Source of the DNA: Candidatus Chisholmbacteria bacterium RIFCSPHIGHO2_01_FULL_52_32
GTDB taxonomy: Bacteria; Patescibacteriota; Microgenomatia; UBA1400; Chisholmbacteraceae
DNA: 64,000 bases
Direction: 5' to 3'
NCBI GenBank assembly: GCA_001816585.1
Contig: MHCJ01000003.1
Coordinates: 426,971-490,970 of the forward strand
The notes below the pieces were generated by a model. The model did not search any database. It worked only from the letters and a program-made list of their open reading frames with translations, and was not told where the DNA came from. Shown one piece after another: positions 1 to 64,000 of this stretch (positions within the stretch are counted from its first letter, which is position 1; each line of letters starts with the position of its first letter). The position numbers and the translations under genes were made by a program.

Positions 1-512
1 TAAGGTTAAACACCCTAGCGGATGATCGTGTTGAGACAGTGCTCCCCTATTTACAGGGAAAAGTGCTTGATGTTGGCTGTGGAGAAAATTTCTTAATCAA
101 AGCCTGGGGAAATGGGATCGGTGTTGATATTTATCCTTGGAAAGGAGTTAATCTGATCTGCGATTCAACAACACTTCCATTTCATAGAGAAGTATTTGAC
201 ACAGTTACTTTCCTAGCATGTCTTAACCATATTCCTAACAGAAAAGCGGCATTGAAAGAGGCTTATAGAGTATTAAAACCCGGAGGAAAATTGATAATTA
301 CCATGTTATCGAAAAAAATCGGTTTCATTTGTCATAAAATGATATTTCATTGCGATCCGGATTTACGTAACAGGCATAAGGAAAAAGGAGAAGAATGGGG
401 TCTCAATGATTCTGAGATCTTTGACCTGTTTGAGCAGACAAAATTCAATAATTTCCAAACCTATAGTTTCGGTTTTGCCAATTTAAATAACTTATATCTG
501 GCTTGCAAATAA
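1..512 (+). CDS. Class I SAM-dependent methyltransferase (Methyltransf_11-like), 5'-truncated by window edge
   Basis: The reading frame stays open back to nt 1. Motif VLDVGCGENFL (SAM-binding GxGxG) and KPGGKLIIT (post-motif II). The ORF track starts at a GTG at 39, but the frame continues upstream. Confidence 0.75.
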   Translation, partial: RLNTLADDRVETVLPYLQGKVLDVGCGENFLIKAWGNGIGVDIYPWKGVNLICDSTTLPFHREVFDTVTFLACLNHIPNRKAALKEAYRVLKPGGKLIITMLSKKIGFICHKMIFHCDPDLRNRHKEKGEEWGLNDSEIFDLFEQTKFNNFQTYSFGFANLNNLYLACK

Positions 513-1631
513 TATTCTTTTAATAAACTCCAGATGAGAAATATTTGAGAAAGTCAAATAAATACGCAAGGTGTTTAACAGGTATAAACCGATTAAAATC
601 GCAACCAGCAAACCGCGGCGAAATTTTTTTCCCAGTGTTACACGATCAGACAAATTCAGCATCCCTGATGCGGCAAGCGGGAGCAGAATTACGAATAGAG
701 TAAAAGCAAATCTTGACATAGCGTAGGGCCATATAAAAATCGGCACCAGTAACCCAGTTGCAATGAGTATCATGAGTGAATTGTATTTTTTATTAAAAGA
801 ATATTTAAAAGCAGCAAAAATGATAAAAGGAATTATGTATAAAAAGGCTGAGACAAAAGAAAACAGGTGTTCCCTGACTGATGTTGCATGGTCTTGAATC
901 TCAGAACTTAAAAGAAACCAAGGGAAAAGATCAAGATTCACTTTAATCCAGGAATAGAAGATGAATAAAGGTAAAGAGGCACTGAGAATAAACAGGAAGA
1001 GCAGAGTTATTCGCTTGGCTCTTTTTATTTTTAACATGTAAGCAAATATTATCGGAAACAGAAATACCAAATTCATTTTAATAAGAGGAGCTAAACCGAA
1101 AATGATTCCATATAGGAAAAAAGCCGTGTTGTTCAGATGGTTCTTGCTGATGAGTAAGATCATCAAGAAAATCAACAATAATTCGAAAAACCATGTCAGG
1201 GAGTCCGGCATCACGGAAAAAGCGTAGTATTGGCTGTGGAAATCGATGAGGAAAAGGAGGGCTGCAATCGCAGCCACCTTGCGGTTGGTGAGCTTAAGAG
1301 CAATCCGATAGAGCAAAATCCCGCTGCCTACGAGGGCGGCGAGATTGAGCGGCAGATAAGCACCGGCAACCGGGATTCCGGTCGCCCATGAGAGAAGCGC
1401 AGCCGCTCCCGGAATCAGAGGATTTTGTAAGCAGTGGGGGTTGATACGCGATATTTCTTCCTGTCCGAGGAAGTATTCTCCGACAGCGATCCAGCAGGGA
1501 CTGTCTTCGGTTTCGCGAAAAGAGAAGAGGCTCAGATGGATGATTGAGACAAGGAGGGCAATTCCGACGAACGTAAACAGGGCTCTACTCTGTCTATTTT
1601 TTCCACCTTTTTTCCCGGCGAGGTTTTCCAT
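492..1631 (-). CDS. Polytopic membrane protein, putative GT-C-type glycosyltransferase (family uncertain)
   Basis: Many hydrophobic helices. The track ORF 492..1715 begins with TTG. I chose the internal ATG (MENLAGKKGGKNRQ..., a basic N-terminus followed by a TM helix) at 1631, which avoids overlap with the divergent gene at 1663. Confidence 0.5.
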   Translation of the reverse strand: MENLAGKKGGKNRQSRALFTFVGIALLVSIIHLSLFSFRETEDSPCWIAVGEYFLGQEEISRINPHCLQNPLIPGAAALLSWATGIPVAGAYLPLNLAALVGSGILLYRIALKLTNRKVAAIAALLFLIDFHSQYYAFSVMPDSLTWFFELLLIFLMILLISKNHLNNTAFFLYGIIFGLAPLIKMNLVFLFPIIFAYMLKIKRAKRITLLFLFILSASLPLFIFYSWIKVNLDLFPWFLLSSEIQDHATSVREHLFSFVSAFLYIIPFIIFAAFKYSFNKKYNSLMILIATGLLVPIFIWPYAMSRFAFTLFVILLPLAASGMLNLSDRVTLGKKFRRGLLVAILIGLYLLNTLRIYLTFSNISHLEFIKRILFASQI

Positions 1632-1662
1632 TTTCTCTTTTGTATCCTGATACAATACTACC

Positions 1663-2379
1663 ATGGCGCTTGCGCGACTCTTGGCGGTGTTCACATACAT
1701 CCTGAAGAAGCTCAACTTTCTTGATCTCCGCGTGTATTCTCTGGCTGGATTTTCCTCAGAGAAAAAATTCGATTATCAGCGGAGATATATCAAATTCCGT
1801 CTTACGAAAGACGCCCGAGTTCTTGACGTCGGAAGCGGAGGCGAACCGTTTCCGTATGCAACCTATCTTGTTGATCTCTACCCAGGTAAAACTCAACACC
1901 GATATAATGAACTTAAAACCAATAGAAAACCTTTAATCCAAGCATCTGTTGAACATTTACCATTTAAGCGCAAATCCATTGATTTTGCCTATTGTGCTCA
2001 TGTTCTTGAACATGTGGATGATCCTGCTCGTGCGTGTGAAGAGCTCATGCGTGTCGGCAAACGCGGATACATCGAAGTTCCTACCCGTCTATCCGACATT
2101 ATATTCAACTTCACCAAAATCCCGAACTTCCATCGATGGTATGTGAACAGGGCGGGCAACTCATTAATCTTTGTCGAATACTCGGACTATGAGCGCAGAG
2201 ATACCAGATGTAATGAGTTCTACCAATTCGCCCATTCACGATACGATAATCCTCTTCGGAGGATGTTCCGCAGGAATAAGGATCTGATTACCAATATGTT
2301 CATGTGGGACCAGCGGTTTTCCTATTATGTCTTCAGTAAAGACGGTGAGTTACTCTCCCGTTCAACGAATGGTATTTAA
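1663..2379 (+). CDS. Class I SAM-dependent methyltransferase
   Basis: VLDVGSGGEPFPYATYLVDLYPG and HLPFKRKSIDFAYCAHVLEHVDDP motifs typical of Methyltransf_11. ATG start. Confidence 0.8.
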   Translation: MALARLLAVFTYILKKLNFLDLRVYSLAGFSSEKKFDYQRRYIKFRLTKDARVLDVGSGGEPFPYATYLVDLYPGKTQHRYNELKTNRKPLIQASVEHLPFKRKSIDFAYCAHVLEHVDDPARACEELMRVGKRGYIEVPTRLSDIIFNFTKIPNFHRWYVNRAGNSLIFVEYSDYERRDTRCNEFYQFAHSRYDNPLRRMFRRNKDLITNMFMWDQRFSYYVFSKDGELLSRSTNGI

Positions 2380-3010
2380 CCACTTACTCTTTAATAGAAT
2401 CAGCAGTCTCTTCCGCAGGACGCGACATTCACCGGAAACTTCCGGAAAACCGGTCACAAAACTCAATCTCGGCTCAGGATCGAGGAAACTGAACGGTTAC
2501 TGCAATATCGATGTTTCGTCCCATGCCGATCTCCAACTTGACCTTGAGAGAGAGTCTCTACCGTTCCCTGACGAATCCATTGATACCGTTGTCTGTATCT
2601 CGGCGATCAATTACTTTACCCGCGATCGGGCGCTAGAAATCATCTATGACGTTTTCAGGGTTCTCAAGCCGGGAGGAGTTGCCAGGTTCGCGGTTCAGGA
2701 TCTTCGGAAAATCGCAAAAAAGTACGTTGAGCGTGATCGGGACTTTTTCTTCCAGAAGTTGGCTGACGGAAGAGAGCGTTTTGAAGGGGATACGATGGCA
2801 GACAAATTCAATGCGTGGTTTTACGGGTATCGAACTTCCCAGGGGAAGCATTGCAAATATTTCTATGATTTTGAATCGCTGGCGCTGCTTTTCCGAAAAG
2901 CTGGTTTTGTAAAGATCGAGGAAAAAAAGTACCGTGAGAGCCGAATTCCTAACATCAAAGATATTGATAACAGACCGGAACAGATGTTTTTTTTAGAAGC
3001 CGTAAAGTGA
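2369..3010 (+). CDS. Class I SAM-dependent methyltransferase
   Basis: KLNLGSGSRKLNGYCNIDV and VLKPGGVARF motifs. The ATG at 2369 (MVFNHLL) overlaps the upstream stop by 11 nt. An alternative ATG at 2327 would overlap 53 nt. Confidence 0.75.
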   Translation: MVFNHLLFNRISSLFRRTRHSPETSGKPVTKLNLGSGSRKLNGYCNIDVSSHADLQLDLERESLPFPDESIDTVVCISAINYFTRDRALEIIYDVFRVLKPGGVARFAVQDLRKIAKKYVERDRDFFFQKLADGRERFEGDTMADKFNAWFYGYRTSQGKHCKYFYDFESLALLFRKAGFVKIEEKKYRESRIPNIKDIDNRPEQMFFLEAVK

Positions 3011-4186
3011 ATGGACAACACTTTCACTTCCCTATTCCTAAAGACAAAGGAAACGCTCGTCAAGCACAAGCTTTCTTGGGCGTTTCGTTCCAGAGCCGGA
3101 CAAGCGGGTGCGGATTCTCTTCACCTTTCATCCGCGATGGAGTGGCTTAAAACTTCGCAAGACGGAAGTAAGGATTCCGGTATCTCTGCATATTTTGATC
3201 TTCTGAAGCATTCCTGGGCGTATTCATATCCGGAGACGACGGGGTATATTATTCCTACCTTTCTTGCCTACGCGGATACATCGCAAAAGTATGAGTTTGA
3301 GGAACGGGCGATCCGGATGGGAGATTGGGAAATTGCCGTCCAGCTCCCTTCCGGCGCTTGCCGGGCCGGTGACGTGCGCAACCGGTTTCCGCGCGTTTTT
3401 AATACCGGCCAAGTTATTTTAGGTTGGTGCTCTTTGTTTCGCCGAACCTCGGATCCGAAGTACCTGCGTGCGGCCGTGGATGCTTCCTCCTGGTTGGTTC
3501 GCGTTCAAGATGATGATGGGAAGTGGACACGTCATACATACCAAGGTCCCCGAACCTACCATGCACGGGTATCCTGGGCCTTGCTCGAGACGTATGCCCT
3601 GTCTGAAAGAAAAGTTTTCCTCAAGGCTGCCCAAAAGAATCTCTCTTGGGTCCTCTCACAACAAACGGACAATGGCTGGTTTCGAAACACCAGTCTTTCT
3701 GATCCGAACTCGCCTTGGACACACCTCATCGCCTACACCGTTCAGGGTCTTTTAGAATCTCACCGATTGCTTTCCAACTCAGCACTGTCTACAAACGTCT
3801 ATGCGGGTGCCAAGCGCGCCGCTTCCAAGCTTCGTACCGTATATGCGGCTTCGTCCTTTCTGTTACCTTCTTCGCTTGATGCCCGTTGGAAATCTTCTGA
3901 TTTGTATTCCTGCCTTACCGGAGATGCCCAGATTGCAGTCGTCTGGCTGAAACTCCATGCTACAAGCGGAGATTCAACGTATCGGAAAGCAGCTCTCCGA
4001 ATGATCGGGGAACTCAAGACGATTCAACGCGCCGATCATCGTGATCCAGCCTTACGAGGAGGTATCCCCGGATCTTATCCTGTTGATGGGGCGTACGCGC
4101 GCTACAAGCTATTAAGCTGGGCAACGAAGTTCTTTGCGGATGCATTACTGCTGAAGGCTAATTCTCGATTGGTGCTTGGAGGTTAG
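3011..4186 (+). CDS. (alpha/alpha)6-barrel protein with QW-like motifs (terpenoid-cyclase / prenyltransferase-like or AGE N-acylglucosamine-2-epimerase-like)
   Basis: The motif Q..D(D/N)GW occurs twice (VRVQDDDGKW and LSQQTDNGWF), and aromatic-rich helical repeats recur. The ATG follows directly after the upstream TGA. The family assignment is tentative. Confidence 0.4.
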   Translation: MDNTFTSLFLKTKETLVKHKLSWAFRSRAGQAGADSLHLSSAMEWLKTSQDGSKDSGISAYFDLLKHSWAYSYPETTGYIIPTFLAYADTSQKYEFEERAIRMGDWEIAVQLPSGACRAGDVRNRFPRVFNTGQVILGWCSLFRRTSDPKYLRAAVDASSWLVRVQDDDGKWTRHTYQGPRTYHARVSWALLETYALSERKVFLKAAQKNLSWVLSQQTDNGWFRNTSLSDPNSPWTHLIAYTVQGLLESHRLLSNSALSTNVYAGAKRAASKLRTVYAASSFLLPSSLDARWKSSDLYSCLTGDAQIAVVWLKLHATSGDSTYRKAALRMIGELKTIQRADHRDPALRGGIPGSYPVDGAYARYKLLSWATKFFADALLLKANSRLVLGG

Positions 4187-5431
4187 ATGACCAAAGCTGA
4201 ACGTTCACGTAAAAAATCCATCAAGGTACTGTTTCTTTTCCAGGGGACCACACACTATTACAATTTGGTACTCAGTAAGCTAAACAGTCACCCTGAGATT
4301 GATGTTTCGGATGTGGTGCCTACTGCGCCACAGAATTTGGGCGAAGGGGTCTACCAGACGCGCGAAGGCATTCAATTTACACTCTTTGAGCTTCCCGAGT
4401 ACAAGATCTTTCAACGCTACTATTTCTTCAAGGGATTTTTAACAATTCTCTTAAAGGAGCGGCCGCATATTGTCGTCACCACAAAAGTGTACCTGCGGGG
4501 TTTCTTTTACCATCTCCCGACCTTTCTTATCATGCGGCTGTTCGGCACCAAGCTCATCCTTAAGGACCACCCCTTCCGTTTCCTTCCGTACCCAGAAAGA
4601 CGGCAACGGATTCTCTTGAAGTTCCATGCCTTATCCTTCCGGACACCGGTCCTGGCTGCGAGAAGCGTATTGTCTTTGGCGCTTCAGCTCCTTTCCCTTG
4701 AAGAAGAACGACTGTTGTATCGTATGGTTGACGCTTTCGTGTGTTACATCGAAGATGCTTATGCCCTTTTCGGAAGTTACGGAGTTCCGAGGCAGCGCAT
4801 CTTTATTACTTATAACTCTCCCGATACCGACCATCTCTTCACCATTCGGAGGAAACTCGAAAGTCGGGTACCGAATATCACCCGGCACCCATACCGTGTC
4901 ATCCATGTGGGACGACTCATCCCGTGGAAAAACGTCGACCTCCTCATCCGAGCCTTCGGGCAAGTCAAGCGGCGGTTTCCGAAAGCGGAACTTGCGATTG
5001 TGGGCTACGGACCACAAAAGGAGGAGTTGCTGCGGCTGACCCGATCCCTCGGACTTGAACGGTCGGTGAAGTTTCTCGGTGGCATTTACGATTACACCGA
5101 TCTCGGGAAAACGCTTCTCGGTTGTTCAGTCTATGTGTTAGCAGGGATGGGCGGAATTTCGATTAATGATGCGATGGCGTTTGGGCTTCCGATCATCTGT
5201 TCAGTCGGCGATGGGACGGAGAAGAAACTTGTCCGTCACAGACATAATGGGCTGTTCTTCTCTGAAGGTAATGAAGATGATCTTGCTGAGAAGATCAACT
5301 ATCTTCTCGCACACCCACAACTCCGAGATAAGATGGGAAAACGGTCCACAGAGATCATTCGGAGTAAAATCAACATCAATACGGTCATTCGCGGATATCT
5401 CAACGCCTTTTTATATGCCACCCGCAAGTAA
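4187..5431 (+). CDS. Glycosyltransferase family 4 (GT-B, retaining)
   Basis: C-terminal GT1/GT4 signature HVGRLIPWKNVDLLIRAF...ELAIVGYGPQKEEL...GISINDAMAFGLPIICSVGDG...NGLFF. Confidence 0.8.
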   Translation: MTKAERSRKKSIKVLFLFQGTTHYYNLVLSKLNSHPEIDVSDVVPTAPQNLGEGVYQTREGIQFTLFELPEYKIFQRYYFFKGFLTILLKERPHIVVTTKVYLRGFFYHLPTFLIMRLFGTKLILKDHPFRFLPYPERRQRILLKFHALSFRTPVLAARSVLSLALQLLSLEEERLLYRMVDAFVCYIEDAYALFGSYGVPRQRIFITYNSPDTDHLFTIRRKLESRVPNITRHPYRVIHVGRLIPWKNVDLLIRAFGQVKRRFPKAELAIVGYGPQKEELLRLTRSLGLERSVKFLGGIYDYTDLGKTLLGCSVYVLAGMGGISINDAMAFGLPIICSVGDGTEKKLVRHRHNGLFFSEGNEDDLAEKINYLLAHPQLRDKMGKRSTEIIRSKININTVIRGYLNAFLYATRK

Positions 5432-6539
5432 AGAGCAGTACCGAATCCTGTCTGTGGTCGGAACCCGGCCGAACTTCATCAAGATTTCCCCGCTCCTTCG
5501 GGAGATGCATAGGTTCCCCGGGATTCAGCCTCTGCTCGTCCATACCGGTCAACATTACGACCGTGAACTGAGCCAGCAATACTTTTCCGACATGCACCTG
5601 CCTCCGCCCGACTTCGAGCTTGCGGTTCGTGAGAAGACCAATTCGCTTCAAGTGGCCAAGATCATCCAGCGCCTCGAACCTGTCTGTCATAAAGTGAAAC
5701 CTCACCTGCTGCTCGTCGTCGGGGATGTCAATTCGACGCTGGCCGGAAGCCTTGTCGGAACCTACCTTGGAGTCCCAATCGCTCATGTTGAGGCAGGGCT
5801 TCGTTCTTTTGACCGGACGATGCCCGAGGAAACGAACAGGGTTGTCACCGACCGCCTTTCCACCTTCCTGTTTACGACTGAAAAGAGCGCAAGTGTTAAC
5901 CTCCTTGGTGAAGGTGTGCCCCGCGAACGGATCTTTTTCGTCGGCAATGTGATGATCGATACCCTGTGTTCTCATCTGCCGCAAATTCTTCAATCTACTG
6001 TTCTCCGGCGCCTCGGTCTCAAGAAGAAACGGTACGCAGTCCTTACCCTGCACCGTCCTTCGAATGTCGACGACCGAAGACAGCTTGAGTTACTCATGAG
6101 AACGTTCGATCAGCTCTCAAAGAAGTTGCCTTTGGTCTTTCCTATCCATCCGCGAACCCGGGATAATCTTGTGAAATTCCGGCTTTCGGAACTTCTCGCA
6201 AATATTCGGGTGGTTGACTCACTTGCCTATTCCGATTTTCTGTTTCTGATTCAGAATGCCAAACTCGTCCTCACCGATTCAGGAGGGATTCAGGAAGAAA
6301 CGACGTACCTGAAGGTCCCCTGCCTCACCATTCGGGAAAATACCGAGCGTCCGGTAACTGTTCAGCTGGGGACAAACCGGATTGTCGGGACCACGCCAAC
6401 ATCCATTTCCAGGGTTTTCTCCGCGGTTCTCCGCGGCCCCGTTAAGCGGGGAAAAATCCCGCCTCTGTGGGATGGCAAAACCGCGTCCCGGATTGTGAAG
6501 ATCCTCCTTCACCATTACAATAGAGCCATTCGTCCATAA
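5415..6539 (+). CDS. wecB: UDP-N-acetylglucosamine 2-epimerase (non-hydrolysing)
   Basis: Motifs ILSVVGTRPNFIKISPL, HTGQHYD, LLLVVGDVNSTLAG and TDSGGIQEE. The track ORF start at 5166 is an out-of-frame overlap with the GT4 gene; the real start is the ATG at 5415 (MPPASKEQYRIL). Confidence 0.85.
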   Translation: MPPASKEQYRILSVVGTRPNFIKISPLLREMHRFPGIQPLLVHTGQHYDRELSQQYFSDMHLPPPDFELAVREKTNSLQVAKIIQRLEPVCHKVKPHLLLVVGDVNSTLAGSLVGTYLGVPIAHVEAGLRSFDRTMPEETNRVVTDRLSTFLFTTEKSASVNLLGEGVPRERIFFVGNVMIDTLCSHLPQILQSTVLRRLGLKKKRYAVLTLHRPSNVDDRRQLELLMRTFDQLSKKLPLVFPIHPRTRDNLVKFRLSELLANIRVVDSLAYSDFLFLIQNAKLVLTDSGGIQEETTYLKVPCLTIRENTERPVTVQLGTNRIVGTTPTSISRVFSAVLRGPVKRGKIPPLWDGKTASRIVKILLHHYNRAIRP

Positions 6540-6555
6540 GTACAGGACTCTTTCT

Positions 6556-7239
6556 ATGTTCTTAAAATTGCGTAAATCTCCGAAGCCTACCCGAGAATTA
6601 CCTTCCAGCGACTCTTCCGTCATAAAAAAGGTCCAAGCTTTTACCATGCTGTCTCCCGACAGATTGGGGAATCTGTTCCGCCTGGCGAGCGAACTGGTTT
6701 CCCGCTCCGTCGGCGGGGATTTTGTAGAGTGCGGGGCCTGCCGGGGAGGGAGCGGGGCTATTATGGCTTATATTGCCAAGGGTGAAGGTTGGAAGCGGAA
6801 GGTATGGCTCGTTGACTCGTTCATGGGGCACCCCGAACCTTCGAAAATTTCAGGCATCGACAGGGAAATCATGAAGGAGTGGGCGGGTACAATGATCGCA
6901 TCGCAAGCCGATGTCCGAAAAGCCCTGAAAACCGTTGGTGCGTACTCTGAGAAGCATATCCGCATCGTCCCGGGATGGTTTCAGGATTCTCTCCTTTCGA
7001 TAAAGATCCGAAAGATTGCCCTTCTCCACATTGATGCCGATTGGTACGACGCGACGCTGTTGTGCCTTGAGAAGCTCTATCCTTCTGTCGTTTCCGGCGG
7101 CTATGTGGTTGTCGATGATTACGATAATCCCTCCTTTCCCGGTGTCAAACAGGCGGTCAGGGAATTCTTTGCCGACAAAGCACATGAAATTTCATTCTCT
7201 TTTGAAGTCAGTCCGGCCCTGACAGTGAAGAAAGGTTGA
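6556..7239 (+). CDS. TylF/MycF-family SAM-dependent sugar O-methyltransferase
   Basis: GDFVECGACRGGS, LLHIDADWYDAT and GGYVVVDDY are hallmark macrocin-O-methyltransferase motifs. Confidence 0.75.
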   Translation: MFLKLRKSPKPTRELPSSDSSVIKKVQAFTMLSPDRLGNLFRLASELVSRSVGGDFVECGACRGGSGAIMAYIAKGEGWKRKVWLVDSFMGHPEPSKISGIDREIMKEWAGTMIASQADVRKALKTVGAYSEKHIRIVPGWFQDSLLSIKIRKIALLHIDADWYDATLLCLEKLYPSVVSGGYVVVDDYDNPSFPGVKQAVREFFADKAHEISFSFEVSPALTVKKG

Positions 7240-7244
7240 GGCCG

Positions 7245-8570
7245 ATGATATCTTCTCCTTTATCCGTGGTTCATTTCTCAACCTCCGATTCGCATGGCGC
7301 CCATCGCGCGACCTACCTTCTTCATCGTGCACTCCTGTCCAGTGGTGTTCAATCCGAGATGCTGGTCAAATTCAAAACGAATACTGATCCCAGCGTTTCC
7401 ATCGTGGGAAAGCCTACTTTTCCCGAACGGCTTCGAAGCTCCCTCGACCCCAAGAGTGCACTCGGTTCTTTCTACCTTGAAACCCGGCGCTCCCTGAGAA
7501 TACGTTTGGGGAAACCGATGCACTCGTTCAATGAGAACACCAACACCCTCATACTCCGGGATGCTCTTCCACACCTCAGCAAGGTTGATATCATCCTTCT
7601 CTCCTGGATTGACGGATTCCTTTCGACCGGGATGATTCGCCGTCTCTACGAACAGACGCGCGCGCCGATCATCTGGACGCTTATGGATGCGGAACCGGTC
7701 ACGGGTGGGTGTCATTACCCCGGCACCTGCCGGGGATACACGCGGCGCTGCGGGCTGTGCCCCCAACTTCCCTTGCGCAAGGAACAGGACCTGTCAAGGA
7801 AGAATTGGCTCGCCAAGTATGCCGATCTTTCGGATTTACCGATCACGTTTGTCGCTCCTTCGCGCTGGTTACGTAAGAAGGTGAAAAGCAGTTCTCTGTT
7901 CCGTGCACGCCGGGTTGAACACATCTTACTTTCCGTCGATACTCGCCTTTTCCGCACTGCCTCGAAAGAGGTGGCCCGACGTTCCCTTCAATTGCCTTCT
8001 GACAAACACGTCGTCTTCTTCGGCGCCCGTTCGATGGCGGAAGAACGTAAAGGCATGCGGTATTTTGTTGAAGCGCTGCAAATCCTGAAGGAGCGGCTGC
8101 GAAAAACGCGCTCCTTCCGACCGCAATCCGTCCTTTTGCTGTCAGCGGGAGAGCGGTTGCCGGATGTTGACTTCGGATTTCCTCTCAAACACTTCGGATT
8201 CGTGTATGATATGCGAACACTGGCGCGTTTATACCAGGCTTCAGATGTTTTCGCCTGTTCCTCGATCGAAGACGGAGGACCGATGATGATCAATGAGGCA
8301 ATCATGTGCGCAACTCCTACCGTTGCCTTTGACACCGGAGTCGCCCCCGATCTTATAACCTCCGGCGAACGCGGGTATGTCGCCAAGATTCGTGATGCGA
8401 AGGATTTTGCCCAAGGCTTGTATCGGTCTCTCACCCTTACGTCCCGAGGCAGTCCAAGCTTCACTGAAAAACGCTGCTTTCCCTTTTATCAGGCAAGGTC
8501 GTACCGAAAGCTCTTTTCCGAGGTAATCATCTCCCACTCCAAAGGACACCCAAATGAGAAGCACGCGTAG
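7245..8570 (+). CDS. Glycosyltransferase (GT-B, GT4-like) with Cys-rich insertion
   Basis: C-terminal domain SSIEDGGPMMINEAIMCATPTVAFDTGVAPDLI, with a CHYPGTCRGYTRRCGLCP Cys cluster. I chose the ATG at 7245 (MISSPL); the track start at 7236 is TTG. Confidence 0.65.
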   Translation: MISSPLSVVHFSTSDSHGAHRATYLLHRALLSSGVQSEMLVKFKTNTDPSVSIVGKPTFPERLRSSLDPKSALGSFYLETRRSLRIRLGKPMHSFNENTNTLILRDALPHLSKVDIILLSWIDGFLSTGMIRRLYEQTRAPIIWTLMDAEPVTGGCHYPGTCRGYTRRCGLCPQLPLRKEQDLSRKNWLAKYADLSDLPITFVAPSRWLRKKVKSSSLFRARRVEHILLSVDTRLFRTASKEVARRSLQLPSDKHVVFFGARSMAEERKGMRYFVEALQILKERLRKTRSFRPQSVLLLSAGERLPDVDFGFPLKHFGFVYDMRTLARLYQASDVFACSSIEDGGPMMINEAIMCATPTVAFDTGVAPDLITSGERGYVAKIRDAKDFAQGLYRSLTLTSRGSPSFTEKRCFPFYQARSYRKLFSEVIISHSKGHPNEKHA

Positions 8571-9306
8571 ATCATCACTGGATATCACCCACCTCCCTTG
8601 GGACTCGGAACTCTTCGGTATCAAGGTTTATCAAGTTTCGGAAAATGTCACCCTCACTCCCGCACGCCTGCCACGACTGATAAAGGAGCTTTTAGATAAT
8701 CAGGTTGATCTCCTCTACTATTTGCACGATGCCAAGCGCTCGCGGGACGTTTATACGCTTACCGCATCCGGGTTCCGATTCATCGATACCCGCATCGTCC
8801 TGAACATCGAGCTGAAGTCTGCAAAGATCACGGATACGGTGCCCTGGTTCCAACTGGTGAAGCGGAATGCAGGCCAAGTCAATCTCAAACCACTGATTGC
8901 CATGTCCAAAGATTTAGCCGCAACGAGCCGCTTCTCTGCCGACCGTCTCCTCAAAAAAACGCTGATCCTTAAGATGTATAAGACATGGATCCTCAAATCC
9001 CTGGAGTTTGAGATGGCGGATTACTGGTTCGGATTAGGAACCCCGTCCGATCCGTTTACCTTTGTTACGTTTAAGACCATTCGACCTGGCGAAGTTTCCC
9101 TTTCCCTCATTGCAACGCGGCGGGACTTACGAAGAAAAGGATACGGAAGCGCTCTTCTCCGCCATGCGTTCCAAGCCCTGCTTGCAAAAAAAGTGAATCG
9201 CGTCCGTGTCGGTATGCAGCTCACAAACACCAAGGCATTGGCATTCTATGAGAAAATGGGATTCCGCAGCGTTGGCAGCTGGTATATATTTCACTGGCAC
9301 CGCTAG
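8554..9306 (+). CDS. wecD: dTDP-fucosamine (4-amino-4,6-dideoxygalactose) N-acetyltransferase-like GNAT
   Basis: The N-terminus HLPWDSELFGIKVYQV resembles the E. coli WecD/RffC N-terminus. The C-terminal GNAT motif is GYGSALLRHAF...VRVGMQLTNTKALAFYEKMGF. It sits directly upstream of wecE. Confidence 0.65.
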   Translation: MRSTRRSSLDITHLPWDSELFGIKVYQVSENVTLTPARLPRLIKELLDNQVDLLYYLHDAKRSRDVYTLTASGFRFIDTRIVLNIELKSAKITDTVPWFQLVKRNAGQVNLKPLIAMSKDLAATSRFSADRLLKKTLILKMYKTWILKSLEFEMADYWFGLGTPSDPFTFVTFKTIRPGEVSLSLIATRRDLRRKGYGSALLRHAFQALLAKKVNRVRVGMQLTNTKALAFYEKMGFRSVGSWYIFHWHR

Positions 9307-9309
9307 TCT

Positions 9310-10455
9310 ATGGCGATTGTTTTTACCAAACCGACCATCACCGGCAATGAACAAAAGTACTTCCGGCAAGCCTTACAGGCTCCTTTGACAAACCGCCACT
9401 GGGCCGGAGACGGACCGTTTACCCGAAGGTGCAGTTCTCTCATCGAAAAACGGTTCAAGGCCAGCAAAGTTCTCCTTACACCTTCCGGTACACACGCTCT
9501 CGAGCTGGCAGCTCTGCTCCTTAACCTTGGCGCAGGAGACGAAGTAATTGTCCCTTCGTTTACTTTCTCTTCGTCGATCAACTGTTTCATGCTTGCAGGA
9601 GCAAGGCCGGTGTTTGTCGACGTTCGAGAGGACACGCTCAATATCGATGAACATCTCATCGAAAAGAACATCAGCAAGCGAACGCGGGCCATTTTTCCCG
9701 TCCATTATGCGGGTGTATCCTGCAATATGAAAAAAATCAATGCGATTGCAAAAGCCCACGGGCTGGCTGTGGTCGAGGACGCGGCTCAGGCCGTGAACGC
9801 CCGCTATAACGGCAGGTATCTGGGAACCATCGGAGACTTGGGTGTCTATAGTTTCCATGAATCGAAAAATTATTCCTGCGGTGAAGGCGGTGCGCTTGTC
9901 ATCAACGATGCCGGCCTCATCGAGCTGGCGGAAATATTGCGGGAGAAGGGTACCAACAGAAGCAAATTTTTCCGGGGGGAGGTGGATAAGTATACCTGGG
10001 TTGATGTCGGATCCTCTTACCTTCTCTCGGATCTTCTGGCGGCGATCCTCTATGCCCAGCTTGAAAACCTTAACACAATTCAGCGAAGAAGGCGGCACTT
10101 GTACCGGCAATATGAACGTAAACTTCACCCACTAGCCCAGGAAGGGAAACTTCGGCTTCCCGTTATTCCAAAAGATTGCCAGACGAACTATCATATTTTT
10201 TACATCCTGTTGCCGACGGAGAGTGTGAGGAATTCCCTCATGGACTATCTTAAGAAGAAAGGTATTCTGGCGGTGTTTCATTACATTCCCCTCCATACAT
10301 CGCCGATGGGGAAACGGTTGGGATATAAAAGAGGGGATTTTCCCCTGACAGAGGAGCTGAGCGGCCGGCTGCTTCGATTACCACTCTATCCTGATCTTTC
10401 CCAAACAGAACAGCATACCGTGATACGTGCCATTCAAGAATTCTTTACCGATTGA
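9310..10455 (+). CDS. wecE: dTDP-4-amino-4,6-dideoxygalactose transaminase (DegT/DnrJ/EryC1 family)
   Basis: Near-collinear similarity to E. coli WecE as I recall it: KVLLTPSGT, GDEVIVPSFTF, HYAGV, VVEDAAQ, SFHESKNYSCGEGGALVIND, REKGTNRSKFFRGEVDKYTW, AVFHYIPLH and LLRLPLY. Confidence 0.85.
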   Translation: MAIVFTKPTITGNEQKYFRQALQAPLTNRHWAGDGPFTRRCSSLIEKRFKASKVLLTPSGTHALELAALLLNLGAGDEVIVPSFTFSSSINCFMLAGARPVFVDVREDTLNIDEHLIEKNISKRTRAIFPVHYAGVSCNMKKINAIAKAHGLAVVEDAAQAVNARYNGRYLGTIGDLGVYSFHESKNYSCGEGGALVINDAGLIELAEILREKGTNRSKFFRGEVDKYTWVDVGSSYLLSDLLAAILYAQLENLNTIQRRRRHLYRQYERKLHPLAQEGKLRLPVIPKDCQTNYHIFYILLPTESVRNSLMDYLKKKGILAVFHYIPLHTSPMGKRLGYKRGDFPLTEELSGRLLRLPLYPDLSQTEQHTVIRAIQEFFTD

Positions 10456-10489
10456 TCACAGAGAAACACTTCTTTCCTCTTTATCTTTT

Positions 10490-11665
10490 TCAGTGATGAT
10501 AGTCACGACCGCGATGTTTTGTTTGTGAATCTTTCATGAGTGTTGAGCGAATGATACGCTCAAATTCCTCCATCCTTCTTTCGTACGTGTGATCTTTCAG
10601 CGTACGTATCTGTCCGGCTTTTGCGATCTTTTTTCTTTCCCCTTCATGAGAGAGAAAATAGTTGATTTTCCGGACAGCATCGTCTGCATCTTTGTAGGTT
10701 ACGGCCTCCCTGCCTACACGGAAAAATTCTTTGAGATTGTCTTTTGCATCGGTTAGGAGCATGGCTCCTGCCCCTGTCGCTTCAAAGAGGCGGTGGTTGT
10801 TTGCGTATATTTTTTTTACCGGAGCGACATCACCGTGGCGGTTAAACACGATTTTCGCGTTGTGATAAATATTGAACATCCTGAGGCCCCAAGCTTCTCC
10901 CTGATAATATTTCATAAGGGGAGAAGTACTTGGGAGCAGTTTCTTGACTCCGTAGCCCCAAATTTTCATCGGAACTTTCCTGACAATTTCCTCCATCACC
11001 CGTATCTCATCGAGGTGAGCCGTGGTAAACCCGCCGACAAAAACTACAGCGTGCTGTTTTTTTTGCTTCTTCACTTTCTTGAGAATACGTTTGTAAAACG
11101 CGTGTGCCATATATCTCGCTCGAATTCCCCTTTTTTCCATGTAACGAACCAGGTTCGGAAGCGAGCTTATAACAAGGTCATATTCCCGGAGCCAGGCGAA
11201 TTTATCGAAACTATACGCGATCTGACCGACAACTCCGATTCTGGTTGCCTGTTTAATCTTTCTGATCCATTCCGGCGGAAAGAGCTTGACGTTTCTTACT
11301 AAAACGATGTCGGGTTTCTGCAATCGAACCTCCTCTGCGACCATCGGTAGCCCGTATTTCAACCAGTTGGTTCTCGTTATTACCTTTCGATAAAGGAAAT
11401 TCGGCAATCTGTCAGCGATCTTCAGTAGATCGCTCTCCCAGTTCCTCCTCAACCAAAGTCGGATCAGTACGGTATCGTTCATAATGAGATCGATCGCATC
11501 GTGCCCCATTCTTCTCAGATTATAGGAATATGCATCTCCTATTCCGAATTGTCTCTTTAGGAGTGCATTCCTTGTTTTCCCGTAATCAAGCCGCCTGTCA
11601 TCGCGGCGGCCATAGAAGCTGTCTAAAAATGGTTTGTAGTAGGTGTGAACGGTGATGATTTTCAT
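10490..11665 (-). CDS. Glycosyltransferase, CgeB/YkvP-like (Glyco_trans_1_2 / DUF3880 type)
   Basis: VVFVGGFTTAHLDEIRVMEEI...RLFEATGAGAMLLTD...TYERRMEEF resembles the CgeB spore-maturation-type GT-B C-terminal domain. Confidence 0.55.
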   Translation of the reverse strand: MKIITVHTYYKPFLDSFYGRRDDRRLDYGKTRNALLKRQFGIGDAYSYNLRRMGHDAIDLIMNDTVLIRLWLRRNWESDLLKIADRLPNFLYRKVITRTNWLKYGLPMVAEEVRLQKPDIVLVRNVKLFPPEWIRKIKQATRIGVVGQIAYSFDKFAWLREYDLVISSLPNLVRYMEKRGIRARYMAHAFYKRILKKVKKQKKQHAVVFVGGFTTAHLDEIRVMEEIVRKVPMKIWGYGVKKLLPSTSPLMKYYQGEAWGLRMFNIYHNAKIVFNRHGDVAPVKKIYANNHRLFEATGAGAMLLTDAKDNLKEFFRVGREAVTYKDADDAVRKINYFLSHEGERKKIAKAGQIRTLKDHTYERRMEEFERIIRSTLMKDSQTKHRGRDYHH

Positions 11666-11683
11666 GCTTTCGGAGAGGCTTAA

Positions 11684-12682
11684 CTAACAAGGAAGCCCTT
11701 TTATTTTTCGTCTCAGACACCAAAGGAGACCCCGTAGCATCATAAACAATCTGTGCAGAAAGTATCTCATATCATAGAGGCTCAGCTCAACGCGCTTCCC
11801 GGTAAAGGGGGAGGTCAGTACAAGCGACGGGAAGAGACAGGCTGTGATATCCAGGAATCTGAAGAGCACCCGCTTGTAATTTCGCATTTTATACCGAGAC
11901 GGGCAGCTGAGGCGAATGAGATGATAGGAAGTGATGATATTCGACTTTGAGCGTTTCGAAAAAAGCAATTGCCGCCATTCTTTCAAACTAATCGTCCGTC
12001 GTTTGAACGATGTCCCTCCTGGTGAGGCGCTGTTTTGGACCCTCGTCTCAAATGAGAACACCATCGGAATGCCGTACCGTTTGGCCCTGAGGAAAAACTC
12101 GTAGTCAGCTCCGTAATGTACCAGCCGTTTGCTGAAGTTTCCGATGTGATGAAATACTTCAATGGGCACCAGAGTCCCGCGACCATTGAAGGTATTGATG
12201 TCCGTTGTCCATTTCTTTCTGGTCAGATCGCTGGGGACTTCTAAGGGAATTGCGCCCCCTTGTTCCCAGTCCATGAACACCGGAGCTCCCGTGAGTTTCC
12301 GCTTATTCAATTCGTCATAGCATGGAGACCCAACAATGGCGCGTTTATGATCAAGGCTCACTGAGACGATTTTTTTTACATAATGCCCGTCAAACGTCGT
12401 GTCATCGTTCATCAACAGTACGAAATCACCCTTTCCCGATCTCATTAGGATATGTTCTACTCCCATCCGCATCGCACCTCCCCACCAGAGATTTCCATTG
12501 CCTTTCAATGCAGTCACGTGCGGATATTCTCTGCTTAACATCTCGGTCGTGCCGTCTGTGGTGCCATCGTCTATAACCACTGTTTCCACATTCTTATAGC
12601 TCTGCATGCGGACACAGCGCAGGCACTTCCGGAGCAATTCCTTTCGATTGTGGGTCGGGATGAGGATGAAGACTTTATGCAT
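11684..12682 (-). CDS. Glycosyltransferase family 2
   Basis: N-terminal GT-A motif ILIPTHNRKELLRKCLRCV...ETVVIDDGTTDGT, and a DxD-like NDDT. Confidence 0.8.
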   Translation of the reverse strand: MHKVFILIPTHNRKELLRKCLRCVRMQSYKNVETVVIDDGTTDGTTEMLSREYPHVTALKGNGNLWWGGAMRMGVEHILMRSGKGDFVLLMNDDTTFDGHYVKKIVSVSLDHKRAIVGSPCYDELNKRKLTGAPVFMDWEQGGAIPLEVPSDLTRKKWTTDINTFNGRGTLVPIEVFHHIGNFSKRLVHYGADYEFFLRAKRYGIPMVFSFETRVQNSASPGGTSFKRRTISLKEWRQLLFSKRSKSNIITSYHLIRLSCPSRYKMRNYKRVLFRFLDITACLFPSLVLTSPFTGKRVELSLYDMRYFLHRLFMMLRGLLWCLRRKIKGLPC

Positions 12683-13859
12683 GCGTTATCGACTTTCCGA
12701 TAAACATTTTGATTCGCCTTGCCCGGTTGTCCCAACTAAGGCCTTCTGCCAGAAAATACGCAAGTTTCGCGCGGCTGTTTGCCTTGATAGAGTCCTTCAG
12801 CACTCTGAGAATTCCTTCGGCAAGTGCCTGCGGGTCATTCGGACGGACAAACACGGCAGACTCGTCGCCGAGAATCTCCCGCAGCGCCGGAAGGTCGGAG
12901 GCGACGATAGGGCGTTTGGCTGCCATATAATCGAGCATCTTCATGGGTGTAGTAAAAAATTCGGATTCTTCATCGGTGACAATATTGGGCAGGACACAGA
13001 CATCAGCTGCCGAGAGATATGTTGGGATCCTCCTTCTCTCTTGGAATCCGATGAGCGTGACCTGGGTAAGGCTATTTTTTACTATTACGCTTTTAAGCGG
13101 CTCGATATTTCTGTCTGCCTCACTCCCTCCCACTAAAACAACCTTCACATTCTTCGAGAGGTTATTGGCTGCTTCCAAGAGGACATAGACTCCTTTTGAA
13201 ACATAGAAATTTCCGAGATACAAGACAATGTGTTGGTTTCGTGGTAAACCAAGCTGTTGCCTCGCCGTGAGTTTTGGAATCATCTTTTCCGAAAGAGAGA
13301 GGTCCGCACCATTTGGAGCAACAAGGATTTTTTCTTCGGCTACACCTTCTGATTCGACCTTTTTTAAAAGAAATCGATTCGTGACCACGATTCCGTTGGC
13401 TCTTTTTAGGATCTGTCTTAAAACCGCTTTCCCCGCCGTCGTCTTCGGAAACGTGTGAAGCTCGAGGAAAAGGTTTTTCCTTACAAAACTTAAGAGAACG
13501 AAAAGATAGGGATCACGAGTAAAGAGTGTCGCTGGTAAATGAATGAGTCCAAAAATCGTCACCGAGAAGAGGAACGTAATTGTCTCTAATGCGTATAAAA
13601 ACCTACCGAGTCGGGGAAATGGCTTGTAAAGGAAAAACCAGTCAATGCATGGAAGATAGATCGGTTTAATCTCGCAGGAAAGATCGTAAAACTCCCCGGG
13701 AGAAAGCTTCTCAAAGACCCGCCTTTTCGGGATAACCAGATTCACATTGATATGTTTCCGTGTGAGCGCCTCAATTGTCTTGGCGATTTGGAGACCATGC
13801 GCTTTCTCCGTTGGAAAGCGGGCATTGGCGATATAGGTTAAACTCATTTTACTGTTCAT
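12675..13859 (-). CDS. Glycosyltransferase family 4
   Basis: LTYIANARFPTEKAHGLQI N-terminus (EX7E-type) and a C-terminal GT-B domain VLYLGNFYVSKG...AADVCVLPN. Confidence 0.8.
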   Translation of the reverse strand: MNSKMSLTYIANARFPTEKAHGLQIAKTIEALTRKHINVNLVIPKRRVFEKLSPGEFYDLSCEIKPIYLPCIDWFFLYKPFPRLGRFLYALETITFLFSVTIFGLIHLPATLFTRDPYLFVLLSFVRKNLFLELHTFPKTTAGKAVLRQILKRANGIVVTNRFLLKKVESEGVAEEKILVAPNGADLSLSEKMIPKLTARQQLGLPRNQHIVLYLGNFYVSKGVYVLLEAANNLSKNVKVVLVGGSEADRNIEPLKSVIVKNSLTQVTLIGFQERRRIPTYLSAADVCVLPNIVTDEESEFFTTPMKMLDYMAAKRPIVASDLPALREILGDESAVFVRPNDPQALAEGILRVLKDSIKANSRAKLAYFLAEGLSWDNRARRIKMFIGKSITHA

Positions 13860-13980
13860 CCGGTCACATGAGCCGCAACAGCCAGCCTTTCTCTAACGCT
13901 CTACCTTGGTGAATATCATCTATCGACTATATTATAATTTGTGATTGGACAGTTACTACTTGGATTATATAGGATATATC
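13860..13980. promoter_or_regulatory. Divergent intergenic region (121 nt) with a TATAAT hexamer at 13933..13938; putative promoters for the GT4 operon (-) and the oxidoreductase/GT2 operon (+)
   Basis: It is the only sizeable AT-rich non-coding gap in this part of the window. TATAAT sits 42 nt upstream of the ATG at 13981. The -35 element is unclear. Confidence 0.3.
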
Positions 13981-14907
13981 ATGATGAAACGACTGCGTAT
14001 TGGCCTTGTCGGTTGCGGGAACTGGGGAAAAAATATTCTCCGAGATCTTATCAGCTTGGGTTGTGAGATTCACGTCGTAGCCCGATCAAAAGAATCAAAA
14101 CAAAGAGCCAAGCAATACGGTGCAACCAAGATCGTTTCTTCAGTCGGTGAGCTTTCCATGCCTCATGGCTTCATCGTTGCGACTCCAAGCGCAACTCATG
14201 CAGATGTTATCGATCAGCTCATCGGAGAATATCCTGGTATCCCAATATATACGGAAAAACCCTTAGCAATAGATTTGGCCGGTGCGAAACGGTTAGCAAG
14301 AAAAGCTGCAGGAACGCTGTTTGTCATGGATAAATGGCGCTATCATGCCGGGATTCATGCCCTTCGAGACATAGCACGAAAAAAAGAGTTCGGTCGGGTT
14401 TTGGGTTTGAAATGTACGAGAGTCCAGTGGGGCAAACCGCACGACGATGCTGACTGTATCTGGCATATGACACCGCATGATTTGGCTATCACTCTGGAGA
14501 TCCTGGAATTGATTCCTGAGCCCGTGTTTGCAAGAGGTGAAATTGTTGGCGAAGAAGCAACCGGGATACTAGGTGTTCTTGGATCGAACCCCTGGGTAGT
14601 CATCACTGTATCATGCCGTTATCCGGACCGGAAAAGAGAGATACGTTTATTTTGCGAGGAAGCGGTCGCGGTACTCGATGATGCATACGGTGATCATATC
14701 AGCATTGCGTTGTCATCCAGCCTGAATAAAAAAGATTCACCAGCTATCATTTCTCGCTTAATTTCAACAAAGATGCCGCTAAAAAAGGAGCTTGAAGCTT
14801 TTGTTGCTTTTCTCCGCGGTGGACCTCCTCCCAAGAGCAGCAGTGCAGAGGGAGCGCTGATCGTCAAGCGTATCTCCCAGTTACGGAAACTGGCCAACCT
14901 GGATTAA
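13981..14907 (+). CDS. Gfo/Idh/MocA-family NAD(P)-dependent oxidoreductase (sugar-nucleotide dehydrogenase-like)
   Basis: Rossmann N-terminus RIGLVGCGNWGKNILRDL, then EKPLA. I chose the ATG at 13981; the track start at 13945 is TTG. Confidence 0.7.
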   Translation: MMKRLRIGLVGCGNWGKNILRDLISLGCEIHVVARSKESKQRAKQYGATKIVSSVGELSMPHGFIVATPSATHADVIDQLIGEYPGIPIYTEKPLAIDLAGAKRLARKAAGTLFVMDKWRYHAGIHALRDIARKKEFGRVLGLKCTRVQWGKPHDDADCIWHMTPHDLAITLEILELIPEPVFARGEIVGEEATGILGVLGSNPWVVITVSCRYPDRKREIRLFCEEAVAVLDDAYGDHISIALSSSLNKKDSPAIISRLISTKMPLKKELEAFVAFLRGGPPPKSSSAEGALIVKRISQLRKLANLD

Positions 14908-14911
14908 TTTC

Positions 14912-15814
14912 ATGAGCGTCCAAGCCACGGTCTTAGTTCCCACGTACAATCATGGCCCGACGTTGCGCCCCTCGGTGCAAAGTGCCCTGGATCAGACGGT
15001 ACAGGATATCGAAGTTTTTATCGTGGGTGATGGATTACCTGCAGCGACCCGTTCGATAGTCGAAGAGCTCAGAGCGAAGGACTCTCGAATCACGTTTTTC
15101 TCCCATCCCAAGGGTCCCAGACATGGAGAGATCTTCCGGCATGAGGCGTTGAATCAGGCTCGGGGAAAGATCGTTTGCTATCTGTCTGACGATGATTTAT
15201 GGCTTCCGGATCATATCGCCTACAGCCTTGAACTTTTAAAAGATGGCAATTTTGCCCATTCGCTCCCGCTACGGATCAGCACATCGGGTTTGTTTGAGAC
15301 TTGGCCGGGTAACTTATCGCTCTCGTTTTGGCGGGAATACATTATGAATGGGCACAACTTCATTCCGCTAAGCACTGCTACGCACACTCTCCGACTCTAC
15401 AAGTCTCTGCCATTCGGATGGAGAACGACTCCAAAAGGAGTTCACACAGACCTCTATATGTGGCAACAAATCCTTGCTCATCCGGCATGCCGTCCGGTGA
15501 GCGGCACGAGACCCACCGTGCTGCACTTTCACACTAAAGGAAGAGACGGTTGGACCCCACGGAAAAGGGCGGATGAGCTAAGACTGTGGAGTCAAAAAAT
15601 GAAAAACCCTCGCTTCTTCGGAGTATTACTCATCGACGTTGTACACCATCTTGCAACAGAACGTGCCCGCTTCCATGCCGAGAAGGACGATCTTAAAAAA
15701 TACATTCAGAAGATAGGATGGCGGTCGATCTGGGGTGTGTATAACTGGCTCTTAGATCAGCCCCTGACCGGTTCTATGTTGAAGAAGCGTGCCAAGCCGG
15801 CATCTGACTCATGA
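14912..15814 (+). CDS. Glycosyltransferase family 2
   Basis: VLVPTYNHGPTLRPSVQSALDQT...FIVGDG, then YLSDDD as the DxD. Confidence 0.75.
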   Translation: MSVQATVLVPTYNHGPTLRPSVQSALDQTVQDIEVFIVGDGLPAATRSIVEELRAKDSRITFFSHPKGPRHGEIFRHEALNQARGKIVCYLSDDDLWLPDHIAYSLELLKDGNFAHSLPLRISTSGLFETWPGNLSLSFWREYIMNGHNFIPLSTATHTLRLYKSLPFGWRTTPKGVHTDLYMWQQILAHPACRPVSGTRPTVLHFHTKGRDGWTPRKRADELRLWSQKMKNPRFFGVLLIDVVHHLATERARFHAEKDDLKKYIQKIGWRSIWGVYNWLLDQPLTGSMLKKRAKPASDS

Positions 15815-16310
15815 TGCTCTTCAGGGGCGGAAGTTTTACGTCCCGCTCCGTAAGAATCGGATCGGATGCGGGCCATGTGATTCCTGCGTCAGGATCTGCA
15901 AAATAGAATCCCAGCTCGTCTTCTTTGTCGTAGTATTCGGTGACTCCATAGACGTAGATTGAGGGTTTGAAAAAGTAAAATCCGTGCGCCACTCCGGGTG
16001 GGATGATCACAGACTGAGGATGTTTGCCCTCAATGTGGACCATCGATACCAGACCTTCTGTCGGAGATCCCTTTCGCAAATCTTTCAGTGCGTAGACGGC
16101 TTTTCCTTCAAAGATGATGACGTAATCGAAGTGCTTGATATGCACCCGCATTCCCCTGAGCGCATTTTTTTTGGACTTGACAACATTCCATTGGATGAGG
16201 GGTAATTCCTCAATCCACTTCTGTTTAAACACTTCCATAAAATACCCACGGGGGTCAACGTGTTTGGTTAAATCGCTGATCTTGACACCATCTGGGAGGT
16301 TTTGTGGCAT
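15774..16310 (-). CDS. rmlC: dTDP-4-dehydrorhamnose 3,5-epimerase-like cupin (RmlC family)
   Basis: DPRGYFMEVFK, ALRGMRVH, PPGVAHGFYF and EYYDKEDE match RmlC catalytic-region patterns. Its 3' end overlaps the convergent upstream gene by 41 nt. Confidence 0.7.
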   Translation of the reverse strand: MPQNLPDGVKISDLTKHVDPRGYFMEVFKQKWIEELPLIQWNVVKSKKNALRGMRVHIKHFDYVIIFEGKAVYALKDLRKGSPTEGLVSMVHIEGKHPQSVIIPPGVAHGFYFFKPSIYVYGVTEYYDKEDELGFYFADPDAGITWPASDPILTERDVKLPPLKSIMSQMPAWHASST

Positions 16311-16388
16311 ACACGAACAATCAGCCTTCAGTATAACATTTTGAAAAAATATCGGGCAGGATTGAGAAAAAGAACCGCTTGTCTGTTT

Positions 16389-17453
16389 TTATGCGTTTAT
16401 CAGTTCTTCGAGAATCTGCTTCACCTGTTTTCCAGCGATCCTAGGGGTGATGGTTTTCATGAGCGTTCGATATCCATGTTCAGCTTTCTGTTGCGCCTCG
16501 CGCGGATGAGATTTTGCCCAGAGGATCTTTTCAGCCAGCTTATTCGGACTCTGACGCGGACAAAAGATGCAGTCCTCGTCGCTGAAGATTTCTCGAGTGG
16601 CTTTGGTGTCTGCAACAATCGTCGGCAGTTTCATGCTCAGCGCTTCATATACTTTATTAGGAATAACTCGGGCAGCCTTGCCGCTTTTACCGAACGGTCC
16701 GGCGAGAAACACGCCGGCGTTGGCTGCCCGTTCCGGCAGCTGTTCATACTTCACCCTTGGAAATATCCTTAGCTTTTTCAACGGCTCCTCTTCCAACATC
16801 CGGCGTACCTTTTCAAAATCGTGCCCATCGCCGAGAAGATGAAATTCGATATCGCTCTCTTTTAGGATCCTCGCGGCTTGTACTATAACCGGTACCCCTT
16901 GGAGGGGGATGAACTTGCCGTGATAATAGGCGATCCACTTGTCTGTCTTTCTTTTTCGGGGTCTAAAAATACTGGTGTGGGTACCGACCAACACGCGATG
17001 GCACTTGTCTTTGTTGATGCCGAAGGTTTTCCGAAAGTATCGTATGTGCTGCTCGGTATCAAAAAGCAGTGCATCGGGCAGTATGCAAGAAATCTTATCG
17101 AGGAAGTAAAACCACCTGGCTATGAATGAATTTTCCTTTACCAATTCCCTGTCGAAGACATTGGTATCATACAATGAAATAAACACATCGAAGACGAGGG
17201 GGGTACCTGTCAAGAGGGAGGCGAGTTTGGCGATTATGACATCTCCGTGACCCGGTACACCGACGATCATGGCATCGAAGGGTCCGTATCTCATAAACTT
17301 GAAAAGCAGGGATATCCATCTGAAGCGAAAAGGAGCGGAACTCCTGCATTCAATCACCTTCACACCATTCTGCCTCAGACCCATCATGAGAATGTCGTTT
17401 CTGGGAAAGTGATCCCGGCTCTGGTAGTTGCCGAAATAGGCGACCTTCATCAT
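16389..17453 (-). CDS. Glycosyltransferase (GT-B, GT4-like)
   Basis: C-terminal PNKVYEALSMKLPTIVADTKATREIF. I chose the ATG pair MMKVAYFGNY at 17453; the track start at 17528 is TTG. Confidence 0.7.
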   Translation of the reverse strand: MMKVAYFGNYQSRDHFPRNDILMMGLRQNGVKVIECRSSAPFRFRWISLLFKFMRYGPFDAMIVGVPGHGDVIIAKLASLLTGTPLVFDVFISLYDTNVFDRELVKENSFIARWFYFLDKISCILPDALLFDTEQHIRYFRKTFGINKDKCHRVLVGTHTSIFRPRKRKTDKWIAYYHGKFIPLQGVPVIVQAARILKESDIEFHLLGDGHDFEKVRRMLEEEPLKKLRIFPRVKYEQLPERAANAGVFLAGPFGKSGKAARVIPNKVYEALSMKLPTIVADTKATREIFSDEDCIFCPRQSPNKLAEKILWAKSHPREAQQKAEHGYRTLMKTITPRIAGKQVKQILEELINA

Positions 17454-17690
17454 CGATTCCTTGAAATAATCTGTATCACATCGACATTCTGCAAGTCTAT
17501 ACTGCCATGTACAGGGACAGTCAGTCAAAATTATTTGTCATTGAGCGTGCGATTGCGATTTAAAAGGTCCTCCACAGTCATGAGAAATTATAGCAGCTCA
17601 TATGGTATCCTAACGGTAATTCCCGCGCGTCTGTAGTTTCGAGTGAGGAAGGATTCATCCGAATTAGATTATCGTTTTCCGAGAGCAGCT
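17454..17690. promoter_or_regulatory. Divergent intergenic region between GT4 (-) and the DegT aminotransferase (+); putative promoters
   Basis: About 237 nt non-coding if the GT4 gene starts at 17453. Contains TTGTCA and TTTAAA-like hexamers. Confidence 0.25.
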
Positions 17691-18827
17691 ATGAAAATCC
17701 CAAAGCACATTTCGCATTTCGAGCCGATTGTCGGCAAGGCGGAAAAGATCGAACTCATGAGGACTATCGACTCAACCTGGATCTCTGAAGGCAAACGGAC
17801 GCGCGAATTTGAGAAGAGGATTGCAAAGCTGTCCGGTGCTTCTTACGCGATCGCGGTGAATAACGGCACTGTCGGTTTGCTCGTCTCCCTTATCGCGCTT
17901 GGTATCAAACCCAACCAAGAGGTCCTTGTACCAGACCTTACGTATCTTGCGACTGTGAGTGCAATCGCTTTCTTAGGTGCTAAACCGGTGCCGGTTGATA
18001 TCGACCCAACCACGCTCCAGCTTGATGTGAATGGTTTAAAACGGCATCTCACAAAACAGACAGTTGGCGTTCTTCCGGTCCACCTCTACGGGATGTGTGT
18101 TGATATGGATCCTTTGCTTGAGTTTGCACGGGAACATCATCTCTGGGTGCTTGAAGATGCGGCAGAGGCGATCGGTGTTGGCTATAAAGGACGGCAGGTT
18201 GGTGCACTCGGTGATCTCGGTGTGTTTAGCTTCTATGCCAACAAGCTCATCACGACCGGGGAAGGTGGCTGTGTTGTGACCAACAGCAAGAGGCTTTCTG
18301 AGTTCGTCTTCCGCTTCATTCACGGAGGGAGGGAGCGCGGAAGCTATTGGGGAACATCACTGGGACTCAATTTCTGTTTTACCGATCTTCAGGCAGCTCT
18401 CGGGCTTTCGCAGCTAAAGCGACTGCGATCCCAAATCCGACGGAGACAGCATACTGACCGCCTTTATCGATCCTTGCTTTCCGATATCCGAGCCGTACAC
18501 TTCCTTGAAGCGCCAAGCTTCTGTACACCAACCTACTGGTTTACCAATATCTTTGTTCCCGATCCGCAAAAGCTGTCCATGCATCTGCGAAAGCACGGTA
18601 TTGAGACGAGGAGGATTTTCCCGCCTCTTCATCGTCAGCCGTTCCTCAAAAAGGCACTCGGGAAAACGAACAAGACGTATCCGCATTCAAACTGGGCGTA
18701 TTTCCATGGCCTTTCTCTCCCGTCCGGTCCCGGGCTAGCCGACGCGGATGTGCGATACATTTGCGGGGTGCTGCGTACCTTCTACCGCAAGTTCAGTCCT
18801 TCGGGACGAGGAAATTCACCTCGATAA
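17691..18827 (+). CDS. DegT/DnrJ/EryC1-family PLP-dependent sugar aminotransferase
   Basis: VNNGTVGL, LEDAAEAIG and FSFYANKLITTGEGGCVVTN (PLP-lysine region). ATG at 17691; the track start at 17643 is GTG. Confidence 0.8.
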   Translation: MKIPKHISHFEPIVGKAEKIELMRTIDSTWISEGKRTREFEKRIAKLSGASYAIAVNNGTVGLLVSLIALGIKPNQEVLVPDLTYLATVSAIAFLGAKPVPVDIDPTTLQLDVNGLKRHLTKQTVGVLPVHLYGMCVDMDPLLEFAREHHLWVLEDAAEAIGVGYKGRQVGALGDLGVFSFYANKLITTGEGGCVVTNSKRLSEFVFRFIHGGRERGSYWGTSLGLNFCFTDLQAALGLSQLKRLRSQIRRRQHTDRLYRSLLSDIRAVHFLEAPSFCTPTYWFTNIFVPDPQKLSMHLRKHGIETRRIFPPLHRQPFLKKALGKTNKTYPHSNWAYFHGLSLPSGPGLADADVRYICGVLRTFYRKFSPSGRGNSPR

Positions 18828-19521
18828 GGGTTTTGAGAAGGGCGAATGCATAGCGGAGGGGATCCATCTTGGTTTTCCCGTAGGTTCTGGCCGGGTAGTA
18901 GACGGGAATCTCGATTACCAGGCATTTTTTTTTCTGAAGAACCACATGGAGCCGGAGTGCCCATTCGCCAAAACCACGAAAGATCCAGGAAAGCGGCATA
19001 TCGCGTAAGCGTTTGCTTTTGATGAGGATAAAACCGCTCAAATAATCGGTAATCGGCATTCCTAAGACGAGCTTCATCGCGTCGTTTAAAAATTGACTGC
19101 CAAGGAATCGCTCTTTTTCGTCCATTCCCCCACCGCTCATATAGCGGGAACCGCTCACCACGAGATTGGGATCCTCTTCTATGCGCTTGAACATCTCCGG
19201 AATATATTTTGGATGATGATTGAAGTCCGAATCCATGAGCAGGATGTACCTGGTGGTGGCCCTTCTGATCCCATAGAGAAGTGCAGATGCTAACCCTCTC
19301 TCCTTTTTCCGGATGGTCACTTTGACCGCAAGATTAGGTTTCGAGGCCTTTTTTGCGATCAATCCGGTTCCGTCCGGGCTGTCATCATCCACGACGTGGA
19401 TCGTTACCCTCCAGCCGGAGGGGCTCATCGCCTCTCCAATTGCACGAATCAATCGGGAAATATTCCCTGCCTCATTGTAGGTCGGGAGGATGACGGTGAC
19501 TGTTCTTTCGGATTTTCGCAT
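18793..19521 (-). CDS. Polyprenyl-phosphate sugar synthase, GT2 (DPM1/GtrB/CsbB-like)
   Basis: About 240 aa. VILPTYNEAGNI...HVVDDDSPDGT...LLMDSDFNHHP. It contains an A9 tract (QKKKC) near the C-terminus. Confidence 0.75.
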   Translation of the reverse strand: MRKSERTVTVILPTYNEAGNISRLIRAIGEAMSPSGWRVTIHVVDDDSPDGTGLIAKKASKPNLAVKVTIRKKERGLASALLYGIRRATTRYILLMDSDFNHHPKYIPEMFKRIEEDPNLVVSGSRYMSGGGMDEKERFLGSQFLNDAMKLVLGMPITDYLSGFILIKSKRLRDMPLSWIFRGFGEWALRLHVVLQKKKCLVIEIPVYYPARTYGKTKMDPLRYAFALLKTLIEVNFLVPKD

Positions 19522-19540
19522 TCGACGAACTTCTTTCTTT

Positions 19541-20179
19541 TTATCTCTTTACGGCTTTGATGCAGGTGTAGGTCCCAAGGCGTGTGAGGGGCCAGAAACT
19601 CCAATCAGGATCTTTGAACAACTTTGGAATGTACGGCACTGAGAGGTTTGTCGTCGTAATTACTGCGGGCTTGAGGTTCAGTTTTGTCAGAGCGCGCAGG
19701 AGAGACAGCGGTTCAATAAAATGCATATGATCCGAGGCTCCGAAATAGCTTTTCAGATTTTTCGCGTTTTGGGGGTTCGGAGCAAGTAACCAGTAACGCA
19801 GAAACCGAAAGACCCCGAACGGATTGGGTGTCGTCACGATGAGTGCCCCATTCTTTCTGAGAACCCGTACGGATTCTTCGAGTAAGTCGTTCCAATTGCT
19901 CACATGCTCAAGAATTTCTCCGAGGACTACCGTATCAACTGCATTTGGTTTTATTGGGAGTAAAAATCCACTGCCGACGATGCTCCCGGGAATTTCGTAG
20001 TGTAAAACCTTTTTTCTGACAATATCGATTCCCACTACTGTACTTCCGGGATTCTCCTGGCGGACCGCGAGATGGGCAGAAGGGGTTTCGTACGCACCTA
20101 CGAAGCCTATGTCAAGGATAATTTTCCCCCTCACGTTTTTCCTGAGCCAACTTAACCTCGGTGAGACGTAAGAAAACAT
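19541..20179 (-). CDS. Class I SAM-dependent methyltransferase
   Basis: ILDIGFVGAY, VLGEILEHV and RVLRKNGALIVTTPN. Confidence 0.75.
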   Translation of the reverse strand: MFSYVSPRLSWLRKNVRGKIILDIGFVGAYETPSAHLAVRQENPGSTVVGIDIVRKKVLHYEIPGSIVGSGFLLPIKPNAVDTVVLGEILEHVSNWNDLLEESVRVLRKNGALIVTTPNPFGVFRFLRYWLLAPNPQNAKNLKSYFGASDHMHFIEPLSLLRALTKLNLKPAVITTTNLSVPYIPKLFKDPDWSFWPLTRLGTYTCIKAVKR

Positions 20180-20227
20180 ATCTTGTATTATACAATTACG
20201 TAAAGCGTCATCTTTTCACTCGGCTAT
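20180..20227. promoter_or_regulatory. Divergent 48-nt intergenic region; a TGTATAAT (extended -10-like) sits 7 nt upstream of the minus-strand ATG at 20179
   Basis: The minus strand reads ...TTGTATAATACAAGAT-ATG. This suggests a leaderless or very short-leader transcript. Confidence 0.3.
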
Positions 20228-22084
20228 ATGATCGTGTTTATTCTCATCGTATTAATATATTGGTTGGGTCGGCAGATTATTGACCGCTGGTTTTGGCAGC
20301 TCCCTTTGCTCTACCGCGCGCCTGCTGCCTGGGGTCTCGGGTTTCTCCTCCTCTACCCATTAGGGGTCCTCAATATTTTTCTGTTTGAAGGTCAAACGCA
20401 TATCTACCAGAATCATATCGGAACCGGACTTGGTCTTTTGATTGCGGCGAACGTGGCACTCACGTTCCTTCGATACTTATCGCCTCTTCCCAAAAGAAGG
20501 GTACAGTCAAATGAAGGCCATCATCTCCCATTTGGCTTCTTCCTTCTTCTTCCTGCTGCTGCGTTTCTTCTGTTCCTCAATCTTGGGAAAGCCGATATCG
20601 CTTCCGATGAGCGGGAAATAGGCTATCGAGCGTATGACCTCGTCGATGGAATTAAGGCCGGCCGAACTGCCTACGCCATTTCGTTTAACGATCATGCGCC
20701 TCTCGGTAATTACATCCAGCATTTTGTCCTCAATGCACTCGAACCCAACGGATTTGAAAATCTTTCCGACGGGGAACTACGGTTTGCCGGAGCGTTTCTT
20801 GCTCTTCTTTCCCTTTGGGTTTTTGGGATAATCGCTGCGGACTGGTTCTCGCGGGAAACTGCGTTTCTTTCAAGTCTTCTGCTTGCCACTATGACCCCGT
20901 TCCTTTTTTCCGGCAGACTTGCCATTCCCCAGGACCTGTCATTTTGGAACTTTTACTTTTTGCTTTCTCTGTTGAGCTTTTCCTGGTGGTTTTCCACCCG
21001 GAAACGGCAGGCTCTTGTCCTTTCCGCAATCCTGACGGGAGCGTTTGCTCTGATTAAATTCACGGGCCTTGTCGTTCTTCCCCTCTATTTTATCTGGTGG
21101 CTTGCGTCCACTCGAATCTTCAGGCCTTCCTTGCGCTTTTTCGTTATCGTCCTTATCACCATCTCCCCTGTCATCTTTTTCAATATCGGCGCGTATATCA
21201 CCACAGGTTTCGTTGACGTTCCCACAGCTTTGGTTCTGCGTACATTCGGAATCCCTGTCAGGACATCGATGGCGTTTGAGAATATTTACGCCGGCAGAGG
21301 AAACAACCCCCTCTCCCTTCTTCCTCCGCTGGTTCTCACGCTATCGGATTTGTTCTACCCTGTTTTATTATTCTCTCTGCTCTTTCTGGGGATAGTTGGC
21401 TTTTTCAGATTCCGTAACTTACCCCGTTCTTTTTGGATATTTTTCTCCGCCTTTTGTGCCTTTTTGTTTTTCTTTCTTTTTACCGGATTTCGCACATACT
21501 ACCTGACGTTCACTGCGTTTGGCTTGGTTGCTATGGCTGCCTCCGGTATTGCCCTCTTCCGTCTGCCTATTCGACGGTTGGTTGTCGCGATCCTGGCTAT
21601 CGCCTCACTTGGCTACGGCCTCTCGTCTCTGCACTTCCTTAAGGGTCCGCAGATCCTTACGGGAGGAGAGTACGGACGGTCGTCAGAAGCTATTCCACCG
21701 TTTACGGTTTCGAGAACGTATTCTCTTTCAATCCGACAGTGGCTCAATGCCGTTGGCTGGAAAGAGGTCAAGAAGAAGGCTTCAACGATTGTCGGCAACC
21801 GCGTGCTCGTGGTTGACCAGCGTCTCAATTCCGAACGAGCGTTTTGGTACCTCCAGTTTAACCCCGTACGCGCTCATTTCGACCCGACCTATCAACCCCC
21901 CATCCGTATGCTCTTTTCCTCCGATTTTCACTGTAATGAAGCGTTCATCGTGCTCGCATTACCTTCGAGCTCTTCACTCTGCAATACGACTCTCTATCCT
22001 TTGGAAATTATCACTTCGATTTACGGAGAACCCGGTCTTACCTTCTTCGGAGTCCGTGAGGATGTGTTCGTTCTCAAGAAATAA
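20228..22084 (+). CDS. GT-C glycosyltransferase, ArnT/PMT-like (GT39/GT83-type)
   Basis: 618 aa with about 12 or more TM helices. First-loop motif IASDEREIGYRAYDL (the DE..YA motif of ArnT/PMT enzymes). Confidence 0.6.
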   Translation: MIVFILIVLIYWLGRQIIDRWFWQLPLLYRAPAAWGLGFLLLYPLGVLNIFLFEGQTHIYQNHIGTGLGLLIAANVALTFLRYLSPLPKRRVQSNEGHHLPFGFFLLLPAAAFLLFLNLGKADIASDEREIGYRAYDLVDGIKAGRTAYAISFNDHAPLGNYIQHFVLNALEPNGFENLSDGELRFAGAFLALLSLWVFGIIAADWFSRETAFLSSLLLATMTPFLFSGRLAIPQDLSFWNFYFLLSLLSFSWWFSTRKRQALVLSAILTGAFALIKFTGLVVLPLYFIWWLASTRIFRPSLRFFVIVLITISPVIFFNIGAYITTGFVDVPTALVLRTFGIPVRTSMAFENIYAGRGNNPLSLLPPLVLTLSDLFYPVLLFSLLFLGIVGFFRFRNLPRSFWIFFSAFCAFLFFFLFTGFRTYYLTFTAFGLVAMAASGIALFRLPIRRLVVAILAIASLGYGLSSLHFLKGPQILTGGEYGRSSEAIPPFTVSRTYSLSIRQWLNAVGWKEVKKKASTIVGNRVLVVDQRLNSERAFWYLQFNPVRAHFDPTYQPPIRMLFSSDFHCNEAFIVLALPSSSSLCNTTLYPLEIITSIYGEPGLTFFGVREDVFVLKK

Positions 22085-23219
22085 CGAGCTGGGCAAACCT
22101 TGAAACGACTTTTCTCATCTCAAATTCCTTAACCCTCGTTTTCCCCTCTTTGATCAGTTCTTCGCGGAGTACCGGGTTTTTGAGGATAGTCGCGACAGCG
22201 CTCCCAAGCTTTTCAACGACCGCATTTTCTTTATGTTGCGGGATGAGCAAACGCTGCTGTTTTTTCGTGAGCACTGCTCTTGCACCAATCGTGTCGGTTG
22301 CTACGATCGGAACCTCCATGGCCATTGCTTCGAGAAAAACCCGTCCGAATTCTTCCGTGCGCGAGGGCATGATGAGGACGTCTGCAACTGCAAGGTATTG
22401 CGGGATTTTTTGATTCGGAACCGGACCGACCACCGTTCCTGTATCCCCAAGCGTTCCTTTCCGAAATTCGACTTTCAATGACTCCAAGAGAGGACCGCCG
22501 CCAACGATAAGAAGCTGTGCATTTCCCAATTTGGTCTTTAATAATCTTGCGAAGTCGGGTAACCGATCTGCTCCTTTCCTTTCAGACAGGTGGTGAAGGA
22601 AGAGCACTACCTTTTTACCGTTGAGGTTGAAGCGCTTCCGAAGTTCATCGGTTGAAACGTTTTCTTTCTTAAACCTTGAGAGGTTAATCCAGTTCGGGAT
22701 GACGAGAATCTTTCTTCGGTCGACACCGCAGCTTTTCTCAAAGTATATCTTCATCGCTTCGGAGCAGGTCACTAGGCGGTCAATTGCCTTCAGAGCAATT
22801 CTCCAGGGCCAGTCTTTCGTGAGCTTCACTTGAAGGTTTTTAATATTGAGTGGTTGTTCGTATAAGTGAAGTTTCACGCACAGCCAAAGGTAGGTCTTCC
22901 CACCAAAAAGGGTTGTCACGCATTTCGCGATCAGGCTGCTTACGACGGCATAATGACAGTAAAACGTCTTGTATCCAGCCAAGCGGAGTGTCAGGAACAC
23001 CAAGAACCGTTCGAGCAACCGCAGGGGTAAGACATGCATCCGCTGTCTATAGCATCCTACGTTACTGCTGATGTCCCCACTCCCTGCCCAAGTTTCGGCA
23101 AAAAGAAACACCTCATATCTTTTCCCGATTTCCTCAATCCCCTCGTAGATATGCGGGTAGTGAGAGCTTTCCCTCAAGTCGAAACGGGGAATGACGAAGC
23201 AGATTTTTTGTTTCTTCAT
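22074..23219 (-). CDS. Glycosyltransferase family 4
   Basis: KICFVIPRFD..., C-terminal VADVLIMPSRTEEFGRVFLEAMAMEVPIVATD. Confidence 0.8.
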   Translation of the reverse strand: MKKQKICFVIPRFDLRESSHYPHIYEGIEEIGKRYEVFLFAETWAGSGDISSNVGCYRQRMHVLPLRLLERFLVFLTLRLAGYKTFYCHYAVVSSLIAKCVTTLFGGKTYLWLCVKLHLYEQPLNIKNLQVKLTKDWPWRIALKAIDRLVTCSEAMKIYFEKSCGVDRRKILVIPNWINLSRFKKENVSTDELRKRFNLNGKKVVLFLHHLSERKGADRLPDFARLLKTKLGNAQLLIVGGGPLLESLKVEFRKGTLGDTGTVVGPVPNQKIPQYLAVADVLIMPSRTEEFGRVFLEAMAMEVPIVATDTIGARAVLTKKQQRLLIPQHKENAVVEKLGSAVATILKNPVLREELIKEGKTRVKEFEMRKVVSRFAQLVIS

Positions 23220-25102
23220 CGTTTCTGGGCTGCAATCATCATTAACGAGCCAAACTCTTTATAACCGGGAATCCAACCTGTCTTCTCATCAACTGCCGTT
23301 AACAGGCGATAGACGGGAAGAGGAATGTCTTTGATGAAGGTTTGTACGAGAGTTACCAACTGACGCTTTAGAGAGATGTGTTTGAGGATAAAGCCGCTTT
23401 CGATAAGCTGTCGAGTGACCATACGGTGGTTGATCAGACATTCACGGGGGTCGTCGGGTGCCGGAATCGCCTTCGTTCTGTCCCGGTAAAAGAGGAAACG
23501 GAAGGAATTGTGCTCGATCAAAAGGAGCATGCCTCTAGGTTTTAAGATCCTGCAGCTTTCTCGGATTGCTTTGTCGGTGTTTAAGGTGTGGTGGAGCGAA
23601 GCGATGAAAACGACCGCATCGGCTGAATCGGCCCGAATCGGAAGCTTATCCATGTCTCCGACAAGATTGGTGTTGAGCGAAAGCGATCTGCGGAGTTTTA
23701 CCATCAGGGTTGAGATATCCAAGCCCACAACTGACAGCCCCCCGAGCTCCTGTTTTACGATCGCCATCACCACGCCTGCGCCGCCACCGATATCGACCAC
23801 TTTTTGGTCTTTTTTGATATACCCCCGGAGCCATTGGACAAGTTTCGGATAGTAAACGATTTTGGATGCATCCGTCTTCGATTTCTCAATCTCCAATTGC
23901 GAGGAATCGTAATGCGCGATATTTGCCCGTTTCATCGCGGCAGGGCCATCGCGCTTTTTCGTTTCAATGAGAACGTCGATCCATTGTTTTTCCGGTCTCT
24001 GATGAAGCATTGCCAGAGCCTTTTTTTTCACTTCCCTTCCGAAGCTCTCCCGTAAAGGCGCATCTTCCAAAAGGGCCCTCATTTTTCTTGCCAGGGCTGC
24101 TTCATCGCCCGGCTCGACCAAGAATCCGTTCCTGCCTGGCTCTACAAGATCCTGTGCCCCGCTCACCCTTGTTGCAATGACGGGTAGACCCATCAGCATC
24201 GCCTCGAGGAGAGCGATGCTTGACCCTTCGTATTTCGATGATGAAACATAGACCTTTGAGCGTGCGAGCGCATCAATCACTCCTTTTTGTGCGCACTCGC
24301 CAGCAAACCGGATGTTCGCTGTAAGATCCAATCTTTCGGTTTGCCGTTTAAGTATTTCAAGCCTCGGACCGGCTCCAATGATCTGAACGTTGAGGTTCGG
24401 GATATTCCCCTTCAGTTTTGCCAGTGCTTCGATGAGAGTCGGGAAGTCTTTCTGTTCGGTCAGGTTCCCTGTGCTTATTATGTGAATATCCTTCTTTGGG
24501 CTGGCTTTTTTGAGGAAATTTGTTGAGGGCGGGACGATGACCGTATGGATCGGAATTCCGGGAGGAACGAATGTTCGAACAGATTGTTCAATACTTCTTG
24601 TCACTGTCCTGATGCTGTCCGCTTTCCTTAATAACCATTTTCCCAGATGAAAAAATGCTCTGTTCTCAAATGATTCCGTCCTCCATGCCAGGCTACTGAA
24701 GTAATCGTTGTGAACCTGGATATTTACCGGAACCCTCCATTTGGCCTTCAAAAGAAGGGCTATTGCGGCACAGATAAATGGATCTTGGGCACTTACGACA
24801 TCGACTTTCTTCTGACTGAAGAGTTTCGCCGCAATGCGAAGTGCATCGGTTGTATACCACCACCGTGAACCGGAGTTTGTCGGTACAATTGTGAGGTTTC
24901 CCTTACGTACCTCATGGGTTATTCCGTCTCTTTTTTTGGTCAACACGATGATGTCAAGATGCCCAAGCTGTGAGGCGTACCGACGATGGCGATTTATGGA
25001 GTCTCCCGATTTAGGCAGAAGAAGATTCTTCTCTAAGGAGATGAACAAGACGTTCAATGTTGGTTCTCCAACCGAATCTTTGTTGTGCGTTTCTTTTTGC
25101 AT
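23216..25102 (-). CDS. Bifunctional glycosyltransferase family 4 / class I SAM methyltransferase fusion
   Basis: N-terminal GT4, about 370 aa (SSSKYEGSSIALLEAMLMGLPVIATRVSGAQDLV). C-terminal MTase, about 250 aa (VVDIGGGAGVV...VVFIASLHH...LKPRGMLLL). Its 5' end overlaps the upstream gene by 92 nt, so the start is uncertain. Confidence 0.75.
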   Translation of the reverse strand: MQKETHNKDSVGEPTLNVLFISLEKNLLLPKSGDSINRHRRYASQLGHLDIIVLTKKRDGITHEVRKGNLTIVPTNSGSRWWYTTDALRIAAKLFSQKKVDVVSAQDPFICAAIALLLKAKWRVPVNIQVHNDYFSSLAWRTESFENRAFFHLGKWLLRKADSIRTVTRSIEQSVRTFVPPGIPIHTVIVPPSTNFLKKASPKKDIHIISTGNLTEQKDFPTLIEALAKLKGNIPNLNVQIIGAGPRLEILKRQTERLDLTANIRFAGECAQKGVIDALARSKVYVSSSKYEGSSIALLEAMLMGLPVIATRVSGAQDLVEPGRNGFLVEPGDEAALARKMRALLEDAPLRESFGREVKKKALAMLHQRPEKQWIDVLIETKKRDGPAAMKRANIAHYDSSQLEIEKSKTDASKIVYYPKLVQWLRGYIKKDQKVVDIGGGAGVVMAIVKQELGGLSVVGLDISTLMVKLRRSLSLNTNLVGDMDKLPIRADSADAVVFIASLHHTLNTDKAIRESCRILKPRGMLLLIEHNSFRFLFYRDRTKAIPAPDDPRECLINHRMVTRQLIESGFILKHISLKRQLVTLVQTFIKDIPLPVYRLLTAVDEKTGWIPGYKEFGSLMMIAAQKR

Positions 25103-26174
25103 TCAGTTTTATTTGTTTGGTCAATTCCTCATCAGTTAACATCCTTTTTATCGCGTCTGAAAGGTCTTCCGTCGCTGTCTTTGTCAGGAGTCCTGTCTTT
25201 TCATGCTCGATCACTTCTCTGTTCCCAGGAATATCTGAGGCAACCACCGGAACTTCGGAGAGCATTGCCTCGATTATAGCATGGGATAATCCCTCGTAAC
25301 TTGAGACGAGAACGAAGATTTTTACCATTCTCAACCGTTGCAAATAGGTCTCTCTTTCAAGCCGTCCGACCAGTTTCACCTTCTTTGAAAGATTCAACGT
25401 GTTGATCATCTCCAGTAATTCCTTTGTGGCGTTTCCGTCACCAATGATTTGGAGCTCGAGTGTCTTGGCAAGATCTTTCGGTACTCGTTTGAGAAGGTCG
25501 TTAAATGCCGAGATGAGAAGCCCAAACCGTTTATGCGGAACAAGTCTTCCGGAGCTCAGGATTATGGTTCTTTTGCTCTGGGTAATTCTTTTTGGTCTTT
25601 GGATTTCTACCGCATTATTAATAACCTCGATTTTTGATTCCTCAATCCCGTAAAACTTCGTTACGATGTTTTTTAAATACACCGATGGAACAACGATCTT
25701 TTTGGCAGTCTTTAAACTCTGTTTTTGCAACCATTGCGCAACTAGAAAAAACAGTGGTTTCCTTGATGCTCCCAGAAATTCCTCCAGCTTGAGATTTGTC
25801 ATTCCTTTGCGGTGGGCCTCCTCCCAAACCTCGTCACCGACAAACTTGAGTATCAGTGGTTTTCCGGTGAGTTTTGCGATGAGCGCTGATGCAAACCCGA
25901 CCACAACAGCTCCTTGGGTATAGATCACATCGTTTCTCCTTGCTTCTTTACCTATTGCTGAAGCCAGCGCTGTTTGCCTTCGGATTGTTCCAAAAAATTC
26001 ATTATGAAGCGGAACCGCCATAATCTTTACCGCCTCAACTTTCTTCGGCTTCACTCCGAAGGTAACGATTGTCAGTTCGTGCTTTCCGGCAAGTCTTTTG
26101 GCAAGGTCGAAAGTATAGGTTGCCGGTCCGCCGATCTGGGGAGGGAAGATGGGAGTCACGATCAATATCTTCAT
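25011..26174 (-). CDS. Glycosyltransferase family 4
   Basis: KILIVTPIFPPQIGGPATY; C-terminal EGLSHAIIEAMLSEVPVVASDIPGNREVI. Confidence 0.8.
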   Translation of the reverse strand: MKILIVTPIFPPQIGGPATYTFDLAKRLAGKHELTIVTFGVKPKKVEAVKIMAVPLHNEFFGTIRRQTALASAIGKEARRNDVIYTQGAVVVGFASALIAKLTGKPLILKFVGDEVWEEAHRKGMTNLKLEEFLGASRKPLFFLVAQWLQKQSLKTAKKIVVPSVYLKNIVTKFYGIEESKIEVINNAVEIQRPKRITQSKRTIILSSGRLVPHKRFGLLISAFNDLLKRVPKDLAKTLELQIIGDGNATKELLEMINTLNLSKKVKLVGRLERETYLQRLRMVKIFVLVSSYEGLSHAIIEAMLSEVPVVASDIPGNREVIEHEKTGLLTKTATEDLSDAIKRMLTDEELTKQIKLNAKRNAQQRFGWRTNIERLVHLLREESSSA

Positions 26175-26194
26175 GGTTAAGTTGAAAAAAAAGC

Positions 26195-27385
26195 TTAGGA
26201 TACCCTCCCATCGGATATTGATGTAAGCATGTTTTCCACCTGATCGGTAATATGATCCCAGGTGTATCGCTTTTGAACCAGTATTCGTCCGTTGGTTCGA
26301 TGCTTTTGGTACAGCGCGGCATCCGTAAGAATGCGCTCCATTGCTTTGGCCGCCTCCTTTGGGCGGTCCGGTTCAACGAGGAGTCCGGTTTCCCCGTCAT
26401 TGATAAAATCCGTGATGCCGCCAATCGGAGTTGCGATGACCGGAAGCCCAATTGCCATTGCCTCCAAGAACGATACGCCAAAACCTTCCTTCCGTGAAAG
26501 CCTGATAAACAGATCGGCACCTGCAAGGAGTTGCGGAATTTTCCGATTTTCTACTCTCCCAAGAAGCTTGACCTTTTGCTCCAATTTGTACTTTGAGATT
26601 TGTAATTTGAGATTGTTATAGAGTGGTCCGTCCCCCGCGATGACGAGTTCCCAGTTGAGCGAGGATGGAAGCAAATAAACCGCATCAATCAGCGTGTCTA
26701 GGCCATTTCTCGGTATCAAAGCGGATGTGGTTATAATCCTTACCCTTCTCTTAACTTTTAACTTTTCACTTTTCACTTCCTCGACCTGAGCTCGGTACGA
26801 AGGTTTGAACTTTGTCGTGTCCACTCCGTTGGGAATGATAACCGACCGTCTTGCACCGAGTTTGTCCGCCTGTTCCTTCGCATACCGACTAACACAGGCA
26901 ACGACATCGGCCCGCTTGAGCGCAAAAGACACTAAAGGAGTGAGCAGGTTCGGGAGTAGATTCTTAAACGGAATCAGGCCTTTCATCACCAACTCTTCCT
27001 TGTAGTCGAGGGGATTCTGGGCCGTCATATAGAGCGGCCTTTTCAAGTGCCCGGCAAGGATGGCCGCCACGACCCCTTGAGGGAATACCTGCTTTGCCCA
27101 GACGAGATCAATGCTCTTGCCCCGGAGTACTCTCTTGATTTGGATGGGAGCAAACATGATATAGGAAAGTCCATAGAGATTGGGGATTTCCGGAAATTTG
27201 ATGGGGTGGATCGTTACGTTATGCGGAAACGTTTTTGCAATTTCGGTGGAATGACCAACAAAGACATCGAATGTGTGATCTCTCTCCGCTAACCGTTTGA
27301 TCAGCTCAACTACATGAACCTCAGCTCCACCAAGCCGTTCAGGGAGAAGATCAGCAGCAACCACAGCAATATGCATACTTTGCAT
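26195..27385 (-). CDS. Glycosyltransferase family 4
   Basis: HIAVVAADLLPERLGGAEVHV; C-terminal EGFGVSFLEAMAIGLPVIATPIGGITDFI. Confidence 0.8.
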   Translation of the reverse strand: MQSMHIAVVAADLLPERLGGAEVHVVELIKRLAERDHTFDVFVGHSTEIAKTFPHNVTIHPIKFPEIPNLYGLSYIMFAPIQIKRVLRGKSIDLVWAKQVFPQGVVAAILAGHLKRPLYMTAQNPLDYKEELVMKGLIPFKNLLPNLLTPLVSFALKRADVVACVSRYAKEQADKLGARRSVIIPNGVDTTKFKPSYRAQVEEVKSEKLKVKRRVRIITTSALIPRNGLDTLIDAVYLLPSSLNWELVIAGDGPLYNNLKLQISKYKLEQKVKLLGRVENRKIPQLLAGADLFIRLSRKEGFGVSFLEAMAIGLPVIATPIGGITDFINDGETGLLVEPDRPKEAAKAMERILTDAALYQKHRTNGRILVQKRYTWDHITDQVENMLTSISDGRVS

Positions 27386-27416
27386 TGTACCACTCGATAA
27401 GATGAGGGGCTTTTGT

Positions 27417-27590
27417 CTATTCTTCCTTGAAGTCTTTGGGGAGCATGATGGGGATGCCGTCTTTCACTTCAAAAACGCGTTTGCACTTTACGCACTTGAG
27501 ACTTTCTTTCTTCCCCTTTTTCGTGTACTTGATATCTCCGTGATCATCGGGACAAGCAAGAATCTCCAAAAGCGTTTTATCGAGCGGCAT
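27417..27590 (-). CDS. Trm112/YcaR-like (DUF343) small zinc-ribbon protein, 57 aa, absent from the ORF track
   Basis: My own translation of the minus strand gives MPLDKTLLEILACPDDHGDIKYTKKGKKESLKCVKCKRVFEVKDGIPIMLPKDFKEE. This is the classic LLeiLaCP....C..C...ypi.dGIPvmL Trm112 pattern. ATG at 27590 and TAG at 27417. It overlaps the upstream GT4 stop by 14 nt. Confidence 0.6.
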   Translation of the reverse strand: MPLDKTLLEILACPDDHGDIKYTKKGKKESLKCVKCKRVFEVKDGIPIMLPKDFKEE

Positions 27591-28590
27591 TGATGACCTC
27601 CTTATACACTTTCAAGGTTGCCTCGGCAGCTTTCTGCCAAGTATAGTTCTTCTTTACCAGATTGTATCCTGCCTCCCCCATCTTCGCAAGGTTGGGATTG
27701 GTATAGGCCTTGACGATCGCCTGGCTCAAGGCTTGGATATCGCCTGGCGGGACAAGGTATCCGTTCAAGCCATCCTTCACCATCTTCGCGTTATCCCCGA
27801 CATCGGTTACGATGACAGGAAGTCTTGCTGCCCAGGCTTCGAGCAGGGTTAACGGCATTCCCTCAGAAAGGGATGGGAGAACATAGACCGATGAAGAGAG
27901 ATACTCTCGGATGATTTTCTTCCTGTCGAGTTCTTGCGTAATCTTTACGAGTTCGATATCCGGACACTTTTGACGCACGCTCTCCATTGCCGCGTCTAAT
28001 ATGTCATGGCCCTTCAGCGGTTCATTTCTGCCGACAAACAAGAGTGTAAACTGAGGTTTCTTTGCAATCTGACTATCATGAAACGTTCGGGTATCGACTC
28101 CGTTGGGAATGTATGCGATGTGCCGATTAACATTTTCGTACGTTCGGAAATGCTGAGATACGGATATTTCGCGATCGTAGCGGATTCCGGTGAGTAACCA
28201 TTTTTCAAGTCTGTACTTCCACCAGGGTATTCTTCCGCCGAGTTTCCTCTGTTGGGCTTCGAGGATTTGCATATCGAGCATGTTACTGCCGTGCACCGTA
28301 TACACGACGGGGATGCGAAGTATCATTGAGAGTACTTTCCCAGGGAAGCCGGCAGCATACGCATGGGCATGGATGAGATCAATTTTTTCCTTTCTGTGAT
28401 CCACAATCACCTGTGGTATCACCAATAATGACCAAATCGCACGAGCAGGTAATGATGGTTGAGGGGCATGATAAATCGTAAACGTGCAGTCCTTCGAAAG
28501 ACTGTTGGTGATTCTCAGGACGTGCTCCTGCCCTCCTCCATGGAAGGGGAACCATGCATCAATGAGAATCGCGATCCTAAATTTCTTCAT
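27577..28590 (-). CDS. Glycosyltransferase family 4
   Basis: RIAILIDAWFPFHGGGQEHV; C-terminal SEGMPLTLLEAWAARLPVIVTDVGDN. Confidence 0.8.
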   Translation of the reverse strand: MKKFRIAILIDAWFPFHGGGQEHVLRITNSLSKDCTFTIYHAPQPSLPARAIWSLLVIPQVIVDHRKEKIDLIHAHAYAAGFPGKVLSMILRIPVVYTVHGSNMLDMQILEAQQRKLGGRIPWWKYRLEKWLLTGIRYDREISVSQHFRTYENVNRHIAYIPNGVDTRTFHDSQIAKKPQFTLLFVGRNEPLKGHDILDAAMESVRQKCPDIELVKITQELDRKKIIREYLSSSVYVLPSLSEGMPLTLLEAWAARLPVIVTDVGDNAKMVKDGLNGYLVPPGDIQALSQAIVKAYTNPNLAKMGEAGYNLVKKNYTWQKAAEATLKVYKEVINAAR

Positions 28591-29270
28591 GAATGTTTTT
28601 TGCGCACCCGCACGGTCGAAAAGGCACCGATGCTAGGAAATACTTTCCCGAGTATTCGGCCTATCTTTGGAGAGAACGGATAGAGGCTCACCGTGCTTGA
28701 CTGCTGGATGGTGAAACCATGAAACTCGAGAAATTCCAGGAACGCAGTATGCGTGAAGACGCTTTTGTGTCCATGGACCGGATTCTTCTCACCCTTTAAG
28801 AAATTGCCAAACTGGACATTTGCAGGATGGAGACAAATAGGCAGCTGGCCGAACAGGAGCTGTATTCGGTAATGAAGAGCAGCGAGGTTTGTCGTTGAAA
28901 TCACAAGCTGGCCGTTTCGTTTGAGTACTCGTTTGGCTTCTTCGATGAATGTATCTGTATCAACGAGATGTTCGATGATTTGGTTTGCGCTGATCGTATC
29001 GAAGAACTCATCTCCGAAAGGTATTTTATTATTCAGGTTACCAACATTGACTCTCACTCCCTGTCTCTTCGCAGCGAGGGCCTTTGTCTCGCTGAGTTCA
29101 ATACCGTACATCACCTCCGCATTGGCCTTTTCCGCAACCTTCGCGGTGAACTCACCGTTTCCGCATCCCAAATCAAGGAGAGATCCCTTAAGCGGTAGCG
29201 TATATTCAAGAAATACTCGTTTGTTTTCTCTATCTCCTTGTCCGCAAAAATGATCGACAAGCTGCTGCAT
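28587..29270 (-). CDS. Class I SAM-dependent methyltransferase
   Basis: LLDLGCGNGEF, ANQIIEHL and LKRNGQLVISTTN. Confidence 0.8.
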   Translation of the reverse strand: MQQLVDHFCGQGDRENKRVFLEYTLPLKGSLLDLGCGNGEFTAKVAEKANAEVMYGIELSETKALAAKRQGVRVNVGNLNNKIPFGDEFFDTISANQIIEHLVDTDTFIEEAKRVLKRNGQLVISTTNLAALHYRIQLLFGQLPICLHPANVQFGNFLKGEKNPVHGHKSVFTHTAFLEFLEFHGFTIQQSSTVSLYPFSPKIGRILGKVFPSIGAFSTVRVRKKHS

Positions 29271-29311
29271 GAGAGTGATGTGAATGTTTTTTGGTGAACT
29301 GTCCTATTCGT

Positions 29312-30337
29312 CTATATCATGGAGCTCTGTGCGTGCGATGTTGTCATCCATTGATGCAGGTTATTTAGGCCCCGACCGATTGGTGTTGTAGGTTTCCAAC
29401 CGAAGTCCTGCCCAGCCATTGAGTAATCCGTGATGTAGACCCGTTGATCTCCCGGTCGCCACTGTGAAAATCTGATCTTTGCCACAGCCTTGCATTCCCG
29501 CTCAAGCAGAGGGAGGAGCTCGATCAAACTCACGGAGTATCGGCGGCCGCCGCCGATGTTGTACACGCGGCCGGACGTTTTTGAGATCTTGGCAATCGCC
29601 CGGACATAGCAATCAACCAGGTCACGGACATAGAGAAGATCACGGACCTGTTTCCCGTCACCGTAAATCGTGATGGTTTTTCCTCTGAGGAGCTTACGCA
29701 TGAAATGAGCTACCCAGCCCTGGTCTGCGTTGCCGAACTGGAAGTCGCCATAGATGCAGCTTTGCCGGAACACGAGCGTTCTGAGGCCATAGATACGGGC
29801 ATAATCGTGTACGTACTGGTCCCCGGCTCCTTTGCTGCAGCCGTAGGGTGAATGAAAGTCGAGCTGAAAGTCTTCCTTAATCCCCCGTCGCAAACGCCGA
29901 TCTGCAAAATCGTATCTTGTCTTTTTCTTAATAATATAAGCGTTTTCCATGCCTCCGTACACCTTATTCGTCGACGCGTATACCATAATCGGAGGATTTT
30001 TTTGCGCTCTTGCCGCTTCCAAAACATTGAGCGTTCCGAGAGCGTTTATTTCAAAATCCGTACGGGGATCCGCGACCGAGCTCGTGACGGCAACTTGAGA
30101 AGCCATATGAAATAGGAGATCGGTTCCTTCTATCTTTCTCTTTAGCGTCTCGAAGTCCCTGATATCCGCTTTGTGGAAGACTACCTTCGGATGTGTTTTT
30201 TTCAGCCATGCGAGATTCTTCTCAACACCAGGACGGGAGAGGTTATCGTACACATCCGTCTCAATGCCCTGCTTGAGATAGTAATCGGCAATGTTTGTGC
30301 CGATGAACCCAGCACCACCAGTTATCAATATCTTCAT
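29312..30337 (-). CDS. NAD-dependent SDR epimerase, CDP-paratose 2-epimerase (tyvelose epimerase)-like
   Basis: MKILITGGAGFIG; YDNLSRPGVEKNLAWL; ASTNKVYGG; LDFHSPYGCSKGAGDQY. As I recall, these are near-identical to RfbE/tyvelose-epimerase blocks. Confidence 0.7.
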   Translation of the reverse strand: MKILITGGAGFIGTNIADYYLKQGIETDVYDNLSRPGVEKNLAWLKKTHPKVVFHKADIRDFETLKRKIEGTDLLFHMASQVAVTSSVADPRTDFEINALGTLNVLEAARAQKNPPIMVYASTNKVYGGMENAYIIKKKTRYDFADRRLRRGIKEDFQLDFHSPYGCSKGAGDQYVHDYARIYGLRTLVFRQSCIYGDFQFGNADQGWVAHFMRKLLRGKTITIYGDGKQVRDLLYVRDLVDCYVRAIAKISKTSGRVYNIGGGRRYSVSLIELLPLLERECKAVAKIRFSQWRPGDQRVYITDYSMAGQDFGWKPTTPIGRGLNNLHQWMTTSHAQSSMI

Positions 30338-30375
30338 ATAGTAAATTGCCGACCTGGTAACTTTAATGATACTTC

Positions 30376-30444
30376 TTAATTAAACACTACAAACGGTTGT
30401 TGGTGCTGGGCGAAACCAGCGCCGCCGGTGATAAGAACTTTCAT
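30376..30444 (-). pseudogene. 5' remnant of a second NAD-dependent epimerase gene (22-codon ORF MKVLITGGAGFAQHQQPFVVFN*)
   Basis: A GC-rich Rossmann N-terminus MKVLITGGAGF is followed by a premature stop. It sits 38 nt upstream of, and out of frame with, the intact epimerase start. Its codon usage differs from the intact gene. Confidence 0.5.
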
Positions 30445-30484
30445 GAATTACGAATTATGAATAATGAATTATGAATTAAGAATA
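30443..30484. repeat. Heptanucleotide tandem array (ATGAATT-like) x6, immediately upstream of the epimerase-fragment ATG
   Basis: atgaatt acgaatt atgaata atgaatt atgaatt aagaata. Confidence 0.8.
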
Positions 30485-30500
30485 AGATCGATATAAGTGC

Positions 30501-31595
30501 TCAAGATTTAAAATTGCGGATTGCTTCAGTGTACACTTGTTCCGTTTCCCTGGCTATTATAGCCCAATCGAACCGCTTTGCGAGCAGTTGACCTTCTTTT
30601 TTCTTTTGATTGTAGAGCGTTTGGTTTGTGAACAGGATATTTAGCTTTTCTGCAAGATCCCGTATCTCCTGGGGCAAAAACAATAGTCCACCTTTTCCGT
30701 TCCCGGTGATTTCTTCTGTTGCCGGGATACGTGCATTGACATACGGTACGCCTGTTGCCAAGGCTTCAACCGTGGCTATCCCGAATCCTTCAACGAGGGA
30801 TGGCAGGCAGAACAAGTGAGACCTGTGCAGCGTTTTTGTGACATCCGGGTACGGTAAATTACCAAGAAGTTTTACATCCTTTGCTAGTTTGCGATTGGTA
30901 ATTTGTGATTTGAGATTTTTTCCTTCCGGACCTTCTCCGATAATGAGGCACTGAATACCGGGGATCTTTCTTTTTAGGATTGCAATCGCCTCAATAAGAT
31001 CTGCGATCCTTTTATACGGAAGGAGCCTTGCGATCGTACAAACGGTTGGCCTTAGGAACTTCTTGACGTTCAACGCTTTGAGCTTCCCGTATTCCACCCC
31101 TCCGTAGATGACGGTGATTCTTTCCGGAGGGATCCCCAGGGCAATCAGCTTTTTTTGTGTAACCTGGCTCATCGCAATCCAATGGTTCCAGGGTAACTTC
31201 AGCCCGGTAACTTCCATTACCCTACCGGCAATGGCGACAGGGAGCGGAAAATAATCCGTCCAATATTTTCCTAAGACGTCGGGGACCCAAGCGACCGCCG
31301 GCAAACCGAGGCGCTTTGCCAAAAGGAATGCCGGGAAATAGGTTGTGACATTTGAGGCTTCGATCAGATCCGGCCTTTTTTTTGGCTTTATTAAGATAAT
31401 GCGGATCAAAGAGGCAAGACGGGGGAACATGGATAGTGTGGTTGCCGCGATCGAGCCCCTGTTCAGGCTGACCACTTCCACATTGTGTTTTTCCGATAAG
31501 TACTTCGCGACAAAATAATTTCGGGCTTGTACACCACCAACAATCGTTGGCTGGGCTCCGTCGGGATAGAATTCATTAACAAGGAGAATATTCAA
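30501..31595 (-). CDS. Glycosyltransferase family 4
   Basis: C-terminal VEGFGIATVEALATGVPYVNARIPATEEI. TTG start (MNILLVNEFYPDG). Confidence 0.75.
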   Translation of the reverse strand: MNILLVNEFYPDGAQPTIVGGVQARNYFVAKYLSEKHNVEVVSLNRGSIAATTLSMFPRLASLIRIILIKPKKRPDLIEASNVTTYFPAFLLAKRLGLPAVAWVPDVLGKYWTDYFPLPVAIAGRVMEVTGLKLPWNHWIAMSQVTQKKLIALGIPPERITVIYGGVEYGKLKALNVKKFLRPTVCTIARLLPYKRIADLIEAIAILKRKIPGIQCLIIGEGPEGKNLKSQITNRKLAKDVKLLGNLPYPDVTKTLHRSHLFCLPSLVEGFGIATVEALATGVPYVNARIPATEEITGNGKGGLLFLPQEIRDLAEKLNILFTNQTLYNQKKKEGQLLAKRFDWAIIARETEQVYTEAIRNFKS

Positions 31596-31604
31596 AATAG
31601 CAGA

Positions 31605-31639
31605 ATGTTCAATGTTAAATGTGCGATGTTTAATGTTTG
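31605..31639. repeat. Heptanucleotide tandem array (ATGTTNN) x5 in the 5' region of the GT4 gene 30501..31595
   Basis: atgttca atgttaa atgtgcg atgttta atgtttg. Confidence 0.75.
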
Positions 31640-31656
31640 AGCGTAATCGTTCAGAT

Positions 31657-32013
31657 TTATTTCTTTTTTTTTGATCGTTTTTCTCCTTCGAGCGCGATTT
31701 TTCTCACCAACTCCGTGATCTGGTGCCGCACATTCTCCAAAATTACGTTGGTACGGTACACAAGGTAAAACAACAACACGAGCGAAGCATAGATGACGAC
31801 ATCTGCTCCTCTGCCTATTCCGAGAACGCGTGCGATACTGGTCGTGAACTGTGGATTTAAGCTTCCAAGTGCTGCCAATCCCCAAATCAATGACCAAAAG
31901 AGAAACGTCCCGATATTGATTGTTCTCTCACGAAAACGCAGCCAGACTCTCGAGAAAGCAAAGAGAATAAAGATGAGCAAAAATACCTGGACTGGAATCA
32001 GTAATATTTGCAT
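31657..32013 (-). CDS. DUF2304-like small 4-TM membrane protein (GT2-associated)
   Basis: 118 aa with four hydrophobic helices and a Lys-rich tail, directly downstream of a GtrB-like GT2. This is the typical DUF2304 context. Confidence 0.45.
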   Translation of the reverse strand: MQILLIPVQVFLLIFILFAFSRVWLRFRERTINIGTFLFWSLIWGLAALGSLNPQFTTSIARVLGIGRGADVVIYASLVLLFYLVYRTNVILENVRHQITELVRKIALEGEKRSKKKK

Positions 32014-32026
32014 ACTTTATGACTCA

Positions 32027-32710
32027 CTAGCGGGCAAGCTTCAGGAGTAGTCTACCTAAAATACCGAAGGCGTTCAAATTGGACTGCCCCTTCTTCCGTG
32101 AATAAGAAGTGTAGATGACATGGATCGGAACCTCCGTAAGCTGCAAACTAAGGCGATTTATCTCCGAGAAAAATTCCGATGAGGCTTCCATTTCCTGTGT
32201 CTTGAGAGAAATTTGACGAATCGCTGGTTTTGAGAATGCCCGAAATCCTGACTGCGAATCCGATGTACTAACCGAAAAGAGGAGCTTTGTTATGACGTTA
32301 CCAAACCAAAGGATTATCCGGCGGTCGAACGGGATTTGTTGCATTCCTTTTAACGTCCGGGAGCCGATCACCACGTCCGCATCTCCCTTTCGAATCGGCT
32401 CGATCACCCGTCTGATGTCTCCCGGGTCATGCTGACCGTCCGCGTCAAAGGTCACCGCGATGTCTGCATTTACCAGTTTTGCGTAGGTAAGTCCTGTCCC
32501 CAATGCTCCGCCCAACCCACGATTAATGGGGTGGGAGAGAATCTTTGCGCCAGCAGTCATTGCCTCCTTCGCTGTGGCGTCTACCGAGCCGTCATCGACC
32601 ACAACGATTTCGACCTCGCCTAATGATGCAATCTCTTTCTTCAATGCAACAAGTACCTTTCGAATGACCGGCGCCTCGTTGAATGCGGGGACGATAATCA
32701 CTAGCTTCAT
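32027..32710 (-). CDS. Polyprenyl-phosphate sugar synthase, GT2 (GtrB/DPM1-like)
   Basis: 227 aa. IIVPAFNEAPVI...VVVDDGSVDAT...VTFDADGQHDP...VVIGSR. Confidence 0.75.
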   Translation of the reverse strand: MKLVIIVPAFNEAPVIRKVLVALKKEIASLGEVEIVVVDDGSVDATAKEAMTAGAKILSHPINRGLGGALGTGLTYAKLVNADIAVTFDADGQHDPGDIRRVIEPIRKGDADVVIGSRTLKGMQQIPFDRRIILWFGNVITKLLFSVSTSDSQSGFRAFSKPAIRQISLKTQEMEASSEFFSEINRLSLQLTEVPIHVIYTSYSRKKGQSNLNAFGILGRLLLKLAR

Positions 32711-33630
32711 CGTCCTCTCTTAAAAAATTCCGCTGTTTTTTCTAACCCATTTCGGAGTTCTGTTCTTGGTTGCCAGCCGAACTCCTTCAGCGCCTTTTTG
32801 CTATCCAGGCTGCTTCGTCGTTGTTCCCCCTTTTTTACCGGCCCGTAGAGGGGCTTTACGGTTGGGGCGAGTTGTTTTCGCAGTTCGTCGAAAATGGTGG
32901 TAACATCCGTTTCTTTTCCGGTGCCGATGTTGTTGATCCCTTTTGCCTTTTGGGAGAGTGCCTTTGCATTCGCTTCTACGACATCTTCCACAAAGACAAA
33001 GTCCCGTGTTTGTTTGCCGTCACCACTTATTACCGGCTGTTCCCCGCTGAGGAGCCTCCCGGAAAAGATGGCAATCACCCCCGCCTCCCCCTTCGGATTT
33101 TGCCGCGGTCCATAGACATTTCCGTAGCGAAGGCTGACAAACGGTATGCCATGGACCTCTTGATAGTAGTGGAGATAGTGCTCGCAGGTTAACTTCGCAA
33201 CGCCGTAGGGTGAGATCGGCCATGCCGGATAATTTTCCGGAGTCGGAATTATGCTTGCATCTCCGTAGATCGCACCACCGGTTGAAGCGAAGATCACTTT
33301 TTTGACCGATTTTACCTGTCGGGCTCCCTCCATCAGGTTCAACAATCCAAGAATATTGATTTCAGCGTCCCAAAGAGGTTCTTCAACCGATCTGCGAAGA
33401 TCGATTTGTGCGGCGTGGTGGTTGATGATCTCGGGTTTTTCCGCAACGACGAGGTTGAAGGCATCTTTGGACCGAATATCGAGTTTGAGAAATTTTACTT
33501 TACGGTTTAGATTTGCTTCCGATCCGGTCGAGAGGTCATCGATGACAAGAACTTGATGGCCATCAGTAATGTAGCGATCAACGATGTGCGAACCGATGAA
33601 TCCGGCACCGCCGGTAACTAAAATTTTCAT
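32707..33630 (-). CDS. NAD-dependent SDR nucleotide-sugar epimerase (GalE/WbpP-like)
   Basis: MKILVTGGAGFIGSH (ATG at 33630), catalytic YGVAKLTCE, and NVYGPRQNPKGEAGVIAIF. Confidence 0.75.
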   Translation of the reverse strand: MKILVTGGAGFIGSHIVDRYITDGHQVLVIDDLSTGSEANLNRKVKFLKLDIRSKDAFNLVVAEKPEIINHHAAQIDLRRSVEEPLWDAEINILGLLNLMEGARQVKSVKKVIFASTGGAIYGDASIIPTPENYPAWPISPYGVAKLTCEHYLHYYQEVHGIPFVSLRYGNVYGPRQNPKGEAGVIAIFSGRLLSGEQPVISGDGKQTRDFVFVEDVVEANAKALSQKAKGINNIGTGKETDVTTIFDELRKQLAPTVKPLYGPVKKGEQRRSSLDSKKALKEFGWQPRTELRNGLEKTAEFFKRGR

Positions 33631-33682
33631 GAATGATGAACTAAAAAATTTAAGAACCAACTATTTTTTCGTCTGTAGCTGA

Positions 33683-34567
33683 TCATCTAGCTCCCTTTAT
33701 CACACCGACCCCGCTTCCGATGATGAACATACCTCCAATTAAAGTATACAGAGTTACTGGTTCCTTAAAAAAGATAGCAGCAAGGATGATTGCTCCGATT
33801 GGTTCTCCATAACTTAAGATTGATGCGCTTGTCGCCGGGATCTGTCTTATACCTTGGAAGAAAAGAAGGAACGAAATACCAAGCACTAGTATTCCCCATA
33901 TAGACAACCAGAACCAGTTTGTCGGAGAAATACCTGCTTGAATTGAATTCATAGCAAATGGCAGAAATAAAACCAAAGGAACAGCATTTTTATAGACGAC
34001 TGCGCTTAACGGATCAGCTTTCGTTTGTGTAACTCTTTTTTCTAGAACCGTGTGAAACGCAAAGAAAATTGCTGAGAGGGATCCGTAGATAAGAGCACGA
34101 TCAATTGATCTGCCGATATCGGGTAAAATTAAAACGAGAAGACCGACGAAACCAAGAATAGCTAAGACGAAATTCTTGATGGTAATCTTTTCTTTCAGAA
34201 TGAGTGGCCCAAAAATGAGTACAACGAATATTGGGGCTAAATAATGGGTAAGAACGGCGTTCGCCACTGTTCCGCTTTTGATTGCAGTAAAGAATAGGCC
34301 GTTATTTACCGCGATTCCCAAACCTACACCCAGCATTAACCTTAAGGTTTTTGTTGAATATCTCAAGAGATCAGATAGTTTGTTTTTCAAAGCAAGGCTT
34401 GAGAGGAGAAAAACAATACCCCAAAATGCTCCGATTGCGTAAAGTGCAAATGCTGGTATAGAAATTAACTTTACTAGAATTCCTGTGCTGACGCCCCAGA
34501 TTGAAACAGCCCCAAGCACGAATAGATATCCTGAGTGTATAAATTTACTACCTTTTTCTTTAGCCAT
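33683..34567 (-). CDS. EamA/DMT-superfamily transporter
   Basis: 294 aa with 10 predicted TM helices in two repeated halves. Confidence 0.6.
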   Translation of the reverse strand: MAKEKGSKFIHSGYLFVLGAVSIWGVSTGILVKLISIPAFALYAIGAFWGIVFLLSSLALKNKLSDLLRYSTKTLRLMLGVGLGIAVNNGLFFTAIKSGTVANAVLTHYLAPIFVVLIFGPLILKEKITIKNFVLAILGFVGLLVLILPDIGRSIDRALIYGSLSAIFFAFHTVLEKRVTQTKADPLSAVVYKNAVPLVLFLPFAMNSIQAGISPTNWFWLSIWGILVLGISFLLFFQGIRQIPATSASILSYGEPIGAIILAAIFFKEPVTLYTLIGGMFIIGSGVGVIKGAR

Positions 34568-34573
34568 TTGTTC

Positions 34574-35722
34574 CTACGCTACCCAATATCCGCGGACAAA
34601 GAGTGCGGTGTTTACCGCCAGCAGTATAGCACTTGCAACCCACCAAACTCGCTGAAATATCGGACTCTTAATCTTTCCTAAAACAATGAAGCAAGGGAAG
34701 AGCACAAGGACGTACCGGGGCATACTTGAGAAGGTGCCCGTCAAGGTCGGGAGAAGATAGGAGAGAATGCCAAAGATCGCATAGGAAAGGCGGGTTCTTC
34801 TAAAGGCAATTATGGAAAGAACCAGGAAAAGGATTCCGCTTGCCGCCTCGAGGAATACCGTATAGTAAACAAGCGTCTTTGGGTCAACCGTTGCAATCAT
34901 TTTGACGTACCGCCAAAATACCTGATACAGAAGGATGAGTTTATCGGCGCTCCTCCCTGCACCAAAGACTGGTTGGGCGTGGAGAAAGAGAAGCGGGTCC
35001 TGAAAGGACTTGTTCAGGTAATACATGTATCCCACAAGACCCGATATAGAGAGGAAAATGGGTAATACGGCAAGAAACAACTCCGAAAACGTGAAGACGG
35101 TCTTCTTGCCTCTTTGAACATACCATTCTATGAGAAGGGCTGGTAAGAGAAAGACACCAAAGATTCGTGTCGCCGATGCCAGACCCCCCAGAATCCCGGC
35201 AATCCACCAGCTTTTCTTCCTGGCGGCAAAGAGGGAGCCAAAGACCATCATCAGGAAGAGGCTTTCGGTATAGACGGAAACAAAAGAGTATGCGGTCGGG
35301 AAGAGAAGAAGAAAGATTAGAGTCCTTTTTGCCGTTGTTTGCCCCCAATCTAGACGGATGAGTTTGTAGAACAAAATGAGTGTAATCACAAGTGCAGCAT
35401 GGGAAACTAGGAGTCCTGAAGCAAGGTAATTCCCGACGAAGGTCTGTGTATATCGGATCGCCAGCGGATAGAGAGGGAAGAAGGCTTGGGTGAATTGGGC
35501 GCTGTACCCATGCATGGCTATGGTCAGGTAATGGACTCCATCGAAGTTCCCCCAACTCCAAAACAGCGGATGGCCGTTGGGTTCAAGGAGCGTTTCCCAA
35601 TACGGGAAGCTTGGCTTAAAGGGGAGCGATGAAATCGCATATGCTGCTATAGCCAAGAGCGCAACCCGCCAGAGAACGAGTACACCGAGAATCCACTTAA
35701 GTTTGCCTGGTTCTTTTCTCAT
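34574..35722 (-). CDS. GT-C membrane glycosyltransferase, PIG-V / Mannosyl_trans2-like
   Basis: WSWGNFDGVHYLTIAMHGY loop motif (the W..wDg.hYl.IA..GY of PIG-V-type mannosyltransferases) and multiple TM helices. Confidence 0.55.
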   Translation of the reverse strand: MRKEPGKLKWILGVLVLWRVALLAIAAYAISSLPFKPSFPYWETLLEPNGHPLFWSWGNFDGVHYLTIAMHGYSAQFTQAFFPLYPLAIRYTQTFVGNYLASGLLVSHAALVITLILFYKLIRLDWGQTTAKRTLIFLLLFPTAYSFVSVYTESLFLMMVFGSLFAARKKSWWIAGILGGLASATRIFGVFLLPALLIEWYVQRGKKTVFTFSELFLAVLPIFLSISGLVGYMYYLNKSFQDPLLFLHAQPVFGAGRSADKLILLYQVFWRYVKMIATVDPKTLVYYTVFLEAASGILFLVLSIIAFRRTRLSYAIFGILSYLLPTLTGTFSSMPRYVLVLFPCFIVLGKIKSPIFQRVWWVASAILLAVNTALFVRGYWVA

Positions 35723-35731
35723 TTCTTTCCT

Positions 35732-36790
35732 CTACCCGGCCAAAACTTGGGTATACACATTGATTGTTTCCCGCGCCGTTTTTTCCCAAGAGAACTTGTG
35801 ATTTTGTCGGTTCCCTTTTTCTATGAGGTGTCCTCTCTCCTTCTCTCCCAGCTTCATGGCTTTGATTATTCCACTTGCAATACTTTCGGTACTCAGTGGA
35901 TCCACGAATATCGCTGCTTCCCCGGCTACTTCCGGTATACTTGCCACTTTGCCAGCCACGACCGGGGTTTTGCACGCGAACGCTTCAAGTATCGGAAGCC
36001 CAAATCCTTCATAGAGGGAAGGTTGGATGTAGGCTTTGGCTTGGCTGTAAATCGCAGCGAGAGTTTCCGGACGGTCTAAGGGAACACTCGAACGGATGTG
36101 CACTCTGCCGCTCAACTTACTTTTTTCAATCGCCGATAGGATTTGTTTTACTTGCGGAAGAGCTTTATCGGCGAACACCCGCCCTACCAAAACCAGATGA
36201 ATATCTGGCATTTCCCGGCGTACCTTTTGCATCGCCGCAATGAGCTTCGTAAGATTTTTATTCGGGTTTACGTCACCGACGTAGAGGAGAAATTTTTTCG
36301 GGAGTGCGTATTTCTTTTTTATCCGTGCGATTTTTTCTTTTGATTGCGGCATAAACGCACCGTCTGCCGCTAAGTGGATGACGTGAATCTTTTCAGGCTC
36401 GATCCCCAAATATTTTGTGATATCTTTTTTGGAATTATAGGAATCCGCAATAATTGCCTCTACACTTCGAATAGCTAAGCGTTGAAGAAAGAACCTTGCC
36501 TTTCCACGCACCCCCGCAGGAAAATCCTTGGGAAAAATCAGGGGAATCACATCGTGGATGGTGACGACCGTTTTTGTCTTCCTTTTCAGAGGAAGTGTAT
36601 GGAAAAAGAGATCGAAGTAGGGGTAGTGGGTAAGATCGGCATTGCGTACAAGGTTTGCTTTTGTTGTCACGATGTACTGATTTTTCTTGTCTATCTTATG
36701 GAGCGCTTCGATAAGCCTTCGGGTATACATCCCAATCCCGCGCGTTTTATGGCCGGTCTTTAACGGAGAGATATCGATCACGACTTTCAT
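35732..36790 (-). CDS. Glycosyltransferase family 4
   Basis: MKVVIDISPLKTGHKTRGIG; C-terminal YEGFGLPILEAFACKTPVVAGKVASIPEV. Confidence 0.8.
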   Translation of the reverse strand: MKVVIDISPLKTGHKTRGIGMYTRRLIEALHKIDKKNQYIVTTKANLVRNADLTHYPYFDLFFHTLPLKRKTKTVVTIHDVIPLIFPKDFPAGVRGKARFFLQRLAIRSVEAIIADSYNSKKDITKYLGIEPEKIHVIHLAADGAFMPQSKEKIARIKKKYALPKKFLLYVGDVNPNKNLTKLIAAMQKVRREMPDIHLVLVGRVFADKALPQVKQILSAIEKSKLSGRVHIRSSVPLDRPETLAAIYSQAKAYIQPSLYEGFGLPILEAFACKTPVVAGKVASIPEVAGEAAIFVDPLSTESIASGIIKAMKLGEKERGHLIEKGNRQNHKFSWEKTARETINVYTQVLAG

Positions 36791-36796
36791 AAGAGA

Positions 36797-36826
36797 ATGA
36801 TTAATGATTAATGGTTAATGATTAAT
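36797..36826. repeat. Heptanucleotide tandem array (ATGATTA) x4, spanning the stop of GT2 36815..37615 and the 5' UTR of GT4 35732..36790
   Basis: atgatta atgatta atggtta atgatta. On the coding strand it reads (TAATCAT)n, giving TAA in all three frames, followed by TCTCTT-ATG. Confidence 0.8.
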
Positions 36827-37615
36827 TTGTCTTGCGTTTTCTTGCGGATGATTGGTCGTATACTTTGCCTCCCAATACTTCATGTAGGCGATCTGCCAAT
36901 GTAAACCGGAGAACAGTGCAAAAATAAATCCGGGAAATCCATCCAGGAAACCTTTGTGCCGAATGTAAATCCGTACAAATGTCACAAGAGGTCTTATGAA
37001 GAAATACTCAAGGAAGTTCCCGCTATTGAGCGCGAGCTTTTTCCTATTCAGCTCCTCGGCTGTGAGCGAGGTATAACGATTGGCGTTGGTCAGGTACCGG
37101 CTGAAGGTTGGGGCTGTGAAGTGTCTCAGATGTCCATTCAATTGCTCCACCCTGCCTTTAACCTCCATCTGCTCATGGACGCTTCTTTGCGGGAGGTAGG
37201 CCTTTCCTTTTCTGAACAACCGGATAACCGGATCGGGGTACTGACCACCTTTATGAAGCCAGGTTCCCAAAAAAAAGTTCTTTCTTTTTATAGCAAAAGC
37301 GGAAAATGGACTCCCTTTTTTGATAACTGAAACAATTTCTTTCGCAAGTTCTTCATCGACTTGTTCGTCCGCATCGAGCTGGAGAATCCAGTCGGATGAG
37401 GCGGCATCGATTGCCATCTGCTTGTTCGTGTGAAACATCGGACGGTTCACCGTTTTTATCACACGTGCTCCGTACCGGCGGGCGATTTGGCGGGTTTTAT
37501 CTTCCGATGAACCATCGACGACAACGATTTCATCGGCAAATGATTTGACGCTTTCAAGACACCTTGGGAGGTTCCCTTCCTCGTTATAGGTCGCGAGGGC
37601 AACGGATAGTTTCAT
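36815..37615 (-). CDS. Glycosyltransferase family 2
   Basis: LSVALATYNEEGNLPRCLESV...IVVVDGSSEDKT...LQLDADE. Confidence 0.8.
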   Translation of the reverse strand: MKLSVALATYNEEGNLPRCLESVKSFADEIVVVDGSSEDKTRQIARRYGARVIKTVNRPMFHTNKQMAIDAASSDWILQLDADEQVDEELAKEIVSVIKKGSPFSAFAIKRKNFFLGTWLHKGGQYPDPVIRLFRKGKAYLPQRSVHEQMEVKGRVEQLNGHLRHFTAPTFSRYLTNANRYTSLTAEELNRKKLALNSGNFLEYFFIRPLVTFVRIYIRHKGFLDGFPGFIFALFSGLHWQIAYMKYWEAKYTTNHPQENARQINH

Positions 37616-39366
37616 GGTTTTGTGGTCTTTCTTCCGACCGGCTTCGTTGTTTTACTTGCCGTAACGAGGCTCCTCTTGGGCAAGATATATGCGAGTGCAT
37701 ATCCCATTCCGATGAGGGAAAGGATAAATCCGACTTTCCGCACCGGTGTTTCGGTGAATCGTGCCTCGATAAAGTGTTTCCCCGGAGGAACATTCACGCT
37801 CAAGAGACCACTGTGATCAGTAAAGGGAGATTCTTTCGTCTCGGTCTGAACGTCCTGCGTAATTTCAAGGCCTTTACCAATCTCGAGTGGCTTGCCGTCG
37901 AGAAAAACCGTCCACCCCGGAAAATACAACCGGTGGATATCAAGTATTCCCTGATCCGTTGCTTCAACGAGGAAGCTCAGGGAGGTCGTTTTCCCGTCTA
38001 TGAGTTTCACCTTCAGTTCTCCCCTTCTTATTCTGAAATCCTTTTCCAGGTGTTGCCATCTGTTCGTCTGACGCCATTTCGAGAGGAACTCATTTCTCCA
38101 GGTTGCCGTGTCCTGGTAACTTAGGAAGAAGGCATCATTTCTCACCATCGTTTGGTTGATACGTACGTGGTTACGGTTGGCGTAGAAAACGAAGAACAGG
38201 AGTACCGCGCTGAGTATCACTTTTCTTCCTGCTGAGGCAACGAGATATGCGGCGAGAAGACTTGTTCCGAATACCGTAACTCCAAGGAGGCGCCAGGGAA
38301 AGTCAATGATATCGAGGAACGGTAAATGTTTCCATAACCAATGCACTGCGGGGAGTTCGAGGATGAAGCCGACTGAAAGGGCTGTGATCGCCAAACTCAA
38401 TGATCCCATAGCAAACAGGGGGAATCTCACGGCAGCCTTTTTTGTCCTGAAGAGGAACAGTCCCAGCGAGATGGTGGCTAAAGCGGCCACCAACAGGTGG
38501 GTCAATCCGACTTGGAATGACATGTCATCGTTTGTACCCGGCATGGAGAAGCCATAACTCCATGGTGAATGGATGAGTTGTCCGACAGTCACAAAGTGAT
38601 CGTTGTAATAGTCGATAAGTTCATCAAACCTTAGGTATTTCAGTTCGAAAAGCGAGGGGGCGTAGATAAACGCACCTATCATCACCCCAAGAAGAGCCAT
38701 ACCTGTAGCCTTAAGAACTGCAGTTCTTTTGTGTTCCGCTTTGACCAACCAGAGCAGAAAAAAGCCCAAAAAAATCGGAAGGAAAATGAACGCCACAACC
38801 TGATGCGACAACAGGAGTCCTGCAAGGGAGAGGCTGCCGATCCCCACCCAACGGTGGTTTTGGGTGGCTGCGATGTTGTAGAGCGATAAAAGCACCAACG
38901 GTACGAAGATGTAGGCAAAACTTTCGGCTATCGCTCCCCGGACATAGATTTGGGAAAAGCGGTATGGGGCCCAAGTGTAAAACAGGGCTGCGATAAATCC
39001 CGGAAATTCCCCGAAGACTTTCCTTGCAAAAAGGAACATCGTTATTGCGGAGAGGAGGAAGCTTGACCCGATCACGATCTCAAAAGCGTCCGTAAACGAA
39101 AACCCCAGCGAGTGGAACATCGCTCCCAGAAGGTACGGAAGCGGATAAATGAACAGAAAAATGGGAAAGCCTAAGTTTCCGAACAGGGTTGGGGCAAGGC
39201 GCGGAGGGATCTGACCTTCTTTGAGTGCGAGATAGTAGTTGGCGATACGCGCGGTGTGGGTTTCCCCATCATGGCTGGTGTAGAACTCGGGAATCATGAG
39301 GGCGCGAAGGGCGGGGTATGAGGCGACAAAAAGAAGAACAATAAAGACCAACATCCGCTTCTTCAT
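37612..39366 (-). CDS. Large polytopic membrane protein with C-terminal extracytoplasmic domain; putative GT-C (YfhO-like?)
   Basis: 584 aa. First-loop motif YTSHDGETHTARIANYYLALKEGQIPP, about 12 N-terminal TM helices, a C-terminal beta-rich domain and a final TM helix. Confidence 0.4.
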   Translation of the reverse strand: MKKRMLVFIVLLFVASYPALRALMIPEFYTSHDGETHTARIANYYLALKEGQIPPRLAPTLFGNLGFPIFLFIYPLPYLLGAMFHSLGFSFTDAFEIVIGSSFLLSAITMFLFARKVFGEFPGFIAALFYTWAPYRFSQIYVRGAIAESFAYIFVPLVLLSLYNIAATQNHRWVGIGSLSLAGLLLSHQVVAFIFLPIFLGFFLLWLVKAEHKRTAVLKATGMALLGVMIGAFIYAPSLFELKYLRFDELIDYYNDHFVTVGQLIHSPWSYGFSMPGTNDDMSFQVGLTHLLVAALATISLGLFLFRTKKAAVRFPLFAMGSLSLAITALSVGFILELPAVHWLWKHLPFLDIIDFPWRLLGVTVFGTSLLAAYLVASAGRKVILSAVLLFFVFYANRNHVRINQTMVRNDAFFLSYQDTATWRNEFLSKWRQTNRWQHLEKDFRIRRGELKVKLIDGKTTSLSFLVEATDQGILDIHRLYFPGWTVFLDGKPLEIGKGLEITQDVQTETKESPFTDHSGLLSVNVPPGKHFIEARFTETPVRKVGFILSLIGMGYALAYILPKRSLVTASKTTKPVGRKTTKP

Positions 39367-39395
39367 AACAGTACGGGATACGGTCTCCCTTCTCG

Positions 39396-40148
39396 TTAGA
39401 CGGGTTTAAATAGCCTACTTTTCGTGATCCCGTATTTATGGAGGAGATATTGCCCGAGGACCATGAAGCTTTCCGAGAGAAATTTCGCTCCTGCAAGAAG
39501 CCCGATCGATGAGGATTCCTCATAATAACGGACCGGAATCGGCGCTTCTCCGATGTTCAATCCGTATGAGATTGCAGAAACCGTGAATTGCTGGTCGAAG
39601 ATGAAATCGTTTGAGAATCGCTGGAATGGCACTGTCTTGAGGGTTTTTCGGCTATACGCCCGCATTCCGCTCATGTGCTCTGAGAAATTAACACCGAGGA
39701 TAATATTCGCGATAAGTGAATAGAGGCGGTTAAAAACGTACTTCAATTGCGGCATCCCGCCGGCCAAGGCCTCCGTTCTCGTCCGTATACGAGAGCCGAA
39801 CATGTAATCGTAGCGCTTCTGAATGATCGGTCGGACCAGTTCCGGAATGAGACTGGCGTCGTACTGGTAATCGGGATGGATCATGACTACGATATCCGGG
39901 TTTCTCTTGAGCGCCTCCCAGTAGCAGGTTTTTTGATTGCCGCCGTATCCGAGATTATTCGGATGGACAAATGTTGTGATTCCCAATTTTTTTGAAAGCT
40001 CGACGGTTTTATCTCTTGAGACATCGTCGACCAAGATGATCTCACTGACCCAATCTTTCGGGATGTCGTCGTAGGTCTTCTTTAACGTCTTTTCGGCGTT
40101 ATACGCCGGCATGACGACGATGATGGTTGGCTTGGAAACTTTGTTCAT
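39396..40148 (-). CDS. Polyprenyl-phosphate sugar synthase, GT2 (DPM1-like)
   Basis: IIVVMPAYNAEKTL...ILVDDVSRDKT...MIHPDYQYD. Confidence 0.7.
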   Translation of the reverse strand: MNKVSKPTIIVVMPAYNAEKTLKKTYDDIPKDWVSEIILVDDVSRDKTVELSKKLGITTFVHPNNLGYGGNQKTCYWEALKRNPDIVVMIHPDYQYDASLIPELVRPIIQKRYDYMFGSRIRTRTEALAGGMPQLKYVFNRLYSLIANIILGVNFSEHMSGMRAYSRKTLKTVPFQRFSNDFIFDQQFTVSAISYGLNIGEAPIPVRYYEESSSIGLLAGAKFLSESFMVLGQYLLHKYGITKSRLFKPV

Positions 40149-41776
40149 GTTCTTGTCAGCACAAAGGCGGTCTGGCCGTTCCGAAACTTTACCGTGTCAA
40201 GTACCGTGGCATCAGATGGGATTTCGTCCGGTGCTCCGATGATGAGCGTTCTCGGCAGTTGGCTATCCTTGGCATATTCTACCTTACGGAAGCGGTATTT
40301 TCCAAATCCCGCGGCTCCGCTTTCTGCAACCGATTGATAGTAGCTCGGATCGGTCTTGTCATAGAAAAGAAAAAAGATATAGGGTTGATCGTACCTCTGG
40401 GTCACAATTACCGTCTCCGCGTCGTCCCCAAGGCTGGTGACTATCTCGACCATCTCTTTGTACCCATACTGCCAGTCATGCGAGCGTTCGATGGGGGTGT
40501 GAATGTAATAGAGGTTCAGGTAGTAGACAAAATTAATACATACCAATAAACCAATAAATACCGATACATACCGATTTTTCTTGAGAATTCTCAATGCATG
40601 AATTATTCCGTAGGCGGTGATGATTTGAAGCACCGGGAGCATAAGCAGAGCCCGAACTGCGTGGGGAGCTTGGGTCGTAAGCGCAGAAGCAAGCGGAGCC
40701 ACCGCAAGCCAGGGAAAAATGAGTTTCATACCCGACCACTTATCTTTAATCATCGTATACAGCCCATACAGTAAAAATGGGAATTCCCATAGATACAAAA
40801 GCCCCATTCCCACCGCGCTATGCCTGCCGATCCCGTCACCACGCAAAAATAGGAAATCGAAGTTGAAATGCTTAAGGTATCCTTCGACGATGATCGTGGT
40901 AAAGACCAACGAACGCTGATGGAAAGGAGCAAAGATTGAGCCTCGGTCGCTGTCCTCTGTCCGATACTCTGCTTGGCGCTCGAGACGTTCCTGTTCCTGC
41001 GTATAGATTCCGGGGTTGGTGAAGACGCTTACAACGCTAAATCGTGCTTGGGCTGAGCCACGGATGAAGGTGAGGGCTATCGGTACCATCAGAAAAAGAC
41101 CCACGATAAACCCAAGGCCAATCTCCTTCCATCTTTGAACCAGCAGTTTTCTGAAAATCAGTGCCATAAGAAGAATGAATGCCGGAACGACCGCTCTCGC
41201 TGAGTGATAGGTGTACATCGTCGAGGCAAATGCAATGCTTGAACCAAACAGGAAGACGGCCTTGGCTGAACGGAGCCATTTGAGAAAGAGATACATCGCG
41301 AGGGTGAAAAAGAAGAGCGCGAGATTGGCTTCAAACGCCACGCGAGAAAATTGGAGGTGCCAGGGCGAAATCGCAAGGAGCAGCGCCGCCAGGGCGGCGA
41401 TTGCTATATTGTTAAATTGTTTTATTGTTTTATTGATCGTGAATAATTCTTTGACGAGGAAGTAGGTCACTAAAACTGTGAGGATGCCGGCAAGAGCGGA
41501 AGGAAAGCGAACGGCAAATTCTGTCAGGCCGAAGACCGCAATCGAAGAGACAGCAGCGTACGTATAGAGCGGCGGCTTGTAGTCGTTGAAGGAACGGATC
41601 GCAATGGGAAAGCTATTTCCGTATTCGTCTTTTCCGGTTTTCAAAATGGAGTAGGCGTTATAGCCTATCGACGCCTCATCCCAATCGAGGCTGGGGGGGT
41701 TTTGTCCGAGCTGGTATAACCGTAAAGCAGCCGCGACAAGAAGGATCGTCAGGAGCACTGCCGTTTTTCTCTTCAT
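40145..41776 (-). CDS. GT-C glycosyltransferase, ArnT/PMT-like (GT39-type), paralog A
   Basis: LDWDEASIGYNAYSIL DE-loop, FAVRFPSALAG, LLLAISPWHLQFSR. A C7 tract encodes the NPP near the 5' end. Confidence 0.65.
   Translation of the reverse strand: MKRKTAVLLTILLVAAALRLYQLGQNPPSLDWDEASIGYNAYSILKTGKDEYGNSFPIAIRSFNDYKPPLYTYAAVSSIAVFGLTEFAVRFPSALAGILTVLVTYFLVKELFTINKTIKQFNNIAIAALAALLLAISPWHLQFSRVAFEANLALFFFTLAMYLFLKWLRSAKAVFLFGSSIAFASTMYTYHSARAVVPAFILLMALIFRKLLVQRWKEIGLGFIVGLFLMVPIALTFIRGSAQARFSVVSVFTNPGIYTQEQERLERQAEYRTEDSDRGSIFAPFHQRSLVFTTIIVEGYLKHFNFDFLFLRGDGIGRHSAVGMGLLYLWEFPFLLYGLYTMIKDKWSGMKLIFPWLAVAPLASALTTQAPHAVRALLMLPVLQIITAYGIIHALRILKKNRYVSVFIGLLVCINFVYYLNLYYIHTPIERSHDWQYGYKEMVEIVTSLGDDAETVIVTQRYDQPYIFFLFYDKTDPSYYQSVAESGAAGFGKYRFRKVEYAKDSQLPRTLIIGAPDEIPSDATVLDTVKFRNGQTAFVLTRT
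41364..41470. repeat. 107-nt segment about 98% identical to 47373..47479 (inter-paralog gene-conversion tract), copy 1
   Basis: My manual alignment shows 2 mismatches in 107 nt. The flanks drop to about 80-85% identity. Confidence 0.8.
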
Positions 41777-43323
41777 CGTGGGTTGGAAAGCGGGTACACC
41801 CGAAACAAATACATGAAGCGGTTGCTCTTCCCTTTCTGATATTTCTTTATTAATTCGATATTCTCTTGGGGAGGAATTTGCTCGGGATACGATTCGTAAT
41901 ACACGAAGTAGGCGGGCTTTTTGGCAGCCATCGCACTCACCTCCTGAGGCACTTCCGTTACCGGCCAGAAGCCATGAATTTCAATATTGGGATTGTCCCA
42001 AAGGTAGAGTTCGAAGCTATAGGGCATGAGGCCAAATGTCCCCTGGGTTCCAAGAAAAATCTGCTTGTCTTTGGCTTCTTGTTTCAAGAATGCGATCACA
42101 TCGTCGATCCCCCACCCGGCGGGGAAACCATCAACGTATTGATCGCGGTCGGCCTGAATAATCGGCGCGTTCACCGGATCCGTGAGAACTTTTATGTCCA
42201 GAACCACCGCTGCTATCGTAAGAAAGAGGGCAAAGATCAGTTTTGGCTCGTTCCGTTTGACCGCAGAGAGGATTCGGTCCGTCGCAAGCGATGCTGCTAT
42301 GAGGAGGGGCGGGGTGATAAAGAGCAGATACCGCGCAAAAATCACCTTTCCGAAGGCTGCGGCAACAAGAAAAGGAAGCATTGCATGGATCAAAAGGAAG
42401 ACTAACCCTCTGGCATATTTGCGCAAGGAAAACGGATAGGTTTCGGGCAAGAGGACAAGACAAAAGCCCACGATTGCCGTTGTCATGACCGGCCAGGTCA
42501 ACCAGCCGACCCACCAGCGCCAAAGGCTCGGGAGGTTCCCCCAAAACCATCTCGTAGGATGTCCGAAAAATTCTCCGATGGTCGTGACGAACTCCAGGTT
42601 TTTTCGTCCGATCATGTGCATCCAGGGAGAGAGACGCATGATGTTTCGCATCGCTTCGGCTATGGCAAATGTTGGAACTGTAAGGAGGGCCCAGCGGACG
42701 ATATTTCTTTTTTCTCTTCCGGCAAAGAGGAGATTCAGCGGATAGAGATACTGAAAAAAAGCAGCCGGTGACTTTGTGAGAAGGCCTGCTCCCATGGCGA
42801 AACCGGTAAGCATTGCGTTGTCGAGCTTAAGGCTCTTTGCCGTTTTTACACCAAAATACAGCGTCCAGATTCCCCACATGGAGAGCATGGAATCGACCAA
42901 CGCAATCCGATCGTAAAATAGGGTGAATGGCGTGAGGAGGTAGAGGGCACTCGCCGTGAAGGCTGCGTTCTTGTTTTGAAAAAGCTCTTTTGTCAGAAAC
43001 CAGATCCCGACCGCTGCACCAAGACCGGACAGCGCGGAAACGGCCCTTCCGGCGATAAGCGGATCAGAAATAATCTTCATCGCAGCTATGGTAAACCAGT
43101 GCCAGAGCGGTTGTTTTCCGTCGGTCAACGGGATAAATCGGAGGGAGGCATCATGCAGGGCAATTTGACTCCAACGCGTATAGATGGCTTCGTCCGTGAA
43201 GATCGGCCATAACCGAAGATTCGTCAGCCTGGTTGTTAAATAAACTATCATCAGACCAGCCAGAATCCTGATTTCTCTGAGTGATACCAGGAACGGTCTT
43301 TTGATTTTTTGCGGTGTTTTCAT
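41773..43323 (-). CDS. GT-C glycosyltransferase, ArnT/PMT-like, divergent paralog
   Basis: IFTDEAIYTRW DE-loop; multi-TM. Confidence 0.55.
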   Translation of the reverse strand: MKTPQKIKRPFLVSLREIRILAGLMIVYLTTRLTNLRLWPIFTDEAIYTRWSQIALHDASLRFIPLTDGKQPLWHWFTIAAMKIISDPLIAGRAVSALSGLGAAVGIWFLTKELFQNKNAAFTASALYLLTPFTLFYDRIALVDSMLSMWGIWTLYFGVKTAKSLKLDNAMLTGFAMGAGLLTKSPAAFFQYLYPLNLLFAGREKRNIVRWALLTVPTFAIAEAMRNIMRLSPWMHMIGRKNLEFVTTIGEFFGHPTRWFWGNLPSLWRWWVGWLTWPVMTTAIVGFCLVLLPETYPFSLRKYARGLVFLLIHAMLPFLVAAAFGKVIFARYLLFITPPLLIAASLATDRILSAVKRNEPKLIFALFLTIAAVVLDIKVLTDPVNAPIIQADRDQYVDGFPAGWGIDDVIAFLKQEAKDKQIFLGTQGTFGLMPYSFELYLWDNPNIEIHGFWPVTEVPQEVSAMAAKKPAYFVYYESYPEQIPPQENIELIKKYQKGKSNRFMYLFRVYPLSNPR

Positions 43324-43363
43324 GGTTTAGGTTTCTGTTCCTCTATGAGGGCAAAATAACTTT

Positions 43364-44806
43364 TTACTGCCTTTCAGTATACCATCTCTGAGGGATCACC
43401 CCGAGAATAAGCGGCGGGAGAGCGATCGTTGCGAGCATCGCGATTTGCCAAAAGAAGTTCAGGGGGTAGAGATAGAAGGAGGCGAAGAGAACCGCATAAT
43501 AGAGAAGGCTCGTATAGGAAGACAAGAGAACAACCGCCTGGAGACGACCTCTCGGAAGAATGGCAGCAAACGGCAGTATCCAGGCAAGATACCATGGTTG
43601 AAGCATCGGGGAAACCAGTACGAGATAGAGAAGTATGATGACAACCATTCCTGCGATGACCCCCGTCCTTCGGATACGGCTTAGGGCGCCGGTCAACAGC
43701 AGAAGGAATGGGGGAATGGTCACCAACTTCTCTGCCCATACCGCTTGTCCCTTCTCAAATCCCATTTTAAGAAACATAAATCGTACAGCGGTGGGGAACG
43801 AGCGGAGGTAGAGTTCGAGTTGAACGCCGAGATTTCCGATGAAACCCCTCAGACCCTCCCCCAGGCTTAAGAACCCCCCGAGTGTCATAAGCGAAAACCA
43901 GGAGAGGAATCTTACAGCATCTCTTCGCTTCCCTTGCAGGAAAAGCCACCACCCAAAAATCGGCACAAAAAGGATCGCGACAACCTTGGCAAGAACCGCA
44001 AGGGCAAGGGCAGCCGCAGCGATCATCAGCCGTCCTTCGAAAAACCAATAGAATCCCAACAGCGAGAAAAACGCCATCACCATATCGTTATGGGCATTTC
44101 CGACAATCTCTATATGGATAAGTGGATTCCAGGCAAAGAGGGCAAGACCGTAGAGGAAGTTGTCCGGACTGTATTTTTGAAACCACTTTTTTAAAAGCAC
44201 GATTGTGGCCAATGTAAAAATCCCTCCCATGAACTTGAAACCAATTACATTCATGAGGAGGTCATCTTTTGCGAACACGTGGATCAATGAAGATGTGAGA
44301 AACTGCACCGGCCCGTACACCGAGGCACGAAACTTCCAGGATCCTAAATAGATAAACGGATCTTGGGGGAAGTTTTGCGGGGGCTCGATCCAGGGGTTTG
44401 CGTGGTGGACAAAAAGAACCCTGTTTGAAGCGATGTAATCAAAGACATCGGTTGAGAGCGCCGGAAACGAAAGAAATGTTGTTATTAGGAATGCGGCCGC
44501 ATATCGAAGAACAATCTTTGATGACGTCGATTGTCCTGATGATTGGTTCCGCAATAACCGCAGCGCTTTGGCGTACACCACGAACATCGCCGTAACCGTG
44601 AGGAAATATAGCAAGGTTGGGATGCTGTTGACGTGAAGCAATTTTGCCAGTTCTCTCCCCTTCTCCAGGAAACCGGGGGAGTCGGTCAGGAACGCGATGC
44701 GCTCGAGCAAAAAATCATCGCGCAGGAAGATGAGGTAGCTTACAACAGCGTATACCGCATAGAGAACTGCCAGAGTGATTCCGTATCGCTTAAGTTCTTT
44801 TCCCAT
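43364..44806 (-). CDS. Polytopic membrane protein, DUF2029/PimE(GT87)-like putative GT-C mannosyltransferase
   Basis: LSTDVFDYIASNRVLFVHHANPW loop; paralogous to the downstream gene. I chose the internal ATG (MGKELKRYGITLAV) at 44806 because the track start at 44890 would overlap its neighbour by 101 nt. Confidence 0.45.
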   Translation of the reverse strand: MGKELKRYGITLAVLYAVYAVVSYLIFLRDDFLLERIAFLTDSPGFLEKGRELAKLLHVNSIPTLLYFLTVTAMFVVYAKALRLLRNQSSGQSTSSKIVLRYAAAFLITTFLSFPALSTDVFDYIASNRVLFVHHANPWIEPPQNFPQDPFIYLGSWKFRASVYGPVQFLTSSLIHVFAKDDLLMNVIGFKFMGGIFTLATIVLLKKWFQKYSPDNFLYGLALFAWNPLIHIEIVGNAHNDMVMAFFSLLGFYWFFEGRLMIAAAALALAVLAKVVAILFVPIFGWWLFLQGKRRDAVRFLSWFSLMTLGGFLSLGEGLRGFIGNLGVQLELYLRSFPTAVRFMFLKMGFEKGQAVWAEKLVTIPPFLLLLTGALSRIRRTGVIAGMVVIILLYLVLVSPMLQPWYLAWILPFAAILPRGRLQAVVLLSSYTSLLYYAVLFASFYLYPLNFFWQIAMLATIALPPLILGVIPQRWYTERQ

Positions 44807-46160
44807 CGTTTGTGAACAGATACACCCCAATCGGAGGCACAACGAGAAATGCGTAGATTGCAAGTGTCCAGAGCGGATTTGTATAGTCAAAGCGATGGGA
44901 AGTAAAGAGGATGGCGTACTGGAGGCTTGAGGTCGCCGAGAAGGTAAGCGCGGCCTTCGTGAGCTTTGTTATCGGAAGCAAACTTAGGAAAGGGAGATAC
45001 CATATCGGATACCATGCCCAATAGAGCGTGACGACGAACATAAGGTATACCAGGGTCAACTTCACGTAGGCTGCCACAAGTTCCTTTTCGCTACCGATGG
45101 TTCGGACCGTGAACAAGGCAAAGAGCACAAACGGCAACGTAAAGATCCAATCCGGAATCATATTCAGAAGATTTGGTAAAGAATTCAACTTCAGTGTTGC
45201 TACCCACCCGAAGAGTTGCAGTTGATTGATGATGGATTCTTTTCCCATGAACCAACCGCCTGCAACCATCACTACCATAAACCCTAAAAGAAGCGATGCA
45301 GTCTTTCCAAGATCGGTTGTTTTTTTCAAGTTCAAAAAGATGTAGAACGGGAGGAGGACAACGGCGTAGAGTTTCACCAATGTCCCTAAAGCGATAAACA
45401 TCCCGGAGAGCAAGAAACGCTGTTTCCTTAGGGCAAGGAGACTTACAAGCATAAACGTCACCATGATGATATCGTTATGGGCGTTTCCCGCCGTTTCGAT
45501 GAGAAGCAAGGGGTTCAGTGCGAATAGCGCAAGCGCTCTGGTTTTGTTTCTTTCTCCAAGAAGTCTCATGACCGTGTAACACCCAAGAACCGTAAAGGCA
45601 ATCATCAGCAATTTAAATCCGAGGAGCGAAGCCGCAAGATTGTTCAATCCGAGGATGGCCGGAATTATCGTGAGCAGATGATGTACCGGACCATAGACGC
45701 TGGTTATTCTTGGCCAGCTCGCGAGGTTAATGAACGGATCGCCCGGAAAGTCAATTGCAGGCACGGTCCATGGGTTCTTGCCATAAACAAAGGGAATTCT
45801 CGTGTTGAGAATGTAGTCGAACACGTCCGATGAGAGTACCGGATAGGAAAAGAGTACGATCCCTTGAAAGGCAAGCGACCAGAGAAGGATGTTTCTCGGC
45901 CTCTGGATTGTTACCCATTGACCTCTTAGGATCTTTACGTAGCAAAAGAATGCCGAGAGTAAAATAGCGAATAAGAGTACCGTTGGAATCGTATTCAGAT
46001 GAAAAGGCAACGCTTGCTCACGGAATTGAACCAGGGTTTGCCCGACCGAAGGGTAAAACTGAGCGATTGCATCGAGGGCCCAGTCGTTTCGAAGGAGCAG
46101 AATATAGCTTAGGAAGGTATAAGCAAGGAAGCTTAGTCCTAAAAGCACAAGGTACTTCAT
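44790..46160 (-). CDS. Polytopic membrane protein, DUF2029/PimE(GT87)-like putative GT-C mannosyltransferase (paralog)
   Basis: LSSDVFDYILNTRIPFVYGKNPW; collinear with the 43364..44806 protein. Confidence 0.45.
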   Translation of the reverse strand: MKYLVLLGLSFLAYTFLSYILLLRNDWALDAIAQFYPSVGQTLVQFREQALPFHLNTIPTVLLFAILLSAFFCYVKILRGQWVTIQRPRNILLWSLAFQGIVLFSYPVLSSDVFDYILNTRIPFVYGKNPWTVPAIDFPGDPFINLASWPRITSVYGPVHHLLTIIPAILGLNNLAASLLGFKLLMIAFTVLGCYTVMRLLGERNKTRALALFALNPLLLIETAGNAHNDIIMVTFMLVSLLALRKQRFLLSGMFIALGTLVKLYAVVLLPFYIFLNLKKTTDLGKTASLLLGFMVVMVAGGWFMGKESIINQLQLFGWVATLKLNSLPNLLNMIPDWIFTLPFVLFALFTVRTIGSEKELVAAYVKLTLVYLMFVVTLYWAWYPIWYLPFLSLLPITKLTKAALTFSATSSLQYAILFTSHRFDYTNPLWTLAIYAFLVVPPIGVYLFTNDGKRT

Positions 46161-47791
46161 CGGAGCTCCCCAATCTCAAATGCCACTTCTCCATCGGGGA
46201 AGTAAACAAGTTCAAGGCGTTTTGCCTCTTTGGGCAATTCCGTCGGGGCTGCAACTATAAGCCATTTTTGGTTCTGGCTTGAACTTTTGTCCGGAATGCC
46301 TCCGAATCTATACCTGTCAAAACTTTCAACCGTCCAAAACCCATACCAATCTCGCTGGGCAACCCTGGTAGTCCAAAAGAGCCGAGGATCGAAACCTTGG
46401 TAGAAAAGCAGGTAGATATATGGCCGGCCATACTTGTTCGTGATAAAGACCTGATCGTAATCCCCCTGCATTTGGGAAACGCGGTTAATCATCTGTTTGT
46501 AGCCGTACTGCCAGGATCCCGCCCATTTGTCCGGATAGTGAACGAAATAGGTATGGAGATAGCTTGTGGCAAATAGAACATAGCTTATGGATAAAACGAT
46601 CAGATACAAACGCTTTTTTTTAACTATTTGGTAGAGTGCAATCGCCCCAACGGATGCAATAATTTGCGGTACCGGAAGGACATTGAGGGTGCGCAATGCG
46701 TGAGGTGTTTCGCGTGCTGTCGCCGCTGGGATAACGCCAACGAGCCACCAAAAAAATAAAATTATGGCAGCCGGATGTTTTTTTCTGATCAAGAAGTAGA
46801 TGCCGGCAAGAATAAGCGGCAGTTCAGTTGGATAAAATATCCCTTGGTCACGTGTCCCCAGTCTCGGATTGCCGTCTCCCGAAACGAACAGAAAATCCGC
46901 ACGAAAATGGTCTGCGTAATGCTTGGCAAACTCCAGGGAAAACTGAACCCTTCGATTATGCAGGATCCTTGACCACCATGCGTTGTTGTCCCTGGCTATC
47001 CGTTCATTTGCGGTCACCACCGGGTCAAGATTCTTAAAGATTGTTACCTCTTCAAAACGAAGCCTGCCTTCGCGGGAGAGGAGGAACGGTATCTGAGGAA
47101 CAACAAGTGCTATCCCCAGCACTATCGCCACTACTGTCCATCTCTTTTGTGCAAACAGCTGGCTTCGATAAATCGCTGCCAATCCGAGTACGAGGAGAGG
47201 CACGAATATCCGATGAGTATTGAAGGTGTACATGGAGAAAGCGAAAAGGATAAAACTCAAAACTAAAAACTTTCCATTTTTCATGCCTTTCATAAACAAA
47301 TACACCCCAGCGATGCTGAGGAATGTGGCGAGGTTTGCTTCAAATGCTGCTCTGGAAAATTGGATATGCCATGGCGAAATCGCAAGGAGCAGCGCCGCCA
47401 GGGCGGCGATTGCTATATTGTTAAATTGTTTTATTGTCTTATTGATCGTGAATAACTCTTTGACGAGGAAGTAGGTCACGAGGACCGTGAGGGTGCCGGC
47501 AAGGGCGGACGGAAAACGGACGGCAAATTCGTTTAGACCAAAGAGAGCAATCGAGGGAACCGTTGCGTAAATGTATCCGGGTGGTTTGTAGTCACCAAAA
47601 GCGATAAAACGAGCAATCGGAAGAAATTCTCCATGTTCATCACGACCGGTTGTAAGAATACTGTACGCGTTATATCCCAGGGACGCCTCGTCCCAGTACA
47701 ATGACGGGGGAGTTGTCCCGAGTCTGTAGAATCGAAGCACGACCGCGAGGATAATGATGGCGAGTAGTGTAATTATTTCTTTCTTCTTCAT
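46157..47791 (-). CDS. GT-C glycosyltransferase, ArnT/PMT-like (GT39-type), paralog F
   Basis: LYWDEASLGYNAYSIL. It shares a 107-nt near-identical segment with paralog A. Confidence 0.65.
   Translation of the reverse strand: MKKKEIITLLAIIILAVVLRFYRLGTTPPSLYWDEASLGYNAYSILTTGRDEHGEFLPIARFIAFGDYKPPGYIYATVPSIALFGLNEFAVRFPSALAGTLTVLVTYFLVKELFTINKTIKQFNNIAIAALAALLLAISPWHIQFSRAAFEANLATFLSIAGVYLFMKGMKNGKFLVLSFILFAFSMYTFNTHRIFVPLLVLGLAAIYRSQLFAQKRWTVVAIVLGIALVVPQIPFLLSREGRLRFEEVTIFKNLDPVVTANERIARDNNAWWSRILHNRRVQFSLEFAKHYADHFRADFLFVSGDGNPRLGTRDQGIFYPTELPLILAGIYFLIRKKHPAAIILFFWWLVGVIPAATARETPHALRTLNVLPVPQIIASVGAIALYQIVKKKRLYLIVLSISYVLFATSYLHTYFVHYPDKWAGSWQYGYKQMINRVSQMQGDYDQVFITNKYGRPYIYLLFYQGFDPRLFWTTRVAQRDWYGFWTVESFDRYRFGGIPDKSSSQNQKWLIVAAPTELPKEAKRLELVYFPDGEVAFEIGELR
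47373..47479. repeat. 107-nt segment about 98% identical to 41364..41470, copy 2
   Basis: Same alignment as copy 1. Confidence 0.8.
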
Positions 47792-47808
47792 GGTTGTCTA
47801 TTAATCTC

Positions 47809-48165
47809 CTACTTCAGCATCTTTTGGAGTTCGAACAGAAAGACCAGCGGGTAGAGCGCGATGATTAAGTAAAGTACGTTCCATGCTTTTCCTCCCCTTT
47901 TGGCGATGAAGTAGAGGACTGCAAGGAAAGCGATCGCGCCCAGAGGACTTAATACCTCACCTAAGAACTTCGGCGAAAGGTAGTGGAAGTAGCAGCGGGC
48001 GTAATTGAGGAAGAAAAACACCGGTTTGTTGTGCAAAACCCGTGTGAGCCATAAGGGAGTACCGCTTGGTCCATCCGTCGTAATTGCTTCCCAGATTTGG
48101 AGAGGGACATCGGTGGTAATTGCCACATGCGTGCAGAACAATCCTTCCATAGTTATATCTCCCAA
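47809..48165 (-). CDS. Small hypothetical membrane protein
   Basis: 118 aa with two or three hydrophobic helices, embedded in the paralog array. No recognisable motif. Confidence 0.3.
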   Translation of the reverse strand: MGDITMEGLFCTHVAITTDVPLQIWEAITTDGPSGTPLWLTRVLHNKPVFFFLNYARCYFHYLSPKFLGEVLSPLGAIAFLAVLYFIAKRGGKAWNVLYLIIALYPLVFLFELQKMLK

Positions 48166-49688
48166 ATGTTAAATACCGTATCGCCATTTACCATTTTTAT
48201 CTGTTCGTAACCGGTCTTTTCGTCCGGCTTCTGCCAGAATGGCGCGATAATTAGGGCTCGTTTCCCAGTTTTGGCAATCTCCCAAGCGTATTGGAAGTAC
48301 TTCACTTTCCCCATCTCTTTTGCGGGGTTCGAGAGTTTGTGATAATCCGAAGGCTCAACGGGAAGGTAAAACGCAACGTAAAGTGGTGGTAGTGCATCGC
48401 TCACAAATATTTCGTCGTATGCGTCCCATCGCTTTGCAATTATCTCCACCGTTTCTTTTATTCCGTCTTGCCAATCGAGGGCTGTCTCCCGCGGATAATG
48501 GATGTAGTACTGATGGATGTACAACAGGATGTTGTAACCAACTGCCAGAGCGAGTACACCCAGTACCAAAATTCTGGTTGCCTCCCGTTTTTGACGGTTG
48601 ATTACCTTCAGTACCCCTACGGCTCCGATTGCCGTTATGATCTCCCACGCCGGAAGCATGTTCAAAGTACGGATCGCATGGGGATTGATGTTTGAGAGGG
48701 AAACCGATACGGGAGCAAGGAGAAGCCAGGCAAATACCATGTTTCTTCCGTTCCCTTTTCCTTTGATCAGGGTCCGGAGGCCGAGAAGAACCAGCGGCAG
48801 TTCAAATACATAGAGCATTCCAAGCTTTCTTACACTGTGCCTTCCATTTTGATCACCTCTGAAAAAGAGAAATGTGGTATCGAAATTTGCGAGATAATTT
48901 TCAAACACTTTGGGGAAGAGCTTTTCTTTTCCGATGATGCTTTCGGAATACGCACGGATGACCGCTTCTCCCGAAATGATCGACGGGACAAAGGGAAGAC
49001 TTAAGATCACACCCGTTACGACAGCGGTGGCAAGATCCCTTTTTGCTTTCATTACATTCTTCCTGCAAATCCAGACCAAAGCCAGGAGTATAAGGGGTGC
49101 AAACAAGCGTGTGCTGATATACGTAGCTGCGGAGAGTAAGAACAAGATGACAGAAACGGTTAACCACATCCCATGTTTACGAAGTGATACAAGAAATGCG
49201 TACCACCCTGCAACAAGGAAGAACAAGGCGAGGTTCGCCTCAAAGCCTCCCCGAGAAAATTGGAGATGCCATGGCGAAATCGCAAGAAGCAGTGCAGCTA
49301 CTGCCGCAATGGCTGATGGCTGATGGCTGATGGCTGATGGCTTTTTTTCAAACAGTTCAACGACGAGGAAGTACATCAGAAGAACCGTGAGGGTGCCGGC
49401 AAGGGCGGAGGGGAAACGGACGGCAAAATCCGATCTGCCAAGGAGCTTTACACTGATGGCTGCTATGTAAATATAGCCCGGATATTTGTAGTCTCCAAAA
49501 GCCCGAAAACTTACCGGTAAACTTTTTCCATATTGGTCCTTTCCCGTTTGCGCAATGGAGTATGCGTTATACCCGATCGAAATCTCATCCCAGTAGAGCC
49601 CGGGTGGCATTACGGCAAGATTGTAAAACCTTAAGACTCCGGCCAGGATCGTGATTAAGCTTAAGAGGAGGATCGTTTTCGCTTTCAT
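48153..49688 (-). CDS. GT-C glycosyltransferase, ArnT/PMT-like (GT39-type), paralog G
   Basis: LYWDEISIGYNAYSIA. The loop insert KKPSAISHQPSAISHQPSAI is encoded by (GCTGATG)4. Confidence 0.65.
   Translation of the reverse strand: MKAKTILLLSLITILAGVLRFYNLAVMPPGLYWDEISIGYNAYSIAQTGKDQYGKSLPVSFRAFGDYKYPGYIYIAAISVKLLGRSDFAVRFPSALAGTLTVLLMYFLVVELFEKKPSAISHQPSAIAAVAALLLAISPWHLQFSRGGFEANLALFFLVAGWYAFLVSLRKHGMWLTVSVILFLLSAATYISTRLFAPLILLALVWICRKNVMKAKRDLATAVVTGVILSLPFVPSIISGEAVIRAYSESIIGKEKLFPKVFENYLANFDTTFLFFRGDQNGRHSVRKLGMLYVFELPLVLLGLRTLIKGKGNGRNMVFAWLLLAPVSVSLSNINPHAIRTLNMLPAWEIITAIGAVGVLKVINRQKREATRILVLGVLALAVGYNILLYIHQYYIHYPRETALDWQDGIKETVEIIAKRWDAYDEIFVSDALPPLYVAFYLPVEPSDYHKLSNPAKEMGKVKYFQYAWEIAKTGKRALIIAPFWQKPDEKTGYEQIKMVNGDTVFNIWEI
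49307..49343 (-). repeat. Intragenic heptanucleotide tandem repeat (GCTGATG)4 plus a degenerate flank, next to a T7/A7 tract
   Basis: Read directly: gcaatg gctgatg gctgatg gctgatg gctgatg gct ttttttt. It encodes SAISHQP repeats in paralog G. Confidence 0.85.
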
Positions 49689-51352
49689 CTTTTCATGATT
49701 GAAACTGTCGGTTCACCGTTTGGAAGTCTAATGACCTTCAGCGCTTCATCCCTTTGTGATTTGGGCGTCTGTGCATAGAGATCAACAAGCAGCACCGGAG
49801 TTTCCGATGGACCTTCGCTGTAATTGATAGGTTGAAATAGAAACTTCCCGAATTTATTTTTGGTTTCCAGAAATCCTCCGGAAACCGTACCTCCGTCGAT
49901 ATTTATGTACGTCCACGGATCGTATTTTGTGTAGAACGCGAAGAAGTTCTGCGGTTGTCGGAGGTTGGTGGAAACGATCACTTTCGAGTTTTCGTCTTTA
50001 TGAAGATCAGCGTACTCCGCCGCCTCTTTATATCCATACTGCCAACTTTCCGCAAACTCAAGCGGCCCATGGACATAGTACTGATGGAGATAGTGATATA
50101 CGCTTCCGGCAACGAGTACGGCCGAAAGCATGAAGGTGACTATGCGCAAACCCTTCCTCATTTTCTTAACTGCGGCAAGAGCGGTAAGGACGCCGACTGC
50201 CGAGAAAATTTGCAGTGTCGGCAACGCTACGGTCATCCTTACTGAGCTTGGGATATCCCACGTCAGTGCCGAGGCAACCGGCGACAAAAGAAACCAACCG
50301 AGGAGAATTCCGAATGGCCGGCGGTCCTTGAGATGTGCCATTTTGCAGAGTCCGAGAAGAATAAGCGGCAATTCACCAAGGTAGAGGAGACCGACGTTCG
50401 GCGCATGATTGTACGGCATCCCTTTCGTTCCTAAGAATAAAAGGTCTGGTTGAAAGTGCTTTAGATAGCCGTCGCTAACCGTCAGAAATCCGGCGAAGTA
50501 TCGGTTGTGCAGGAACTTCACCCCCAGCCAGTCTTGTCTTTGAGCATCAACTACTCTCCTTCCTGTTTCTTTCTCAACAAGTCCCGGGTGCTCGAAGACG
50601 CTGGTTCCCTTAAATCGCATGAGCCCTGCTTGGGAAAATAGAATTGGGGAAAGCGGAAGGCTGAGGATTAAGAAAGCGAATGCCGCAATGCAGGCATCTC
50701 GCCTTTTTAGCCAAATGGTTTTCCCGTAAATTCCGGCAAGGGCGACCAAAAAGAGCGGAATAAAAAGCCTCGAAGTTTGATAGGTGTACAAAGAGAGGCT
50801 GAAGCTTGCCGCCGTGCCTATCCACCAACGGCCGTTTCCTCGAATACCTTTGAGAAATGTCCAGACGCCTAAAACGGTTAGGAATACCGCGATGTTGGTT
50901 TCAAATGCAACACGGGAGACCTGAAGGTGCCATGGCGAAATTGCGAGGAGAAGTGCGGCGATTTCGCCAACTGAAAACTGAAAACTGAAAACTGACAACT
51001 TTAGCCTCGGGAAAAGTTCCCTCACAAGAAAATAGGTCAAGAGGACCGTGAGAGTGCCGGCAAGGGCGGAGGGAAAGCGGACGGCAAATGGATTGAGGCC
51101 GGAGGCTGCAATTGAGGGAACCGAGAGGTAAATATACAGGGGCGGTTTGTAATCGTCGTGGGAGCGAAAGACGAGCGGCAAGCGCTTCCCATACTCATCC
51201 ATTCCCGTTTTGAGAATTGAGTAGGCGTTATAGCCGATCGCGACTTCATCGAGGTTCAGGCTTGGAGGATTTTTTCCGAGTTGATAGAATCGCAGCACCG
51301 CGGCGAGCGTGACTATAGCTGCTAGGGTAAATCCTGTTCGCATTTCCCTCAC
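49685..51352 (-). CDS. GT-C glycosyltransferase, ArnT/PMT-like (GT39-type), paralog H
   Basis: LNLDEVAIGYNAYSIL. The loop insert LKLSVFSFQFSV is encoded by (AACTGAA)3-4. Confidence 0.65.
   Translation of the reverse strand: MREMRTGFTLAAIVTLAAVLRFYQLGKNPPSLNLDEVAIGYNAYSILKTGMDEYGKRLPLVFRSHDDYKPPLYIYLSVPSIAASGLNPFAVRFPSALAGTLTVLLTYFLVRELFPRLKLSVFSFQFSVGEIAALLLAISPWHLQVSRVAFETNIAVFLTVLGVWTFLKGIRGNGRWWIGTAASFSLSLYTYQTSRLFIPLFLVALAGIYGKTIWLKRRDACIAAFAFLILSLPLSPILFSQAGLMRFKGTSVFEHPGLVEKETGRRVVDAQRQDWLGVKFLHNRYFAGFLTVSDGYLKHFQPDLLFLGTKGMPYNHAPNVGLLYLGELPLILLGLCKMAHLKDRRPFGILLGWFLLSPVASALTWDIPSSVRMTVALPTLQIFSAVGVLTALAAVKKMRKGLRIVTFMLSAVLVAGSVYHYLHQYYVHGPLEFAESWQYGYKEAAEYADLHKDENSKVIVSTNLRQPQNFFAFYTKYDPWTYINIDGGTVSGGFLETKNKFGKFLFQPINYSEGPSETPVLLVDLYAQTPKSQRDEALKVIRLPNGEPTVSIMKR
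50969..50996 (-). repeat. Intragenic heptanucleotide tandem repeat (AACTGAA)3 plus a degenerate unit
   Basis: aactgaa aactgaa aactgaa aactgac. It encodes SVFSFQFSV in paralog H. Confidence 0.8.
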
Positions 51353-52977
51353 TCCTTTGTCAAGAACTGCATAGCGATCGTCTGATCGGGCCTTCTTACG
51401 ACGTTCACTACTTTTGCTCCTTTAACTTCACCGCACTCTCCTACGTTTCCGTAGAGTGTTTTTCCCTCCGCCACTGTACGTTCATTCAATGGACAAGGGT
51501 CTCTGACGAAACGAACTTTCTCTCCAAAATCCCAATCTCCTTGAACGTTTCTTTTGTCATTTACAAGCTTCTGCGCAAGAGAAGGATCAGTTTTTGTAAA
51601 GAACAGGAAGTACAAATATGGCTCTGTCCCTGATTTACTGATGAGAATTTTGTCATACTTGCTTTGGACCTGGTTTACGTAGGCTACGATCTCCGGGAAC
51701 TGGATATTTCTGTTCCATGGCTGATGCAAGGGCTGATGGATAGTGTACTGATGGCTGAATCGTCCAATCTCCCAGACGACCCCAACAACGAATAAAACTG
51801 TTACCAGCGTACGCAGTAGCTTGGCTCTTTTTTGCACTTTTCTGTAAACAAACACGAACCCCATCGCCGTAATGATCTGAAAACCGGGGAGCATGAAGAC
51901 CGATCGTTGAATGTTGGGCGCATCTTCGGTTGTTAACGCTGCCGGAAGACCTCCTGCGAGAAACCAAAATAGTGCGTAGGCACTTGAAAGCTTGAATCGT
52001 TTTACTGCGGCGAAGAGCCCGAGGAGGAAAAAAGGCGCTTCAAACCAATACTGCAAAGTTTGTTCCGGAACCACATAGCGAGTCGGGTAACCGCCTTGGA
52101 CGAACAGGAAATTGAGACTTACGTATTTGAAATACTCCCGAAAGAACTCGCGAGCGCTGTTCTCGACTTTATTGTGAAAGAGGCGCGTCACCACAATGGG
52201 GAGCCCCACGCCCCCATCTTCCAGGAATGATGTTTGGAGGCGTGCCACGGCTGACTGGGGTGTAATATTGCCAATCTGTCGGTAGCGAGCAAGTCCGGCT
52301 CCGCTTTGTATCGTCACCCATACCGGCAGGACGGTAAAGAGCGCCAGCATGAGCGACAACACCAACGCTTGGGATTTTCGGTGCTTTACTAAAAGGAAAA
52401 TGATCCAAAAGAGCGCGTGGATATAGATGAACGGTCGTACTCCAATGTAGGAAAAGTACGTTACGACCCAGGAAAGATAGGTTAGCAGCAGTAATGCTGT
52501 ACCCTTGGATTTTACCCAAGACACCAGCAAAAGCATTGATCCCAAAAAGAAAACGAGGCCGAGAGCTCCGTCTGTCGTCGACCGCGAGAGGATGATGTGC
52601 CACGGGGAAACGGCAAACAGAGCACTTGAGAGTAATGCCAGTTGTTCGTCGTCAAAAAGCTTTTTGACAAGAACATATGTGAGGAAGACGGCAAATACCC
52701 CAAGAAGCGCAACCGAAAACCGTACGGCAAACACATTGACACCGAAGAGCGCTATCCAAGGGGACGTAAGGTACATCGAAAGCATTGGGCGGGCTTCGTT
52801 GTAAAAACTGGTATGGAGTGGTAAGAAGTTCCCGTTTTCGTCGCGGAGAGTTTTTAAGATCGAGTAGGCGTTATAGCCCACCTGAACTTCATCCATATCG
52901 AAGCCTGCCGGGAAACGGTCAAGCCATAGAAGCCGCAAGATCGCTGCCAGAATTAAAATCAGATACAGTTTCTTCAT
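51349..52977 (-). CDS. GT-C glycosyltransferase, ArnT/PMT-like (GT39-type), paralog I
   Basis: FDMDEVQVGYNAYSIL; FAVSPWHIILSR. Confidence 0.6.
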   Translation of the reverse strand: MKKLYLILILAAILRLLWLDRFPAGFDMDEVQVGYNAYSILKTLRDENGNFLPLHTSFYNEARPMLSMYLTSPWIALFGVNVFAVRFSVALLGVFAVFLTYVLVKKLFDDEQLALLSSALFAVSPWHIILSRSTTDGALGLVFFLGSMLLLVSWVKSKGTALLLLTYLSWVVTYFSYIGVRPFIYIHALFWIIFLLVKHRKSQALVLSLMLALFTVLPVWVTIQSGAGLARYRQIGNITPQSAVARLQTSFLEDGGVGLPIVVTRLFHNKVENSAREFFREYFKYVSLNFLFVQGGYPTRYVVPEQTLQYWFEAPFFLLGLFAAVKRFKLSSAYALFWFLAGGLPAALTTEDAPNIQRSVFMLPGFQIITAMGFVFVYRKVQKRAKLLRTLVTVLFVVGVVWEIGRFSHQYTIHQPLHQPWNRNIQFPEIVAYVNQVQSKYDKILISKSGTEPYLYFLFFTKTDPSLAQKLVNDKRNVQGDWDFGEKVRFVRDPCPLNERTVAEGKTLYGNVGECGEVKGAKVVNVVRRPDQTIAMQFLTKE

Positions 52978-53020
52978 GTTTTTAATTCCATCCCGTACAA
53001 TCTTGGTTCTGCCTTCCCTT

Positions 53021-53917
53021 TTAACCGAATTTTCCCAGTACTTCCCGATCGGACACGATACATAGTCGTTTTTCTTTCCATCTTTTCCTTATAGCTTGGG
53101 GGAACTTTAGAAAGGCTTTAAGCGTCCCCGCCACGAATGCCTTGTCGCTTGTGCAAACTGCCCTGAGGAATAACCAGGGAAGCCACACGATGTGACTGAC
53201 GATCATGGCCGGATCATGGATATTCTTCCAGACAAAGAGAATCTGATTTTTCGCAGCTATCCTCCGAATCCGCTCCCTCCCAAACGCGCTGACGTTGGTG
53301 CTTTCCGGTTCATGATGAACAATAGATTGCGGTTCGAAATGAACTTCCCATCCCCTTTTCCAAGCGCGATACGAGAGGTCGATGTCCTCCCAGTAGGCAG
53401 GGTGAAATAGCGTGTCCATACCCCGAAGCTTGAGCCACATTTCTCGGCGAAACGCCGCGCTTCCGCCGAATGCCCAGAGGGTTGGTCCGGGCGTTCGGTT
53501 TTTGGCTTCGGCGTGGACGAGGAGGCCCTTTTCAAATCTTCCGATCGCTTTTCCCCGTGTTTTCTCTCCAACCATCTCTTGGCATCCGACCGCAAAGACC
53601 CCTGGATCGTTAAAGTGCGGTTCAAGCGCTGTGAGAAAATTCGGCTCGGGATAAACGTCCGTGTTCAGAAGAATTACAATCTCTCCTTTCGCGTGCTGAA
53701 CACCTCTGTTACAGGCTTTCGCAAACCGGAGATTTTTGGAGTTTACCAAAAGGCGAACCTCGGGATATTTTGCTTTCAGGAGTTCTACGCTCTCGTCTGT
53801 TGAGGCATCGTCGACCACAATGACTTCATTTTTCCCAGCCGCCTTTAAAACCTCAGGGAGGTTCTTCTTAAGAAGATGAGCCCCATTATAATTCGGAATA
53901 ACGATAGAGAATTTCAT
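53021..53917 (-). CDS. Glycosyltransferase family 2
   Basis: FSIVIPNYNGAHLL...VIVVDDASTDES...LNTDV. I chose the internal ATG (MKFSIVIPNY) at 53917; the track ORF extends to 54079 inside the upstream gene. Confidence 0.7.
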   Translation of the reverse strand: MKFSIVIPNYNGAHLLKKNLPEVLKAAGKNEVIVVDDASTDESVELLKAKYPEVRLLVNSKNLRFAKACNRGVQHAKGEIVILLNTDVYPEPNFLTALEPHFNDPGVFAVGCQEMVGEKTRGKAIGRFEKGLLVHAEAKNRTPGPTLWAFGGSAAFRREMWLKLRGMDTLFHPAYWEDIDLSYRAWKRGWEVHFEPQSIVHHEPESTNVSAFGRERIRRIAAKNQILFVWKNIHDPAMIVSHIVWLPWLFLRAVCTSDKAFVAGTLKAFLKFPQAIRKRWKEKRLCIVSDREVLGKFG

Positions 53918-56147
53918 GCCGCCCAGATGGAACCATTGTACCACGCAAGCTGTAGAGGACCTGATGTATTTCAATCCCGGTCCCGTCGAGGGTCGCGGTC
54001 CACCCGGGATAGTAGGTGTCTGAGAGAACGAGCATCCCACCGGTTTGGCTGTCCACAAGGATCCCAACCTCATTTTCACGGTATTCCATGATCGAGGCGG
54101 ATTGGTTCACGTCCTCCTTTTTCATTGAAAATGCCTGTTCAAGGGACTGTCTTTCGGAGTTCGGCACAACATAGTTTGGGATCAGGAATGCGCGCGGGAA
54201 CGCTTGGTTATTTTTGTAGACCCTGGTTTCTCCTTCCTGAAATACCTTCTCAAGCTTGGGGTGCAAAAGATCCGTCAGACTGACGACATACTTTACGTTC
54301 AGAAGATCAACGATCGGCGATGCATAGTTGTCCGGCCGGATAATGCGATGGAAAGGGGTCGGTTCAAGGGTGGGCTCTCCTTTCTGCGAAGACGCTATTA
54401 ACTGGCCGAAGCGCCGGATATAGATCGGATCGTAACCCTCGAGCGTTTGGAATCGGTAGGGTATTGAAAAGTTCGGCGGGAAGATCCTGGCGTCCGTGGT
54501 GATGTAACGCCAGGGACTTTTGTCCTGAGCAAGAAAACGGACTGTTTCTGTTTGCGGGTAGAGGTAATCCTTATCCGAGAAAGGTGTGAATTTCCAAGAA
54601 AAGCGGAGAAGATCGGCAGAAGTGAGAATGAAAAGAACAATGAATAATGAATTATGAATTATGGTTTTGTTCTTTACCCTGAGCTTCACTAGATGCAAGG
54701 CGGCCATCAGGGTTATGCCGGCTGCGACAATAAGCATAGTCGGCAGAATGAGATTGCGCTGGGCCACTTTGAGGTTTTCGGCTGCCATATCTATTCCTGT
54801 CTTTCCGAACGTAAATACCCACAAGCCTCCGATTGTAGCTGCCGTTATCGACAATGCGATGAGCAGATGACGATTCAATCCCTTTCCTGCTCTTAAGTCT
54901 TTGAAGAATCTGTCGAGCCCAAAGGCGGCAAGGAGCGCCAAGCACAAATCAACAATCATCATCAACCGCGAAGGCTGTGCCGTTGAGATCAACGGAAGGT
55001 TCAATTGAAAAGGAATCCTTGAAAGCGGGTTTGATAGAGCAAAGATCAATGACAGAACCAATGCACAGATAAAGAATTTTTCTTGAAATGATTTCTTTCC
55101 TGAGGATGTGAATAATGCGGTCAGCGCGAATGCCAAAGGTATCATCCCAACATACCCGATGAACTCCGTGTAATTAAAAGCGCCCCAATAATTGAGTGTT
55201 GCAGGATTACCAAAAAAATCGGGGGCAACAAACTGCACTAGATTCTGCCATGGTAAAAACCAGTCCTGTCTCATCAACACGTCCCCCTGATCGATTTCCC
55301 GCGCAGAGTATCGCAGAAGTTTTGCGGTCGGAACCCACTGAACCGCAGTCAATGCCCCCACCGCGATCACGACCAGAGAAAGTTTGAGGATGGTTGTCTT
55401 TCTTCCGGACAGCCACAGCCTAACTCCTGCGTAGGCAAGAATCACGACAATAGCGTAAAAGGAAGTCTGCAAGAATCCGGCAAAAAGGATGCTTACCAGT
55501 GCAAAAGCAAGCGTTAGGTACCAAATCAGCCTTTCTTGCTTTACGATCCGTTCAATCCCAAGGAGTGCAAGCGGTACCCAGACGAGCGTATGAAGCGTCG
55601 TGTTCCACTCGAGCCAAGCGACTGAAAAGCCGCTCAATGCGAGCGAAAGGGAGGCAATGGAAGCGGCTTTCTTGGAAACACCAATGTCGGTTAGGAAGGC
55701 AAACAGAAAAAGAGCAAGCAGAAGAGGTTGCAGGATGACTTCGATGCTCCAAGCGGTTGGAAATGGCAAGAGAAAAAAGAGGATATTGAGCGGATAAAAA
55801 AGGGCGGTTTGGATGTTTGCCGCAAGCGGCGTGCCGGCATGGGTATAGGGATTCCACCCCGGGTATTGTCCGCTTTTGAGGAGGTCTATCGCGAGCTCAC
55901 GCCAGGGATACTGCTGTCTAATGGCATCGGTGATGAGGAAATTCTTGAAGGGAACTCCTGCCGTGAGCCCTTTCCACACCACGTCTCGAAAGGGATGATA
56001 CATTCCAACGATGGTATCCGCAGGAATGGGAAGCTTTCCTTTCATCCAGGCTGGTGAAAAAAATATGAATATCGGAAGTAGTAACAGAAAAAGGTAGATC
56101 CCTTTGTTTCGTGTGCGCCTTGCCACTGCTCTCCTGATTTTACTCAA
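53886..56147 (-). CDS. YfhO-family-like polytopic membrane glycosyltransferase (GT-C) with C-terminal extracytoplasmic domain
   Basis: 753 aa. ITDAIRQQYPWRE...GQYPGWNPYTHAGTPLAANIQTALFYPLN resembles the YfhO D..QQY-P...P.WNP..G.P N-terminal loop signature as I recall it. About 13 TM helices. Confidence 0.5.
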   Translation of the reverse strand: MSKIRRAVARRTRNKGIYLFLLLLPIFIFFSPAWMKGKLPIPADTIVGMYHPFRDVVWKGLTAGVPFKNFLITDAIRQQYPWRELAIDLLKSGQYPGWNPYTHAGTPLAANIQTALFYPLNILFFLLPFPTAWSIEVILQPLLLALFLFAFLTDIGVSKKAASIASLSLALSGFSVAWLEWNTTLHTLVWVPLALLGIERIVKQERLIWYLTLAFALVSILFAGFLQTSFYAIVVILAYAGVRLWLSGRKTTILKLSLVVIAVGALTAVQWVPTAKLLRYSAREIDQGDVLMRQDWFLPWQNLVQFVAPDFFGNPATLNYWGAFNYTEFIGYVGMIPLAFALTALFTSSGKKSFQEKFFICALVLSLIFALSNPLSRIPFQLNLPLISTAQPSRLMMIVDLCLALLAAFGLDRFFKDLRAGKGLNRHLLIALSITAATIGGLWVFTFGKTGIDMAAENLKVAQRNLILPTMLIVAAGITLMAALHLVKLRVKNKTIIHNSLFIVLFILTSADLLRFSWKFTPFSDKDYLYPQTETVRFLAQDKSPWRYITTDARIFPPNFSIPYRFQTLEGYDPIYIRRFGQLIASSQKGEPTLEPTPFHRIIRPDNYASPIVDLLNVKYVVSLTDLLHPKLEKVFQEGETRVYKNNQAFPRAFLIPNYVVPNSERQSLEQAFSMKKEDVNQSASIMEYRENEVGILVDSQTGGMLVLSDTYYPGWTATLDGTGIEIHQVLYSLRGTMVPSGRHEILYRYSEL
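54640..54667. repeat. Heptanucleotide array (ATGAATA/ATGAATT) x3-4 inside the YfhO-like CDS
   Basis: atgaata atgaatt atgaatt atggttt. It shares a 21-23 nt identity with the 30457..30477 array. Confidence 0.7.
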
Positions 56148-56746
56148 CCTATTGTTACCGAAAAAGATTGAAGGCGTTCCTTTAACTGGGCCAAGTCTTT
56201 GTAAAGAATCGCTTTCATTCCGGCAGATTTGGCGACTTCTACAAATTTTTCAACATCATCAATAAAAAGACACTCATGGGGTTTGACTCTGAGTTTCTTT
56301 GCCGCCAGGAGAAAAATCTCTTTCTCGTCTTTTGTCATTTTCACTTCATTGGAGAGAATGGTAACGTCAAATTCTTCCAATATTCCAAGCCTTCGGAGTA
56401 TGGGGACATGCTCATTGGTGGTATTTGTAATCACTCCTAATTTGTACCGTTTTAGGGAAGCGACCAAACCCATCATCTCAAGGTCAACGCTTACCAACTT
56501 TTCGTAATCATTAATCCATGCCTTTAACAGGTCGTTTACGGACATTTCTTTTTTATACTTTTTGGCTAATATTTGCATAACCTGTCGAGCGGTCATCGCC
56601 CCCTTACTCCAAGGTATGAGTTCTCTATTCAGATCCAGCCAAAATTGTTTTTTGTCAGAAGGTTTGAGAATTGCAAGAGTCCTATTGAGAAGCGGTTTCC
56701 AATCTATTATCACCCCTCCGAGGTCGAAGATAATTGCTTTGATCAT
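56144..56746 (-). CDS. HAD-superfamily hydrolase (subfamily IA; putative sugar-phosphatase)
   Basis: MIKAIIFDLGGVII (motif I DxG), LGVITNT and FIDD. Confidence 0.7.
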   Translation of the reverse strand: MIKAIIFDLGGVIIDWKPLLNRTLAILKPSDKKQFWLDLNRELIPWSKGAMTARQVMQILAKKYKKEMSVNDLLKAWINDYEKLVSVDLEMMGLVASLKRYKLGVITNTTNEHVPILRRLGILEEFDVTILSNEVKMTKDEKEIFLLAAKKLRVKPHECLFIDDVEKFVEVAKSAGMKAILYKDLAQLKERLQSFSVTIG

Positions 56747-57831
56747 GGCTGCCCGTAGCTTCTATCGTCTAACAAAGCGACGAACTTTTCGCAGAATGTC
56801 TGTTTTGAAAATTTCCCACTCGTCTCAATGGCATTCCGGGAAAGATTGTCCGTAAGCGTTTGGTCCTTCATCAATCGAAATGTCTTTTGTTTGAGTTCAT
56901 CGACTGTTTCCCAAAGCAAACCGTTCTCCCCGTCCGTCACGATTTCCGGTTGACCGCCTTTGTTGATAACGACCGGAATGCACCCGGCACTCATTGCCTC
57001 GGCGGTTGCGATACCGAAGTGCTCAACCCGTTCCGGGTGTTTTTGTTGATCCACCCCAAACCCAGCGGCGTGCCAGAAGAGTTTTGCCTTGCCATACGCT
57101 CCTTCGAGCGCCTCGTGAGAGACGTCCGGGGTGATTGTTATCGGATAACCACTGGCATCTTGAAGTAATTTTTCGAGAAGCGTTTTTCCCTCTTTGCTGC
57201 TTCCGACGAGGTGAAGTTCCCAACCGCTTAGGCCGGTGTCAACCATTTCCTTAAATGCGGCGACCAGGACATCCTGCCTCTTGTGATGGAGCGTTTCGGT
57301 AAACCTCCCGACGGAGAGAATGATGTTTTGTTTCTTTGTTTTCTTAGGCGAGATGTTGAGCGGTGGGTAGAGGATTTCGGAACGGACGTCATATTCCTTA
57401 TCGATTACCCTTTTTGTGAAGAGCGAATTGCAGATGATGTGGTGGATGTAGCTTAATTTGATGTGGTTTAAGATCGAGGTTCCATGAACATTGGTGAAGG
57501 GAATTTGGAAATGGAGGATGTTGTTTTTGGAGAATAATGGGGGAATGCTTCCGTCGCTTAAAAAAAAGACCACATCGTATCGGTGGGTTAATTGTCTTTT
57601 TTGAAGCCATTGTCCTCTTTTCGAAAAGAGCTCGTACCCCTTTGTATCTATGACGATTGGGTCGATGTTGATCCCCAGGAATTTCTTGATTGTTTTTTTG
57701 ATGGTCTCATCTTTCCAAAAGAGGTTCACCTGAAAGCCCTGTTTCAGTAAGCATTCAATCACGGAAGATGTATAGACTTCTCCCCCGCCGATTGTATCGA
57801 GATATGGATCGAAAACAGCTGCTTTCTTCAC
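56743..57831 (-). CDS. Glycosyltransferase family 1/4
   Basis: AAVFDPYLDTIGGGEVY; C-terminal EHFGIATAEAMSAGCIPVVINKGGQPEIV. Confidence 0.75.
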   Translation of the reverse strand: MKKAAVFDPYLDTIGGGEVYTSSVIECLLKQGFQVNLFWKDETIKKTIKKFLGINIDPIVIDTKGYELFSKRGQWLQKRQLTHRYDVVFFLSDGSIPPLFSKNNILHFQIPFTNVHGTSILNHIKLSYIHHIICNSLFTKRVIDKEYDVRSEILYPPLNISPKKTKKQNIILSVGRFTETLHHKRQDVLVAAFKEMVDTGLSGWELHLVGSSKEGKTLLEKLLQDASGYPITITPDVSHEALEGAYGKAKLFWHAAGFGVDQQKHPERVEHFGIATAEAMSAGCIPVVINKGGQPEIVTDGENGLLWETVDELKQKTFRLMKDQTLTDNLSRNAIETSGKFSKQTFCEKFVALLDDRSYGQP

Positions 57832-58667
57832 GGCTTTCTTGCTACTGCAACGATGAGGGCAGCATAGGTATAGGGAGAAATACTGTTTAACAACCTTTTT
57901 GCCATTCTTCCGAACCCATTGAGTTCAAAAATCTTTCCGCTATGGCTTATAAGTTTTGGAAAGTCCAGCCAAAGCGCGATGCTTCTCTCTTTTGAAAGAT
58001 CGTCTTTCGGATAAATCCTGATATTAATAAAACCGGCATCCTTCATAAACGCGAGGAGCTCGTTTTTCGTGTAGCGATATTCGTAAAATCGCATTTTTGG
58101 TTGCTGCCTGTTGTTCCGCAATCCGAGGGCCTCAACCATCAATCGCGCAGGAGTTTTTATAATGGTTTTTACTTGGTTTAAGGTACGAACACATCTACGG
58201 AGGAAAGAATCAAACGGCACTTCTATAATCGCCGTTCCGCCACGGCGCAGGACACGATACGCTTCTCCAAGCGCCTTTTGCGGTCCTTCCTCAAAATGTT
58301 CAACCACCCCCAAGGAAAGGTAGGAATCGAACGACCCATCGGGATAGGGAAGGGCTTTAATATCCGCCTTCTCCACTTTTGCCTGTTTGAAAAAGGCCTT
58401 CAGCTTTTTTATGGCGTAATCGTTTGCGTCAGCCCCTTCGATGTTATAACCCTGTTTGGCAAGGGTTATTACCCACTTTCCCATCCCACAGCCGGCTTCA
58501 AGGATCTTTCCTCTTTTTGACAAGTACTTTTCAAAAATGGGCTTGAGCCCATCGGTGTCTACGAGTTCCAGTTCCTGATCTAAAGAAGTCTTTTTCCAGT
58601 AGGCGTCCCACTCCTTGCCGATATCCGGAATATACTGCTTAAAGCTCATCGGAAATCTCCCTGTCAA
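57828..58667 (-). CDS. Class I SAM-dependent methyltransferase
   Basis: ILEAGCGMGKW; SLGVVEHF; LRRGGTAIIEVP. Confidence 0.8.
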   Translation of the reverse strand: MTGRFPMSFKQYIPDIGKEWDAYWKKTSLDQELELVDTDGLKPIFEKYLSKRGKILEAGCGMGKWVITLAKQGYNIEGADANDYAIKKLKAFFKQAKVEKADIKALPYPDGSFDSYLSLGVVEHFEEGPQKALGEAYRVLRRGGTAIIEVPFDSFLRRCVRTLNQVKTIIKTPARLMVEALGLRNNRQQPKMRFYEYRYTKNELLAFMKDAGFINIRIYPKDDLSKERSIALWLDFPKLISHSGKIFELNGFGRMAKRLLNSISPYTYAALIVAVARKP

Positions 58668-59445
58668 GGTCCTGGTACGTTTTTTTCATGGTCTTTTCCT
58701 GTTGCATTTCCCACAACCATACCATGATGAGGAATTGATTGAAGGCCTGATACAGTATTTCGATCCATCCTCTGATCCCGTCGCGCCAGCCACTTTCCTT
58801 GACTCCCCGAAACCAGAGCTCGCGAAAGGGAGCAGTAAGAAGATGTCGAATCTTTACCATTGGATGCTCTTCCTTCAGACGAAGCTCAGCCTCAAGTTGC
58901 GTATAACGGATCGTCTTCTCAAGCATCCAGAGAATGCCTCTGTGGGTGAAGTGGAGAAGTTCGCCTTTGAGCGTCCCCACCGATCCTTCAACATTTGGGT
59001 GTTCGTGGAGTTCTCCGGCCCAACCCTTGAATGCCTGTTTTTCTATGAGTCGATGTTGATCATCCGGATACCACCCGCCATAGCGAAGCCACCTCCCCAA
59101 GATCATGTTTTTGTGGGGAATGCGGTAAGACCGATACAAAGACTCTTTCTGTTTTAACAGGGCTTGGATCTCTTCCCGCAATTCTTTTGAGACGCGTTCA
59201 TCCGCATCAACATAGAAGATCCACTCACCCTTTGCTTCTTTCGCACCTACATCCCGTTGTTTGGGAAATCCCTGCCAAGGCGTACGTATAATCTTTGCCC
59301 CTTTCGTCTTTGCGATCTCAAGTGTCCTGTCCGTTGACCCTGCGTCCACAACAACGATCTCATCCGTCCATGAAAGCGACTGCAGGCATCCAGGAAGAAA
59401 TCCTTCCTCGTTGAGGGTGAGAACGATTGCAGAAATAGCTTTCAT
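58639..59445 (-). CDS. Glycosyltransferase family 2
   Basis: ISAIVLTLNEEGFLPGCLQSL...IVVVDAGSTDRT...FYVDADE. Confidence 0.8.
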   Translation of the reverse strand: MKAISAIVLTLNEEGFLPGCLQSLSWTDEIVVVDAGSTDRTLEIAKTKGAKIIRTPWQGFPKQRDVGAKEAKGEWIFYVDADERVSKELREEIQALLKQKESLYRSYRIPHKNMILGRWLRYGGWYPDDQHRLIEKQAFKGWAGELHEHPNVEGSVGTLKGELLHFTHRGILWMLEKTIRYTQLEAELRLKEEHPMVKIRHLLTAPFRELWFRGVKESGWRDGIRGWIEILYQAFNQFLIMVWLWEMQQEKTMKKTYQDLDREISDEL

Positions 59446-61151
59446 CTGACTACGAAAATTGTACTCATTGCATTGCTAAATATTTTGCTTATAGGAAAGC
59501 CATCTTTCTCCAGTTCCTCGAGCATCGCCGTATCACCTTTGGAATCGCTGTAGATATGAGTAATTTTAGCATCTTTCAGTATTCTTTCTCTCCTGTCGAC
59601 AGGAGTCTCTGGGGAAAAAAATTCTTCCACCGCTTCCAGGCGATATTGATATGGGGTGTCGGTTAAAACTGCGAACGTTTCTCCGGAAAAATAGGTCCTT
59701 CGTCCTCCGAGTCCCGGAATCTTCATGAGGTAGCGATGCTGACTGGAAATCGGGGTTAATACGACACTTTCCTCAGGCAGTGTGTTGACAAATTGCATCG
59801 CCTCTACTTCTTTAATCGGGACTGTGACTGATTCTTCCTGATTTGCCAAAATAAATGTCTTGATTGTAGTCGGGATGGAGAGGATAAACAGCAGGATAAG
59901 AAGCGCAGTATGGGGTTTCTTTTCCGTTATTTCGACAACGAGCAGAATGCTGAGTAACATGAGCGCGTAGGGGCTGAACTGGATGGTGTTGTACACCGAG
60001 ACCGGCTGGACGAATAGGAGAGGAATTCCCAGAGAAAAGACAACAGCACCGATAAGGAAGAAATCCATCGTTGATGCCCTTGAGAATCTTAAAATTTTCT
60101 TGCCAATCCAGATAAACGCAAGAATCCTTACCCCCAAATTTCCGACTAGATAAAGGCCGAATTCTTCAAGATTGATCTGAATAAATCGCGGTATGTTCCC
60201 CGCTGCCGTGTAATGTTGGTAGAGTTGGGTAAGGTGCTCGTTGTAAAAACGACCGCTGTCTTCCACCATCCTTCTTAAGATCCATCCGGGAAGGAAAAGA
60301 AGCGGCGGTTTTGTTGTTGAAGAAGTCCAGAGGGTAAAGCCAAGAAATAGCCCGGTTGCAATCAGCGTCGGCAAGAGCATCTTCCGACTTCGCCGTAGTA
60401 CCAGTTCCGGAACAAGCGCCGTCCAAAGTGCTCCGACCGCCACAATTCCGGCATATGCCTTTACTGCTGTTGAGAGTCCGAGGAGCAGACCGGAAAATAT
60501 GGCGTCGTTCTTTCGCCCATCCTGCACGAAGCGGTGGAGAATGCTCACGCCAAACAGGAAGATTGAGAATCCCAGTACCGTATGCACATTGGTCAGCTGG
60601 TCAAACGGCTGATCGAGCATGAATGAGTTCGCAAACCATGGCGTGTTTTTTCCGAGGAGAAGCGGTATCGTGTAGGCTGCACTGCCGCCGAACACCGTAA
60701 ACGCCGCTCCCGTAAGTCCCTTCCATGTTGATTTTGTCAGGCGTTTTGCCAACATGAACGCGGAGAGCGCAAAGAGGAAGGCAACTACGGGTGGAGCAAG
60801 ATACATGTAGACCGTCTCGACCGATAGGCCACTGCCCTGATGCACCAGCATCAAGATGAAGTCCGAAAGAAAGTGGTAGTTCAAAAGCGGTACACCAGCC
60901 ATTCCCGGGTTTTGCGGTGGGAACGACCTTGCCAGTTCATGGATCACGGCGAAGTGCCAGAGCGTATCGTGAAGCATCGGGATGTGTATTCCGTCTCCTT
61001 TAAACCAAGCGCCGGAGAGGAAATGCCAACTCTGGGAGAGGCTTGCTACAAGCAAAAACACACCAACAGAAAGGTGTTCGATCCATCTTTGTCTTTGGTT
61101 CCCTTTTTGATTACTCGTTGATTTTGGAGATGATGATCGATTCATTTTCAA
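59442..61151 (-). CDS. Large polytopic membrane protein, uncharacterised family (putative GT-C-like), paralog 1
   Basis: 569 aa. Loop motif MLHDTLWHFAVIHELARSFPPQNPGMAGVPLLNYHFLSDF. Multi-TM N-terminus plus a C-terminal soluble domain. Confidence 0.4.
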   Translation of the reverse strand: MKMNRSSSPKSTSNQKGNQRQRWIEHLSVGVFLLVASLSQSWHFLSGAWFKGDGIHIPMLHDTLWHFAVIHELARSFPPQNPGMAGVPLLNYHFLSDFILMLVHQGSGLSVETVYMYLAPPVVAFLFALSAFMLAKRLTKSTWKGLTGAAFTVFGGSAAYTIPLLLGKNTPWFANSFMLDQPFDQLTNVHTVLGFSIFLFGVSILHRFVQDGRKNDAIFSGLLLGLSTAVKAYAGIVAVGALWTALVPELVLRRSRKMLLPTLIATGLFLGFTLWTSSTTKPPLLFLPGWILRRMVEDSGRFYNEHLTQLYQHYTAAGNIPRFIQINLEEFGLYLVGNLGVRILAFIWIGKKILRFSRASTMDFFLIGAVVFSLGIPLLFVQPVSVYNTIQFSPYALMLLSILLVVEITEKKPHTALLILLFILSIPTTIKTFILANQEESVTVPIKEVEAMQFVNTLPEESVVLTPISSQHRYLMKIPGLGGRRTYFSGETFAVLTDTPYQYRLEAVEEFFSPETPVDRRERILKDAKITHIYSDSKGDTAMLEELEKDGFPISKIFSNAMSTIFVVR

Positions 61152-63057
61152 AGACTTTTGTGAGGGTTAATCCATTAGGATTGAAGGCTCGATTTTCTTC
61201 TTGTGTGAGCAGAAGATAATCGATTGAGTTGGTATCGACGATTCTGTTTCGTAACCCAGGATCGGAGTTACGGAAAAAGGATCGGAGCTCTGCTTCTCTT
61301 CCCTCGTAATCCTCTCCGGTGATCCGAGAGAAGGTGTTGGCGGAGAAATAGGTCGGTCGCTCTGATAACGCCGCAACCAGGGCCGAGGAGAGATTGATCT
61401 TTGACGGATAGAGAAGGATTATGCTTTCAGGAGGGGTCTCCTTCTTTAGGTAATCGAACGCTTCGAGGGTTAAACGGGGGACGAGAAACGGTTGATCGTT
61501 GAAGCGATCCACAATGCTGGTTGCATTCGAGGGAACTGACAAAACAAGAAGGATAATCGAAAGAGCAATCGCAAGCTTGCCGTTGGTTGCTTGAAGAATC
61601 TGTTTCAGGATGAGTACGGTGAATATGGAAAGCATCACTAACGAGTAGGGTCCGAACTGGATAATGTCATATGACATCCTTCCTTGATTGAAAAGCAACG
61701 GCAATGACAGTGAAGCTGTGGTTACCGTGAGCATGAATATTCCCGCGAGAGAGGGTCTTTTTACAATCACAATCACGTATACGAGGCCGAGTGTTTTCAC
61801 CCAAAGGTTACCAAAGAGAAATATCAGCATTTGCTTGAAGTTTACAATCGCCAATCGTAAGACGTTATGGGTTGCCTGGTAGTGCTGTTCTAATAAGAAA
61901 TACCTGGGGACATTGTAGCGGTCCGGATCCTCGACCATCCGCTTCAATAGCCAACCGGGTACCCAGACGAGTCCGGCGGCAGTTTTTGCATCATAAACGG
62001 GAATGAAAATAACCGCAGAAACGAACCCGGCGAGAAACCAAACTCCCCACAAATCATGGCGTTTGTTTTTCAGTGACATCCACAGCGCTGCGATAGGCAA
62101 GGCAAGTAGCATGATGATCCCTCCCCAAGCCTTAAAGCCGATTATGACGCCGAAGGTAATCGCCGTGAGCATCAAGATTACCATGTTTCTTTTCTTTTCC
62201 AAAATCATCAGTCCCAAAAGACCAGCAAGCATCAATGGAAAAACGACAACCGCATGGGGATTCTGCATGAGATCGACAATGGGATCCAACATGAACGTAT
62301 TCGCTGAAGGATGGAATTCCGGGCCCCGGAAAAATTGCAGAGCCCATGAGGCATTCCCCGCAAAAAGAGTCAGGATGACTGCGGCATTGGCGAGCCATTC
62401 TGAGCGGCTGAGGCGCCGTGCAACCACAAATACGCTGAGGCTTAAGAATGCTGAGACAGCAGCAGGGGTAAGCCGATAGTACAGCTCGAATGTCGATAAC
62501 GGAAGGTAACGTGCCATCGATGCCAGGGTGAGGTCAAGCAGGAAGTGATAATTCTTTACGAGTACGGGTGCAAATCCAGGATGTCGCGGGGGGAAATTTT
62601 GTTTTAATTCATCGATGAGGAAGATATGCCATGTCGAGTCATGGAGGCTCAACTGTCCAAATTGGAGTCCTTGGGCCGTCCAAACCCCGCTTCGGAAAAG
62701 GACTTGTCCCTGGATTACGATCCCCACAATGGCAAGGATAAGGAAAGCAACTTGTGCTTTCGCTAGTGATCTTGTCCTCGGCTTCCACTCCTTAAGCCAT
62801 CGCCCTCCTTCAACAAAACCAAGCATGAAGAACGGTAACTCGGCAACCCAGAATGGTAGTCCAAGGAAGCGGATGAGAAAGATCAACAGCACATAGCAAA
62901 CAAATCCGAATGTAGTTCCAAGGAATATCCGCTCTGTTACCCGCAGGTTGATGGTCTTTGGGAGAAGCCGCATACCAGGCAAGAGCCAGATCATTACGGC
63001 GAACAGACCCGCCAGAAGAGCGTTGGTTAGCGTAAGGATTAGGTTTTCTCCGAGCAT
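61111..63057 (-). CDS. Large polytopic membrane protein, uncharacterised family (putative GT-C-like), paralog 2
   Basis: Loop motif LSLHDSTWHIFLIDELKQNFPPRHPGFAPVLVKNYHFLLDL. I chose the ATG at 63057 (MLGENLIL) to avoid a 117-nt divergent overlap with the + gene at 63118; the track start is 63234. Confidence 0.4.
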   Translation of the reverse strand: MLGENLILTLTNALLAGLFAVMIWLLPGMRLLPKTINLRVTERIFLGTTFGFVCYVLLIFLIRFLGLPFWVAELPFFMLGFVEGGRWLKEWKPRTRSLAKAQVAFLILAIVGIVIQGQVLFRSGVWTAQGLQFGQLSLHDSTWHIFLIDELKQNFPPRHPGFAPVLVKNYHFLLDLTLASMARYLPLSTFELYYRLTPAAVSAFLSLSVFVVARRLSRSEWLANAAVILTLFAGNASWALQFFRGPEFHPSANTFMLDPIVDLMQNPHAVVVFPLMLAGLLGLMILEKKRNMVILMLTAITFGVIIGFKAWGGIIMLLALPIAALWMSLKNKRHDLWGVWFLAGFVSAVIFIPVYDAKTAAGLVWVPGWLLKRMVEDPDRYNVPRYFLLEQHYQATHNVLRLAIVNFKQMLIFLFGNLWVKTLGLVYVIVIVKRPSLAGIFMLTVTTASLSLPLLFNQGRMSYDIIQFGPYSLVMLSIFTVLILKQILQATNGKLAIALSIILLVLSVPSNATSIVDRFNDQPFLVPRLTLEAFDYLKKETPPESIILLYPSKINLSSALVAALSERPTYFSANTFSRITGEDYEGREAELRSFFRNSDPGLRNRIVDTNSIDYLLLTQEENRAFNPNGLTLTKVFENESIIISKINE

Positions 63058-63117
63058 TTCTCCTGCTATTATAAACAACTGTTGGCCGATTGAGTGAGAG
63101 GTTTTTGAAGCAAAGTT
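63058..63117. promoter_or_regulatory. Divergent intergenic region at the head of the 41-kb minus-strand gene block; TATTATAAA element
   Basis: 60 nt between the divergent ATGs at 63057 (-) and 63118 (+). Confidence 0.25.
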
Positions 63118-63861
63118 ATGGCTATGCGAGCGGATCTTTTCCCTGAGATGTATCGGCTTGAGGAAACCTATTGGTGGCACGTTGCGAAACGGCGGCTTGT
63201 CCTTACGCTCCTTACCCCTTTTCTTCGCAACCATGCTCCTGGCGCTTTTCTTGATGTCGGTTGCGGAACGGGGATGATGCTTAAGGATCTCTCAGCTCTC
63301 GGGCGGGTGGTTGGGATTGACGGAACCATGGACGCTCTGCGGTATTCCCGTCAACGGGGAGCGTCCTGTGTCATCCTTGCTGATTGTTCGCGCCCCTTCC
63401 CCATTCGTTCGTCAGCTATCCATGTGGTGACGATGCTCGATGTTTTGGAGCATCTCGATGATGACGATCTGCCCATTTCCGAAATTCATCGCCTCTTGCG
63501 TCCGTCCGGAATGTTTGTACTTACCGTTCCGGCCTATCCTTTTCTTTGGACGTACTGGGATGAAATTCTCGGACACAAACGGCGTTATCGAAGAAGTGCT
63601 CTGGTCAAAAAACTTGAGCGCAATGGATTCTCCGTTCTCCGACATTCCTACTTCTATTCATATCTTCTGCCTGTGGCTATTCTCTTTCGCGTCACCAAAT
63701 CACTTCTTGGGGTCAACGTGAAGATGCGCTCCGACTTCATTGCTCTCCCACGATGGCTGAACCGCTTCCTGCTTTCTATGTCTTATCTTGAGCAGTACGC
63801 TACGCGTTTTGTGCGAATTCCTGCGGGACTTTCGGTCATCTGCGTCTGCAAGAAGATTTAG
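63118..63861 (+). CDS. Class I SAM-dependent methyltransferase
   Basis: FLDVGCGTGMM; VTMLDVLEHLDDDD; LRPSGMFVLTVP. Confidence 0.8.
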   Translation: MAMRADLFPEMYRLEETYWWHVAKRRLVLTLLTPFLRNHAPGAFLDVGCGTGMMLKDLSALGRVVGIDGTMDALRYSRQRGASCVILADCSRPFPIRSSAIHVVTMLDVLEHLDDDDLPISEIHRLLRPSGMFVLTVPAYPFLWTYWDEILGHKRRYRRSALVKKLERNGFSVLRHSYFYSYLLPVAILFRVTKSLLGVNVKMRSDFIALPRWLNRFLLSMSYLEQYATRFVRIPAGLSVICVCKKI

Positions 63862-64000
63862 GGCAAGTGGTACTTTCCTAAAAGGTCATTGAAGCGAATC
63901 CGGACAAGCCCAATGAATGACGTCAGTGTGTCCTTGAGAAGGGAGACTTTCGTATTGGGGTTGTCCTGCCAGACGACCGGGACTTCCCGAATTCTTGCCC
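63859..64000 (-). CDS. 3' end of an unidentified CDS continuing beyond the window
   Basis: An open minus-strand frame ending in TAA near 63859, translating ...VPVVWQDNPNTKVSLLKDTLTSFIGLVRIRFNDLLGKYHLP*. No motif recognised. Confidence 0.25.

Follow-up and report, generated by a model that had tools for sequence, protein, structure and literature searches.

Heptanucleotide repeats at a predicted cytoplasmic turn of ArnT/PMT-like GT-C glycosyltransferase paralogs in Candidatus Chisholmbacteria

Seven-base repeats inside the genes of an ArnT/PMT-like GT-C glycosyltransferase family occasionally gain or lose units; the repeats are a lineage-wide habit and not a proven dedicated on/off switch. The family belongs to a glycan-biosynthesis island that spans at least 64 kb in the genome of an uncultured CPR bacterium from groundwater (Candidatus Chisholmbacteria, Microgenomates). 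The window, i.e. the whole 64,000-nt stretch that was analysed, contains five PMT_2/ArnT-like paralogs (A, F, G, H and I) and a sixth, more distant one (B). In the original prediction, made from the sequence alone, these genes were described as a tandem array with the architecture of slippage-driven contingency loci. That observation was partly confirmed and its interpretation is partly supported. The account towards which we lean is that slippage generates 21-nt insertions at permissive sites, with inactivation being occasional.

Genomic context and gene order

All six predicted ORFs are present on the minus strand in the ORF list. Together with their neighbours, they are arranged as follows.

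39396..40148, minus strand: GT2 of 250 aa (PF00535, 66.5 bits), its start overlapping the stop of A
40145..41776, minus strand: paralog A, GT-C (PMT_2/PMT) of 543 aa (PF13231 43.5 bits and PF02366 36.4 bits, both above cut-off)
41773..43323, minus strand: paralog B, distant ArnT-like GT-C of 516 aa (PF13231 54.3 bits), turn QNKN without an array
43364..44806, minus strand: GT87/MptA-B-like GT-C of the polyprenol-phosphate-mannose type, 480 aa in other assemblies (weak TIGR03459 match)
44790..46160, minus strand: GT87-like GT-C of 456 aa (PF09594 GT87 37.7 bits; TIGR03459 and MptB matches)
46157..47791, minus strand: paralog F, GT-C of 544 aa (PF13231 and PF02366 above cut-off)
47809..48150, minus strand: conserved hydrophobic 113-aa ORF separating F from G, a called gene in all same-species contigs
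48153..49688, minus strand: paralog G, GT-C of 511 aa (HMM matches, AF2 model and Foldseek)
49685..51352, minus strand: paralog H, GT-C of 555 aa from GTG 51352 or 552 aa from ATG 51343 (ORF and HMM matches)
51349..52977, minus strand: paralog I, GT-C of 542 aa, four-residue turn DDEQ without an array (PF13231 33.6 bits; alignment)

The five paralogs are not all consecutive, contrary to what had been thought: A and F are separated by B and two GT87/MptA-like genes, and F and G by the 113-aa ORF, which gave no family match in a Pfam search. The overlaps behind the proposed translational coupling hold in part, with 4 nt shared by start and stop at A/B and G/H; for H and I an overlap requires GTG 51352 as the start of H, and gene callers place this start at ATG 51343. 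In contigs L002 and L178, the called gene matching 43364..44806 is annotated as PF26314 (MptA_B_family). The GT2 is likely a polyprenyl-phosphate-sugar synthase supplying the GT-C enzymes.

Family assignment, fold and topology

HMM searches, an AlphaFold model and Foldseek all place the paralogs in the ArnT/PMT-type GT-C family, as predicted. PF13231 (PMT_2) matches A, B, F, G, H and I with 33.6-54.3 bits, all above the gathering threshold of 26.1. For PF02366 (PMT, cut-off 22.7), A, B, F, G and H score above the cut-off and I falls below it at 18.2 bits. The AF2 model of paralog G (pLDDT 94.5, pTM 0.93) predicts 11 TM helices and an extracytoplasmic C-terminal domain. Its best Foldseek matches in the PDB are the ArnT structures 5f15 and 5ezm (E = 2e-8 and TM 0.61 for 5f15), with AglB, STT3, PglB and Pmt4 below these. 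The DE motif (D34 and E35) is invariant in a family alignment of 64 sequences and is located between helices 3-21 and 33-48 of the model, i.e. in the first extracytoplasmic loop, which follows TM1. An identity as ArnT proper was rejected, the best score against equivalog NF009784 (cut-off 567 bits) being 26 bits for B, with at most 21 bits or no match for the others.

The insert was expected to lie in a loop outside the TM helices, and in the model of paralog G residues 114-123 indeed form a non-helical turn flanked by helices 87-113 and 124-136. This turn has the lowest pLDDT (77) in the N-terminal half of the model. The enzymes had been described as periplasmic-loop-bearing, but a periplasmic position of the hypervariable loop is contradicted by the model. 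There, the loop corresponds to the TM2-TM3 hairpin turn on the cytoplasmic side, whereas the DE motif and C-terminal domain occupy the other face; the short K/R-rich loops all lie on one side, likewise opposite these two. As the loop is modelled as cytoplasmic, its sequence diversity would not be surface diversity.

Repeat arrays of the paralogs

Period 7 is the dominant exact-repeat period within the window. In the GT-C paralogs, the following arrays were identified.

40535..40572, minus strand: second degenerate array of A, period 8/10, encoding the beginning of the last TM helix, RYVSVFIGLLVCI (TRF and sequence)
41400..41435, minus strand: degenerate period-8 array of A (CAATAAAA-like), encoding TINKTIKQFNN (TRF 4.5 copies, 85% matches)
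47409..47444, minus strand: degenerate period-8 array of F, with a peptide identical to that of A (TRF and sequence)
49309..49342, minus strand: perfect heptamer array of G, (CCATCAG)x4 + CCAT on the coding strand (TRF period 7, 100% matches)
49343..49349, minus strand: A7 homopolymer on the coding strand (T7 on the plus strand), directly 5' of the G array and encoding part of EKK
50969..51000, minus strand: heptamer array of H, (TCAGTTT)x3 + TCAGTTG on the coding strand (TRF 4.6 copies, 96% matches)

The G array has a copy number of 4.6-4.9 (TRF 4.9, reading (ATGGCTG)x4.9 on the plus strand) and encodes PSAISHQPSAI in the TM2-TM3 turn. Both the array and its adjoining A7/T7 tract had been recognised correctly, but the peptide is KKPSAISHQPSAI and not KKPSAISHQPSAISHQPSA, which overcounts by one 7-aa period. 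The H array, anticipated as AACTGAA units on the plus strand, was recovered with 4.6 copies and encodes LSVFSFQFSV at the same protein position as the G array. The degenerate 8-mer arrays of A and F, likewise located in the TM2-TM3 turn, were also found by TRF; they are identical at 32/33 nt, compared to 87% identity in the flanks, and the F array is invariant in 13 same-species contigs. Since the A and F inserts are identical, inserts are not different in every paralog. Paralog I has no insert at all, DDEQ being the ground-state four-residue turn of the family in the alignment. The second array of A (40535..40572) sits at a second hot spot of the family (profile columns 340-379), at which homologs carry 62-67 heptamer arrays. 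This site lies at 70% of the ORF and an array there builds a TM helix.

Recurring 7-residue periodic peptides, such as LEIGNWK, ISNxKxQ and LSVFSFQ, could be functional themselves, serving as an interaction motif or adjustable spacer on the cytoplasmic side, with the DNA repeat being merely how spacers arise. The heptad 'ruler' repeats of the H. pylori fucosyltransferases offer an analogy for such selection at the protein level. The same peptide themes recur across unrelated proteins and genomes, and the A/F insert is more conserved than its flanks. However, a heptamer within an ORF must be stop-free in three phases, so that a few AT-rich units are expected to recur, and the units differ widely among paralogs and species. 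Moreover, most family members have no insert, with 240/510 at the ground-state length, and the turn is the least confidently modelled part of the N-terminal half. We regard this explanation as quite improbable.

Heptamers across Microgenomates loci

The arrays are not special to this paralog array, as heptamers dominate the tandem repeats throughout Microgenomates glycan loci. In 2.24 Mb of related Microgenomates loci, 226 period-7 arrays were counted versus 13 in shuffles (a ~17-fold excess), representing about half of all tandem repeats. Besides the GT-C family, heptamer arrays are present in YfhO, PTPS-like proteins and soluble GT2/GT4 enzymes. Others directly precede start codons, as do the window arrays at 30443, 31604 and 36796. 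Within the family genes, two cytoplasmic turns hold 101/124 arrays (p = 3e-70), and array lengths stop sharply at 34 nt (~4.9 units). None of the 124 arrays is out of frame (564 family genes from 160 other loci), and only 3 of ~580 family genes are split, none of them at an array. Homologs with no more than ~40% identity keep perfect arrays at one and the same site, implying continuing turnover. A literature search retrieved no report of such in-ORF heptamer arrays for Microgenomates.

These observations suggest the following mechanism. The locus holds a tandem family of PMT_2/ArnT-like GT-C glycosyltransferases, presumably dependent on polyprenyl-phosphate sugars, of which the four-residue cytoplasmic TM2-TM3 hairpin turn probably tolerates insertions. 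Replication slippage in a 7-nt register is probably the dominant source of tandem repeats in Microgenomates. The reading frame would be kept only by net three-unit changes (21 nt, 7 aa), so that the arrays surviving within genes would be short, ~4.5 units, and located at permissive places. Candidates for such places are the TM2-TM3 turn, the second cytoplasmic turn running into the last TM helix, loops of GT2/GT4 enzymes and segments of YfhO and PTPS-like proteins. Arrays containing stop codons are located just ahead of start codons. A seed of at most 13 nt that gained 21 nt once, in frame, would fit the 34-nt ceiling. Inactivation would then be an occasional event and not a regulated high-frequency switch.

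Some observations sit less easily with slippage at permissive sites. Array-bearing genes are biased towards envelope-glycosylation families, with approximate counts of ~59/65 versus 70/121 for neighbouring controls (p ~2e-6), and the GT-C family has ~2-fold the array density of other coding sequence, both as in contingency loci. An in-gene heptamer array must also pass through frameshifted intermediates, so OFF states have to be tolerated at least transiently. Furthermore, the variable periplasmic regions of the same proteins contain 810 insertions but one heptamer array only; insertion tolerance alone therefore fails to explain the choice of sites.

Natural length variants and mosaic cassettes

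Both classes of length change that had been predicted exist in nature. The G allele P0002 lacks exactly PSAISHQ, i.e. 21 nt or three units, and in contig L006, H has lost one 7-nt unit as its sole internal indel, splitting the gene into 152-aa and 311-aa ORFs. The arrays are still mutable: when three units are lost, the length changes in frame, and when one unit is lost, the enzyme is truncated. The same-species comparison (~20 assemblies) covered consensus alleles, in which minority length variants would be invisible; at this level, the H array has the same allele in 15/16 contigs and is OFF in 1/16, while the G array has the same allele in 18/18 and is OFF in 0/18. When a 15-billion-protein collection was searched for the predicted OFF or +3 alleles, only the truncated L006 fragment was found.

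It is highly improbable that the arrays or their length variants are assembly or sequencing errors, and for the arrays themselves such an origin is effectively refuted. Truncated family fragments on long ERZ1286166 contigs do stem from an indel-ridden long-read assembly. However, ~16-18 independent short-read assemblies (NCBI, JGI, ENA and Logan) agree exactly in the G and H arrays, and L006 and P0002 differ by exact whole units on haplotypes with extra substitutions.

The turns are also exchanged between paralogs. The G ortholog P0014 has an H-type turn and the F ortholog P0036 a G-type turn, and A and F share 96-100% identity at the turn compared to 20-45% elsewhere. Gene conversion probably swaps the TM2-turn-TM3 cassette in such cases.

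In a reading that follows the original interpretation, the heptamer arrays would be true contingency loci, i.e. selected mutational switches in which slippage by plus or minus one unit turns GT-C paralogs ON or OFF. This reading extends to the GT2, YfhO and PTPS-like genes and to the arrays near start codons. If it is true, a population would show mixed surface glycans, e.g. for phage escape or varied host attachment. The architecture stands insofar as a surface-glycan enzyme carries, within the first quarter of its ORF, a unit that is not a multiple of three and both the frameshifted and the in-frame allele are found. The persistence of perfect arrays at one site despite ~40% identity between homologs and the enrichment of glycosylation families point in the same direction, as do four same-species contigs that end ~70 nt or less from the G array, although paralog-conserved flanks may equally be the cause of these contig ends. 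On the other hand, the signature is weak. The tracts are short, with at most ~4.9 units versus 13-38 units in the heptanucleotide loci of H. influenzae (PMC2651432). No family array elsewhere is out of frame, the same-species contigs are nearly invariant, and the protein collection holds one truncated near-identical fragment only. In addition, the second hot spot lies late in the ORF and forms a TM helix. Dedicated switching is therefore considered rather unlikely, and slippage at permissive sites remains our preferred explanation.

Comparison with known systems

In Neisseria and Campylobacter, homopolymer tracts act as SSR contingency loci in surface-glycan glycosyltransferases. In H. influenzae, this role is played by tetranucleotide repeats in LPS genes and heptanucleotide repeats in hmw loci (PMC2651432). 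The arrays described here resemble such loci of host-adapted bacteria in having a non-triplet repeat in the 5' part of a glycan-modifying gene, in being frameshifted by a one-unit change, and in their natural length alleles and envelope-gene bias. They differ in tract length (3-5 units here, ~10-40 there), in the zero OFF alleles among 124 arrays of related genomes, and in residing in a cytoplasmic turn of GT-C membrane enzymes of a groundwater CPR host.

As for the enzymes, ArnT (GT83) and PMT (GT39) share with the paralogs the GT-C fold, the PMT_2 and PMT matches and the DE motif in the first extracytoplasmic loop. The predicted 11 TM helices with an outside C-terminal domain also agree with these, and ArnT is the best structural match of the model. 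In contrast, identity to ArnT is only 12%, and the equivalog scores are far below the cut-off.

According to Mrazek et al. (2007), as relayed in PMC4692102 and PMC4679880, long SSRs in many bacteria are most often heptamers, and a polymerase slippage bias related to the polymerase footprint was proposed as the cause. There, heptamers are described as mainly intergenic (Xanthomonas, Nostoc, Burkholderia and others), with SSRs inside ORFs usually being multiples of three. Period 7 dominates the tandem-repeat spectrum in Microgenomates too, but compared with that relayed account the arrays are mostly inside ORFs and at recurrent protein positions.

TAACTGA heptamer repeats have been reported in marine Beggiatoaceae, cyanobacteria and some Bacteroidetes, with two to six copies and indels in 7-nt steps between strains (PMC4679880). 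Repeats of the main class stop a few nucleotides before a start codon, and a minority is found within ORFs in the reverse orientation, where it encodes LSVISYQ (PMC4679880). The H unit TCAGTTT (LSVFSFQ) differs from TCAGTTA by a single base, and the three start-codon arrays of the window resemble the main class. Unlike the TAACTGA repeats, however, the arrays described here consist of many different units with no single favoured heptamer, and those inside ORFs are the majority, recurring at homologous sites of one enzyme family.

Locus and gene family

The window matches MHCM01000003.1 at 100% identity; this 1.158-Mb contig belongs to the Candidatus Chisholmbacteria MAG GCA_001816955.1 (CPR, Microgenomates) from the Rifle aquifer. 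All ORFs scanned across the 64 kb have a role in glycan biosynthesis, and the arrays described here therefore lie within a very large envelope-glycosylation island. The contents are GT2, GT4, sugar epimerases, aminotransferases and methyltransferases, besides an EamA transporter and DUF2304, while the membrane proteins comprise YfhO, PTPS-related, GT87 and PMT_2 proteins. All nine period-7 arrays (tandem repeats with a 7-nt unit) of the window are located between 26.5 and 54.7 kb, with none in the left 26 kb (window 1-26000; GT4, GT2, DegT aminotransferases, methyltransferases). The PMT_2/ArnT-like GT-C paralogs are the following.

PMT_2/ArnT-like paralogs of the window
40145-41776, minus strand: paralog A
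41773-43323, minus strand: paralog B
46157-47791, minus strand: paralog F
48153-49688, minus strand: paralog G
49685-51352, minus strand: paralog H
51349-52977, minus strand: paralog I

The six ORFs are present as originally predicted, and HMM searches agree with the proposed ArnT/PMT-type family: each exceeds the gathering score of PF13231 and all but one that of PF02366, with none approaching the ArnT equivalog cut-off. Across an alignment of 64 members, residues D34 and E35 do not vary. The series of five genes that had been described as "consecutive" is broken up by B, a pair of GT87-like genes and an ORF of 113 aa. This last ORF, which is conserved and lies between F and G, is shortened to 96 aa in one JGI contig (L010) by a 45-bp in-frame deletion (window 47969-48013).

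Repeat arrays and position of the insert

TRF and an exact-run scan recovered the heptamer arrays reported for G and H and the degenerate 8-mers of A and F.

Repeat arrays in the paralogs
49309-49342, in G: (ATGGCTG)x4.9, 100% perfect, followed by T7
50969-51000, in H: (AACTGAA)x4.6, 96% matches
In A and in F: degenerate period-8 arrays
40535-40572, in A: decayed array at a second array site, before or within the last TM helix

The encoded peptides required some correction. The G insert is KKPSAISHQPSAI, one 7-aa period shorter than first given; I has no insert, DDEQ being the ground-state turn only; and the inserts do not differ in every paralog, as A and F have one in common.

An AlphaFold model of G, based on an input alignment of 64 homologs, is confident (pLDDT 94.5, pTM 0.93), with ArnT (5f15/5ezm) as top PDB matches, followed by AglB, STT3, PglB and Pmt4. 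In this model, helices 87-113 and 124-136 are joined by a turn without helical structure (residues 114-123). When the helices are counted from the N-terminus, the short K/R-rich loops 114-123, 172-174, 208-216, 310-312 and 365-368 all lie on the same face, with the DE motif, the conserved PHAxR loop and the C-terminal domain on the opposite one. Under the positive-inside rule, and given the known topology of ArnT/PMT, the modelled insert is a cytoplasmic loop and not surface-exposed. The predicted loop position thus holds, surface exposure does not, and the cytoplasmic location argues against the reading of the arrays as contingency loci, i.e. true phase variation driven by slippage.

Heptamer arrays across Microgenomates

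At E <= 1e-20, 1,610 homologs of G were found, all Microgenomates-type. Their ground state is a 4-residue turn (KELF-xxxK-IALL...SPWH), and many carry visibly 7-aa-periodic inserts, differing in unit, exactly at the TM2-TM3 turn. In four Curtissbacteria proteins (P0064, P0097, P0197 and P0186), this turn holds a ~60-aa non-repetitive insertion containing ...GGPPKA.LAFS..ETIDRTRS..., possibly a small inserted element, with a frameshift in two fragments.

Array statistics were gathered over 2.24 Mb (79 genome loci, 80 metagenome loci and the window). TRF identified 226 arrays of period 7, compared to 55 of period 8, 46 of period 6 and 44 of period 9; a codon-block shuffle yielded only 13 of period 7. 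The 564 family genes (GT-C, PMT_2-type relatives of the paralogs) contain 124 arrays, which cluster at two sites (p = 3e-70 against a uniform spread): 39 fall in profile columns 100-119, the TM2-TM3 turn, and 62-67 in columns 340-379, which span the last TM helix and the cytoplasmic turn preceding it. Arrays at the second site often encode a TM helix, e.g. LFAICYLLFAIF. The periplasmic regions with high length variability hold 810 insertions and one heptamer array. Array lengths end sharply at 34 nt, the ceiling expected if a seed of <=13 nt gained 21 nt in frame once. A clean ladder of +7-aa steps in turn length was absent among 510 genes, with peaks at +4 and +6. Both the shortness of the tracts and the fact that none of the 124 is OFF (frameshifted) weigh against contingency loci.

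Arrays outside the family and at start codons

Array density per 100 kb was highest in intergenic DNA (39), followed by family genes (14.2), proteins with 0-1 TM helices (8.5) and other multi-pass proteins (4.8). Several arrays of the window are listed below.

Heptamer arrays of the window outside the paralogs
26584-26614 and 26751-26778, in the soluble GT4 gene 26195-27385: encode NLKLQISKYKL and VEEVKSEKLKVK, mid-protein
30443-30485, non-coding, ATGAATT (+ strand): abuts the minus-strand ATG of a very short ORF only
31604-31637, non-coding, AATGTTC (+ strand): precedes the start codon of gene 30501-31595
36796-36826, non-coding, AATGATT (+ strand): precedes the start codon of gene 35732-36790
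54627-54663, in the YfhO-family gene 53886-56147, CATAATT-like on the coding strand: encodes KTIIHNSLFIVLF, partly a TM helix

Since two arrays reside in a soluble GT4 gene, they are not confined to membrane proteins, and their presence within soluble enzymes and TM helices again speaks against phase variation. On the other hand, the array-bearing genes show an envelope-function bias in its favour. The 65 such genes outside the family are mostly GT2 (27), PTPS-related (10), YfhO (8), other PMT_2 (5) and GT4 (4), compared to a far more varied random control of 121 neighbouring genes (97 families, GT2 in 23; approximate Fisher p = 2e-6). In GT2, too, the arrays keep to two places, near residues 50 and 97.

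Arrays in non-coding DNA usually stop 0-15 nt short of a start codon, in the window as in many Microgenomates loci; the three of the window end 0-8 nt upstream of a minus-strand ATG or TTG. The very short ORF directly after the 30443-30485 array (30413-30444, minus strand; MKVLITGGAGF...) mimics the epimerase N-terminus MKILITGGAGF, whose real start lies 107 nt downstream at 30337 in another frame. Its sequence suggests a relic copy of the 5' end of the epimerase gene. The longest heptamer array seen, a perfect (AGATTTA)x8.9, belongs to an uncultured Microgenomates-type MAG and is intergenic (L065:976-1037), with a gene for 549 aa ~84 nt downstream of it.

Natural alleles

Both allele classes foreseen for contingency loci occur in nature, which supports that reading. 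P0002, a 504-aa G homolog (SRR3989344; 90%-identity cluster of G), lacks exactly PSAISHQ, an in-frame loss of three units, and has two substitutions. The same-species contig L006 (ENA ERZ27254846) shows a frameshifting loss of one unit: its sole internal indel removes 7 nt from the H array, and H is called as two ORFs of 152 and 311 aa. However, same-species contigs are nearly invariant. The window allele is found in 15 of 16 for H and 18 of 18 for G, and the arrays of F and of the YfhO-family gene do not vary (nine contigs for the latter).

None of the ten products predicted for altered alleles (G -2, -1, +1, +2, +3; H -3, -1, +1, +2, +3) had an exact match in a collection of 15 billion proteins, a look-up of low sensitivity, as substitutions set even the real L006 fragment apart. 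A word-index search for truncated OFF fragments, using the first 122-123 residues of G and H, returned only P0178, of L006. Split genes are rare in the family (3 of ~580), and none is split at an array. Two short family fragments on long contigs, P0239 and P0274, were rejected as OFF alleles because their assembly (ERZ1286166) is built from error-prone long reads and has broken genes throughout. A metagenome-contig scan with H gave zero same-species loci; it returned only relatives, at <=61% identity, which were used for the statistics and not for heteroplasmy. Ends of independent short-read contigs cluster at 49317-49409 (four contigs, flanking the G array), ~48617 and ~50177-50307. These could be allele bubbles or merely paralog-conserved sequence; the cluster at G is ambiguous, given that conservation between paralogs is highest in these flanks and that ends cluster elsewhere too.

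Probable exchange between paralogs

Sliding-window identity revealed three mosaics. P0014, a G ortholog (80-93% identity), has an H-type turn region (80-90% identical to H, 30-53% to G), and P0036, an F ortholog, has the G-type turn SSVISHQSSVI. Around the turn, A and F share 96-100% identity, compared with 20-45% elsewhere. Judged from these comparisons, the TM2-turn-TM3 mosaicism indicates probable gene conversion between paralogs, which the conserved flanks evidently permit. Recent conversion between A and F was rejected, since their common 227-nt segment (41319-41545 vs 47328-47554) is just 87% identical despite 32/33 in the insert alone.

Origin of the arrays

We consider it probable that the inserts are generated by slippage, with only occasional inactivation. 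A bias towards slippage in 7-nt register would act throughout Microgenomates glycan loci and selection would filter its products, leaving inside ORFs only stop-free units and net 3-unit changes at permissive sites. A heptamer array built within a gene implies that frameshift intermediates were tolerated, a further point for true phase variation, which nevertheless seems unlikely, though possible; the small remainder falls jointly to protein-level selection or artefact. Improbable in our opinion is that heptamer slippage and paralog cassette exchange form a lineage-wide selected diversification in Microgenomates, continually reshuffling active enzymes via +/-1-unit changes. If so, dozens of envelope-glycosylation genes per genome (GT-C, GT2, YfhO, PTPS-like) would bear arrays at fixed permissive sites or start codons, and surface glycans would be heterogeneous within episymbiont populations.

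Read conservatively, the arrays are a distinctive, Microgenomates-wide mutational signature: 7-nt slippage gives hundreds of GT-C paralogs 7-residue insertions, and even entire TM-helix segments, at two cytoplasmic turns. The signature bears on paralog-family diversification in reduced genomes, and annotators should expect length variants and apparent frameshifts at both turns. We know of nothing on envelope variation in uncultured CPR episymbionts; an appreciable switching rate of the arrays would give the first hint that surface glycosylation in the Candidate Phyla Radiation undergoes SSR-based phase variation.

Comparison with known systems

Heptanucleotide SSRs and SSR-variable glycosyltransferases are already known. 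Literature searches on heptamer repeats in CPR, Patescibacteria or Chisholmbacteria returned nothing relevant, and no report of recurrent site-specific heptamer arrays in CPR GT-C paralog families was found in the searchable literature. The arrays tie Microgenomates to unexplained heptamer-repeat phenomena of cyanobacteria and Beggiatoaceae. According to Mrazek (2007), as cited in PMC4692102 and PMC4679880, other bacteria have a heptamer excess, ascribed there to the polymerase footprint, which the proposed 7-nt slippage bias of Microgenomates matches. Among published systems, the TAACTGA repeats of Beggiatoaceae and cyanobacteria come nearest in layout: their arrays sit at start codons and also, in reverse orientation, within ORFs, where they encode LSVISYQ (PMC4679880). 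The start-codon arrays of the window and of Microgenomates loci resemble the Beggiatoaceae repeats (PMC4679880), and the H unit is one base apart from TCAGTTA of that system.

Follow-up and report, generated by a model that had tools for sequence, protein, structure and literature searches.

The opa genes of Neisseria are full-length, expressed, surface-related paralogs whose variable segments are shuffled by short-tract gene conversion, and slippage of their coding repeat CTCTT, which is not a multiple of three, switches them on and off. In Helicobacter pylori, intragenomic non-reciprocal recombination between the paralogs babA and babB produces chimeras, and a gene can gain or lose a slippage-prone repeat in this way. 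Heptanucleotide coding repeats cause frameshift-mediated on/off variation in Neisseria pgl genes such as pglE. The tufA/tufB genes and the rRNA operons undergo concerted evolution, with copies that are near-identical over their full length. In the pilE/pilS, vlsE, tprK, and msp2 systems, short variable segments are copied non-reciprocally from silent cassettes into an expressed gene.

The locus compared here with these systems lies in a 64-kb stretch of DNA from a Candidatus Chisholmbacteria genome (the window, i.e., the whole stretch analysed) and comprises an array of paralogs, two of which, A and F, carry a near-identical tract that is very probably the footprint of recent short-patch gene conversion between ancient GT39/PMT_2 paralogs. 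The array resembles opa in its full-length paralogs, the short-tract conversion of variable segments, and a coding repeat that is not a multiple of three. However, opa genes encode outer-membrane adhesins of a cultivated pathogen, whereas the genes studied here encode putative GT-C glycosyltransferases of an uncultivated CPR bacterium, and the opa repeat belongs to the signal-peptide region and is separate from the hypervariable loops, whereas the 7-nt unit found here is located inside the exchanged loop. As in babA/babB, conversion can alter both the sequence and the switchability of a gene, but bab conversion runs over long tracts, from hundreds of bp to kb, with 5' CT dinucleotide repeats, while the tract described here is internal, does not exceed 107 bp, and apparently took a switch-like repeat away from F rather than adding one. 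The pgl genes also contain heptanucleotide tandem repeats within glycosyltransferase ORFs, but their products have a GT-B/GT-A fold instead of GT-C, and in the present array an inter-helix loop with only 4-5 repeat units is a hotspot common to many paralogs. A literature search for heptanucleotide repeats together with glycosyltransferases retrieved only Haemophilus SSR papers. Conversion is seen as tracts with homogenised synonymous sites, as in tufA/tufB and the rRNA operons; unlike those copies, the paralogs are 37-45% identical and a single short, loop-centred patch is homogenised. The non-reciprocal copying of a short variable segment is shared with the silent-cassette systems, in contrast to which A and F are both full-length and intact, a dedicated initiating element was not observed, and the frequency is apparently on an evolutionary scale rather than per generation. 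Silent-cassette antigenic variation of the pilE/pilS type was rejected, because A and F are intact ORFs and the rest of the window contains no partial tract copies; with two full-length partners, there are no silent or promoterless donor cassettes.

The members of the array that are central to the analysis all lie on the minus strand, which for A and F corrects an earlier description:

40145-41776, minus strand: gene A, 543 aa, putative GT39/PMT_2 GT-C glycosyltransferase
46157-47791, minus strand: gene F, 544 aa, GT39/PMT_2 paralog, 6 kb from A and in the same orientation
48153-49688, minus strand: gene G, PMT_2 paralog
49685-51352, minus strand: gene H, PMT_2 paralog
51349-52977, minus strand: paralog I, the most divergent PMT_2 copy in the array, used as outgroup

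Gene A matches the Pfam families PMT_2 (E=5e-11) and PMT (E=5e-9) with scores that exceed the curated cut-offs; across A, B, F, G, and H, the scores are 33-54 bits for PMT_2 (cut-off 26.1) and 25-41 bits for PMT (cut-off 22.7). Paralog I, whose loop is short and without a repeat, matches PMT_2 only. The AlphaFold model (pLDDT 82.5, pTM 0.83) has a GT-C multi-helix membrane fold, in which helices at residues 86-113 and 120-135 of the A copy flank a loop at residues 114-119. The best Foldseek matches in the PDB are STT3, ArnT (5ezm, 5f15), PglB, AglB, and Pmt4 (E 1e-7 to 1e-5, TM ~0.5); a PDB search by sequence alone with the family profile gave no match at E<=0.01. The residues D33 and E34 of the WDE motif in the first loop after TM1 are invariant in a 20-sequence alignment, and the intact ORFs of A and F both retain every family-invariant residue. 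By family profile and predicted fold, A, F, and their paralogs are assigned to the polyprenyl-phosphate-sugar dependent GT39/PMT_2 family, with the corresponding activity predicted.

The paralogy of A and F is old and predates the tract, as they fall into separate clades and occupy conserved positions. With the tract region masked, the ortholog clades of A, F, G, and H each receive 100% bootstrap support, and outside residues 78-165 the A and F proteins are 37% identical. Four other genomes retain the positions of the A and F clades: L006 and L007 have kept the gene order H-G-113aa-F-D-C-B-A-GT2, and L008 and L009 the relative positions of the A and F orthologs.

Against this background, the two copies of the tract stand out:

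41364-41470, minus strand: tract copy in A, codons V103-P138
47373-47479, minus strand: tract copy in F, codons V105-P140
41429, minus strand: site of an A/F mismatch, where copy A has an A/G polymorphism among natural strains

The copies align without gaps at 105/107 bases, confirming the two differences counted in the earlier note, and both mismatches are synonymous (GAA/GAG for Glu and AAA/AAG for Lys). They are the only two copies in the window with up to three mismatches allowed, where none is expected by chance. In A, the tract takes in the third transmembrane helix over its C-terminal half, the variable loop TINKTIKQFNN, and the fourth helix as far as AISP, with the 3' limit at the second base of the Pro codon; the tract had been described as covering the hypervariable loop, which it does, and the whole AISPWH motif, of which it reaches only AISP. 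The surrounding identity, earlier put at 80-85%, is in fact 53% in DNA and 45% in protein for A and F gene-wide, and values of 82-88% are confined to ~60 nt on each side of the tract, which encode motifs conserved across all paralogs. The corrected background of 53% makes the contrast of the tract stronger than it had been given: the binomial probability of 105/107 is ~1e-26 against 53% and ~5e-6 against a local background of 85%. The first 23 nt of the tract (VTYFLVKE) are conserved at the nucleotide level also in other paralogs and species and are therefore uninformative, so that the informative converted core may be only ~60-83 nt. F contains the 25-nt core GCCATGGCGAAATCGCAAGRAGCAG without mismatch (47368-47392) and A contains it with one mismatch; the reported recurrence in G is exact, although 3 nt from where it had been placed (49268-49292), whereas the copy reported in H (50929-50953) carries three mismatches.

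The identity profile between A and F peaks at 97-100% in the tract, compared with ~40-55% across most of the gene. In a GENECONV-style test, the fragment score of this pair is 48, whereas 1000 permutations never exceeded 21 (p <= 0.001). Identical residues are encoded by identical codons at 33/36 positions in the tract but at only 65/161 outside it (Fisher p = 7e-9), while the rate in other paralog pairs is 37-43%; synonymous sites of the pair are homogenised in the tract only. GENECONV, RDP, and codeml were approximated by home-made scripts on the assembled sequences. The fragment score, the synonymous comparison inside and outside the tract, and the excess over the gene-wide average, which the earlier note had named as ways to separate gene conversion from selection, all favour gene conversion.

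Weaker traces of homogenisation were detected in the flanking arms:

41471-41545, minus strand: upstream arm of A, encoding EFAVRFPSALAGILTVL; the F counterpart is at 47480-47554
41319-41363, minus strand: downstream arm of A, encoding PWHLQFSRVAFEAN; the F counterpart is at 47328-47372
47484-47509, minus strand: 26-nt exact match between F and G within the upstream arm; the G copy is at 49384-49409

The upstream arms of A and F are ~82-88% identical, the synonymous sites of the paralogs are partly homogenised there, and the BLAST alignment of A and F around the tract extends over 227 nt at 87%. Identical codons in the 25 codons upstream number 13/19 for F-G, 14/22 for F-H, and 12/18 for G-H, compared with ~40% elsewhere, and the fragment permutation gave p ~0.002-0.004 for the same three pairs. 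The 26-nt match suggests that F, G, and H were homogenised too, but more weakly or longer ago. A larger and older conversion between A and F around the tract was rejected, because upstream of it F is at least as close to G and H as to A.

In all strain contigs examined, both copies carry the tract, and the F copy has the same sequence in 9/9 strain contigs that contain F. The strains L002 and L005 have G at 41429 in copy A, as in F, so that A and F differ at only 1/107 positions in strains with this base. The conversion is young, since one of its two A/F differences is still polymorphic in copy A. In the nearest relative, L006, the A and F loops differ from each other and both are unrelated to the tract loop. 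The conversion falls after the divergence from the nearest sequenced relative and before the sampled strains diversified.

Exchanges of this kind have also taken place at the loop in other genomes. Conversion within genomes was screened by maximal exact matches in place of a BLAST filter (>=92% identity, >=45 nt), which had returned mostly overlapping-ORF artefacts and missed the A-F case. Among 474 within-locus paralog pairs from 83 loci, the longest exact match is that of A and F, and the other long exact matches are concentrated at the same loop. In two further Chisholmbacteria-like assemblies, the A and F orthologs have other loop cassettes in common. Those of L009 have a common cassette that is unlike the A/F tract cassette, and paralogs in L074, L080, and L068 have common loops although their proteins are 31-36% identical. 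The A gene on L099 and the F gene on L100, two contigs of one sample, have a 45-nt exact stretch and a 21-nt repeat indel in common; the two contigs were assigned to one genome on the basis of complementary gene content, though they may belong to two. Loops are shared in 3/32 comparable same-locus pairs versus ~0/3261 cross-genome pairs with low backbone identity, counts that are conservative because the regex loop extraction skipped short or atypical loops (L074, L068). Loops of the same type are also found in different paralog clades across genomes. The proposal that the paralogs exchange loop cassettes by recombination is thereby supported, both by the sharing of loops within genomes and by loop types that cross clades.

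Three other explanations of the tract were weighed. Conserved flanks in a metagenome-assembled genome could draw reads of one paralog to the other and homogenise the consensus during assembly or polishing. However, the tract was found in independent assemblies from more than 10 samples and several studies (NCBI GCA_001816955.1, JGI 3300025313, and multiple ENA ERZ272548xx and ERZ4903xxx samples), and the two copies recur in assemblies of several projects, including their fixed difference at tract position 24, so the tract is not an assembly artefact. The JGI contig L005 carries the tract, whereas a 26-nt core of it gave 0 hits in a metagenome contig collection that evidently lacks this organism. 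Besides, a single contig (L002) spans both tract copies, and the 107-nt repeat is shorter than a typical read and than the k = 141 that the contig names imply, all of which makes an artefact exceedingly improbable. The identity would need no recombination if purifying selection acted on an element at the nucleotide level (a structured RNA, a protein-binding site, or an internal promoter, for example), and some flanking codons, e.g., GCGATTTCGCC for AISP, are indeed unusually conserved synonymously across paralogs and related species. However, the orthologs of A and F in the nearest relative have unrelated loops, and loops of the same type are 67% identical to that of the nearest relative and 67-71% identical between species. 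The tract matched no Rfam family at E<=1, its predicted RNA fold was not better than that of shuffled sequence (z = -1.4), and a scan of the tract detected no promoter-like or terminator-like site. Selection of this kind is largely refuted and hardly credible as the cause.

A third donor, either a GT39 paralog elsewhere in the genome or DNA of a related strain or species, might also have converted A and F independently. Cassettes clearly travel, given that the same loop types occur in different clades and genomes, and the search for further copies covered 64 kb of a genome with a contig of at least 1.16 Mb. On the other hand, two events with nearly the same end points would be required, the window contains no third copy of the tract, the A clade already has related loops, so that A needs no donor, and the sharing of loops is strongly enriched within genomes, which together render a third donor very unlikely, if slightly less so than the other two alternatives. 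Taken together, the homogenised synonymous sites, the old paralogy, the lack of RNA or promoter signals in the tract, and its presence in multiple samples make short-tract gene conversion between A and F the best explanation.

In this conversion, non-reciprocal homologous recombination overwrote ~60-107 bp, comprising the variable loop that links the third transmembrane helix to the fourth, along with the adjacent helix ends. The A and F copies now have the same sequence, as expected of donor and recipient after a non-reciprocal event. The direction was probably from A to F, judging from the distribution of loop types: the A-clade orthologs P0003 and P0005 have a related loop, while F is the sole member of its clade with the tract loop type, and its relatives L006_F and P0127 carry NSKFEIRNSK. 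Nevertheless, L006_G, too, has the type-1 loop and L006_A the G-type loop, which means that loops have moved repeatedly, leaving ancestral states ambiguous and the A to F direction not secure. The event may have been primed by short nucleotide-conserved arms, TACTTCCTCGTC upstream and CTGCTCCTTGCGATTTCGCC downstream, through RecA-type recombination on minimal homology or through template switching during repair. With exact runs of 12-26 nt, the arms only just reach, or fall short of, the homology that efficient RecA recombination usually requires. The tandem repeats of the loops may cause breaks or stalls that start paralog-templated repair. F probably lost a slippage-prone heptanucleotide loop like that of its closest ortholog, and its replacement loop would be degenerate, stable, and 8-nt-periodic. 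The conversion would thus have changed 12-16 loop residues in F and removed a potential on/off switch.

The loop is a hotspot for 7-base tandem repeats, and its repeat arrays differ among the paralogs:

41400-41435, minus strand: degenerate 8-nt periodic array in the A tract, with CAAT recurring at 8-nt intervals on the coding strand; F carries the same array at 47409-47444
49309-49342, minus strand: heptanucleotide array in the G loop, perfect (CCATCAG) x4.9 on the coding strand, encoding PSAISHQPSAI
50969-51000, minus strand: heptanucleotide array in the H loop, perfect (TCAGTTT) x4.6 on the coding strand, encoding SVFSFQFSV

A natural variant of G, P0242, lacks 21 nt in frame, and a natural variant of H, L096, has one unit fewer (-7 nt), which shifts the frame and leaves two ORFs, of 152 and 311 aa. 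Two features of contingency loci are thus present in the G and H loops, a repeat within the ORF that is not a multiple of three and a natural polymorphism in repeat number, with a frameshifting allele in H. The converted tract in A and F has only a degenerate periodicity (85% matches) and lacks such a polymorphism; the 8-nt array is of constant length across 8 protein variants and 14 tract copies on strain contigs, and the shortening in P0247 concerns the C-terminus only.

Gene conversion between paralogs is textbook biology, and the tract is unsurprising in itself; its value lies in its context, arrays of GT-C paralogs in CPR bacteria in which recombination has rewritten one variable loop time and again. 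A host-attached life that depends on the cell surface is assumed for the uncultivated CPR bacteria, and contingency loci are known mainly from cultivated pathogens. The rewriting of the loop, combined with frame-shifting heptanucleotide repeats that vary in the population, appears to be a genomic signature of contingency loci. No directly relevant report of phase variation or heptanucleotide repeats in glycosyltransferases of CPR/Patescibacteria was found in a limited literature search. It can be proposed, as a tentative idea somewhat short of an even chance, that the loop joining transmembrane helices three and four in Microgenomates GT39 proteins is a portable contingency module, in which repeat slippage and conversion generate combinatorial surface glycosylation. 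The heptanucleotide repeats in the loop may switch single paralogs on and off through slippage, conversion among the arrayed paralogs may move, replace, or erase loop modules, and the conversions may be set off by the repeats themselves, acting as lesions. Together, slippage and conversion may provide episymbionts of small genome size with varied surface glycosylation. The loop is a concrete locus at which the rates of slippage and conversion could be measured in existing metagenomic reads, and paralog trees built from the loop region will mislead. Moreover, "pseudogenes" of metagenome-assembled genomes that are split at such repeats may be phase-off alleles and not the product of decay.

The two copies of the near-identical tract lie within intact genes for two GT-C-fold glycosyltransferase paralogs, A and F, and align without gaps:

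40145–41776, minus strand: gene A, an ORF of 543 aa that holds one tract copy
41364–41470, minus strand: tract copy in A
46157–47791, minus strand: gene F, an ORF of 544 aa that holds the other tract copy
47373–47479, minus strand: tract copy in F

The alignment bore out the earlier note's observation of two segments differing at 2 of 107 positions (105/107 identical). Each of the two mismatches falls on a third codon position and is synonymous: GAA vs GAG for Glu, AAA vs AAG for Lys. The surrounding background, put at 80–85% identity in that note, proved far more diverged, at 53% for DNA and 45% for protein in the codon alignment and 37% for protein without residues 78–165. Identities of 82–88% are confined to about 60 nt on either side of the tract, and these flanks encode motifs common to all paralogs (FAVRFPSALAG and ISPWHLQFSR). 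The note's reading of the tract as gene conversion agrees with both the synonymous comparison and a GENECONV-style permutation test. Codons are homogenised inside the tract, where 33 of 36 identical residues use identical codons, vs 65/161 elsewhere (Fisher p = 7e-9) and 37–43% in all other paralog pairs, and the A–F fragment score of 48 compares with a maximum of 21 in 1000 permutations. Therefore, purifying selection on the protein cannot explain the identity of the tract.

With the curated Pfam cut-offs applied, paralogs A, B, F, G, and H match both PMT_2 and PMT, and I matches PMT_2 alone. All six belong to a large glycosylation cluster of a Candidatus Chisholmbacteria (Microgenomates, CPR) genome, including GT2, GT4, GT87/MptA-like, YfhO-like, and epimerase genes. 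The AlphaFold model of A (pLDDT 82.5, pTM 0.83) has a multi-helix GT-C architecture, with STT3, ArnT, PglB, AglB, and Pmt4 as the closest solved structures, and the D-E motif following the first helix is invariant. The tract covers A residues V103–P138, comprising the C-terminal half of helix 86–113, the loop 114–119, and helix 120–135. The parity of the helix count, compared with known GT-C topologies, would put the tract loop on the outer side, together with the catalytic D-E loop.

The A/F duplication itself is old. The order H-G-(113-aa ORF)-F-D-C-B-A-GT2 is preserved in two loci from other assemblies, L006 (from the closest relative, GCA_015665585.1, whose orthologs are 67–71% identical to those of the window) and L007, and the relative positions of the A and F orthologs are maintained in loci L008 and L009. 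In a neighbour-joining tree with residues 78–165 masked, A, F, G, and H formed separate clades, each with 100% bootstrap support, and the loops of the L006 A and F orthologs are unrelated (PSTLHPQPSTL and NSKFEIRNSKL). A and F are thus ancient paralogs whose tracts must have become identical secondarily, after the split from L006.

Other origins of the identity were weighed. An assembly artefact is very improbable, as both copies, including the fixed difference at tract position 24, are present in independent NCBI (GCA_001816955.1, contig MHCM01000003.1), JGI, and many ENA assemblies, one independent assembly carries A and F on a single contig, and the 107-nt repeat is shorter than one read. 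Hardly more credit can be given to a conserved element at the nucleotide level. The tract has no Rfam match, its RNA fold is unremarkable (z = −1.4), and no promoter-like or terminator-like sites were found in it. Moreover, loops of the same type are just 67% identical when this genome is compared with L006 (71% for the G-type loop), so no constraint keeps the nucleotide sequence fixed over time. A third donor that converted both A and F is unlikely, since it would require two events with almost the same ends; the search for further copies (up to three mismatches), which covered the 64-kb window only, returned two, with none expected in shuffled sequence.

Conversion between A and F can be placed in time. 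Strains of this species differ by about 0.05–0.1% across the locus, and the tract is present in A and F of every one. The F copy is invariant, while the A copy is polymorphic (A/G) at 41429, one of the two A/F differences, and in strains with G the copies differ at just 1 of 107 bases. The conversion is therefore older than the diversity among the sampled strains and was followed by at least one of the two substitutions. Judged from the sequences, the direction was more likely A to F: related loops (KKTMKQWNHLAI and QTTKPWSNEAI) occur in the A clade, in proteins P0003 and P0005, but nowhere else in the F clade, where the closest relatives of F have NSKF-type loops. The case for this direction is weakened by a swap of loops between genomes: in the window, A is type 1 (TINKTIKQ) and G is PSAISHQ, but in L006, A is G-type (PSTLHPQ) and G is type 1. 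The swap implies that either A and G traded loops reciprocally or one lineage underwent two conversions, and the loops have clearly moved several times.

Exchange of loop cassettes between paralogs, as the earlier note proposed, was encountered in further loci. The 65-nt exact match between A and F of the window is the longest among 474 within-locus paralog pairs from 83 loci, and many of the other long matches among these pairs fall in the same gene region. The A and F orthologs of L009 have a different cassette in common, SLNIKHQTLNI, and are 36% identical outside the region; the A ortholog of this locus and the homologous protein P0007 have entirely different cassettes despite 88% identity outside the region. 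Two paralogs in L074 (34% identical) have a common (ATCACTT)×4.5 loop, two in L080 (31%) have about 130 nt in common at about 85% identity, and two in L068 (36%, local alignment) have the 3′ half of the loop in common. In L099/L100, two contigs from one JGI sample, A and F orthologs 45% identical share 45 nt exactly and about 94% over 72 nt, with a 21-nt repeat indel. Across genomes, each of five loop types turns up in two or more paralog clades. Loops are shared far more often within genomes, in 3 of 32 comparable same-locus pairs, than between them, where 3261 pairs gave two spurious cases. F and G also have a 26-nt exact match in the upstream flank (F 47484–47509, G 49384–49409). Over the 25 codons upstream of the loop, F/G/H pairs have 64–68% identical codons vs about 40% elsewhere, a mild synonymous homogenisation as would be expected from repeated conversions with their ends in the flanks; it suggests smaller or older conversions among F, G, and H as well.

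The loops of G and H homologous to the tract consist of perfect heptanucleotide arrays:

49309–49342: (CCATCAG)×4.9 in the loop of G
50969–51000: (TCAGTTT)×4.6 in the loop of H

The A/F tract has only a degenerate 8-nt periodicity, and no length variants of it were found. An H allele lacking one unit (L096 455–474, sample ERZ27254846) is frameshifted into ORFs of 152 and 311 aa, and a G allele (P0242, SRR3989344) lacks three units (21 nt) with the frame kept; this variation in unit number looks like slipped-strand phase variation. The loop is enriched in such arrays: among 234 family members from other Microgenomates, loop arrays of at least 3 copies have period 7 in 10 and period 8 in one, vs such arrays in 8 of 2491 control windows. 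Short tandem repeats in Microgenomates glycosylation loci are mostly of period 7: the window and L006–L088 (83 loci, 1.55 Mb) contain 30 perfect period-7 arrays of at least 3.5 copies, vs 7, 2, 1, 1, and 0 for periods 4, 5, 6, 8, and 9–12, respectively. When isolated mismatches are allowed, period-7 arrays total 33, of which 26 fall within intact ORFs of 300 aa or more. The loop repeat pattern, as far as sequence can tell, is the signature of contingency loci.

In L009 (representative of Chisholmbacteria RIFCSPLOWO2_01_FULL_49_14), (AGTAAGG)×4 at 8373–8401 interrupts a gene, and in-silico removal of two units regains a 499-aa ORF, so that the gene may be a phase-off allele, not a pseudogene. 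Seven further period-7 arrays are present in the window, several with AATGAAT-like units:

26592–26614 and 26751–26778: inside ORF 26195–27385
30443–30483 and 31604–31637: in stretches without an ORF of at least 150 aa
36796–36826: at the junction of a GT2 ORF (36815–37615) and the start of a GT4 gene (35732–36790)
47252–47271: within F, at about residue 173
54627–54663: inside the YfhO-like ORF 53886–56147

Within 30337–30483, directly downstream of the array 30443–30483 on the minus strand, an ORF of 22 codons starting MKVLITGGAGF duplicates the N-terminus of the epimerase gene, whose true start is at 30337 (MKILITGGAGFIGT...), and may be a remnant of a 5′-end duplication or of a recombination event. 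The YfhO-like gene of L100 (1210–3377, JGI 3300041077) is broken into ORFs of 449 and 205 aa; its window ortholog has a heptamer array at about residue 494, and no clear array was seen at the break in L100.

At most 107 bp, with the variable loop at the centre, were copied non-reciprocally between A and F. The copied patch is bounded by arms that are conserved at the nucleotide level and have exact runs of 12–26 nt, and recombination or template switching may have been primed on them; for RecA-type exchange, the arms are short. The loop's own repeats would be a plausible trigger; arrays prone to slippage stall replication and undergo repair from a homologous template. The conversion seemingly swapped a switch-like loop in F for a stable one, since the closest F ortholog, in L006, has (AATTCGA)×4.6.

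The closest analogues are the opa genes of Neisseria and babA/babB of H. pylori, where conversion between paralogs goes together with frame-shifting coding repeats, and a further one is the Neisseria pgl system, which includes glycosyltransferase genes with heptanucleotide repeats. A silent-cassette antigenic variation system was ruled out because A and F are both intact genes. The tract itself, a gene conversion between paralogs, is a known kind of event. A hotspot of conversion and slippage in one GT-C paralog loop across a CPR lineage appears to be undescribed in the literature searched, and this surrounding pattern is a more interesting lead than the tract itself.

Follow-up and report, generated by a model that had tools for sequence, protein, structure and literature searches.

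Two genes, A and B, lie on the minus strand of the window (the whole 64-kb stretch of Candidatus Chisholmbacteria (CPR) DNA analysed) and encode predicted membrane proteins (Table 1). Both ORFs are real, and BLASTP aligned A with B at 30% identity over about 535 aa (E 2e-67), which confirmed the paralog pair proposed by an earlier model reading of the DNA (the sequence-only reading). The earliest possible start of gene A is the TTG at 61151. Its database entries begin at the ATG at 61145, which gives 567 aa and a 35-nt overlap with the 3′-end of B. The maximal ORF of gene B spans 61111..63234. The start at 63057, already chosen by the sequence-only reading, is preferred: an AGGAG Shine-Dalgarno sequence lies 5 nt upstream, the N-terminus and length agree with those of homologs (about 640–660 aa), the product is the 648-aa database entry, and the divergent gene at 63118..63861 is not overlapped. 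The longer start at 63234 was rejected because its basic 59-aa extension would sit outside and because it overlaps that divergent gene, a methyltransferase. A promoter and terminator scan of 53–64 kb gave counts at or below the shuffled expectation.

Table 1. Features of the A/B locus and related genes in the window.
Feature	Coordinates	Strand	Description
Gene B	61111..63057	-	648-aa predicted GT-C-fold membrane glycosyltransferase; 14 predicted TM helices (3 extra N-terminal); C-terminal alpha/beta domain
Loop motif of B	62533..62643	-	H139-D140…N169-Y170-H171…D175; after fourth helix
C-terminal extracytoplasmic alpha/beta domain of B	61114..61497	-	residues about 521–648
Gene A	59442..61151	-	567/569-aa paralog of B; 11 predicted TM helices; C-terminal alpha/beta domain
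Loop motif of A	60861..60971	-	extracytoplasmic loop 1; H61-D62…W65-H66…P78-P79…N91-Y92-H93…D97; D62 is the putative catalytic Asp
C-terminal extracytoplasmic alpha/beta domain of A	59445..59834	-	residues about 440–569
GT2 (268 aa)	58639..59445	-	start overlaps stop of A by 4 nt; Pfam Glycos_transf_2, 1.3e-19
Conserved downstream block	53886..58667	-	four genes; same order in Chisholmbacteria/Patescibacteria loci L001, L006, L016
SAM-methyltransferase	57828..58667	-	Pfam
GT4	56743..57831	-	Pfam
HAD hydrolase	56144..56746	-	Pfam
YfhO-family GT-C	53886..56147	-	Pfam
Protein C	37612..39366	-	PF10131 (PTPS_related) family member; SHDGETH in loop 1
GT2 (227 aa), PpgS-like	32027..32710	-	NCBIfam NF058614, E 1.6e-49, profile positions 4–220 of 226, below equivalog cut-off
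Further donor-synthase candidates	39396..40148, 18793..19521		AglJ and Dol-P-hexose-transferase-like matches

As a whole, the window is a glycan island: it contains about 15 genes for GT-C proteins (six or seven of them PMT_2 paralogs), numerous genes for GT4 and GT2 enzymes, and genes for methyltransferases and sugar-nucleotide enzymes. Three of the GT2s are similar to PpgS, AglJ or Dol-P-hexose synthases and may supply lipid-P-sugar donors. The 227-aa GT2 is similar along its whole length to PpgS, the polyprenyl-phospho-GalNAc synthase, and is a candidate for making such a lipid-phosphate-sugar donor. The gene order B-[A]-GT2-MT-GT4-[HAD]-YfhO is kept in L001, L006 and L016, and the 268-aa GT2 is the conserved downstream partner in all three. 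The genome scan used a narrow alignment and gave 18 loci, with a bias towards the 'DQPFDQ' subgroup. A and protein C are each followed by a GT2 gene (about 267 aa) with a 4-nt overlap; the GT2 behind A and that behind C (36815..37615) are paralogs (34% identity, E 2e-41).

The model of A contains 11 TM helices. TM1 spans residues 15–45, the following loop forms helices at 60–75 and 95–107, and 10 TM helices come after this loop. The model of B contains 14 TM helices, three of which precede the canonical TM1, so its motif loop is not the first loop. The sequence-only reading had placed the motif in the first extracytoplasmic loop of both proteins, which holds for A and fails for B, and its count of about 12 TM helices after the loop does not fit the models. 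The C-terminal soluble domain that it described is present in both models. The N-terminus of A was placed inside because it is basic, and the C-terminal domain outside because it comes after 11 TM helices.

The loop motif is LHDTLWHFAVIHELARSFPPQNPGMAGVPLLNYHFLSD in A and LHDSTWHIFLIDELKQNFPPRHPGFAPVLVKNYHFLLD in B, and the two share HD(T/S)(L/T)WH…FPP…PG…NYHFL. This motif, which the sequence-only reading had noticed in the pair, is real, and it is family-wide: D62, N91 and H93 (A numbering) are invariant across 64 diverse relatives, and H61, W65, P82 and G86 are conserved at 88% or more. The family motif set comprises HDxxWH, NYH, (D)QPFDQ/N188, K231, PGW, GNLGxR and IQF. D62 (D140 in B) is the only invariant acidic residue in the 64 members. 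In the predicted models, D62 is the third residue of the loop helix 60–75, at its N-terminal tip, and the first turns of helix 135–153 contain D140. The other invariant polar residues (N91, H93, N188, K231, W290, N338 and Q391) lie on the outside according to the topology, in loops or at the ends of helices. From this topology, the conserved residues may share one pocket.

The Pfam-A scan of A, B and the 64 relatives gave no model at threshold, in agreement with the earlier view that no named family can be assigned with confidence. The NCBIfam scan of A, B, C, the YfhO-like protein and one PMT_2 paralog likewise gave none. The family profile had 0 matches at E ≤ 10 among PDB sequences, so that sequence offers no route to a solved structure. 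At this level the ties of A and B to known GT-C families are weak (hhalign 72–86%), and the nearest profiles, PF10131 and PMT_2, are remote GT-C relatives.

PF10131 (PTPS_related) belongs to the Pfam GT-C clan CL0111 (PMC7801869). It was the best profile-profile match of the A/B family (85.5% probability, E 5.7e-6, 427 columns), and the loop-1 HDxxxH…PP motifs aligned residue for residue at about 13% identity in the whole alignment. With hmmscan, neither A, B nor any of the 64 members matched PF10131 (gathering threshold 26.4 bits). Its invariant set (R143, E148, E241, H257, D355, PWR and NRN) differs from that of A/B, and so does its C-terminal part. Most homologs of protein C carry PF10131, and C itself scored 20.1 bits against the cut-off of 26.4. 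As a single sequence, C gave no hhalign match to the A/B family profile. The profile of C matched it at 77–86% probability (E 2e-5 to 6e-6), with HD, the second His and PP each placed opposite their counterparts. The motif kinship between A/B and C noticed earlier is therefore a remote superfamily relation, and the three proteins do not form one family.

PMT_2 (PF13231, the ArnT-type bacterial GT-C) showed weak local similarity to the A/B family over TM4–TM7. In the Pfam scan A scored 17 bits (E 0.007), below the gathering threshold of 26.1 bits; B and 62 of the 63 other members had no match, and one of the 64 members reached E ≤ 0.1. The PMT_2 paralogs of the window matched the family profile at 72–77% probability (hhalign) and have a D-E loop motif (…LDWDEASIGYNAY…) in place of the HD…WH of A/B. 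In Gottesmanbacteria an A/B-family gene shares its operon with PMT_2 genes and sits within an array of six PMT_2 GT-Cs. UniRef automatically names A and B 'Glycosyltransferase RgtA/B/C/D-like domain-containing protein', which is the InterPro name of Pfam PMT_2. The suggestion of an undescribed GT-C clade thus stands as to the GT-C assignment and the position outside named families, whereas 'undescribed' is slightly overstated. The supposed likeness to YfhO-type loops was not borne out, with 11% hhalign probability against the YfhO protein of the window and its orthologs and no Pfam match to PF09586.

GT-CA enzymes have an N-terminal module of TM helices 1–7 with two juxtamembrane (JM) helices between TM1 and TM2, and JM helix 1 carries at its tip a conserved Asp that is essential for catalysis (PMC12041299). 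The predicted models of A and B show a GT-C fold and contain this module, and D62 and D140 occupy the predicted position of the Asp. Like the GT-CA class (STT3/AglB/PglB of GT66, PMT of GT39, ArnT of GT83, AftA/AftB/AftD/Emb, ALG6 and DPY19), A and B have a two-helix extracytoplasmic loop after TM1 whose first helix bears an invariant Asp at its tip, basic residues that are conserved and putatively suited to lipid phosphate binding, and an extracytoplasmic C-terminal domain. Unlike the solved members, they have no detectable sequence match, a motif set of their own and 11 (A) or 14 (B) TM helices. Foldseek searches against known structures, proposed by the sequence-only reading as a check, returned GT-C enzymes. 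None of the identities that this reading had named as refuting its view (O-antigen ligase, Wzy polymerase or a transporter) came up. An O-antigen ligase, Wzy or SEDS identity was rejected since similarity to WaaL- or RodA-type folds was not found, and a transporter identity since transporters appeared at a probability of 0.14 or less and a TM-score of about 0.1. By analogy and from the models, A and B are probably catalytically competent GT-CA glycosyltransferases of the GT-C fold, which would move a sugar from polyprenyl-phosphate to a surface glycan or glycoprotein on the extracytoplasmic side. This donor and this side of transfer have contextual support from the candidate polyprenyl-P-sugar synthase GT2s of the window and from the outward-facing conserved residues. 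It is very improbable that they are non-enzymatic scaffold or substrate-binding subunits of the PIG-U/GAB1 kind, or transporters. Besides the poor transporter scores, the JM1 Asp and the outward-facing polar residues are strictly invariant in more than 60 divergent sequences.

At the top of the structural matches, with the longest alignments, stood STT3B, AglB and PglB, which use lipid-PP-oligosaccharides, and both models contain a C-terminal alpha/beta globular domain of the AglB type. A and B might then act like an oligosaccharyltransferase or ligase that moves a pre-assembled glycan en bloc from polyprenyl-diphosphate to a protein or cell-wall polymer. The GT2, GT4 and methyltransferase genes directly downstream could build a lipid-linked oligosaccharide in the cytoplasm. 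The orthologous locus L001 has a Wzx gene upstream, and one relative (P0101) joins a Wzx-type flippase (Polysacc_synt_3, 9.5e-55) to an A/B-family domain. The N-terminal exo-domain of the fused relatives has a weak DUF3863/3lm3 match. However, Wzx-type flippases have also been proposed to handle C55-P-sugars (PMC8035078), and the lipid-P-monosaccharide users AftA, Pmt4 and ArnT score equally well as structural matches. The 64-kb window contains no initiating phosphoglycosyltransferase, no Wzx or other flippase and no Wzy. Neither the pattern W[WYF]D[WYF]G nor the string WWD occurs in any of the 64 members, and the missing WWDYG motif argues that A and B are not true oligosaccharyltransferases. 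The STT3 profile (PF02516) had no Pfam match in A, B and the 64 members. Since only one acidic column is invariant, the family, unlike AglB/PglB, has no second DxD/ExD motif or EL5 Glu of the PglB type; if anything, this speaks against a PglB-like multi-carboxylate metal site. We therefore consider en bloc transfer unlikely. A more specific form, in which the family is a CPR-specific, WWDYG-less oligosaccharyltransferase relative with an STT3/AglB-like TM core and an AglB-like C-terminal domain, moving to surface proteins or the wall, en bloc, a lipid-linked oligosaccharide that is methylated and flipped by Wzx, seems quite improbable. If true, bacterial protein or cell-wall glycosylation would gain a new enzyme class, and A and B would represent two acceptor specificities or a heterodimer. 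For A and B as GT-CA glycosyltransferases, we favour a lipid-P-monosaccharide over a lipid-PP-oligosaccharide as the donor.

The pair could also work as an obligate heterodimer, with A and B together forming the functional glycosyltransferase. The paralogs adjoin each other, and their 35-nt overlap is kept in a relative at 51% identity. Heteromeric complexes of GT-C paralogs, Pmt1-Pmt2 and EmbA-EmbB, are among the structural matches. However, B-type genes stand alone with the same synteny in L006 and L016, and they were always single in the Gottesmanbacteria loci examined (±6 kb). Every invariant residue is kept in both A and B, so neither looks like a degenerate partner. An obligate heterodimer has some chance of being correct and is on balance doubtful.

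For A and B as separate GT-CA glycosyltransferases, we propose, by analogy with solved GT-CA enzymes, that a polyprenyl-phosphate-linked sugar is built on the cytoplasmic face, flipped and enters a membrane-facing groove of A or B. Invariant basic residues (K231 and R342 in A, K309 and K421 in B) may hold the donor phosphate. The invariant Asp, flanked by the conserved H61, W65, N91 and H93, may activate or position the acceptor hydroxyl. The C-terminal alpha/beta domain and loop 4, with the invariant W290 in PGW, probably aid acceptor binding. The sugar would then pass, on the outer membrane face, to a growing cell-surface glycan or glycoprotein. A and B are presumably co-transcribed and probably translationally coupled, and they head a conserved operon, the B-A-GT2-methyltransferase-GT4-HAD-YfhO-GT2-PMT_2 array. 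This shared head position makes it most likely that each contributes its own residue or linkage, different from that of the other, to a stepwise extracytoplasmic assembly.

A literature search on GT-C glycosylation in CPR or Gottesmanbacteria returned nothing useful. CPR/Patescibacteria are episymbionts with tiny genomes. This organism devotes at least 64 kb, with about 15 GT-C genes, to glycan assembly. Such an investment despite a tiny genome suggests that surface glycans are important for how it lives. The A/B family comprises more than 1,100 clusters (50% identity) in metagenomes, mainly from Microgenomates-group CPR bacteria. It is new and uncharacterised as a family, belongs to the known GT-C kind and reveals no new kind of mechanism. 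Its definition as GT-CA gives a usable annotation for these clusters, which have no Pfam or NCBIfam model, together with a set of diagnostic motifs and a candidate catalytic Asp that can be targeted by mutagenesis. Once one member is characterised, the A/B family would be a candidate new CAZy family, in the way that GT136 was established after the characterisation of a member (PMC11127046).

AF2 models of A and B, two neighbouring CPR membrane proteins annotated as hypothetical, reached pLDDT values of 93.2 and 93.1 and pTM values of 0.91 and 0.93, respectively. Foldseek matched the models to STT3, DPY19, AglB, and PglB (E 1e-8 to 1e-6), and the assignment of A and B to the GT-C (GT-CA) glycosyltransferases is well supported. 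No O-antigen ligase, SEDS, or Wzy-type protein (GT-CB and related clans; PMC10920833) was among the structural matches, and transporters in the list had a probability of 0.14 at best (TM-score ~0.1). The proposal of the sequence-only reading that A and B are GT-C enzymes outside the named families therefore stands.

The models and predicted topology gave A 11 TM helices, with the N-terminus in and the C-terminus out. The N-terminus should be cytoplasmic, as it is basic. B has three added N-terminal helices (2-31, 40-64, and 69-90) with basic connecting loops, giving 14 TM helices and a very short external N-terminus. The segments of A and the genes of the window are listed in the table.

Genes of the window and segments of protein A (residues, AF2 model)
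Feature	Position	Strand	Remarks
A, GT-C-like	59442..61151	minus	long ORF; earliest possible start TTG at 61151
B, GT-C-like, maximal ORF	61111..63234	minus	61111..63057 from the preferred start
C, GT-C-like	37612..39366
YfhO, GT-C-like	53886..56147
618-aa polytopic membrane protein, GT-C-like	20228..22084	+	several extra N-terminal helices, then PMT_2-like DE loop …DIASDEREIGYRAYDL…
508-aa membrane protein, GT-C-like	43364..44890	minus	weak TIGR03459 match (E 3e-10, far under cut-off); no Pfam match
GT-C-like gene	492..1715
GT-C-like gene	34574..35722
GT-C-like gene	40145..41776
GT-C-like gene	41773..43323
GT-C-like gene	44790..46160
GT-C-like gene	46157..47791
GT-C-like gene	48153..49688
GT-C-like gene	49685..51352
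GT-C-like gene	51349..52977
GT4 with C-terminal SAM-dependent methyltransferase, 628 aa	23216..25102	minus	fusion
391-aa protein	3011..4186	+	sub-threshold squalene-hopene cyclase C-terminal/prenyltransferase-like alpha-alpha toroid repeats (E 3.6e-5)
TM1 of A	15-45
First extracytoplasmic loop of A	60-75, 95-107		two helices (at the residues given) and a small hairpin
C-terminal alpha/beta domain of A	from ~440		after ten more TM helices

The alignment of A with B showed 30% identity over ~535 residues (E 2e-67), indicating that their common layout and loop motif, HD(T/S)(L/T)WH…FPP…PG…NYHFL, reflect paralogy and not chance. Both the paralog pair and the motif, present as written, had been recognized from the sequence alone. 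Conservation was scored on an alignment of 64 diverse relatives (A numbering). D62, N91, H93, N188, K231, W290, N338, and Q391 were invariant, and W65, P82, G86, F177, P288, G337, R342, N388, F392, and Y395 were at least 90% conserved. The R342 position was basic in every relative, and H61 was conserved at 88%. D62, the sole invariant acidic residue, occupies the third position of helix 60-75 in the model of A; its counterpart in B, D140, is in the opening turns of helix 135-153. The other invariant polar residues are in loops or at helix ends, on the outer face by predicted topology. Given this topology, the invariant polar residues may converge on one pocket.

Database entries begin A at the ATG at 61145 (567 aa). 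For B, the start at 63057 chosen in the sequence-only reading is preferable to 63234: AGGAG lies 5 nt upstream, the start coincides with the N-termini of 640-660-aa homologs and of the 648-aa database entry, and B then stays clear of the divergently oriented methyltransferase gene (63118..63861). The longer ORF adds 59 strongly basic residues, which, given the predicted helix count, would lie outside the cell. A overlaps the 3' end of B whichever start is used; counted from the ATG of A, the overlap is 35 nt, and the orthologs of the two genes in a relative at 51% identity overlap by the identical length.

Neither A nor B exceeded the threshold of any Pfam-A or NCBIfam model, and the sole faint signal was that of A to PMT_2 (PF13231; 17 bits, cut-off 26.1). 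The Pfam scan of the 64 family members one by one gave no recurrent family, and the family profile had no match to PDB sequences even at an E of 10. A and B belong to no curated family and have no characterised relative within their own. UniRef names both RgtA/B/C/D-like glycosyltransferase (NCBI, hypothetical), so their GT-C nature had already been flagged automatically. Membership of the oligosaccharyltransferases (OSTs) was rejected: OSTs have WWDYG and a further acidic motif, whereas WWDYG occurred in none of the 64 members and a second conserved acidic motif was absent.

The sequence of C is that of a Candidatus Chisholmbacteria protein, and PF10131 (PTPS_related) is present in most C homologs. 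This family of unknown function is placed in the Pfam GT-C clan (PMC7801869). C had been said to share the A/B motif. The A/B profile showed no similarity to the single C sequence, but profile-profile comparison gave a probability of 76.7% (E 2e-5, 256 columns), and 85.5% (E 5.7e-6, 427 columns) when C was represented by an alignment built independently with six PF10131-like relatives from the retrieved loci. In the latter, L-H-D-TLW-H of A paired with S-H-D-GET-H of C and FPP with IPP, so the claim holds for the HD, H, and PP positions at the profile-profile level only. The PMT_2 paralogs of the window scored 72-77% and YfhO 11%; the suggested YfhO-type loop was thus not borne out. These scores set the A/B family apart as a branch of its own within the GT-C superfamily, with PF10131 and PMT_2 as its nearest sequence neighbours.

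The word-indexed search found only 34 relatives. The profile was then run exhaustively against 1.84 billion cluster representatives, of which 4,427 matched at E ≤1e-3 and 1,106 at E ≤1e-30. The named genomes were Candidatus Chisholmbacteria, Gottesmanbacteria, Microgenomates, and 'Patescibacteria group'. In Gottesmanbacteria, the member is flanked by four PMT_2 genes on one side and two on the other. Four contigs of GTDB genomes (L005, L007, L015, and L018) labelled 'uncultured Gammaproteobacteria' or 'Bacteroidota' also carry a member. Their order (four PMT_2 genes, member, two PMT_2 genes, epimerase) is that of Gottesmanbacteria, which suggests mis-binned or mislabelled CPR contigs.

Among the loci examined, the B-A tandem occurred only in the window and one Chisholmbacteria MAG, and two loci (L006 and L016) have B without A in unchanged synteny. 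This distribution makes an old, lineage-restricted duplication the most likely origin of A, followed by loss of the three N-terminal helices. In the neighbour-joining tree, the short A-type clade groups with B and the relative P0012, and the B-type clade of Gottesmanbacteria stands separately. A and B might form a heterodimer, which we consider unlikely; B-type genes are found alone, so such pairing is not needed. Some relatives from the search of representatives (P0101, P0057, and P0062) have a fused N-terminal extracytoplasmic domain of ~450-550 aa, which matched DUF3863/3lm3 only weakly. P0101 is additionally fused at its N-terminus to a Wzx-type flippase (Polysacc_synt_3), a Rosetta-stone link to lipid-linked glycan export.

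The gene content of the window marks the whole of it as a glycan-biosynthesis island. It contains ~15 GT-C-like genes (492..63057), an unusually heavy outlay on extracytoplasmic glycosylation for a small-genome CPR bacterium. Seven passed the PMT_2 threshold, six of them forming a head-to-tail paralog array at 40-53 kb. The others are GT87-, PIG-V/Mannosyl_trans2-, MptA-, PF10131-, and YfhO-like genes, the 618-aa protein, A, and B. TIGR03459, the NCBIfam model weakly matched by the 508-aa protein, represents alpha-(1->6)-mannopyranosyltransferase A of mycobacteria. The 618-aa protein had no Pfam or NCBIfam match; with its added helices at the N-terminus and then a loop motif of PMT_2 type, it is probably another divergent GT-C.

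The window also encodes about a dozen GT4s, at least seven GT2s, many SAM-methyltransferases, two DegT aminotransferases, a UDP-GlcNAc 2-epimerase, NAD-dependent epimerase/dehydratases, a GNAT acetyltransferase, an EamA transporter, and a HAD hydrolase. The GT4-methyltransferase fusion and at least eight stand-alone methyltransferases suggest that the product contains methylated sugars. Three loci of relatives (L001, L006, and L016) share the conserved gene order MT(divergent)/B-[A]-GT2-MT-GT4-[HAD]-YfhO-GT2-PMT_2…. The GT2 following A (58639..59445, minus, 268 aa) is a paralog of the one following C (36815..37615, minus, 266 aa), with 34% identity (E 2e-41), and each overlaps the stop of the upstream HDxxxH-motif GT-C by 4 nt. 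The unit of HD-motif GT-C and GT2 (+GT4) thus occurs twice. These two GT2s may be similar to LgtF/WaaE-type GT2s, cytoplasmic-face enzymes whose acceptors are lipid-anchored.

Three small GT2s resemble polyprenyl-/dolichyl-phosphate sugar synthases: 32027..32710 matched PpgS over its full length (E 1.6e-49), and 39396..40148 and 18793..19521 had AglJ/Dol-P-hexose transferase-like matches. No initiating phosphoglycosyltransferase, Wzx, or Wzy was found within the 64-kb window. A lipid-P-monosaccharide donor is favoured for A/B because the window holds candidate synthases and no Und-PP pathway, and the family has a single invariant acidic residue. OST-like en-bloc transfer would fit an architecture resembling that of STT3/AglB, as well as the Wzx fusion of one relative; we give it only a slim chance.

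With a lipid-P-monosaccharide as donor, A/B would most likely act by analogy with other GT-CA enzymes. The polyprenyl-phosphate sugar would enter from the membrane, with its phosphate held by K231 and R342. D62, ringed by H61, W65, N91, and H93, would position or activate the acceptor hydroxyl, and loop 4 (PGW) and the C-terminal domain may aid acceptor binding. The sugar would be passed outside the membrane to a growing surface glycan or glycoprotein. Metal-independent GT-CA enzymes include AftA, AftB, ALG6, and PimE (PMC12041299).

Structure prediction has been recommended for finding GT-C families (PMC8035078), and GT136 is a recent case of a new one (PMC11127046). Such discoveries are now routine and the A/B fold was hinted at by automatic annotation, so A/B is a new family of a known kind. 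The family is large and recognizable by a diagnostic motif set of its own; neither Pfam nor NCBIfam has a model for it, and none of its members has been studied. The chief value of the assignment lies in annotation and in a testable catalytic hypothesis.
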